Positions 1 to 32,000 are shown, numbered from the stretch's first letter. The stretch: DNA of 32,000 bases from an uncultured archaeon (GCA_964648855.1 CAZYLT010000022.1:1-32000), one strand, 5' to 3'. Program-made: numbers and translations. Notes: generated by a model from the letters alone, not told the origin.

Positions 1-2
1 AT

Positions 3-455
3 CCGGGAAACAGTACTTATCCTGACTTCAGGGTACGGCATCCGACCCTCCCCGAACTAGACCTCATCGACATGCTCAGGGCTCATGTGGTGGAGCTCGT
101 CAGGCAATGCTTCATCCACAACGTGCCACGTAAGGAGTCGCATCGCTACATCCGTCTGCTGATTCACAAACTTGCCCCCTTTCTTGAGTGGAAATACACC
201 GAGGGGAAACGGGGGAGGAAAGACTTCTGGCCCGATGCGGACCGAGAACTCAAGGACATCATTACAGAGATCGAGGTGGCTCAGTTCTTTGAAGGGCAAC
301 AATTCGTTGACATGTCAACTCGAACGCGGCATCCAGCAAAGGTTGCCTTGAACAAGGTGAACGATGTTGAGCTTCCAGTGGAGATTCTTGGATACAATCG
401 TCTGGCAGGATGGCTGCAGCTCAGGGCTTATGCCGCAAAATGGGGTGAATATTGA
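3..455 (+). CDS. Hypothetical protein, 5'-partial (runs off the window start); probably mobile-element encoded
   Basis: The frame of ORF 72..455 is open back to position 3 (PGNSTYPDFRVRHPTLPELDLID-M...). Codons are GC3-rich. No family recognised. Confidence 0.7.
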   Translation, partial: PGNSTYPDFRVRHPTLPELDLIDMLRAHVVELVRQCFIHNVPRKESHRYIRLLIHKLAPFLEWKYTEGKRGRKDFWPDADRELKDIITEIEVAQFFEGQQFVDMSTRTRHPAKVALNKVNDVELPVEILGYNRLAGWLQLRAYAAKWGEY

Positions 456-655
456 AACCCCCACTTGTGTGGAGTCTCCCCTCTTTAGGAATGGCGCTAG
501 GGATAGCACTGAAATCGTCGGTCTGCATGATAAGGCATCCGCCGCCCCCGCGTATATGGGAGAATGGCCTCGTTGCACCCAGTGGAACTAGAGTGCAAAG
601 GTGTTAGTAATCTCTTACTGGATTTTTTGAGAGGCAACATCCTAAGATTCGCTGT
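454..655 (-). ncRNA. Candidate structured RNA (or ssDNA structure) on the minus strand
   Basis: Consecutive stems at 454-478, 494-509, 533-570, 573-598 and 600-642. Their plus-strand C.A mismatches become G.U pairs on the minus strand. There is a GAGA tetraloop (611-614) and an ATATATAG TATA-like box at 683-676. Confidence 0.4.
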
Positions 656-765
656 TCTGTGTCAATTTCTTGAGTCTATATATGGTACCTTGGAAATAGG
701 AGAAAGACTCTTTGGGAAATAAGCAACATATCTCTTCTAACAAAGAATTAGCATAGAGAATGAAC

Positions 766-912
766 TCATTCTAAGCCAGTATTTTTGGCGTAGTCGTCTT
801 CATTGGATTCTGCTGCTGTAGTGTTTTTGTGCTGTTGAAGTTCGTCGCCTATCTATTCAAGCTCGGCAAGCTAATCTTCAGAAACAGTCTTGTCTGGACT
901 GGCCGAATCCAT
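766..912 (-). pseudogene. Small acidic ORF interrupted by two in-frame TAG codons
   Basis: ATG directly follows the TAG of 913..1149, with a GGGGTG SD-like motif upstream. It reads MDSASPDKTVSED*LAELE*IGDELQQHKNTTAAESNEDDYAKNTGLE*. Confidence 0.35.
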
Positions 913-1149
913 CTACGCCAGCACCCCCGTTGGCTCTTTTCCGACAGCCACATCTTCATCGGGCTGGCTGTCATGTTCTATTAGCACGTCCTTGATGCGT
1001 TGCCATTTTTCAAAAAATAGCATGGGAAACTCATCCTGGCTCAGTCCGGGATTGTGGGGAATCCCCATCTCATCCTCGTACTCTTCTTTCATCTGGTACC
1101 ATTTCGCCTTCGTCTCCGGCTTCATGTACCATCTGTCGTATTCTGGCAT
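913..1149 (-). CDS. Small putative DNA-binding protein (ribbon-helix-helix-like architecture), divergent from the wHTH regulator
   Basis: 78 aa with a short N-terminal strand (DRWYMKPET) and two amphipathic helices (KAKWYQMKEEY; SQDEFPMLFFEKW). GTAGGT SD-like motif upstream. Fold assignment is inference. Confidence 0.55.
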   Translation of the reverse strand: MPEYDRWYMKPETKAKWYQMKEEYEDEMGIPHNPGLSQDEFPMLFFEKWQRIKDVLIEHDSQPDEDVAVGKEPTGVLA

Positions 1150-1167
1150 GTGTTTAACCTACCGGAT

Positions 1168-1248
1168 TTCACGTTTTGATATGCATCAGATAGGATACAC
1201 CTACTAATAAGCCTAGCGCATATCCATATGTGAAAAACGCAACGTGAA
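1168..1248. promoter_or_regulatory. Candidate operator sites in the divergent intergenic region
   Basis: Inverted pair TTCACGTT (1168-1175) / AACGTGAA (1241-1248), palindrome CATAT-CC-ATATG (1219-1230), and TAGG-ATACA-CCTA (1191-1203). Confidence 0.35.
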
Positions 1249-1299
1249 TTTCTTGGGAAAAGGGTAAAGCGGAGATATGGTTCCATGTTATTGATTTTC

Positions 1300-1581
1300 A
1301 TGACGCTGGAACTTCTGGAGCAAACGGGTGCTCTGCGCACATTAGTCAAAGTGTATGAAAGGCCCCGATTTATTACGGAACTTGTGAGGTCCTCCATTAA
1401 TCCGGAAGGAATAGCAAGCCTTGATTCTATAATGAAAGTGCGCGAGAAACTAGGAGAGCTAGGCCTGATCCGCGAGGAGATGGAGGAAGGCGCCCGCCCA
1501 AAGACGTTCCTGGTCATCACCGAGAAGGGGAAAAAGGTAGCCGAGAGGCTCAGGGAGATACAGGAGATATTGGGGGATTAA
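1300..1581 (+). CDS. Winged helix-turn-helix transcriptional regulator (MarR/PadR/HxlR-like), copy 1
   Basis: Typical wHTH C-half LGELGLIREE...PKTFLVITEKGKKVAERL. ATG 1300 is preferred over 1285 by alignment with the paralogue. Confidence 0.85.
   Translation: MTLELLEQTGALRTLVKVYERPRFITELVRSSINPEGIASLDSIMKVREKLGELGLIREEMEEGARPKTFLVITEKGKKVAERLREIQEILGD
1462..1581 (+). repeat. Dispersed direct repeat copy 1 (3' half of the wHTH gene)
   Basis: 103/120 nt identical to 3955-4074 by manual codon alignment. Positions 1544-1569 match 6137-6162 at 24/26. Confidence 0.95.
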
Positions 1582-1582
1582 G

Positions 1583-2251
1583 TTGGAGGAAAAGAGAAGC
1601 CACAATAGGAATGCATCTGGAATTAGATCAGTTTTATTAGAAAAATATTGGTCTGCTAAAAATGGTCTAGGTCTGCTTGCAATTATGGGCATAACATTGG
1701 GGCTTGTTGCCTCTTCTAGCGAATTATGGTTATCAAATGAAAGCTCTCTATTTGCAAGATTCACATCTTTCGAACATTCAGTGTTTTACGTCATTATCAC
1801 GGGGATTATTCTCTTCATCTTGTATTACTATGACTGGAAAAGGACTGTAACTCAGAAGAGTTTGCTCAGAAATGCTTTCTATTCTCTTGCGTGTGCGCTT
1901 CTGGATTTATTCCAAATGTGGTTAGTTATCATGTTTTCCTTTCTCCTTCTAAATGAGCTCACTCTTTCAAATTTTCATCTGTATTGGAAACTTTTTTATC
2001 TCACTATGCCGCTCACAATCGGGGAGTTCGCCTTGTCTTCAGCTCTGACTAATCTTCTTCAAAAAGCCAAAAATTTGGAGAGAAGATCCCATGAGCATGA
2101 ACAGAAGATCGTCGAGACGGCCAAAAGCTTACAGGATGTCGTTGTGCCACCAGCACCAGATATCAAAGAGGACAGTGAAAGGCTCCAAGACTACCTTAGT
2201 AAAAAGAAGAGAGGGGAGAGAAGCATTGGAAACCGAACGGAAGAGAAATGA
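1583..2251 (+). CDS. Membrane protein (about 4 TM segments) with C-terminal coiled coil
   Basis: TTG start 1 nt after the wHTH stop, with a GGGGGA SD inside the wHTH 3' end. Four hydrophobic stretches, then LTNLLQKAKNLERRSHEHEQKIVETAKSLQ. Confidence 0.75.
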   Translation: MEEKRSHNRNASGIRSVLLEKYWSAKNGLGLLAIMGITLGLVASSSELWLSNESSLFARFTSFEHSVFYVIITGIILFILYYYDWKRTVTQKSLLRNAFYSLACALLDLFQMWLVIMFSFLLLNELTLSNFHLYWKLFYLTMPLTIGEFALSSALTNLLQKAKNLERRSHEHEQKIVETAKSLQDVVVPPAPDIKEDSERLQDYLSKKKRGERSIGNRTEEK

Positions 2252-3704
2252 AGAGATTGAAGGTATTCTTTCATCGTTGATTGAAACAACTGAGAGATTA
2301 GAAAATGTACAGAATGAAATTATGGAAGATAATTTGAATCCCATAATTGAAAAGATGAAAACTATCACAGATAGAATTCAGGTTCTTAGTGATTCGACCG
2401 GCCAAAACAAGGCTGTAATTGTTGAATTGCTTGATGATTTCCAGCAGTTCAGAGCAGATTTTGACTCTTGCAGCTCTAGATGCGGAGGAATTCCCAATGA
2501 AGAAACTGCAGAAGAGGTCAAGAAGCTATTTGATGATGTAGATGAATTGATTGATGATGGAAAAACCGACCAAGCGCTTGCATTAGCCTATGAACATAGA
2601 GTCAAGCTCAAAGATTCCTGGGATTATTGGATCAAGCTTGGGTCGAGATATAGCGGTGCCAATGAAAACGAAAAAGCAAAGAAGGCGTTCGAGCAGGCCA
2701 TAAAACTAAAGCCCGAGGAATTTCTTTCTCATTGTCAGTATAGTGGTCTGATTAAAGTAACTGAAGGCCCTGAGAAGGCATTATCCTATATCAAAGAATT
2801 CGTAAAGAGTGTGCCTTTGAGGGGGTGTCATGTCTTCTATAATGCACTGGGATGGTTATTAATGGATGTTGCAGAACCCAATGATGTAGAGGATATTGTT
2901 TCAAATATTACGAACCCCGATTCTCCCGAATGCACTCCCTGCGTCCAAGCATTTCTCTATTCCAGAGTAAACATGGATTCCAAAGCTATCTCGATAATTT
3001 CAGACCATGATGTTTCAGATTGTGCCATTTATCCTCTCGTTAAGACAGCCATCCACGCAAAAGCAGAGGTCAAAGAAGGCTTAGAAGATATGGTGAAGTC
3101 TGCAAATGTTAGCAAGGATCCAGACCCATTTGAAGTTAGCCTTCTAATTATGATTTTGCAGAATGTTGGTCGTTCTTTAGATTGCGATCCGACACTAAAA
3201 TTTGTGAAGAGAGTCAAAAAGAGATTCAAGTCAGAAAAAATACCTGAAGATAGGCAAGGAGCGTTGCATGAGTATTCTGCATACGCACTTATGGGTGCAG
3301 GGTGCAAGAATTTTGAATTCATCTCAAAACTCCAAGATATCGCATTAGAAACGCATGAGTGCTCATCGCTTCGTTATGATAGAATAATCTTGAAACTCAT
3401 GTCAAAGCAATACAATAAGGCAGCGGAAGAGGCCAGAGAGGCACTGGATAAATACGATGACGATGATTGGATTTTGCTGGCTTCAATTGACGCGATATCT
3501 CGTTCCGAGGAGCCGACAGATCTATCAAATCTCTATAAGAAGGCACTGGACATGAAGGAAATTACCACAAGCAAATACAGACTAATGGTCTTGAAGAATT
3601 CAGCGATAAGAATGGATAGCCCATTTCTCTCAGATATTGAAACCTTGCTCAAGAAGATTGGTGCCTCAGATGAGGATGCGTCTGGTAGTTCTGAAACTAA
3701 ATAA
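2226..3704 (+). CDS. TPR-repeat protein with N-terminal coiled coil, Cys-rich
   Basis: TPR pattern WDYWIKLGSRYSGANENEKAKKAFEQAIKLKPEE plus further helical repeats. TTG 2226 with GAGGGG SD is preferred to ATG 2091, which overlaps the upstream gene extensively. Confidence 0.8.
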   Translation: METERKRNEEIEGILSSLIETTERLENVQNEIMEDNLNPIIEKMKTITDRIQVLSDSTGQNKAVIVELLDDFQQFRADFDSCSSRCGGIPNEETAEEVKKLFDDVDELIDDGKTDQALALAYEHRVKLKDSWDYWIKLGSRYSGANENEKAKKAFEQAIKLKPEEFLSHCQYSGLIKVTEGPEKALSYIKEFVKSVPLRGCHVFYNALGWLLMDVAEPNDVEDIVSNITNPDSPECTPCVQAFLYSRVNMDSKAISIISDHDVSDCAIYPLVKTAIHAKAEVKEGLEDMVKSANVSKDPDPFEVSLLIMILQNVGRSLDCDPTLKFVKRVKKRFKSEKIPEDRQGALHEYSAYALMGAGCKNFEFISKLQDIALETHECSSLRYDRIILKLMSKQYNKAAEEAREALDKYDDDDWILLASIDAISRSEEPTDLSNLYKKALDMKEITTSKYRLMVLKNSAIRMDSPFLSDIETLLKKIGASDEDASGSSETK

Positions 3705-3780
3705 CCCTCACCTCATTTCCGATACTACCGTTGGGCAACCTATGATTTCGATGTGAACGGGTGATTCAAGGAGGTTTAGA

Positions 3781-4074
3781 ACGAAGCCTATTGCCAGAAC
3801 AAATGAAATACCGGGAGCTCTTCAACTGCTCATTTCACTTTATGAAGAGCATAAATACATCACATTAGTTCTGAAAAGCAGTAGTAATCCGAAAGGCTTC
3901 ATTTCCCAAACAGCCTTGTACGAAGCAAGACGCGAGCTAGGAGAGAAGGGTCTTGGCCTCATCCGCGAGGAGATGGAGGAGGGCGCCCGCCCCAAGACCT
4001 TCCTGGTCATCACCGAGAAGGGGAAGCGGGTCGCGGAGAAGCTCAAAGGGATTCAGGAGATATTGGAGGAATAG
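3781..4074 (+). CDS. Winged-helix regulator paralogue (copy 2) with non-canonical ACG start, or a start-loss pseudogene; not in the ORF track
   Basis: Open frame (T/M)KPIARTNEIPGALQLLISLYEEHKYITLVLKSSSNPKGFISQTALYEARRELGEKGLGLIREEMEEGARPKTFLVITEKGKRVAEKLKGIQEILEE aligns end to end with copy 1. AGGAGGT at 3769-3775 lies 5 nt before ACG. Confidence 0.8.
   Translation, partial: TKPIARTNEIPGALQLLISLYEEHKYITLVLKSSSNPKGFISQTALYEARRELGEKGLGLIREEMEEGARPKTFLVITEKGKRVAEKLKGIQEILEE
3955..4074 (+). repeat. Dispersed direct repeat copy 2 (3' half of the wHTH gene)
   Basis: The first 24 codons encode a peptide identical to copy 1, with only synonymous third-position differences. Confidence 0.95.
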
Positions 4075-4297
4075 CAAGATAGGTGCATTTCTCCATGAAT
4101 TATGTGGATAATTCAAATATCAGTGGAAATATGGCTAAGGAGCATTTTGAACTCATATGAGGACCATATTTACACCCGCAAATAACATAAGGGCGCATAG
4201 AATAGTAAGTTTATTAGAAAGAAGGTGGAGCTAGGCATATGTCGAAGATTGATTTTGAATATCATCGCCTTTTTACAGATAACCGGGGTGTTAGAGT

Positions 4298-4675
4298 ATG
4301 ACCGAGAAGAAAATAATAGCCAATTTCAACTATGAATACTCCCCTGAATACAAGGAGTATTATGCAACAGGTGCTAGAGGCGGAATAATTAACGGATATC
4401 ATTATCATCTGGAATTCTATAGAGAGACACAACATATCTCTACTCAGCAACAATTGGTGGAAACTTCAGAGGGAAGAAGGGTTGAAGATATTTCCGACGT
4501 AGAACCCCCAGTTATTCAGAGAGAATTCTTGTTTGGCCTGAACCTCTCATTTCATGCTGCTTTTGAACTATATCAGTGGCTAGGAGCAAAATTATCCGAT
4601 ATGGCCAATATACAATCGCGGACTCTTGAAGCACTAAGAGAGTCTGTGCCCACGGGTGAAACTATGGATGAATGA
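4298..4675 (+). CDS. DUF3467-like protein
   Basis: Motifs YATGARGG..., LEFYRE, QREFLFGLNLSFHAAFELYQWL resemble DUF3467 (Y-A-x-G ... F-Y ... S-x-x-x-A-x-x-L-x-x-W-L). GGGGTG SD upstream. Confidence 0.65.
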   Translation: MTEKKIIANFNYEYSPEYKEYYATGARGGIINGYHYHLEFYRETQHISTQQQLVETSEGRRVEDISDVEPPVIQREFLFGLNLSFHAAFELYQWLGAKLSDMANIQSRTLEALRESVPTGETMDE

Positions 4676-5174
4676 GCAGGCATCAATATATCCTAGAGAG
4701 GAAGATACGAGCAGGGAGCCAACCCTTACCCCCCTGACAAAAGGATATACTTCATCGGAAAGTTTTCTCATCATAACTGATTCTGATAGGGATCAAACAC
4801 ATATTGCTCGCTATAGCGATGATGCTTTGTTCCGTAGACCTCTTGATACCAGCACAATCATTTTGGAGGAAGTCAAAAACCTGAAGAAAAAGGTAGCTGG
4901 ATTAGAGGAAGCGGTTGAGGTTCTTAGAAGTGACATGGACAGTCATTTAGGTGTCACAAGGAGCTACTACAAAGACCTTTCTCAAGCCGAGATAAAGGAA
5001 ATAATCAAAGATCATATCGAAGAAGAGGGGAACTTTTGGCCGGATGAGCTCGCTGAAGAATACAACCTTAGCGTCTTGGCTGTCATGGAAGCAATTGACG
5101 AGCTTGTCGAGGAAGGGGTTCTTGAGAGGAAGAACAAGAATGACGTACCCAGACGAACTACCAGGGGAAATTGA
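4668..5174 (+). CDS. Coiled-coil plus C-terminal winged-helix protein (antitoxin/regulator-like)
   Basis: Coiled coil ILEEVKNLKKKVAGLEEAV and HTH EIKEIIKDHIEEEGNFWPDELAEEYNLSVLAVMEAIDELVEEGVL. ATG 4668 with GGGTGA SD overlaps the upstream stop. Confidence 0.75.
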   Translation: MNEQASIYPREEDTSREPTLTPLTKGYTSSESFLIITDSDRDQTHIARYSDDALFRRPLDTSTIILEEVKNLKKKVAGLEEAVEVLRSDMDSHLGVTRSYYKDLSQAEIKEIIKDHIEEEGNFWPDELAEEYNLSVLAVMEAIDELVEEGVLERKNKNDVPRRTTRGN

Positions 5175-5526
5175 GGCAGAAGTTGTTACCATTGCGTGTA
5201 GGCAGACAAGCCCCCGGCAACTGCCACATGAAGCAGTCGATCGCGATGTATATTTTGAAAGGCGCGTAATTCTCATCTTTCCTGAACCTTATGGAAAAAA
5301 GGAGACCTCTTGATTGAATGGTGAAATCTCCGGAAAACACGGCCCTTTTGAGTGTGTAGCAGCAAGATATGAGAAGCTTAAACGAAGGGGATTGCAGCCA
5401 CCTGGAACGCATCATTATCAAGAACATACGATAGAAGGAGTACGAATTAGAGAGATTTTCCCTTATGGGCCCAGAAAATCGCATATGAAAACCCCACAAG
5501 AAATTCTATTAGAAAGCGACAACTAG
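5140..5526 (+). pseudogene. ~128-codon ORF split by a single in-frame TGA (5311-5313); possible toxin-like gene
   Basis: ORFs 5044..5313 and 5314..5526 are in the same frame and abut. ATG 5140 overlaps the upstream gene. Reads ...PYGKKETS*LNGEISGK...AARYEKLKRRGLQPPGTHHYQEH... Confidence 0.55.
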
Positions 5527-5663
5527 GCCACGCTGTAATTCATAAGTTTCATTCTTTCGATTCTAAGTACATACACCAAAAATAGTACCTGAATCCCATT
5601 CTCTGAGGTTCATATCGGAAGAACACCTAAGTGCTAGTGTAGCTAATTGCCAACCGTGGTACT

Positions 5664-6131
5664 ATGGAGATTCAGGAACAACAACCAGTATTCAGCCGGT
5701 CTGAGAAGTTTGAAATCAACGATATCGAGTTCAGAGAGATTACGATAAACAATTACAGGCTACAAGCAGAGGGTAGATCATGGACACGCTTCGTGCTTAG
5801 ACTATCCTTCATCGGCGGAGCCTGGATGGAAAAATGGAGACGGTTTGGTGCAAAATTGCTCGCGGCAGGGATACTGATGGTGACGTTCCCTCTATTTCTG
5901 GGCCCAGTCCTAGGTCTGGGTCTCTTATTCTGGTATTATAGTGGATCCCAGATTCTTTCCGTGATGTTCGTCTTTGTAGGTATGGCATTGATTGCCATCT
6001 GGGTTGTATTCAAGAGGGAGGCAATCAAGATCTACACGCCATCCGAGACCTTCAAGATAGAAGGGTCAGCAGGCTTCATAGAGGCGGTCTGGGGGGCAAT
6101 CATGGCACGTCAAGCGTCAAGGGATATCTAA
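5664..6131 (+). CDS. Membrane protein (2 TM) with flanking beta-rich, PH-like segments
   Basis: Two hydrophobic helices are inserted between REITINNYRLQAE...FVLRLSFI and IKIYTPSETFKIEG...FIEAVWGAI. The PH-like fold is inference. Confidence 0.75.
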   Translation: MEIQEQQPVFSRSEKFEINDIEFREITINNYRLQAEGRSWTRFVLRLSFIGGAWMEKWRRFGAKLLAAGILMVTFPLFLGPVLGLGLLFWYYSGSQILSVMFVFVGMALIAIWVVFKREAIKIYTPSETFKIEGSAGFIEAVWGAIMARQASRDI

Positions 6132-6136
6132 AACCA

Positions 6137-6171
6137 AGAGGCTCAGGGAGATTCACGAGATACTAGGAGGG
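6137..6171 (+). repeat. Third, truncated copy of the wHTH 3' end
   Basis: AGAGGCTCAGGGAGAT is identical to 1544-1559. It translates as RLREIHEILGG versus RLREIQEILGD, and supplies the GGAGG SD for 6181. Confidence 0.8.
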
Positions 6172-6180
6172 AAATGGACA

Positions 6181-6822
6181 TTGTATGTAATAGCTCGTTT
6201 GTATGGCAATCGTGAAAAACAGATAGAATGGCATCAAGGATTGAGAGCGCCCCTCAAGAATTTGATTGATAGTGGTGTCATAAAACGTTTTGTTATGACC
6301 TATCATGGAGATAAGCTCTATCTCTGTCTTGAGTCGCTCGAATTGATTGAAGATACTCTCGAACATTTAATGGTAGCCAGTTCATTCAGTGCCATCACCA
6401 ACTATCTGATTGAGAATGTTGGAGAAAAAAGCATTGAGACATCTAACTATGAATTCGAGGTTCGGGACTCAATTCTTGCCACACTGAGGAAAAAAGGAGT
6501 CCAAAATCCCTCAGATGCCTTTGTTTCTGAACTGACTAAAAGGCAAATCGATAATGCATCGCGTGGATCCAAAGCGGCTATGGAAATACTCTCACAAGAC
6601 CCAGCTGATATTTCTGACTGGAATTCACTGACATACGCGGCCTTTAAGAAATGCCATCCCCTAAATGAAGGTTGGTTCATCTCTGATTCAGCGCATTTTT
6701 GCTTCAATTCACTAGGATTGTCAAATCAGGAGGAAGTTGCCTGTAGAAGCCTATTCGAAGTAATTAACAGTGTGAATAGCGCTGTGAGAAATCTTTTTGA
6801 CCGGGAAGATTGGAAAACATAG
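6181..6822 (+). CDS. Stand-alone protein resembling the lantibiotic dehydratase C-terminal (Lant_dehydr_C) domain
   Basis: FVMTYHGDKLYLCL (cf. FFxRY...HLRLR), NYEFE (cf. YEPE), and AHFCFNSLGLSNQEE (cf. HMxxNRLGxxxxxE). Confidence 0.55.
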   Translation: MYVIARLYGNREKQIEWHQGLRAPLKNLIDSGVIKRFVMTYHGDKLYLCLESLELIEDTLEHLMVASSFSAITNYLIENVGEKSIETSNYEFEVRDSILATLRKKGVQNPSDAFVSELTKRQIDNASRGSKAAMEILSQDPADISDWNSLTYAAFKKCHPLNEGWFISDSAHFCFNSLGLSNQEEVACRSLFEVINSVNSAVRNLFDREDWKT

Positions 6823-6878
6823 AAATTAGAGAAATGTTAAGAAACGAAGAAGAATGACTACAGCTCTTCATCGATGTC

Positions 6879-7620
6879 TTATTCAGGAGGAGTAACTCGG
6901 ACTGTTTCAGTAGAGCGAAGCGTCCACTTGTTATCATATTTGACAAATACCTTCAAAGTGAAATCAGATGACGTACTAAGACTCCCGGTATGTCGAACTC
7001 TTAGTACCGGATTCAAAAAATTCGTATTCTGACAGTTGATTATTAATCTGTGTTTTGGCCGAATTTGTTCAGTCACCATTCGGAGGTCCTCTTCAAGACG
7101 AATTTTTACTGTGGGGGGGCATTCAAACTTCATTTTATACTCATTCAAACCCGGTCCATTTTCTGCTTCGATATACAAGACCATAGGATACCATCCGATA
7201 ATTGTGGGAAATGAGCCAAGCTCATAACCACAAGAACGTCGAAAAAACATCCTAATGTTGACACATTTCTGGAATTATCACATCTACGCTCGCTGCAATG
7301 GTCCTTTGGTCTGAGCGAAACAATGCAAATCACAAGCAACTCTACATAGCTACGTGTATTGTATTTCTTCTCTGTGCTGCCTCCAATGTCTTTGCCTTTC
7401 TTAGGAATATCGAATTCATTCTATACCAGACAATATATACCAGCAATCCGCTTTTCATTCCAAATTTCATTGCCTGTGGAATTATCAGACCCATTCTCTT
7501 ATTCGCGATTTTCTTTCGCAGGATTTCCCAACTTCCGTAAACTAAGGCCCAAATAGATAATCTGCTGCGATATTAAGTCAGCTGCAAAATAATCTCCAGC
7601 GCGGCGCTCTCCCTCAACAC
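6879..7620 (-). pseudogene. Degraded gene; intact beta-rich C-terminal 123 codons (6879..7250) with fragmented upstream part
   Basis: The upstream minus-strand frame gives protein-like fragments (LSIWALVYGSWEILRKKIANKRMGLIIPQ...; RTIAASVDVIIPE) separated by stops and a frame change. Confidence 0.35.
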
Positions 7621-7747
7621 TAAGTATTATATGAAAGACATTGGGGTTCGTAAATGAATACGGTTTCCGTTCTACTTGATTCACTATGAAAATTAAAGAA
7701 CAATTCACGACAATCAGGCTTTTCACTTCATGATATGGTGAATAGAA

Positions 7748-8407
7748 ATGGAGTCTCACACACAGGAGAACGAATTCGGAACAGAATCTCATTCAGCAAG
7801 GCTAGAGTCACCTAAGAAATACTTGGAATACGGACTATGTGGATCTATTTTCATGTTCGTTGGTTTTGTGGTTAGTCTATTCCTAGCGTATAGGGAAATA
7901 TTGCTTCCTGAAGGTGGAATAATTCTGATACCAGTATCAAGTGGCTTGACCACTGTGTTCGCTGTCCTGTATAATGGTCTATTCTGGCAAGCTTTCAAAG
8001 CATTCAACGACAAATCCCCTAACAAGTACGCAACCATAGCCTCGGAGGGATTCTTGCTTCTGCTTGTCGTTGCTCTTCTGCAAATTGCCCTTGGTGTTAT
8101 TGATCCAGTAATTGGGCTGTTTGTTGTCAATATAGCTCGTGTTTTCGTGTGGACGATAGTTGGACTCACTCTTTGGACCGCAGCCTCCAACTCGACACGG
8201 CCAATATTCTTTGAATTTGCAGCGTTCGTGATTCCAGTTGCGAGCATTCTTCATTTCATCACAAACTCGATTCCACTACTAATGGAGGACAGGCATTTCT
8301 ACACGGCTCTGTTTGGCACCTATTTGTATAACATCGGTGACTACGTCTTCATCGTAGCTGTATTCTTTCTAGTATTCTGGGTCAAGTACAGGGAATACCC
8401 ACGCTAA
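7748..8407 (+). CDS. Multi-pass membrane protein, hypothetical
   Basis: About 6 hydrophobic segments; GGTGA SD upstream. Confidence 0.75.
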   Translation: MESHTQENEFGTESHSARLESPKKYLEYGLCGSIFMFVGFVVSLFLAYREILLPEGGIILIPVSSGLTTVFAVLYNGLFWQAFKAFNDKSPNKYATIASEGFLLLLVVALLQIALGVIDPVIGLFVVNIARVFVWTIVGLTLWTAASNSTRPIFFEFAAFVIPVASILHFITNSIPLLMEDRHFYTALFGTYLYNIGDYVFIVAVFFLVFWVKYREYPR

Positions 8408-8503
8408 CGACATATATTGCCAAGATTTGAGCTAACAGCTGGATAGTTATACAGTGTAGTTTAAAACTGATGTCCGACAACGAATTTACATTGGGGGTAA
8501 GCT

Positions 8504-9442
8504 GTGTTGCAGAAAGAACAACAATTGTTCGCATCTCGGTTCAAGAAGCGCATGGACGCGGCTTCACAGGAGCGAGTGCGGATTGTTATCAAAGAGCAAT
8601 ATAAGGACGCATTTGAGGTCTTGGAAGACTGCGAGAATGCAGGTCTAATTCCCGGAATTGTGGGTCCTCCTGGAGTTGGTAAGACTCTACTTCTACGTGC
8701 CTATGCGGAGAAGAGTAAGAGAAGTTTTCACTGGATTACGGGTGACGAAGGTGTGAGACCATCTCATTTGATTGGCTCATTCAATCCTGCACTTGTATTG
8801 CAGAAGGGATTCAATCTCGAGTCATTTGAACCCGGACCGCTGCTGAAATCTATGGTCTTTGGCTCAGTCTTTGGTCTAAATGAGGCCAATCGATTGCCTG
8901 AATATGTTCAAAATTCTCTTCTGGAACCCTTCGAAGAGCGGTCAGCCAATGTCCAGCGGTTAGGCAGAATCCAGGCTGATGAGGACTTCTTCCCCGTACT
9001 TAGCATGAATCCTGAAGAGATGGCAGGCGCTCACAGGCTAAGCGAGGCGCTAAGAGACCGGATTAGAGTATGGATAAAGCTTGGCTATCCACGAAAGGCC
9101 ACGGAAATCGAAATCGTGAAAGTGAACTGTCCGGAGTATAATTTATCAGATCATGTGCTGGGCCAGATTTACTCGCTTGTTTCGGCCACTCGGTCCTCAA
9201 CTGATATTGAGATTCCCGCATCAATTCGAGCTGGTATTTCAATAGCCCGATTGAGTGCTGAGATGGCTAAGAGGCAAAAGATGAAGGAGATAGACCACAA
9301 TACTCTCTCCACGGCTGCGCATTATGTCTTGGTAGGTGCACTTCGATTCAGACCTGGCGTAGATTCTGAACCGGCGGTGAACGCATTGGTGAGACGGGTG
9401 CTTGGAAGCAAGAGGAGCGCTGAGAGTGGCAAGTCAACCTAA
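8504..9442 (+). CDS. MoxR-family (CoxD/CbbQ/GvpN-like) AAA+ ATPase
   Basis: Walker A GPPGVGKT, GPLL motif, Walker B variant FGLNEANR, SMNP sensor 1, LSEALRDR arginine finger, ASIR sensor 2. Confidence 0.9.
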   Translation: MLQKEQQLFASRFKKRMDAASQERVRIVIKEQYKDAFEVLEDCENAGLIPGIVGPPGVGKTLLLRAYAEKSKRSFHWITGDEGVRPSHLIGSFNPALVLQKGFNLESFEPGPLLKSMVFGSVFGLNEANRLPEYVQNSLLEPFEERSANVQRLGRIQADEDFFPVLSMNPEEMAGAHRLSEALRDRIRVWIKLGYPRKATEIEIVKVNCPEYNLSDHVLGQIYSLVSATRSSTDIEIPASIRAGISIARLSAEMAKRQKMKEIDHNTLSTAAHYVLVGALRFRPGVDSEPAVNALVRRVLGSKRSAESGKST

Positions 9443-11918
9443 AATCGAATCCACCATGGAGAATGTTCCTGAGTTCTCCCATGAGTTTGTGACTCGTATG
9501 CGTCGGTCTGAAGAGGTCAGACTTTATCCGAGTGTTCGCCAGACTCAGGCCATCCCGAAGTTTCTGTCCGCCCGATACTTCAAGAAAGGCGAGCTGTCTC
9601 TGGACGATTTTGTGGATGCCGCCGTGTTTACAACTCATCCACCGGATCAGAAGATTGCGCGTGAAATCGCTGAGGATATTCTCCTTGGGCGAGAGAAGCC
9701 AAAACCAGTGGCTGCCAAGGTCAAAAAGGAACAACCCAAAGCCACTGCTCCAAATGCCAGTCACATACAGTCCGTCATAGACCAAATAATTGCAGAACAA
9801 GAGCTTGCAGCGAAAATTCAACAAGATAAGGTCGAGGAGGGCTATGCCTATCTTCAAGAATTGCGAGAGAAACAGAACAAACAGCTGCATTCTGCAGCTA
9901 TGGACTACTTGAACGAGGGGGATGTCGTCTTGCAAGGCATATCCTCTGATTCTGAACTGAAGCAAAAAGCCTCAGACGAGCTAATGCAAGGCACAGGAAA
10001 CCTAAGCCACAAAGACATCCTGAATGCAGAAGCACTAGACTCTCTAGATAGAGTTTGTGATTCCTCTTTCGAGGCTGAACAAATAGCTGCACGAGCCTTG
10101 CGTGGAGACACTGATGTAGAAGACAGATTCTCTTCCCTTGCAGATCGTGATCCCTCCTCGGCAGCTCAGTCTCTAAGACTCATGGAAGAGCTCCAACGAA
10201 TATCACAGGACATGCTCAAAGGCATGGATAAGGAGCTGCAAATGAGGCTCAAGAACCTCGACGAGGTTGCGGAATATTCATCGAAACTAGAGAGAAGTCC
10301 CGACTCATTACAACAACATGTGAAGTCTGCACACCAAGAATACTCACTGAGTGATGCAATGGAAATGGCATCAAGTATTGAATCAGCTACTGTTGACAGA
10401 GTCGGTGATGATATAATGAAGTCATATGCAGACTCTTACGAGCAGGGTGCTCGAGACAAGGTTGATTTGCGTCAGCTTGCTGAGAATCATCGCAATACAT
10501 CTAGTTGGAACAACCTCGTGGACAAGGTTACTGATGATATTGTGTCCAATGCTGATACTCGGTCTGCTCCTTCTGAATTTCTAAAACAGAAGATCAAAGA
10601 GATGATGAATCTCAAGAGTAACATTACCAGCCCACAATGTGGGTATAAATGGCAGAAACGCATGCAGAAGCTTGCAGATGAAGTCATGGGCAGATCCCCT
10701 GACAGAACTCATCTACGACAGAGCGTAAGGCAATGTTCGTCAATGGGTGCACCGGCCTCTCAGGAAGCCGTTACTGAAGCCGGTAGACGGGTAGGAATGA
10801 GCGATACCGAAATTCAGGAACTGCTGAATCCATCTTTTGAGGTCATCAGGAAACTCATACAAGCCGGAGTTGCGGATTTTAACAGGCTTGATAGTCTGGT
10901 ATCTCAAGCAAGTCTGTCACACGAACAATTGAGAACCCTTGCTGATATGGCACATGAGAGGGGTAATCAAAACGCGTTAGGTGCAATAGGTCATCACAAT
11001 TTGCAGGCGGCAATGGGGCAATCGGGACGAGGAATGCATGGCGTAAATCAAGAGAGAGCGAAGTCCGTATTTGGTGGTCTCATGGGTGGGCCGGCATCAA
11101 ATGTGATTCGAATATGGTACTCATATCGGGACGAACTGCCTCCAGAGTTGCGACGGCGTCTAAAGAAAATCGCCAGCCAACTCCTCATTGACCTCGGGCT
11201 TAGATACTCACGACAGACTATGGGATCATCTATGCTAGGTGGGATTCAGGAATCGACCACCGTTCGGCCGTTTCGCATCGGAGACGATATTGACCTTATC
11301 GACTTGGAAGAAACAATAGATTATTTGCTATCCTCTGGAAATACTAATTTTGGCTTTGTGAGCCCTGAGGATTTCCTGATTACTGAAACATACCAGGGGC
11401 ACAGGGCATTTTACTGGGCTCTTGACAAATCAGGCTCAATGGACAGCCCTGAGAAACTTGGTATGTTGTCTATTTCCGTCATGGCCGGGCTATATGGAGT
11501 GCAAAAAGATGACTTCGGTGTTGTTCTCTTTGATAATGAAACCCATATTGTAAAAGAAATCGCTGACAAATCCGTTTCAGTGAAGAAAGTAGCGGCAGAC
11601 TTGCTTGAGGTTCGTGCTAGTGGAGGAACGGGAGGTCGACAATCGATGGAACTTGCTCTCCGGAATTTCGAAGATACGCGAGCAAAGGAGAAGGTATTCA
11701 TCTTCAGTACTGATGCTTACCTCTCCGATCAATCAATCTGTGAGGATTTGGCATCCAAGTTCAAGCAACAAGGAATCGAAATGATTATTCTCGTTCCTCC
11801 GTCTTCGTACGATAGTCGAGCTGCTGAGAAACTAGCAGAGAAATCTCATGGCGCCGTCTTAGATATCGCATCTATCGAAGAACTGCCTGAAAGACTGCTT
11901 AAGCTGACTAACTATTAG
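9426..11918 (+). CDS. Large vWA-domain protein (CoxE-like partner of the MoxR ATPase)
   Basis: C-terminal MIDAS DKSGS...GGT...STD, preceded by the RPFRIGDDIDLIDLEETI pre-vWA motif. GTG 9426 with GAGGAG SD is the preferred start. Confidence 0.9.
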   Translation: MASQPKIESTMENVPEFSHEFVTRMRRSEEVRLYPSVRQTQAIPKFLSARYFKKGELSLDDFVDAAVFTTHPPDQKIAREIAEDILLGREKPKPVAAKVKKEQPKATAPNASHIQSVIDQIIAEQELAAKIQQDKVEEGYAYLQELREKQNKQLHSAAMDYLNEGDVVLQGISSDSELKQKASDELMQGTGNLSHKDILNAEALDSLDRVCDSSFEAEQIAARALRGDTDVEDRFSSLADRDPSSAAQSLRLMEELQRISQDMLKGMDKELQMRLKNLDEVAEYSSKLERSPDSLQQHVKSAHQEYSLSDAMEMASSIESATVDRVGDDIMKSYADSYEQGARDKVDLRQLAENHRNTSSWNNLVDKVTDDIVSNADTRSAPSEFLKQKIKEMMNLKSNITSPQCGYKWQKRMQKLADEVMGRSPDRTHLRQSVRQCSSMGAPASQEAVTEAGRRVGMSDTEIQELLNPSFEVIRKLIQAGVADFNRLDSLVSQASLSHEQLRTLADMAHERGNQNALGAIGHHNLQAAMGQSGRGMHGVNQERAKSVFGGLMGGPASNVIRIWYSYRDELPPELRRRLKKIASQLLIDLGLRYSRQTMGSSMLGGIQESTTVRPFRIGDDIDLIDLEETIDYLLSSGNTNFGFVSPEDFLITETYQGHRAFYWALDKSGSMDSPEKLGMLSISVMAGLYGVQKDDFGVVLFDNETHIVKEIADKSVSVKKVAADLLEVRASGGTGGRQSMELALRNFEDTRAKEKVFIFSTDAYLSDQSICEDLASKFKQQGIEMIILVPPSSYDSRAAEKLAEKSHGAVLDIASIEELPERLLKLTNY

Positions 11919-11922
11919 TTTC

Positions 11923-12654
11923 CTAGGGAGTAAAGCCAGTTTTTCCAGTCAATGATTTTTCGTGAGCTTCTGAAACCCAGAACTTGTAGGCGCAGGGATA
12001 TTCATCACGCCCCAAGTCTAGGAATCTATGGGAAAAGAGCCCCCTTAAAAGGCGCATGTATCTGTAGAAAGTGTCATCTTTGCTCACAACCTCTGCGATT
12101 GCATTAATCTGATAGCTCATGGCATTTGGTCTATCCCTTGAACGCCAATAGAATCCGAGCGTTACTCTAGGATCGTTTAGAATGTTAGAATACGTGGCAT
12201 CCCCATACATCTCAACCGCTCCAATTCTGAACCTGTCGATTTTCTTATCATCAATGAAGAGGTCTCTGTAGAACTGAACTCTATCTTCAATGGACTCTTC
12301 AAAAGGCACGCCTTGGAAGCTGAGGATTTTGCCTTCTATATCGGCAATCCTTTTTTCAAGCTCAGCATCTGTGAGAGTCAACCGGATTATCTTTGTAGCG
12401 ACATTGACAGGGTAAGGTCGATGTATGTCAAAAGTACAAACTGCAGGTTTCATTACTGTATCTCTATAGACTGACCCAAGGTTTGTTGCTACAGGTTCAT
12501 CACCAGCAAGAGCCGCTGCTATCTTCTTGTACAACGGATCAGGTATGGCATTCAATGGATACGATAGAACGATATCTCCCCTCTCCACCTCTATTTTCCT
12601 TAGTTCTCGGTCTATGAATCTTACTCGAGTTTCTTCCCTCTGCATCCTCATCAC
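11923..12654 (-). CDS. Pyridoxamine 5'-phosphate oxidase-like (FMN-binding split barrel) protein, paralogue B
   Basis: EMYGDATYSNILNDPRVTLGF and SYQINAIAEVV match the split-barrel pattern; aligns end to end with 12717..13451. Confidence 0.7.
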   Translation of the reverse strand: MMRMQREETRVRFIDRELRKIEVERGDIVLSYPLNAIPDPLYKKIAAALAGDEPVATNLGSVYRDTVMKPAVCTFDIHRPYPVNVATKIIRLTLTDAELEKRIADIEGKILSFQGVPFEESIEDRVQFYRDLFIDDKKIDRFRIGAVEMYGDATYSNILNDPRVTLGFYWRSRDRPNAMSYQINAIAEVVSKDDTFYRYMRLLRGLFSHRFLDLGRDEYPCAYKFWVSEAHEKSLTGKTGFTP

Positions 12655-12716
12655 AATGCTTTCTATTTTCTCACTATGGAAGACAATATGGATTTATGAC
12701 ATAAATTACTTGCTGG

Positions 12717-13451
12717 TTAGTGGGAAAAACCGGTTGAGCTTGTTAGGCTCTTGTCTAAAACCTCTGAGATCCACGTCTTGTAGGCACAGATGTATTCCTC
12801 ATGCTCCAAGTCCAAGAAACGTCTAGAAAATAAGGACCGCATAACACGCATAAAGCGATAAAATGGATCTCCTTGTGGGATAATTTCGACTAGGCAATTT
12901 ATCTGAAATCCTAGAGACCTCCCAGTGGATGAGTCATACCAACTAAACGCGAGGGTACACCTTGGATCCCTGCGCAGGTTATTATAAGTTCTCGAGCCAA
13001 ACATTTCAGCGATACCCAATCGCATTCGGTCTATTTTCCTGTCGTCGATGAGTAATTCCTTGTACAGTTCTATTCTCTCGGAGATAGTTTCTTCAAAGGG
13101 TCTTCCTTGAAAGGTAAGCATCACACCTTCAATCTCGTTGATTCTCTTCTCAATCTGGTCGTCTGTGAGAGTCAGTCTAACAATCTTTGTAGCGGCATTT
13201 ACACCAAAGGGAGTAAGTTGCTCATTTGAAATGACAGCAGGCTTGTAGACGCCATTCTTCACCATTTGGCTGTAAATATGCATCGGCGCCTCAGAACCAT
13301 CAACTAAGGTAGCTAAGGCGTCATAGAGCGACTCCGGGACCGCATTCAAGGGGTAGTTGAGTTGGAGCTCGCCATAATCAAATTCGATTCTCCTAGAGTC
13401 CCGGTCAATGAATCTTATGATTCCTCTGTTCGGAGAATTCACCTGCATCAC
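12717..13451 (-). CDS. Pyridoxamine 5'-phosphate oxidase-like (FMN-binding split barrel) protein, paralogue A
   Basis: EMFGSRTYNNLRRDPRCTLAF and GFQINCLVEII; tandem paralogue of 11923..12654. Confidence 0.7.
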   Translation of the reverse strand: MMQVNSPNRGIIRFIDRDSRRIEFDYGELQLNYPLNAVPESLYDALATLVDGSEAPMHIYSQMVKNGVYKPAVISNEQLTPFGVNAATKIVRLTLTDDQIEKRINEIEGVMLTFQGRPFEETISERIELYKELLIDDRKIDRMRLGIAEMFGSRTYNNLRRDPRCTLAFSWYDSSTGRSLGFQINCLVEIIPQGDPFYRFMRVMRSLFSRRFLDLEHEEYICAYKTWISEVLDKSLTSSTGFSH

Positions 13452-13600
13452 CTGAGCTTTACGCTAACATCTGTACACAGTATTTTCCACACTATATCTC
13501 ATTGTATTACGCGTACATTTCCCTCATTCTCTTTGCTCTACATAAAAGATAATCAAATAAAGGGCCTTGCGATTAGTGGATACTACTAGGTAGTGATACC

Positions 13601-13879
13601 ATGCTGGATGCCTATGAAGTGGACTCGGATGCTCAACTGGTGGATATAACCACCGAAACAATCACACTAGACACTTCGAAAGTTATCGTGGTTATCGACC
13701 ATGATAATAAGACCGTCTATCTGTGGAGGGGCAAAAAGGCTAGTCTCTTCAAGAAATTGATGGGGACGCGCGTGGCTGCAAAACTCTCACACGAATACAA
13801 ACACTATCGGATTCGACCTATTGCTGAGGATCAAGAGCCATCTGCATTCTTAGACCTCGTTGACGAGGTTCATCACTAG
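13601..13879 (+). CDS. Single-domain gelsolin/villin-like protein (Asgard 1DGel/ProGel type)
   Basis: Gelsolin repeat signature LDTSKVIVVID...VYLWRGKKAS...A..L...I.EDQEPSAF. Confidence 0.85.
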   Translation: MLDAYEVDSDAQLVDITTETITLDTSKVIVVIDHDNKTVYLWRGKKASLFKKLMGTRVAAKLSHEYKHYRIRPIAEDQEPSAFLDLVDEVHH

Positions 13880-13964
13880 TTCTAGGTCATGACCGATATA
13901 GTGATGAGGAAGTAATCGCGATTATTCTCGGGTTAGAAAACTGAAGTTCAACCGCCGTGCCTAT

Positions 13965-14201
13965 TTGGTCAAGGTCAGGAATGTTCAGGCCGGGCTCAAC
14001 ACCCGAACCAAAATTCTAAAGCATTTGAATTTCAAGAGATGGACTTCAGCTGGTGAGATTGCAGAGAAGATTGATGTCACCTATAATACCATTCTCTATC
14101 ATCTGAAGAATATGCAGGCTGAAGGTACTGTAACAAAACAGAAAGACGGTCCTGGCTGGAAACTTATTCAGACAGGACAGACTGAGTTGACTGAATACTG
14201 A
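13965..14201 (+). CDS. Small winged-helix (ArsR/HTH_11-like) protein with C-terminal PIP-box-like tail
   Basis: TRTKILKHL...SAGEIAEKIDVTYNTILYHLKNMQAEGTV...WKL; ends in QTELTEY. Confidence 0.8.
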   Translation: MVKVRNVQAGLNTRTKILKHLNFKRWTSAGEIAEKIDVTYNTILYHLKNMQAEGTVTKQKDGPGWKLIQTGQTELTEY

Positions 14202-14300
14202 ACACAATATAACTTGCATTATTTGTGTGAAAAGACTCTCAGGTTATCCGAAGCGTAAATCCTATAGCGGGTTTCGCTTCCAGTTAGTATTGCTGAACAG

Positions 14301-14711
14301 ATGATGAATGAAGATGAGCTATTTGAGTTCTGTGAAGAATGGTTGTCGACTTGGACGGGGAACCAGCCGGAAGAGTTGATTAGATTCTATTCGGAAGATG
14401 CCCTATACGTTGACCCTGCGCATCGAGAAGGACTCAAGGGACATGAGGATATTCTTCAATATTTTGAGAGATTGTTAAGGGTCTATCAGGATTGGAGATG
14501 GAAGCCAATCGAGGTGTTTCCAATAAAAACTGGTGGAATTGTCAAATGGGAATGTGAGATTCCTGTTGGTCAAGAGGTTCTGCACGAGGTTGGAATCGAC
14601 ATTGTTGAAATTGAAGATGGTAAGATAACACGCAATGAGGTCTATTTTGATAGAACACGCCTGCTCGCTGCGGTGGAGAGGAAGAAGCAGCTAGAGCGAT
14701 TACGATTTTGA
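14301..14711 (+). CDS. NTF2/SnoaL-like family protein
   Basis: FYSEDALYVDP, LKGHEDILQYF and GIDIVEIEDGKITRNEVYFD. Confidence 0.85.
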   Translation: MMNEDELFEFCEEWLSTWTGNQPEELIRFYSEDALYVDPAHREGLKGHEDILQYFERLLRVYQDWRWKPIEVFPIKTGGIVKWECEIPVGQEVLHEVGIDIVEIEDGKITRNEVYFDRTRLLAAVERKKQLERLRF

Positions 14712-14718
14712 TACCATG

Positions 14719-15663
14719 TCAATCCAATTCATAAATAGCATCCGCATTTTTCCAATACATTTTATCTAATACCCGTCTGGGCAGATCAAGTCCATTGATG
14801 TAAGTGCCTCCTTTGCCAACAGTATCCTGATCCACAAATGGCAAAGGCACACCCCGAGCATCGGTCTCCCAGATCATTCTCTCAGTGTAGTGTCTACCTT
14901 CGTAGTAATCTTCGTTCATAGTTCTGGCAACACAATCGGTACCATAGAGTATTCTGTCCGAATGTTTGATTATAATTTCTCTGGCCTTCTCGGGGGCTTT
15001 GCCCAGCTCTCTCGCCATCCATCTAGCACTACTGGTGTCAACATGTAGGTTTGGATATTGGTCAAACATTCTGGCGAGATTGTCTAGACGATGGGGCTCT
15101 GCTTGAGCACCAAAATGCGCCTGTTGAAAGACTACGTTACTGCTCCTCTTCAGTCTGTTTTCAAACTGCTCTAGGTGTTCATCCTTTGTGCCATATTGAT
15201 TGCTGTCTGAATATCGATTCTCAAAATAGGTATCAGGGTCTGCAATGTGAATCAGAAGTGGCAATTCATGTTCTGCAAGTGCATGAAATAATGGGTCAAA
15301 AATTGGGCTGTCTACTGAAGGGACCTTCTCTTTTTCTAGTCTATCAGACCAGAATGGTGCAAAGTGCATTTTTACCAGACTGTATCCATCTTCGCGAAGG
15401 TGAGCCACTTCTTTCATAGACGGTTCGGGTCCTTCAGTGAACAATCTCCATCCTGACATGTATTTGGCAAATACGAACCGACCCGGATACATATCCTCAT
15501 AGGCATCAATTTCATCCCCATGCACTATTAGGATGGATTTCTCTGTCCCATATTTTTTGCCTACTTCCACGAATAGCTTGAGCGCCTCCAGTTCGATTAC
15601 ATGTGCATGAGAGTCAAATATCGGCCCAGTATATTTGTAATCGATTCTCGGATATTTCATCAA
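14719..15663 (-). CDS. Amidohydrolase_2 family metal-dependent hydrolase
   Basis: DSHAH, LLIHIADP, QAHFG, DTSS and DRILYGTD motifs. Confidence 0.85.
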   Translation of the reverse strand: MMKYPRIDYKYTGPIFDSHAHVIELEALKLFVEVGKKYGTEKSILIVHGDEIDAYEDMYPGRFVFAKYMSGWRLFTEGPEPSMKEVAHLREDGYSLVKMHFAPFWSDRLEKEKVPSVDSPIFDPLFHALAEHELPLLIHIADPDTYFENRYSDSNQYGTKDEHLEQFENRLKRSSNVVFQQAHFGAQAEPHRLDNLARMFDQYPNLHVDTSSARWMARELGKAPEKAREIIIKHSDRILYGTDCVARTMNEDYYEGRHYTERMIWETDARGVPLPFVDQDTVGKGGTYINGLDLPRRVLDKMYWKNADAIYELD

Positions 15664-15802
15664 ACACCCCTGCCAGAATCTCCTTGAAAACTCTGTTCCT
15701 CGCGGTAAGGATAATATTCTGATTGATAACAGAAGACCTTTTTAGTCGAGTTCATTTGCTATAATCTAACCATTCGTGAATGGTTTGGGAGATATAACAA
15801 TA

Positions 15803-16495
15803 ATGAAACGCGCGCTAAACGTGATTCTTGCAGTAGCAATTGTAACAATGTTCCTGGTTTCGCCGGTAGCTGCAGCAACCTCACAAGGATTGGAATGGGG
15901 TGTGGCTAGCGGTGATCGATTCGATTTCACTATGTCCAGTACTGATGAAGATGTTCCAAGTGAAGATATATACCTCAACATAACGGATATGCCTGCTCTG
16001 GCTATTCCTGACCCTCTTGATGATTGGAATGCCATTCCGGAGCCTGATATTGGGTTCTGGTGGGAAAATGGAACTAGCATGGGACTTTCAACACTGATAT
16101 TCCTTGGCATATATTTCGTTGGTGCAAAATTCGCTTTACCTGTAGGTAATTTCACTCTTTTGCAGAGCTTGCTCGCACCAGAACTGACCGGTGAAGACAT
16201 CACTTCTGCAGGCGGCCTTTGGACCGTAGAATGGAGCATGGATACCACAGCAACTGAAGAGGCTAAGATTACTGCTGCTTATTCAACATCGGACGGATTT
16301 CTTGCAGAGTACAAAATTGAGACATGGAGCACCCTAAATGATACACTCCTAGAGTCCATTGAAGTGACAAGGGCGACAATTCCGGGCGGAGGCGTGGATG
16401 ACATATTGCAGCTTCTAGAGGATAACATCCTCTACGTTGGTATAGGCGTTGCTGTGATTGTGATCATCGGTCTTGTTGTATGTAAACGTAAGTAG
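15803..16495 (+). CDS. Secreted/surface protein with signal peptide and C-terminal TM anchor
   Basis: Signal peptide MKRALNVILAV...PVAAA, LEWGVASGDRFDF, YSTSDGFL, and a C-terminal hydrophobic helix plus KRK. Confidence 0.8.
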   Translation: MKRALNVILAVAIVTMFLVSPVAAATSQGLEWGVASGDRFDFTMSSTDEDVPSEDIYLNITDMPALAIPDPLDDWNAIPEPDIGFWWENGTSMGLSTLIFLGIYFVGAKFALPVGNFTLLQSLLAPELTGEDITSAGGLWTVEWSMDTTATEEAKITAAYSTSDGFLAEYKIETWSTLNDTLLESIEVTRATIPGGGVDDILQLLEDNILYVGIGVAVIVIIGLVVCKRK

Positions 16496-16504
16496 TTTTT
16501 AATT

Positions 16505-16540
16505 GAGGGGGAACTCCCCTCTTGAACTTTTTTTGTTTTA
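16505..16540 (+). terminator. Hairpin plus T-tract terminator
   Basis: GAGGGG-GAACT-CCCCTC followed by TTTTTTTGTTTT just after the stop at 16495. Confidence 0.6.
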
Positions 16541-16596
16541 TTTTGTCCGGAGTACTTTTTTGTGCAAAATATCTATCTTGTATTTGATAGTTGATC

Positions 16597-17340
16597 ATGA
16601 AAAGCAGGACGACTAAGAATTATGTGGTATTGGGCATTGTATCAGTTCTGATACTGCAGGTATGTGTACTTCCAGCGGTCGCATTGCGACATTGGTGGGG
16701 CGTTGAAGATGGCGATGAATTCGAATTTGAGTTGTATGTCAAGTCTTCAGGCTATACTGAAATAGATGATGAGGTTCTGCTCAGGGTTACAAACACACCC
16801 AATCTCACAGACACATACAGCTCTATCAGTAGAATTCCAATTCTCGAAGTTGAACAATCCTTTCTGAATGGCACACAGCTCAATCTTGATGGGCCTTGGA
16901 ACAAGGCACTGGAGCACTTAGCCTATCCGGTGGGCGACTGGTGGCTGCTTTCTACCTACATCGAAGATGAAGATATGGTGGATTACGACATCATTGAGGA
17001 CAGTGACTTTTGGGGGTACGAATGGAGAAACATTTTCGAAATCAGCGTTACCACTGTACAAGCGTCACTTCGAGCAGTATATCTCAAAGAAGATGGGTTC
17101 TTGTCACACTATGTTTATAGGTTATTCAACACGGACACCAATGAAACGTTAGAGTATCGAGAAGCATCGAGAATGAATATCGTGCTTGGTATTGACAGGG
17201 TACTGACTACCATGGGCCCTCCTCTAGCAATCACTACGATTGCTCTTACAATCTTGTTAGTGGCATATAGATTTAGATCTCGATTATTAAAGAACAAGGA
17301 TAGGGATATGCAGAAGAAACATAGTCCTCTAGTTAGTTAG
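16597..17340 (+). CDS. Secreted/surface protein, paralogue of 15803..16495
   Basis: Signal peptide, HWWGVEDGDEFEF, YPVGDW (cf. LPVGNF), YLKEDGFL and a C-terminal TM. Confidence 0.8.
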   Translation: MKSRTTKNYVVLGIVSVLILQVCVLPAVALRHWWGVEDGDEFEFELYVKSSGYTEIDDEVLLRVTNTPNLTDTYSSISRIPILEVEQSFLNGTQLNLDGPWNKALEHLAYPVGDWWLLSTYIEDEDMVDYDIIEDSDFWGYEWRNIFEISVTTVQASLRAVYLKEDGFLSHYVYRLFNTDTNETLEYREASRMNIVLGIDRVLTTMGPPLAITTIALTILLVAYRFRSRLLKNKDRDMQKKHSPLVS

Positions 17341-18969
17341 TAATCTAGGCACTGCACTTCTAGCAAAGAAGAGCTCCACAACAACTAAAACGCCCTGAAT
17401 TCCTAGCCCAACTACTATCTGACTTGTGAGAAATATTCCTAATAGCAATCCAAGCAGAGGTATTAGTCCAACTGCAGATGCAACCATGATTGCAATCAGT
17501 GTTGCTTTTTGATTATTCACAGGGTTGACGGCAACTGTCCTCCCTCCACCAACAATTCGAAATAGGATACCACCTACTATCAATGCAAGTCCATATCCAA
17601 GAGGAACCTGGATAACTGGAATGAGAATCGCAAATGGAGTAAAGGGAGTGCCTACTAAGAAGAGGACTGACACAACGACCATGAAGAAAGTGTACGTAGC
17701 CGTAAATAATGTGGCCTTAGCTTTGAGGTTCATCATGCTACTCAAGGGGAGCCCATCATAAACCGAAGCACCTTGAGTATCTACTCCCAGCAGACCTGTC
17801 ACACTGATTCCTGAGAAGCTTTGCACCATGACCATGAGGGTTAGAATTGTTGCCAAACTGACTGTGCCCCCAGCAACTTGGGCAAACGTTGGTATCCAAG
17901 CCACTAGCATGATCAGTGGAAATATCATGATGGCTAGAGACCCCAAGTCGCGCGTTGCCAATCTGATGTCTTTCCTTATAATTGCCAATATGGGAGTAGA
18001 AATCTTTAGTGGCCTCCCCATCGACTCATAGTCAATAGTGGTTTCGATTCCCCCTAGTACTGTTCGTCTCAACTCTCTTCTGGCTATCCGATAGCCGCGA
18101 ATTGCGAATACGGAGTACAACGCAGTAGAGCAGATCGAGAGCAATGCAATTCCCGCTGAAACTAAGAAGCCGTATGTTGCAATTCCCGTTAGCAATCCCA
18201 TATTGAATGGGAATAGAACACTGAACAACACGTTGACCGCAATGCCGTACTGATGCGATAGACTGGTGAGGATATCAACCAAGGTGGGCAAGTAATTCCC
18301 AACCGAATAGACAGCAATGAATCCTACCAAGAGCATAGCTCCCGCCAGCACCCGCACAACTGTGGACATGATAGACCCGGGTTGTTCAAGTGATTTCTTG
18401 TGATACCATTTGGCGACGAGTATGAGAGTTGTGAATGAAGCTAGCACTGTTACCAGACAAGAGAAGAATGCAGCTATACTTGCAACAGGGCCCATAAATA
18501 TCAAGAAACCCAAAGGGAAGACCGTTAGAATGGCGATAGATGGTCCTGCAAAGGTACGCATGAATGCAAGAAAGATAACGTCCTCAAGGTCTTCTTTTGA
18601 AATGGGCAACATGCCAGGAAACGAAGCAACCCCTGACATAAAGAAACCAGATGTTCCTAATAGATTCAGGAAGAATACCAAGACAAAGCTAAGCAGAAGA
18701 AAGGAACCGAAGCTGACTGTCAAGGAAATTAATGGGGATTGAGCTGGGTCATCAAATAGAATGAGAGCAATTGATATCGCAGCGATGGTGACAACCAGAA
18801 AGGTTGTAAAAACCATACTAATCGTGCTACCTCTCTTTGCCCTGCTCATAATCCGTTCAGGATCTTCTTTAGCTCTTGCACGAAAGGATGGGTTAGAATT
18901 TAGTTGAGATCTGAATCTCGCTTCGCGTATGATAGTGCCTGCAAGTTTCCATTTCTTGCTGAAATTCAT
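17329..18969 (-). CDS. ABC-2 type exporter permease (multi-TM)
   Basis: More than 10 TM segments, AIIRKDIRLATRD motif and two LP-[IL]-S motifs; coupled by ATGA overlap to the ABC ATPase. Confidence 0.8.
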   Translation of the reverse strand: MNFSKKWKLAGTIIREARFRSQLNSNPSFRARAKEDPERIMSRAKRGSTISMVFTTFLVVTIAAISIALILFDDPAQSPLISLTVSFGSFLLLSFVLVFFLNLLGTSGFFMSGVASFPGMLPISKEDLEDVIFLAFMRTFAGPSIAILTVFPLGFLIFMGPVASIAAFFSCLVTVLASFTTLILVAKWYHKKSLEQPGSIMSTVVRVLAGAMLLVGFIAVYSVGNYLPTLVDILTSLSHQYGIAVNVLFSVLFPFNMGLLTGIATYGFLVSAGIALLSICSTALYSVFAIRGYRIARRELRRTVLGGIETTIDYESMGRPLKISTPILAIIRKDIRLATRDLGSLAIMIFPLIMLVAWIPTFAQVAGGTVSLATILTLMVMVQSFSGISVTGLLGVDTQGASVYDGLPLSSMMNLKAKATLFTATYTFFMVVVSVLFLVGTPFTPFAILIPVIQVPLGYGLALIVGGILFRIVGGGRTVAVNPVNNQKATLIAIMVASAVGLIPLLGLLLGIFLTSQIVVGLGIQGVLVVVELFFARSAVPRLLTN

Positions 18970-19763
18970 CCAGATAGAGCCCCCCTCAGGCTATCTACAC
19001 CTTCAGTGACCTCATCTACCTGTTCAGTTAGTTTCAAGAATAGTTGTTCTAGAGTAGCACTCTCTTCTTTTGCTTGTTCTCTCAATTCTTCCAGAGTACC
19101 ATCTGCAATGATCTTTCCATGATCAATGATGCCAACTCTATCACAGAGTGCTTGAGCAACCTCCATTATGTGCGTACTCAAGAGAACCGAACCGCCATTC
19201 TCCACATGGATTTGTATTGCATCTTTTAGGATTCTGACAACTCTTGCGTCGAGTCCTGAGAAAGGTTCATCCAAGATCAAGAGCTTCGGGCGGTGGATGA
19301 GTGCTGTCATCAACAGGCATTTCTGTTTGTTGCCCGATGAAAGGGTCACAATCATTTTGTCCATGTTATCGGTAAAATCCAAAGCTTTGGCGATATCTGC
19401 AACTCTCGAGTTGACCGAGTCCTCTGGAAGCTCTCTTACCGATGCAATGAATTCGAACAATTCTCTCGGCGTCAGTGACTCGTATAGAACAGTTTCCTCT
19501 GGAACGTATCCAACGACTGACTTCACCTCAACAGGATTCTGCAGACTGTCCACGCCCATAACGGAAGCAATACCTGAATCGGGGTCTAAAAGGCCCATGA
19601 TCACCTTTAGTGTTGTAGTTTTTCCCGCTCCGTTTGGCCCTAAGAGACCGTATATTTCTCCATCCTTCACTATTAGGGAGATATCATCAACAGCCACGAC
19701 ATCTCCGAATGTCTTCGTTAGACCGGTTATCTCAACCGCAGCCAATTCCTTGTCACCCATCAC
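18966..19763 (-). CDS. ABC transporter ATP-binding protein
   Basis: GPNGAGKTT, signature LSSGNKQ, LLILDEP, and H-loop LSTH. Confidence 0.95.
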   Translation of the reverse strand: MMGDKELAAVEITGLTKTFGDVVAVDDISLIVKDGEIYGLLGPNGAGKTTTLKVIMGLLDPDSGIASVMGVDSLQNPVEVKSVVGYVPEETVLYESLTPRELFEFIASVRELPEDSVNSRVADIAKALDFTDNMDKMIVTLSSGNKQKCLLMTALIHRPKLLILDEPFSGLDARVVRILKDAIQIHVENGGSVLLSTHIMEVAQALCDRVGIIDHGKIIADGTLEELREQAKEESATLEQLFLKLTEQVDEVTEGVDSLRGALSG

Positions 19764-19853
19764 TTTAGTGTCAGTTGAAGTATAGTCTATTTATGTCGTG
19801 TCTTGCACGCAGAACGCATTCATTGCAGACGCCAAATACGGAAATATGCCCAA

Positions 19854-21179
19854 TCACTTGAGCCTTTTCCACAGTGATTTCGCAGACTCGCGGGATAATC
19901 TGCTGACCTCTTCATCTGATATTCGTTGGAGCTTCCGATTTTTCAATACAACTTCTCCATTGACCAGTACATCTCTTACATCGCGCCCGGAGAATGTATT
20001 TACAAGATGTCCGATGATACTGTTTGATGTAATTGGTGTGGGAACCCTCGTGGCATCAAGAATGACAATATCCGCTAATTTACCCGGCTTGAGACTGCCA
20101 ATTTTATCCTCCAGTCCATAGCATCTTGCTCCTCCCATGGTGGCCATTTCAAAGACCTCTTTCTCCCCAATAATACTTGGATTGCGGTTTGCTAATCGAT
20201 GAACTGTCAGTGCATATCTCATGTTTTCGAATGGGTCATAGATCCAGCCATCATTACCTAGTCCTACAGTAATTCCCTTTTGTAGCATTTTAGGCACCGG
20301 AGCCGTTCCTACTGCGTTCAGCATATTGCTCATTGGATTGTGAGCTATTGATGCTCCTGACTCCGCGACCAAGTCCAGTTCATGCTCATTAACATGAACG
20401 CAATGAGCAAGAATCGCATGCTTACCGAGGACTCCTAATCGGTCCAATCTCTCTATCGTTCGCTCTCCATATTTTTCCAGATTATGATAGAGGTCGACGA
20501 GCCCCTCTGAAGTATGGATTGTTATTGGAACATCTACCTTCTTTGCGGCATCCACTGTTTTCTTTACCATATCATCGTCAACTGTAAATGATGCATGAAG
20601 GCTCATCATGGTGGAGGTTAATCCACTGTGTCCCTTGTTCTCCTGAATGAAACGTATACTCTCTTCAAGTCCTCTCTCCGCCTCCTCGTGGTCATGACGC
20701 TCTGTCATTTCGAAAGCCAGCATTGAGCGAATACCAATCTTCTCAGTCCCTTTTGAGACAGCGTCTAGGCTGTTTTCAATCGCGTTGGGACCAGAGTAGG
20801 TGTCAGCAAAGAATGTACTACCATTTCTTAGCATATCAGCAGATGCAGATAGCGCACTTGCTTCAGCGTCGTTCAGGTCCAACGCTTCATCAACGGGCCA
20901 CCACACTCGTTGCAGAATCTGGGCAAAATCAGTTGGAGGTTCAATATTCAAGGAAGCGCCACGAAGAAGTATTCCATAGAGATGTGTGTGCGCAGTAATG
21001 AGACCCGGAATGACAATACAACCGCCTGCATCAATCTTATTATCTGCAGGTTTGCCTTCCCCCTCTCCGAGCTCTGTTATCTTTTGATCTTCTATTCGGA
21101 TATATCCGTTCTTGATGATGCCTTGCTTTTTGTCCGCACTAACGATAAATGCGTTTTCAATTGTTGTGATTTTGCTCAA
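19854..21179 (-). CDS. Amidohydrolase (SsnA / MTA-SAH deaminase-like)
   Basis: HTHLY, PPTDFAQILQRVWWPVD, LHASFTV, IHTSE, AHCVH, HNPMSN, GLGND and GSLKPGKLADIV. Confidence 0.9.
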   Translation of the reverse strand: MSKITTIENAFIVSADKKQGIIKNGYIRIEDQKITELGEGEGKPADNKIDAGGCIVIPGLITAHTHLYGILLRGASLNIEPPTDFAQILQRVWWPVDEALDLNDAEASALSASADMLRNGSTFFADTYSGPNAIENSLDAVSKGTEKIGIRSMLAFEMTERHDHEEAERGLEESIRFIQENKGHSGLTSTMMSLHASFTVDDDMVKKTVDAAKKVDVPITIHTSEGLVDLYHNLEKYGERTIERLDRLGVLGKHAILAHCVHVNEHELDLVAESGASIAHNPMSNMLNAVGTAPVPKMLQKGITVGLGNDGWIYDPFENMRYALTVHRLANRNPSIIGEKEVFEMATMGGARCYGLEDKIGSLKPGKLADIVILDATRVPTPITSNSIIGHLVNTFSGRDVRDVLVNGEVVLKNRKLQRISDEEVSRLSRESAKSLWKRLK

Positions 21180-21228
21180 AACTTTTGACCTCCATGGCCT
21201 TCTTCATCTGTTTTCACATAGCAGGCTG

Positions 21229-22707
21229 TCAGAGCTCCATATCTACTCGACGGACAGCTCCTTTTTTGGACCGGTATACAGTTCCCTCTCTTTCCAGCGT
21301 TTCCAATGCCTCCTCGAGCTCTTCTTCCGTAAGATTCACCTTAGTTGCATTCTTGTGTAAATCCTCAAGAGTAACGTCGCTATCCTGGCCGCCTGATAGA
21401 TACTTTAGAAGACTCATAAATCGCTCTGTTTCTGATACGTCATCATCCACTATCAGTTTGAATTGTGTCGTTGATGCGGTTTTGTCTGCTTCCTGTCTAA
21501 CATTAACCGATTCCTTTGCCTTCAATAGAGCACTCAGGAGACCTGCTTGTTCTGAGCTATCAGTTTCGGTTTCTTTCTCTGGAGGTGCAATATCTGCGAG
21601 ACTGACACCCCCTTGCTGATCGTCTTCCTCCTCCATGTACGGAATCGGATGCTCTTCAACGTCAACACCCATCCATTCAGTATCAATGTCTGGATTGTTC
21701 TTAGCCGCTTCCAAGAGACGAGGTCGAAACTCTTTCATTATTCTGTCTCTCTGTTCCGCCAAATCTTCGCCATCACAGGGCACATGAGCCAAATTTAACA
21801 GAGTACGCTCTGCCTGTCCTCTAACGCGGATATGAGAGTCATTTGCAAAATAATCGATAATCTTCAACAGACTTGTCAATCTTGAATTGGCAATGTTAAC
21901 CTCTTCTAAGAGCGCTTGCTTAACCCTCCAGTCTGGGTCTGACACTATCTCCATGACGATGCCTGCTGCTGAACTGATACCAACCTTTCCAATTGCTCTG
22001 GAAACTTTGGCTCGCGTCTGCCAGTCACCAGAAGATAAGAATGGTGCGAGATATCCTATGGTAGACTGGTCAACAACTCCACAAATATACTCAAGCAACT
22101 CAGGTTTCCTTTGTGCCGCCTTTTTGGCGAGTGTCTTGAGCATTCTCTTGCCTGTGCTCTCTTTGAATGACAGAATCTTAGGAACTGAACCATAGGAAAC
22201 AGTCTCTGTTTCCTTTCTAATCTTATCGCCGACCCAACGTGCGCCTCTTCTGCCAAGATGAGCCATTATCCCAAAGACTGTAGCTTGATGCTCATGCCCG
22301 ACTTCATCGAGCACCCCAACCCATCTCTTTTGTTCTGACGATGAAACTGGTCCTCCCGTTCTGCTAAATGCTTCCTCCACGCTCTGAAGCACTTGTTCTC
22401 TTTCAGCAGGGTTTATGGCTTCAAGAGCCTCAAATAGTGATGGAATATAAGACCCGAAAGCGTGCATTGCTGCAAATCTGAAATTGAGTTTCCTCAGTGT
22501 TAAGTCATCAACATCCAGTATGCTCATTATCTTTGGCAGAAGTGAGCGTGCCGCTCGGTGTTGCATTAATTCTCCGGCTGCTGTGTATGCAACTCCAAGG
22601 TCTGGCGAATCCAGTGAGCTGGATATAGCTCTCAGCTCTCTCAAGCCTTCAAGCTCCTTCCTCTTCGCCTTTTCCTCTCCTTTCTTCGTCATTATACTCC
22701 GACTCAT
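21229..22707 (-). CDS. HEAT-repeat protein with acidic linker and C-terminal winged-helix domain
   Basis: HEAT motifs LSSGDWQTRAKVSRAIG, VSDPDWRVKQALL and ANDSHIRVRGQAERTL. The C-terminal VTLEDL...LTEEELEEALETLEREGTVYRSKKGAVRRV resembles MCM/RPA32 C-terminal WH. Confidence 0.8.
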   Translation of the reverse strand: MSRSIMTKKGEEKAKRKELEGLRELRAISSSLDSPDLGVAYTAAGELMQHRAARSLLPKIMSILDVDDLTLRKLNFRFAAMHAFGSYIPSLFEALEAINPAEREQVLQSVEEAFSRTGGPVSSSEQKRWVGVLDEVGHEHQATVFGIMAHLGRRGARWVGDKIRKETETVSYGSVPKILSFKESTGKRMLKTLAKKAAQRKPELLEYICGVVDQSTIGYLAPFLSSGDWQTRAKVSRAIGKVGISSAAGIVMEIVSDPDWRVKQALLEEVNIANSRLTSLLKIIDYFANDSHIRVRGQAERTLLNLAHVPCDGEDLAEQRDRIMKEFRPRLLEAAKNNPDIDTEWMGVDVEEHPIPYMEEEDDQQGGVSLADIAPPEKETETDSSEQAGLLSALLKAKESVNVRQEADKTASTTQFKLIVDDDVSETERFMSLLKYLSGGQDSDVTLEDLHKNATKVNLTEEELEEALETLEREGTVYRSKKGAVRRVDMEL

Positions 22708-22746
22708 GTGATTACGGCTAGGGCATTATGTATTCTTCTTGCTATT

Positions 22747-23631
22747 CTACCCCTTATTCTTTTTCTCTGATTCCTGTAGTGCTTCCTCTTCCATGAGATA
22801 GCCGGTTAGATTTTCCTGGTCTTCATTACCTTGTCTTTTTGATGCCTTTTTAGCATCCTCTGATTCATCGATATCCACAGCTTCACCATCTAGAGAGAGT
22901 TGCTCGGTATCTTCTATGTCCGGCATGCCAATATCATCCGACAGCTCAATCTCTAGGAGGTAATGGTCATATGCCTCCTTAACCCGCGAGGCCTCGTCGC
23001 TTTTAGCATCGACTTCCTTTGTATCAATGCGTAAATCACGAAGAATTTTCTTACCCAACACAGTATGCGAGAGCTTCTTTACCGAAATCTTACCTTGCTT
23101 GACCGAGGGCTTAGCTTTTCGATAATTCTCAATTTGAGCTTCACGTACTTTTCCTGTTAGATATCCCAGGCCGTCTCTCTTGAGTTCACTTGGAACAAGA
23201 TGACCGACTCTACTCTTCTCGATGAGACTCTTAGCCTGTTCGGCAAGAAACTCCCTGGCATTTTTTCTTCCATCCTTGCTGTTTTCTTCCTTGAGCATTA
23301 TATCGAGAATATCTCTTGTAGGCACCTCAACCGCCGTGCTCAAAGATAACATGCCTAGGTAGGACAAGACACCGGCTCGGATTTGCATTAGACATTCGGT
23401 CAGCATTCCATCATCAGAATCTTCAAAATTTCGTACTGCTATACTATCAATCCTATGCAAAGGACTCTCGTTCTTGTCCTTCCAGAAACCATTGAATGTT
23501 TGAGAAAGTGCGACGAAGTCTCCTCTATTAGCAAGATCTAGAACTTTCTTTAGAAAAGCCTCATCTTTTTTTCTTGACCACCCGGACGAACCCAGATTAT
23601 TCAACCTCCGGCTATTAGAGCTACTACTCAA
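22747..23631 (-). CDS. Hypothetical helical protein with acidic tail and PIP-box-like motif
   Basis: 294-aa ORF co-oriented 39 nt upstream of the HEAT gene; QENLTGYL near the C-terminus. Confidence 0.7.
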   Translation of the reverse strand: MSSSSNSRRLNNLGSSGWSRKKDEAFLKKVLDLANRGDFVALSQTFNGFWKDKNESPLHRIDSIAVRNFEDSDDGMLTECLMQIRAGVLSYLGMLSLSTAVEVPTRDILDIMLKEENSKDGRKNAREFLAEQAKSLIEKSRVGHLVPSELKRDGLGYLTGKVREAQIENYRKAKPSVKQGKISVKKLSHTVLGKKILRDLRIDTKEVDAKSDEASRVKEAYDHYLLEIELSDDIGMPDIEDTEQLSLDGEAVDIDESEDAKKASKRQGNEDQENLTGYLMEEEALQESEKKNKG

Positions 23632-23804
23632 TTACTCGGGTATTTCTAAGTAACATACGCTGAGTCATTTGGATATTGCTATTGGAGAGCAATCAGTCTC
23701 TTCGATTTGTAGCTCTGCTACACAAGCCATCGCTGTGCAGCATAGCTAATGTGTGTTTCTGCTTTCGAAACCAGAACCCTCAACAACCGCGTCATACCAC
23801 TTCT

Positions 23805-25007
23805 CTAGAAGAATGTTGGTTGGTCCTCACTGACTCCTTTGGGCGCTTCCATGTCCTTTGTTTCTTTTGGCGACAACAATTCGATCAGGTCATATTTCCT
23901 TGTTCCCATCTTAAGGTTCTCTGCATATTTTGTCACCAAGTAGGGGGTTTTCATTGGGCCATGTATGCGTGCAAATGGATGAAGGTCAGCTTCTGGGTCT
24001 AGGTTTACATTTCTAAAGAAGGGCGGGACCATGCTCTCAATCAGTCCCTCCTTTGCAATCAAGTCAAGAGTAGCTTGCTCAATTGCAACAATGTCCCGGC
24101 TTCCCAGAATCCCGATATCATTCACGATGGCCGGCTGTGCAATGCCCCAGCAATCACATAGGGCGGTGATGTCCAGCAAGAAATTCAGGTAGAATCTCTT
24201 GTCCTCATCAAAGGTATTTACTATTTCATTGGCACCCTTAGCCATTAACTCTTGAAACAATGCGAAGTTCGCAGGTCCGAAATGCAGGCAGTCCGTTCCC
24301 TGATCTGCGTCAATGCACTCCATACACTGGTTGCACATGCCAAAGGAAATTGTCAATTCGTGTTTTTCCTCATCATATTTTATGTGCCCCTCAGGACATG
24401 CCTCAACCAGCTCTTTTGCATGTTCAGGACTGCATTTATCGGCATCCCAGTATTGTATGCTGTCTTCTACGCCATGGATTTTCTTCCATCTACTAGGCCC
24501 AGTATATCCACCAAGAGCTATGTTCTTGATAGCTCCGCCATAGCCACAGGTATTGTGTCCTTTAGCATGGCTCAAATCGATGAGAACGTCAGCATCACGC
24601 AGAACTCCTGCAATTGAGAGCGTGTCTACGTTGTGGAAATCAAACTCGCGTTGCTCATGATAACCGTCTTTTACACCCGCAACAGGTATCAAAGGACATC
24701 CAAGGGTTTCTGAGGTGTAGCCCCGTTCAGCTGCGTTATAAACGGCTGTTGGATTGTCCGTCACAAAGGGATAGCCTCCAGCTTCCTTCACAACTTTTAC
24801 GACTCTTCTCACGAAAAATACTGGGACGGTCTGGTAGCCATCTCTGAAGCCTAGATGCATCTTGATTGCAACTTTGTCCTTCTTTTCAATGGTAGAAAAA
24901 TCCAGATGCTCGATTATTTTATCGAGTTTTGCACTCATTGATGCGAATCTGCCAGCGTTCCCATGTTGGATCGACCCAAAGTAAACCTTTGATGCTCCAT
25001 CTGTCAT
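23805..25007 (-). CDS. DUF362 domain Fe-S protein
   Basis: KVAIKMHLG, PFVTD, LSHAKGH...YGGAIKNIALG, ferredoxin-like ACPEG/CNQCMEC, CDC and DIVAIEQATLDL. Confidence 0.9.
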   Translation of the reverse strand: MTDGASKVYFGSIQHGNAGRFASMSAKLDKIIEHLDFSTIEKKDKVAIKMHLGFRDGYQTVPVFFVRRVVKVVKEAGGYPFVTDNPTAVYNAAERGYTSETLGCPLIPVAGVKDGYHEQREFDFHNVDTLSIAGVLRDADVLIDLSHAKGHNTCGYGGAIKNIALGGYTGPSRWKKIHGVEDSIQYWDADKCSPEHAKELVEACPEGHIKYDEEKHELTISFGMCNQCMECIDADQGTDCLHFGPANFALFQELMAKGANEIVNTFDEDKRFYLNFLLDITALCDCWGIAQPAIVNDIGILGSRDIVAIEQATLDLIAKEGLIESMVPPFFRNVNLDPEADLHPFARIHGPMKTPYLVTKYAENLKMGTRKYDLIELLSPKETKDMEAPKGVSEDQPTFF

Positions 25008-25164
25008 ATCAATACCAATGAGCTAAGAAATAAAACGGTTGTGAATCCCTCTTCGAGAACCACCCCTAGACTTTATCTTGTACAATAATGTTAATTGGCA
25101 AAAGCAGTCCAGCTGAGTTAACTTGTGAAGAGGTATCGGCATACTGAACGAGAGTGATGAAGGG

Positions 25165-26115
25165 ATGATAGCATTTAGTGAGATTATGTGCAATAAAACG
25201 GGATCCAAATTAAGAGGACTGACTCACACGACACTTCAAGTAAATGTGGGAAACCGATGCAATCAGCTTTGCTACCATTGCCATGTGAAAGCAACACCCG
25301 AAAGCGAAAATGTGATGTCTTGGAAAACAATGGAAAGTATTCTCAAAGTTGCGGGTGAAGTCAAGCCAGAACTTTTTGATATAACTGGCGGAGCGCCTGA
25401 GTTGAACCCCTTCTTGCCTCGGTTTCTGAAGAGCCTATCAAATCAAGAACATGATGTCCAAGTCCGCACGAATCTGACTGTATTACAAGACCCTGGTATG
25501 GACGAAATGATGGATTTGTATAAAGAACTTCAAATCCGATTGGTCGCGTCATTGCCTTGCTATCTAGAAGAAGATGTGGATCATCAGCGAGGAGAGGGCG
25601 TATTCAAAGACAGCATTGAAATTCTGTGGAAACTCAATGAACTAGGATATGGTCTGGAATCTGAACTAGAACTTGACCTCGTATTCAACCCAGAAGGCCC
25701 CTTTCTGCCTCCTGAACAGTCACAGCTGGAGGCAACCTACAAAGAGGTTCTATTGAACGAATATAATATTCATTTCAATAATCTATTAACCATAACCAAC
25801 ATGCCAATCGGTCGGTTTCAGGAATGGTTGGAGGAGCAGGGTAATGCCACAGAATATCAAGAGCTACTAGTTAGCGCATTCAATGCTTCAACTCTCGATA
25901 GGCTGATGTGTAGGCATCAGATATGCGTTGGATGGGATGGACTCCTGTACGATTGTGACTTCAATCTCGCTTTGGGACTTCCTGTTGTAACAACACCTAA
26001 TCGTGTAACACACTTTGATGCAATTTCACATCGGAATCGTGAAATTGTCACGGGCCCACATTGTTTTGGCTGTACAGCTGGAAGTGGCTCCTCATGTTCG
26101 GGCGCTTTGGAGTAA
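25165..26115 (+). CDS. arsS: Arsenosugar biosynthesis radical SAM protein ArsS-like (TIGR04167, DUF3641 C-terminus)
   Basis: TLQVNVGNRCNQLCYHCHV (CxxxCxxC), DITGGAPELNP, VASLPCY, LMCR, YDCDFN and HCFGCTAGSGSSC. Confidence 0.9.
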   Translation: MIAFSEIMCNKTGSKLRGLTHTTLQVNVGNRCNQLCYHCHVKATPESENVMSWKTMESILKVAGEVKPELFDITGGAPELNPFLPRFLKSLSNQEHDVQVRTNLTVLQDPGMDEMMDLYKELQIRLVASLPCYLEEDVDHQRGEGVFKDSIEILWKLNELGYGLESELELDLVFNPEGPFLPPEQSQLEATYKEVLLNEYNIHFNNLLTITNMPIGRFQEWLEEQGNATEYQELLVSAFNASTLDRLMCRHQICVGWDGLLYDCDFNLALGLPVVTTPNRVTHFDAISHRNREIVTGPHCFGCTAGSGSSCSGALE

Positions 26116-26155
26116 AACGGATACTCATTTCGGCGCAACTAAGGATTGAAACGAA

Positions 26156-26842
26156 ATGGTATTCCGTGCTGCGATATTCCTGATGATGAAGTATCCTAAG
26201 GCAGGTGCGGTGAAGTCGCGCTTGGCTCAATCGATAGGAGAAGAGGCTGCTGCTCATCTGTATCGAGTCTTCATACAAGACACCTTGGCTTTGATTCGTT
26301 CTGTTGACACACCCTATTACATAGCCGTGTATCCCCCTGATTCCATCCAGGAATTTGGCAAATTGCTGGGCGGAACATATCGTTTCATGCCACAGAGAGG
26401 GGCACATTTGGGGGAGCGACTCCATAATGGCTTCGTAGACATGTTTGCGAAGGGGTATGACCAAGTCATTGCTCTAGCCAGCGACAGCCCAGACCTCCCC
26501 TCTAAAATTCTCAAGACTGCCCTTTCTAGCCTTAAGGACCAAGAAGTTGTGATAGGACCGGCACTGGATGGCGGATACTACTTACTTGGATTCTCGCAAA
26601 AGGGCTTTATCTCTAATGCCTTTGAGAATATACCGTGGAGCACAGAAAAGGTATTTCGTGAGACTCTATTACGAATCAAGTCTGTTACGAATCAAATCCA
26701 TGTCCTACCTAAATGGACAGATATCGATACTATGAGTGAGCTTCGATTCTTCTATGAAAAGCACCGAATAAATCAAACAACTCTTGAGACAATGAAATAC
26801 CTCAGTAGTCATCCTGGACTCCTTGAGGGTGCACGCAAATGA
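26156..26842 (+). CDS. TIGR04282 (DUF2064, CofC-like) arsenosugar-associated transferase
   Basis: KYPKAGAVKSRL, PQRGAHLGERL, SDSPDL, VIGPALDGGYYLLG, IPWST and DIDT. Confidence 0.9.
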   Translation: MVFRAAIFLMMKYPKAGAVKSRLAQSIGEEAAAHLYRVFIQDTLALIRSVDTPYYIAVYPPDSIQEFGKLLGGTYRFMPQRGAHLGERLHNGFVDMFAKGYDQVIALASDSPDLPSKILKTALSSLKDQEVVIGPALDGGYYLLGFSQKGFISNAFENIPWSTEKVFRETLLRIKSVTNQIHVLPKWTDIDTMSELRFFYEKHRINQTTLETMKYLSSHPGLLEGARK

Positions 26843-26922
26843 ATCTTGCAGGATGCGAATGCGATTCTTGTTTCTGCGGTATGGTTCCTTTGAGATTGAC
26901 CAACATGGCGAGCCAGTTTTGA
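26839..26922 (+). CDS. Putative 27-aa Cys-rich peptide (CxCxxCxC)
   Basis: ATGA overlap with the upstream stop and GAGGGTG SD 7 nt upstream; MNLAGCECDSCFCGMVPLRLTNMASQF. Confidence 0.35.
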   Translation: MNLAGCECDSCFCGMVPLRLTNMASQF

Positions 26923-27057
26923 TTTAATCATCTGACAAGGTCTAATCCTCACTTCAAGGCGGATAAATTCAGCCTTGGAATAACGAATGTATTAATATTG
27001 CTTTCATCTGACTGCATTTACATGTCCACGACTGAGTGGTAGAAGGCGATTTGAGTT

Positions 27058-27747
27058 TTGAAGACTCCCCCTTTGATATCAGTAGTTTGCCCCATACATT
27101 CATCAAATCATAAGCTTGAAGCGATTCGTAATGTATTGTTATCATCGAACGTTCCTATTGAGTTAATTGTGGTGATAAACAACCCGGAAATTTCAGTTAA
27201 GATAGTACCACAGAATTTCGAAGAGACAGTGGTGAAGTGTCCCCGAAGGGGACGTGGATACGCCTTTCTGGCAGGAATCGCTGAGGTCAGGGGGCGAATA
27301 ACTATGCTTTTACACTCTGATACCGTTCCTCCTCTTGGCTGGGACCATGTCATTCTTTCTGCATTAGCGAATCCAGATGTTGTTGGGGGTGGTTTCTCCC
27401 TTTCATATGATACACGAAACCCACTCCTAGAGATAGTCAGCTGGCTTTCGAATCAATGGGTTCGACTCACAAAGGAAATGTACGGAGATCGGGCTATGTT
27501 CGTTCAGACCAATATTCTTGAACGGTGTCTATCAGCCCTTGATGTTCCACTGTATGAGGATTTGCGACTTGCCCGATGCATGCTCAGACAGGGTGACTTG
27601 ATACTGGCAAATCAGAAGATTGAAACTAGTGCAGTGAAGTACCAGAAGTATGGGGTTCTAGAGTACCTCAGAAAAATCTGGCTTTCCCGAATTTGGTATC
27701 ACGTGGGAGTATCTACTTCTCAAATATATGATATGTACTACTCCTAG
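27058..27747 (+). CDS. TIGR04283-like GT2 glycosyltransferase (arsenosugar-associated)
   Basis: ISVVCP, RGRG, LLHSDT, VGGGF, YGDRAMFV, YEDL and ETSA motifs. Confidence 0.8.
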   Translation: MKTPPLISVVCPIHSSNHKLEAIRNVLLSSNVPIELIVVINNPEISVKIVPQNFEETVVKCPRRGRGYAFLAGIAEVRGRITMLLHSDTVPPLGWDHVILSALANPDVVGGGFSLSYDTRNPLLEIVSWLSNQWVRLTKEMYGDRAMFVQTNILERCLSALDVPLYEDLRLARCMLRQGDLILANQKIETSAVKYQKYGVLEYLRKIWLSRIWYHVGVSTSQIYDMYYS

Positions 27748-27914
27748 GCGAGATATTAGATGTCGAGTACCTCCTCGCGCCAAAGTCTAATCCAAGTAAA
27801 TGAGGGGCCTTATGGCTGATATCATCTCACTCAGAAGCTGAGGAATGAAATAGAACTCTTTCATGACATCAAAGAATATACTATTAAGATGAGATATATC
27901 GATTTCAAACCACT

Positions 27915-29237
27915 TTGACACTGCTAGACTATTCCCGGCTGAAGCTGAGAGAGTTCTCAGGCCTCTCAACATTCCAGTTTCTCTCATATTTTCGTAGAGC
28001 GATTGTGTACACCTTCCTGTCAATCTACTTGCGGTCCCTGGGCCTCTCTACTACTGAAGTAACCCTAATGGCCACAGTGGGGATGATTGCCAATGCTGGG
28101 GCACAATCTCTTCTTTGGGGGCGTGCTCTAGATAAATATCGGAAACCGACTGAATTCGTAGCGCTGGGAGAATTTCTTGCTGGATTCGGACATATTTTCA
28201 TGGTCTTTGGATATCAACACTTTCTTGCAATAGGCAATACAATCCTTGCAGGTTACGTCATTATCTTCAGTTTGGGCGGCATCGAGGTCTTCTGGAGCAT
28301 GTCCAATGTAGGATGGTCTGCACTGATATCTGAGCTGACTGAGTTCGACGAACGAAAAAAGGTCATGGGCCAGCTTTCTATTATTGGCGGATTGGGCGGA
28401 ATAGGAGGTGCCTATCTTGGTGGGTTTCTTTTCGATAATGGTGCAGGATTTGCTGACGGAAGTATCTTTTTCATCGCCGCCATAGTGATGATTTTTTCCA
28501 GCTTCATTGTCTACTTTGCCATTCGCTTTAAAGATGCACTACAGATGCAGAACATAAGAATACCTGAGCCAGTAGAAATCCCCTCTCTCAGCGATTTACC
28601 TGCGAAATTGCGAAAGGCGTACTTGCTGTTCATTATCGCACTAGTCTTTCTGAATTTCGGGCGTAATTCGATTTCAATCATATCGAGCCTGTTTCTTGCT
28701 GACCCTACTGGCTTTGGCGCTACAGGTGAACAAATTGCTCTTTTTAGTAATGTTGGTAGTATCGCATCCATGCTCTCAGGGCTGTTGGTCGGATCAGTTG
28801 TTGCCGACAGTGACGATAACAAGGTTTTGCTCTTTGGCGCATGCTTGTCAATCATTGCTATAGCATGGCTTATCATTTCCCCCACTTTTCTGCTCAGTAT
28901 AGTTTCATCATTTCTCATTGGAGCATCCCATGTGGTCATTCAATCTTCAAGCTACTCAATTGTGGCACACATGGCTCCCGAGGAATTTAGAGGACGTCTC
29001 TTTGCCTACTATAACGCGACATTCTTCCTAAGCTGGGGTATTGCAGCAACGCTAGTCACTGGACCCATTGCTGATGCCCTGATAGGAGTAGGATTCAGGA
29101 ATGCAGACGCCTATAGGGGTAGCTTTGTTGCCGCAATATTGCTAATTTTGCTTGGCATCGGTGTTCTCGCGAAATCAATTCGTTTTATGAGAAGAAATCC
29201 CCATTTCTGGTCAGAAATAAATGAGGATATGCCGTGA
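27915..29237 (+). CDS. MFS transporter
   Basis: About 12 TM segments; motif A-like WGRALDKYRK, ALISEL...ER and APEEFRGR. Confidence 0.9.
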   Translation: MTLLDYSRLKLREFSGLSTFQFLSYFRRAIVYTFLSIYLRSLGLSTTEVTLMATVGMIANAGAQSLLWGRALDKYRKPTEFVALGEFLAGFGHIFMVFGYQHFLAIGNTILAGYVIIFSLGGIEVFWSMSNVGWSALISELTEFDERKKVMGQLSIIGGLGGIGGAYLGGFLFDNGAGFADGSIFFIAAIVMIFSSFIVYFAIRFKDALQMQNIRIPEPVEIPSLSDLPAKLRKAYLLFIIALVFLNFGRNSISIISSLFLADPTGFGATGEQIALFSNVGSIASMLSGLLVGSVVADSDDNKVLLFGACLSIIAIAWLIISPTFLLSIVSSFLIGASHVVIQSSSYSIVAHMAPEEFRGRLFAYYNATFFLSWGIAATLVTGPIADALIGVGFRNADAYRGSFVAAILLILLGIGVLAKSIRFMRRNPHFWSEINEDMP

Positions 29238-29298
29238 GGGACACATATGTGTTTGCTCTGATATCTGCGGATGCCGGTATTCAATCAGATTGATATTT

Positions 29299-29874
29299 TC
29301 AACCGAGTCCGGGAGTCGTGGATGCCAAGTCCTGTCCGAATGCCTTTCGAATCATATTACCAAGGCCCACACTTGAAAGAAGATACCATGTGTAGAAGTG
29401 CAACCCGAATCCGTTGCCTGGGATATTGACACCTAACCACGGGTCAATAAACCATAATGCCTCTTGTGGATTTAAAGGAAGAACTGCCACAGGCACCCCC
29501 GCGTATAGAGAATTGAGAATGGTGAAGACCAATATCAATGGGATGTAGAAGATCAGCATTGGTTTACAACGAGCTGACATCATCTTACTCTGAAGCGTCA
29601 TTATCCGAGACTGACTGTCTTGCACCTCCTGCATAAGCACAGGGTCCATGGTCTCTCTGGCCTTTTTGAATTTCTTCTGCCACTCTTGAACTTCCTTCGT
29701 GTTTTCCTTCATCTCTTCAACATCTGTGAAGCGGTTTGTAGCCCAAATGGAGATTAAGGAGAGTCCAACGCTAACCAGTACGATGAACACAGTGGAAGCA
29801 GGCATATACTGCACTGGAGACATGAACGATGTAATCGTCTGAATAATGTCGCTGAATATATCCATAGCCTTCAA
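29299..29874 (-). CDS. EMC3/TMCO1 (DUF106, Oxa1 superfamily) membrane insertase-like protein
   Basis: TM1, cytoplasmic coiled coil (TDVEEMKE...QSKMM), KPMLIFYIP TM2 and WYLLSS TM3. Confidence 0.85.
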   Translation of the reverse strand: MKAMDIFSDIIQTITSFMSPVQYMPASTVFIVLVSVGLSLISIWATNRFTDVEEMKENTKEVQEWQKKFKKARETMDPVLMQEVQDSQSRIMTLQSKMMSARCKPMLIFYIPLILVFTILNSLYAGVPVAVLPLNPQEALWFIDPWLGVNIPGNGFGLHFYTWYLLSSVGLGNMIRKAFGQDLASTTPGLG

Positions 29875-30412
29875 CAGGTCATCGTCCTACTAGCCGTGTT
29901 TTAAGGATTTTTACATGAATCATCAAAATTCTACCTGGGGAGGAACCTTTTGTGGTGCCAATTCTCTTGCAAAAGCCCTACGTTTACTGAGTGAATACTA
30001 TAATGTTCGTTTCCTGGAGACATGAGCAGAATGTATACTGGGGTCAAAGACCTGCGAATAGGACAAATAGTACAAAGATTACACCCCCGCATACCTGTCG
30101 GGTAACGGCATTCCTAGCATACCTGCACACAAAGACCAACACCCGGTGGTCATTAACCCCCAAATGTAGACTTCCAGTGGAAGTAAACGTTAGCTAGCTT
30201 CCTTGCAAAAGCATGAAGACGCTTTAGTACACGTATAGCTATTTCGCGCGCTTTATTCCAGTATGGAAGCTAGAGATTTTCAAAAGTGCTATTCTATGCA
30301 TTATGATATATAAATGAAGTACCGTTTTTGCATTAAATATGCCGCTTTACACAACGATTTTCAATTGCCGAGCTTAATTCTGTATAAACGTTTACGGCTT
30401 GATATCCTATGG

Positions 30413-30422
30413 TTTTATATAA
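30413..30422 (+). promoter_or_regulatory. Archaeal TATA box for 30474..30743
   Basis: TTTTATATAA about 50 nt upstream of the ATG, leaving room for a short 5' UTR with a GGAGG SD. Confidence 0.55.
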
Positions 30423-30473
30423 TGGTCAGCGTTTACTTTCTTTGTGTTAACCGCCGGGAGGGTTAGCCGCGAA

Positions 30474-30743
30474 ATGATGATGTTTACACGTATGCTAAGA
30501 AGACAAGGTTTCTATAGAGTGAAGAATCAGGAAGAACCAGTTTACATGAAGCACAACGTCGGTATCGGCGGAATATATGTGCGGATTGAAAACAAGCGAG
30601 CGCACATAACCGTGAGAGACCTGGATATTGACAGGGAATTCAAGGGTGTTGCGCGCCTGGAGGATTTCATCGATCAACTTGAAGATGAGTCATACCGCCA
30701 GAAATGTTTCATAGTCAACCGAATGGCTGAAGCAGGCTCATAA
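30474..30743 (+). CDS. Small hypothetical protein
   Basis: ATG 30474 with GGGAGGGT SD; protein-like alpha/beta pattern; family not recognised. Confidence 0.75.
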   Translation: MMMFTRMLRRQGFYRVKNQEEPVYMKHNVGIGGIYVRIENKRAHITVRDLDIDREFKGVARLEDFIDQLEDESYRQKCFIVNRMAEAGS

Positions 30744-30812
30744 ACTGCTGGTCACCTAGTAAACTCACCTCCTATAAGAAGAACCACCCAATAGGAAATG
30801 ATGTTCCAGAAG

Positions 30813-30837
30813 GTCCTATGATTCCAATTCATAGGAC
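30813..30837. other. Perfect 9-bp inverted repeat (terminator or binding site)
   Basis: GTCCTATGA-TTCCAAT-TCATAGGAC. Confidence 0.4.
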
Positions 30838-31082
30838 TCTTTGGAATTAAACTAATATTCGATATAAGACAAGTGAGATTTCCCATAGGCGGCGAACATC
30901 AGGATTTGATGCAACCCATTATTGTGACTTCTTCCAGCGCATCTTACTGTTTTTGTTTTTAGTGAGGCCACTAGATTCATTAGGCTTCAAAACCTGTATT
31001 CCGGTTGATAATATGTAGTTAGGGGGTAATCAAGACGTCCGGATATCTCCCTTCGCGATCTGAGGATACAAAACCATGGGAA

Positions 31083-31274
31083 TTGGTAGAAACAAATGGA
31101 GGGGAATCTACTCCTGTAATTTGTCTTCTGATGATTCTAGCATTTTTCGAATCTGCGGCACTTTGGTTCAATGCTGTTGACGGGCCAGAGGACTATCCTC
31201 TTTTTCTCTTTGTGGGGGTTGTTCTCCCAGTCATTTTCTTACTGTTGGTATGTTACCGCTCCTACCGTAATTGA
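31083..31274 (+). CDS. Small 2-TM membrane protein
   Basis: Two hydrophobic helices and a basic C-terminus; TTG start. Confidence 0.5.
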   Translation: MVETNGGESTPVICLLMILAFFESAALWFNAVDGPEDYPLFLFVGVVLPVIFLLLVCYRSYRN

Positions 31275-31353
31275 GTTGTAACGAATATGCGGCGCGTTTC
31301 GGAGTTTACAAAGAGTCTGGCATGCTGCTGTTTCTCGAGTATGATTTCCACTG

Positions 31354-31998
31354 CTAGCCCGAGAATGCAGATTTCATTTTTCCCCAGATGTACTTGGGTG
31401 CTATTGCTCTGATTGCACTAAAAACCGACCTCTTTCCAACCAGCATTTCCGCCACCACACAGCAAGATTCCTCAGAATCCAAGAATGCAGATCGGCTCTC
31501 ACCATCACTGGAACCAGTGAATCTCTTCTGTAGCCACAATCCCCACTTCAAGTCACCGCCAAAGGCTCCTTTCCACTGGTCTTCATACTGCTTGAGAAAT
31601 CGAGCAGAGAAGTCTCTATCATTGATGGCTTCTGCTGCGACAGAGCCAGCTATCCTACCTGCGAAAAGCGAGTAATGTATACCTTCACCGGATATCGGAG
31701 AACAGTGGCCTGCAGCATCGCCGGCCAAGAGAATATTATCCGAAAATGATGGTGTGATTCGGCCGCCAAGTGGAATGGGTGCTGCCTCCTTCTTCAAGAG
31801 GGTTGTTTCCGTCAGCATCTCTTTGATATTCGGTTCCTCGATGAAATCATCGATATAATCAGCTATTCGTTTATCGTCATTTCGTACTCGAGCTACCAAT
31901 CCGCCTGATCCTATGACTGCTGTTCTCCTCGTCGGGAATATCCATGCATATCCTCCTGGCGAAAACTCGTGTCCGTAATAGAATCTATTCTCCGGTTC
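31354..31998 (-). CDS. Geranylgeranyl reductase family FAD-dependent oxidoreductase, 5'-partial
   Basis: Frame is open to the window end; PGGYAWIFP and LLAGDAAG...SGEGIHYS motifs. Confidence 0.9.
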   Translation of the reverse strand, partial: EPENRFYYGHEFSPGGYAWIFPTRRTAVIGSGGLVARVRNDDKRIADYIDDFIEEPNIKEMLTETTLLKKEAAPIPLGGRITPSFSDNILLAGDAAGHCSPISGEGIHYSLFAGRIAGSVAAEAINDRDFSARFLKQYEDQWKGAFGGDLKWGLWLQKRFTGSSDGESRSAFLDSEESCCVVAEMLVGKRSVFSAIRAIAPKYIWGKMKSAFSG

Positions 31999-32000
31999 AA

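Follow-up and report, generated by a model that had tools for sequence, protein, structure and literature searches.

The DNA analysed here, hereafter the window, is a stretch of 32,000 nucleotides from contig C22 of an uncultured archaeon of the Thorarchaeota, in the Asgard group (GCA_964648855.1 CAZYLT010000022.1:1-32000), and its left part raises the question of why the 3′ end of one small regulator gene, here called the tail, should recur in front of different genes. A preliminary description of the locus had taken the tail for both a recombination anchor and an expression platform of an integron-like cassette array, with scars of serial integration by related elements as the alternative. 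The features discussed below are collected in Table 1.

Table 1 Features at the left end of the window, numbered from its first nucleotide.
Feature	Position	Strand	Evidence
Internally deleted remnant of giant ORFan gene, family F1; runs off contig start	3..455	+	match to G031:C14 protein
78-aa gene, family F2, divergent from copy 1	913..1149	-	homologues adjoin full wHTH genes
wHTH copy 1, intact 98-aa winged-helix regulator	1285..1581	+	ORF, AF2 model, profile match
Tail 1, conserved 3′ segment, wing + C-terminal helix	1459..1581	+	repeat, recount, AF2 model
Cargo 1, 222-aa three-TM protein (1583-2251) + TPR protein (2091-3704, true start uncertain)	1583..3704	+	TPR Pfam matches, TM segments
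wHTH copy 2, full-length diverged paralogue, no canonical start	3757..4074	+	ORF, homology to copy 1
Tail 2	3952..4074	+	86% identical to tail 1
Cargo 2, ORFs of 125 aa, 172 aa and 70 aa	4298..5526	+	ORF calls
Membrane protein F5	5664..6131	+	homologues 3′ of wHTH in other genomes
Stub 3, last ~11 codons of wHTH gene	6134..6167	+	repeat finder, assembly search, recount
Cargo 3, 213-aa ORF	6181..6822	+	ORF
123-aa ORF at right island end	6879..7250	-	ORF
Right island junction TCTGGA; 3′ part of split membrane-protein gene resumes at 7274	7268..7273	.	comparison with G001:C21

Copies of the winged-helix gene in the window

The AF2 model of the copy 1 protein (pLDDT 90.3) shows helices H1-H3, a two-strand wing (residues 62-78) and a C-terminal helix (80-97), and the family profile matches the PDB entry 2pg4 at E 4.5e-6 and MarR/PadR chains at E 1e-3 to 1e-2. 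The protein is thus predicted to have a MarR/PadR-like wHTH fold, the wing being a beta-hairpin; no single Pfam wHTH family (ArnR1-like_WHD, HTH_45, PadR, HxlR) scores above its gathering cut-off, the best reaching 18.4 bits versus 26. The repeat finder aligns 1459-1580 with 3952-4073 at 86% over 122 nt, and it also returns a three-copy family at 1541-1574, 4034-4067 and 6134-6167. An exact recount reproduced the identity figures of the preliminary description: 103 of 120 nucleotides are identical between 1462-1581 and 3955-4074, as are 65 of the first 69, where both tails encode GLIREEMEEGARPKTFLVITEKG and all four changes are synonymous, and the stub matches copy 1 at 24 of 26 positions (copy 2 at 21 of 26). 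The stub, which encodes KRLREIHEILGG in its own frame, starts 3 nt past the F5 stop codon and is in frame with the next ORF. The same description had the tail alone occurring three times, which does not hold for copy 2, a full paralogue with a frame open from 3757 and homologous to copy 1 over its entire length. Its frame contains no ATG, GTG or TTG before 3916, possible non-canonical starts being ACG at 3781 or ATT at 3790, and copy 2 is either a pseudogene or uses a non-canonical start.

The divergence of the two copies is mosaic. Their 5′ 55 codons are 44% identical in nucleotides and 35% in amino acids, against 86% and 85% for the 3′ 40 codons, and among codons for the same amino acid 11 of 19 differ in the head and 9 of 34 in the tail (4 of 23 in the first 23 tail codons). 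Between genomes, 50-60% of such codons differ in the tails, while amino acid identity is ~70% for tails and ~45% for heads, so the nucleotide conservation of the tail is partly protein conservation. A possible, if somewhat unlikely, explanation is that these are ordinary tandem paralogues, i.e. side-by-side operons led by a PadR/MarR-like wHTH gene with membrane partners, whose 3′ halves were homogenised by gene conversion and whose stubs are neutral debris, the tail having had no role in the arrival of the cargo. Such a history would suit the completeness of copy 2 and the fact that the tail is the best-conserved part in all protein pairs, and also the recurrent tight coupling of the wHTH and membrane-protein genes, the latter starting 1-8 nt past the stop of the former in the window, G006 and G031:C9.

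The island and its genes

All three tail units of the window fall within an island of at least 7.3 kb (C22:1-7267), which is absent from the same-genus genome G001 and lies inside a membrane-protein gene. Contig C16 ends exactly at the right junction, its final 6 nt being the same TCTGGA, and in G001:C21 the homologue of the C16 end runs directly into that of C22:7268 onward within one intact ORF; the island junction is therefore in the membrane-protein gene and not in a tail. On the left, C22 begins inside a repeat common with C4, with C22:1-271 being 93% identical to C4:1-271 before the similarity jumps to C4:4080-4253. The two contig ends suggest strain heterogeneity in the sample, and they are what might speak for the repeats being an assembly or binning artefact, which, together with chance similarity, is extremely improbable. 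In a search of the tail against the whole 3.1 Mb assembly the best non-self matches were copy 2 (E 5e-36) and the stub (E 3.8e-4), on the same strand and within 5 kb, with all remaining matches at E ≥ 0.03, and chance similarity is excluded because these two values stand out assembly-wide. Copies 1 and 2 differ by 14% and are therefore no assembly duplicate; they stand in different reading contexts, and the architecture recurs in independent MAGs from other studies.

The F1 remnant matches residues 212-307 and 1484-1535 of a 1882-aa protein in G031:C14. This giant protein, which has no Pfam match, was considered as a recombinase for the likeness of its C-terminus to tyrosine-recombinase motifs, which was seen by eye and found no other support. 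The F2 protein, likewise without a Pfam match, looks by eye like a ribbon-helix-helix protein and is a conserved partner of full-length wHTH genes in G006, G007, G003:C22, G004 and the metagenome contigs L071 and L072. The membrane protein and TPR protein of cargo 1 recur as cargo behind a tail in two genera, with homologues (34% and 28% identical, respectively) behind stub 26 of G003:C51. Within cargo 2, the 172-aa ORF has a C-terminal HTH that scores below the Pfam cut-off, and the DUF3467 label given earlier to the 125-aa protein survives as a weak lead from the protein atlas (score 0.85); the earlier labels 'Lant_dehydr_C-like' and 'toxin-like' found no support in Pfam or PADLOC. Homologues of F5 lie 3′ of wHTH genes in G006 (52% aa identity), G007, G031:C9 and G026:C44, in G006 with a tail stub following in the same order as in the window, and F5 is found as cargo behind a tail at five loci. 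The cargo 3 protein has no match in Pfam, PADLOC or the protein atlas, and the 123-aa ORF none in Pfam. No defence match was obtained for the cargo of the window, PADLOC returning for ten window proteins one marginal Cas11 match that was judged to be noise, and Rfam gave nothing over positions 1-9000.

Tails across Thorarchaeota

In Thorarchaeota the wHTH gene is carried by mobile islands rich in defence genes. Profile searches of 86 family genomes yielded ~13 full genes, at least 14 stubs with the 3′ part only and one fragment with the 5′ part only, and the tail forms a junction before different, mostly unrelated genes in the window and at least 8 other genomes, most of these loci coming from fragmented MAGs and the related genomes not being independent samples. 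Tabulating the genes 3′ of tails, as the preliminary description had suggested, gave variable neighbours from at least 11 unrelated families, outside the window often related to defence (R-M, GmrSD, HEPN, McrBC, Schlafen); the downstream gene is not constant, the divergence is not uniform and the copies are no assembly artefact, so that none of the outcomes named in that description as refuting it holds. A metagenome scan returned 62 loci, two of them close (L071 and L072) and the rest distant wHTH proteins, largely on short contigs, and viral contigs held no relative of the wHTH protein.

The stubs themselves argue against tandem paralogues. Random decay predicts equal numbers of 5′ and 3′ remnants, which is not what the counts above show, and the left edges of the stubs cluster, ten or so beginning at profile positions 13-17 (codons ~66-73, in the wing loop), with identical edges in different contexts and different genera. 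Type I tails begin at GLIREEMEE in the window pair, G031:C14 and G031:C9. Type II copies, five in G003 and two in G034, which are MAGs of different genera and from different studies, have 61-78 nt in common at 96-100% identity, the similarity in pairs mostly stopping at -72 or -57 and at +4 to +6, and such cores, near-identical between genera within unrelated flanks, likewise count against tandem paralogues. Read as a MITE, the type II core offers little more than a weak inverted match of 7/10 between its ends, judged by eye, and it lacks a target duplication. Between tail 2 and a stub of G031:C14 (genus g6) identity reaches 85%, compared with only 80% for the collinear DNA of the same-genus G001.

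Gene order at other loci points in the same direction. In G003:C22 the wHTH gene is followed by F26-F25-F24 with no stub behind the cargo, whereas in G006 the order is wHTH, a 170-aa gene, F5, stub and F26-F25-F24; in this inter-genus comparison, with orthologues 46-77% identical, the indel is bounded by tail and stub, again contrary to what tandem paralogues would give. The direct repeats of the window and of G006 correspond to the 3′-distal part of the gene, which stands whole on one side of the repeat-bounded DNA and as an incomplete copy on the other. At stub 25 of G003:C51 the left edge abuts captured foreign DNA, being fused to codon 23 of a gene for a glycyl-radical enzyme, of which G106, G028 and G003:C40 have intact versions. 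A search for a clean empty-versus-occupied pair for a single cassette found none; G071 and G079 were rejected as such a pair, since their similarity stops 146 nt before the stub and not at it, a breakpoint position that favours the paralogue explanation.

Proposed recombination at the gene end and its possible agents

A dedicated integron-like platform, in which the tail would be attachment site and expression signal at once and an unrecognised dedicated recombinase would move promoter-less cassettes, is very doubtful. It draws on the hypervariable, defence-rich cargo and on the small size of some units, which in G071 (1.1-1.3 kb) and G006 (1.3 kb) hold one or two genes flanked by stubs. As to the expression part of the proposal, an SD-like motif in the last tail codons is suitably spaced for the next start in two of the three window copies, 1 and 3. 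Copy 2, in contrast, is separated from its cargo by 224 nt, and the spacing is not kept in other genomes, the homologous membrane-protein gene of G003:C51 starting 65 nt behind its stub. Of the 21 genes lying first behind a tail, about 16 share its orientation, but this excess is no stronger than the usual same-strand bias of neighbouring genes, and convergent cargo occurs in G034, G071:C69 and G004; in one unit the cargo includes a captured gene in truncated form.

The integron analogy also lacks its enzyme and its site. Neither PF00589 nor PF16795 has a match at E ≤ 0.01 in the island or in the entire 94.6%-complete assembly, no integrase adjoins the intact wHTH gene in G006, G003:C22, G007 or G004 (the nearest is 6.8 kb away), and none lies between tails in the window units or in the stub pairs of G003:C51, G034 and G071. 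When tails 1 and 2, the stub and the type II tail were folded as DNA, each strand in turn, no attC-like hairpin emerged (z -1.3 to +1.1 versus shuffles), and no tRNA targets were found in the window or at most loci. F10-type tyrosine integrases, whole or fragmentary, do occur 0.6-8 kb from tails in G003 (twice), G007 and G004; they lie outside the tail-bounded units, and a sensitive blastn search found no tail copies adjoining them. Two other families repeatedly found near tails, F0 and F9, are secreted or membrane proteins by sequence and were on that ground rejected as recombinases. With the island absent from the sister species and F10 integrases near tails in three genomes, serial-integration scars fit better than an integron, and the recurrence of the tail most likely reflects repeated recombination at one spot rather than a proven integron-like machine.

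We see roughly an even chance that the tail, the conserved 3′ third of the gene encoding wing and C-terminal helix (~60-120 nt), is a recurrent recombination junction at which modules or cassettes are joined by single crossovers while displaced copies erode. Incoming DNA would carry its own tail copy, as a related regulator-led module or as a cassette excised from another array, and a circular intermediate would join the resident tail by a single Campbell-type crossover, made by homologous recombination or by a tyrosine integrase acting in trans. After each event the new cargo would be preceded by an intact gene and followed by a displaced copy, and older copies would lose their start or 5′ part, passing from full gene to start-less gene to stub. 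The window would then read as wHTH1 with the membrane protein and TPR protein, the start-less wHTH2 with the 125-aa and 172-aa ORFs through to F5, and the stub with the 213-aa ORF. This reading draws on the observed repeats and their mosaic divergence, the island, the surplus of 3′ stubs where unrelated DNA meets and the near-identical cores of different genera, and further on the clustered stub edges, the cargo recurring in two genera, the G006 indel, stub 25 of G003:C51 and the F10 integrases near tails; the causal role of the tail, the circle and the enzyme are inferred. Against it stand the lack of a recombinase in the assembly and between tails, the absence of tail copies beside the F10 integrases and of an empty site for a single cassette, the cargo of G003:C22 that no stub follows, the share of protein conservation in the tail and the breakpoint of G071 and G079. 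A more specific version, which we regard as unlikely, is a Thorarchaeota cassette-exchange system whose site is the last 60-120 nt of a small island-borne regulator gene, where units of one to several genes with no integrase of their own, often defence systems and at times fragments captured from a chromosome, would enter, accumulate and pass from genus to genus by means of an F10-type tyrosine integrase encoded elsewhere and acting in trans.

Archaeal elements are known to integrate into the 3′-distal parts of protein genes, including a regulator gene, and to build up tandem arrays through repeated use of a single site (Krupovic et al. 2019, PMC6563490). The tail loci resemble them in the direct repeats of a gene 3′ end, the intact gene in front and partial copy behind, the serial re-use of a site and the absence of the island from a sister genome, but the repeats are longer here, 60-120 nt compared with a median of ~45 nt or less (PMC6563490). 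They further differ in that the tail-bounded units hold no integrase and go down to one or two genes, the targeted gene is island-borne and not a host gene, and one displaced copy is a whole paralogue. With integrons, which consist of IntI, attI and attC cassette arrays and have reportedly been described in Archaea by Ghaly et al. in 2022, the loci have in common short variable accessory or defence units split by a repeated recombination-site-like sequence behind a fixed gene; in contrast, there is no IntI and no hairpin attC, the repeats are coding, and cargo can be convergent, multi-gene or a gene fragment. The tycheposon-type islands of Prochlorococcus, said to have been described by Hackl et al. 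in 2023 with tRNA/tmRNA targets and defined integrase families, are similar in that serial integration leaves partial target 3′ ends between cargo blocks, many without an integrase of their own, whereas the repeat here is a protein-gene tail and an enzyme is only hypothesised. BrxR/CapW-type wHTH regulators likewise precede diverse defence systems, as the present family precedes R-M with GmrSD + HEPN, and McrBC; it is a different family of 98 aa without a WYL domain, and we know of no 3′-stub arrays for BrxR/CapW-type regulators. Finally, CDI and Rhs polymorphic toxin loci carry orphan-module arrays in which a short conserved coding segment is also repeated before alternative modules swapped by homologous recombination, although there the conserved piece precedes the variable C-terminal domain of the same protein, while here it is a gene end and the downstream genes vary.

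The ways in which Asgard archaea acquire and rearrange accessory and defence genes are poorly known, and the tail provides a sequence-searchable marker for junctions of variable DNA in Thorarchaeota, its cores indicating that a short DNA segment has been exchanged between genera. It also offers the testable idea that a regulator comes to stand in front of other genes through recombination at its own gene end. Cassette exchange, if true, would be a functional Asgard counterpart of integrons and tycheposons with a protein-coding attachment site, and a dedicated enzyme, if found, would make it a new class of cassette system; if none is found, the loci would still clearly exemplify how mobile islands evolve as mosaics, in a lineage that has received little study.

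The repeated 3′ end of a wHTH gene

The first of the wHTH copies in the window, copy 1, encodes a protein that is modelled by AlphaFold as a winged helix (pLDDT 90) with three helices, the recognition helix spanning 46-58, followed by a wing (62-78) and a C-terminal helix (80-97). The conserved 3′ segment of the gene, here called the tail, thus encodes the wing and the last helix. The family profile matches PDB entry 2pg4 (E 4.5e-6) and, more weakly, MarR/PadR chains, while every Pfam match is under the cut-off. The neighboring gene belongs to a conserved family, F2, which likewise adjoins full-length wHTH copies in four other genomes and two metagenome contigs.

A repeat finder pairs copies 1 and 2 at 86% over 122 nt and adds the stub, a 3′-only remnant, as the third member of the family. 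The identities given in the preliminary description, 103/120 nt between the two copies, 65/69 nt over the first 23 codons with the same peptides and 24/26 nt between the stub and copy 1, were all reproduced on exact recount. When the tail is compared with all 3.1 Mb of the assembly, its best two non-self matches are copy 2 (E 5e-36) and the window stub (E 3.8e-4), and all others have E ≥ 0.03. Copy 2 is more than the 3′ end that had been proposed: its frame is open from 3757 and can be aligned with copy 1 from end to end. As the frame has no ATG, GTG or TTG before 3916, copy 2 is either a start-less pseudogene or starts at ACG 3781 or ATT 3790. In the region 6100-6822 the stub is in frame with the next 213-aa ORF, and no stop separates the two; no start codon precedes TTG 6181.

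The divergence of copies 1 and 2 is mosaic, with the heads 44% (nt) and 35% (aa) identical and the tails 86% and 85%. Codons for the same amino acid differ in 11/19 cases in the heads and in only 9/34 in the tails, against 50-60% when tails of different genomes are compared. The two tails of this genome thus have a more recent common history than the heads. Tandem operons of paralogues, subject to gene conversion and decaying neutrally, explain both why copy 2 is full-length and why the tail is conserved in general; this is the main rival to the recombination-based explanation considered below.

Coordinates and positions of features in the window and in related genomes (G, genomes; C, contigs; L, loci fetched from them)
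Feature	Location	Remark
F2 gene	window 913-1149	78 aa, divergent from copy 1
wHTH copy 1	window 1285-1581	intact
wHTH copy 2	window 3757-4074	diverged paralogue
Repeat pair	window 1459-1580 and 3952-4073	
Window stub	window 6134-6167	
Other stubs	G000:C4; G003:C43; G003:C51 (three); G006:C25 (one); G031:C9; G031:C14; G034:C361 (two); G071 (four)	
F1 gene at contig starts	window 1-443; G000:C4:1-4253	
Split membrane-protein gene	C16:56368-56567; window from 7274	5′ part; 3′ part
F0 genes in tandem	window 15776-16495 and 16591-17340	
F0 near wHTH islands	L050 6536-7816; L041 5743-6903; L052; L055	
Conserved defence block	L046 (G003:C22) 10315-19656; L044 (G006:C25) 3708-9711	directly behind wHTH
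McrB-McrC locus	L042 (G003:C51:85000-104999) 13976-18930	
F10 integrase	G003:C51	3.6 kb from stub 25
F10 C-terminal fragment	G003:C51	0.6 kb from third stub
F10 integrase	G007	6.8 kb from full gene; block also with ParB-like gene
F10 integrase	G004	7.6 kb from full gene
F10-type integrase ORF	L047 (G004:C27) 17812-18735	overlaps predicted tRNA-Ser(GCT), 18587-18674

Tails, stubs and cargo across the family

Profile searches of 86 family genomes, together with tblastn and blastn of the fetched loci, returned about 13 full-length close wHTH relatives, at least 14 3′-only stubs and a single 5′-only fragment (in G025), the loci being mostly from fragmented MAGs and the related genomes non-independent samples. 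The stubs often occur in same-strand pairs or behind a full gene, 1-10 kb apart, and their left edges are clustered, about ten beginning within the wing loop (codons ~66-73). Type I tails (the window pair, G031:C14 and G031:C9) have their left edge at GLIREEMEE. Type II copies of G003 and G034, which come from different genera and different studies, have 61-78 nt in common at 96-100%; counted from the last Leu codon, similarity within a pair usually ends at -72 or -57 on one side and at +4 to +6 on the other, and the flanks beyond are unrelated. The second tail of the window and a stub from a different genus are 85% identical, more than the 80% over DNA collinear with the same-genus G001. Tandem paralogous operons leave both the 14:1 polarity of 3′ over 5′ remnants and the common stub edges unexplained, and we consider them an unlikely source of the arrangement.

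The first genes behind 14 tails belong to at least 11 unrelated families; the downstream gene is therefore not constant, in agreement with the varied cargo noted previously. A membrane protein and a TPR protein follow both copy 1 and stub 26 of G003:C51 (34% and 28% aa), family F5 follows the wHTH gene in G006, G007, G026 and G031:C9, and the order of F5 and then a stub is common to G006 and the window. In G003:C22 the wHTH gene is followed by F26-F25-F24, whereas in G006 it is followed by a 170-aa product, F5, a stub and F26-F25-F24, so that the two differ by an indel with the tail and the stub as its borders.

The suggestion that the cargo serves defence often applies outside the window, but the window's own cargo has no PADLOC match and weak or no Pfam matches. 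Defence cargo elsewhere includes an N6/N4 methylase, GmrSD_N, HEPN RiboL-PSP, a MORC-like ATPase and a Dam-type methylase; McrB, McrC and a methylase; and Schlafen AlbA_2, a TRADD-N-associated TM protein and HNH. A nucleoside-deoxyribosyltransferase-like protein is matched weakly (E 0.008, below the Pfam cut-off). The block conserved at L046 and L044 consists of an unknown 284-aa protein, the N6/N4 methylase (77% aa between genera), GmrSD_N, HEPN RiboL-PSP, a MORC-like HATPase and the Dam-type methylase.

Genomic island and captured DNA

The G001 genome is collinear with the window from 7268 on and, on the other side of that point, runs directly into a homologue of the contig C16 end, with one intact membrane-protein ORF spanning the junction point (G001:C21). 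The gene is split in the present genome, and TCTGGA is present at both ends of the split (C16 end; window 7268-7540 region). Since G001 is continuous across the junction, C22:1-7267 is an island that the sister species lacks; the contig starts inside it, and its left end lies beyond the assembled sequence. That the contig breaks precisely at this junction suggests a mixture in the sample of cells that have the island and cells that lack it. No empty site for a single unit was found in a close relative; in the one pair compared for this, G071 and G079, similarity breaks off 146 nt before the stub.

The contig start lies within a giant-gene repeat in common with contig C4 (93% over 271 nt), and both contigs begin at the same point of a giant ORFan gene. 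Its family, F1, reaches 1882 aa (G031:C14) and has no Pfam match; the window copy has lost ~3.8 kb internally, a 280-nt piece is 67-77% conserved in many family genomes, and F1-like genes recur near wHTH tails in G000:C4, G031:C14 and G030:C21. Family F0 comprises secreted/membrane proteins with a conserved C-terminal multi-TM module and the motif VYQMVRYY.

In G003:C51, one unit contains captured DNA: stub 25 borders, at its left edge, on codon 23 of a gene for a glycyl-radical enzyme. This gene is intact and preceded by the same methylase in G106, G028 and G003:C40, the captured copy being 88% identical to the latter. At L042, McrB-McrC (3 kb) separates two blocks that adjoin each other in G106:C12, and the whole block, including the truncated enzyme start, is a second copy of the C40 locus at 88% identity (compared with L137, L138 and L139).

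The tail as a putative recombination junction

The preliminary description had interpreted the tail as an integron-like platform. The 94.6%-complete assembly G000 yields no detectable tyrosine recombinase: it has no match to PF00589 at E ≤ 0.01, so that even a XerA-like gene was not seen. In five related genomes PF00589 has 1-8 matches each. F10-type tyrosine integrases are located near tails in three other genomes (G003, G007 and G004), where none is flanked by a tail copy or lies inside a tail-bounded unit. The tails show no hairpin folding and no Rfam match. With neither an integrase nor an attC-like structure, the defining features of integrons, a true platform of this kind has only a slim chance of being correct, while the tail as a junction in front of varied cargo stands, and the underlying observation is confirmed and extended to other genomes of the family. 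The integrase-tRNA overlap at L047 recalls integrase genes partitioned by integration into a tRNA gene.

Several observations together argue for the tail as a recurrent recombination junction, a reading that we hold to be an even call: 3′ remnants far outnumber 5′ ones, stub edges cluster, different genera have near-identical cores in common while the flanks are unrelated, an indel is bounded by tail and stub, and the array lies in an island. In such a model, tail-bearing DNA would join a resident tail via a single crossover, either by homologous recombination or by an integrase acting in trans, which would duplicate the tail on both sides of the insert, and older tail copies would erode afterwards. 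The same logic is followed by elements that insert at a gene's 3′ end and build up tandem arrays there, a behaviour on record for protein-coding genes of archaea, among them a regulator gene (PMC6563490).
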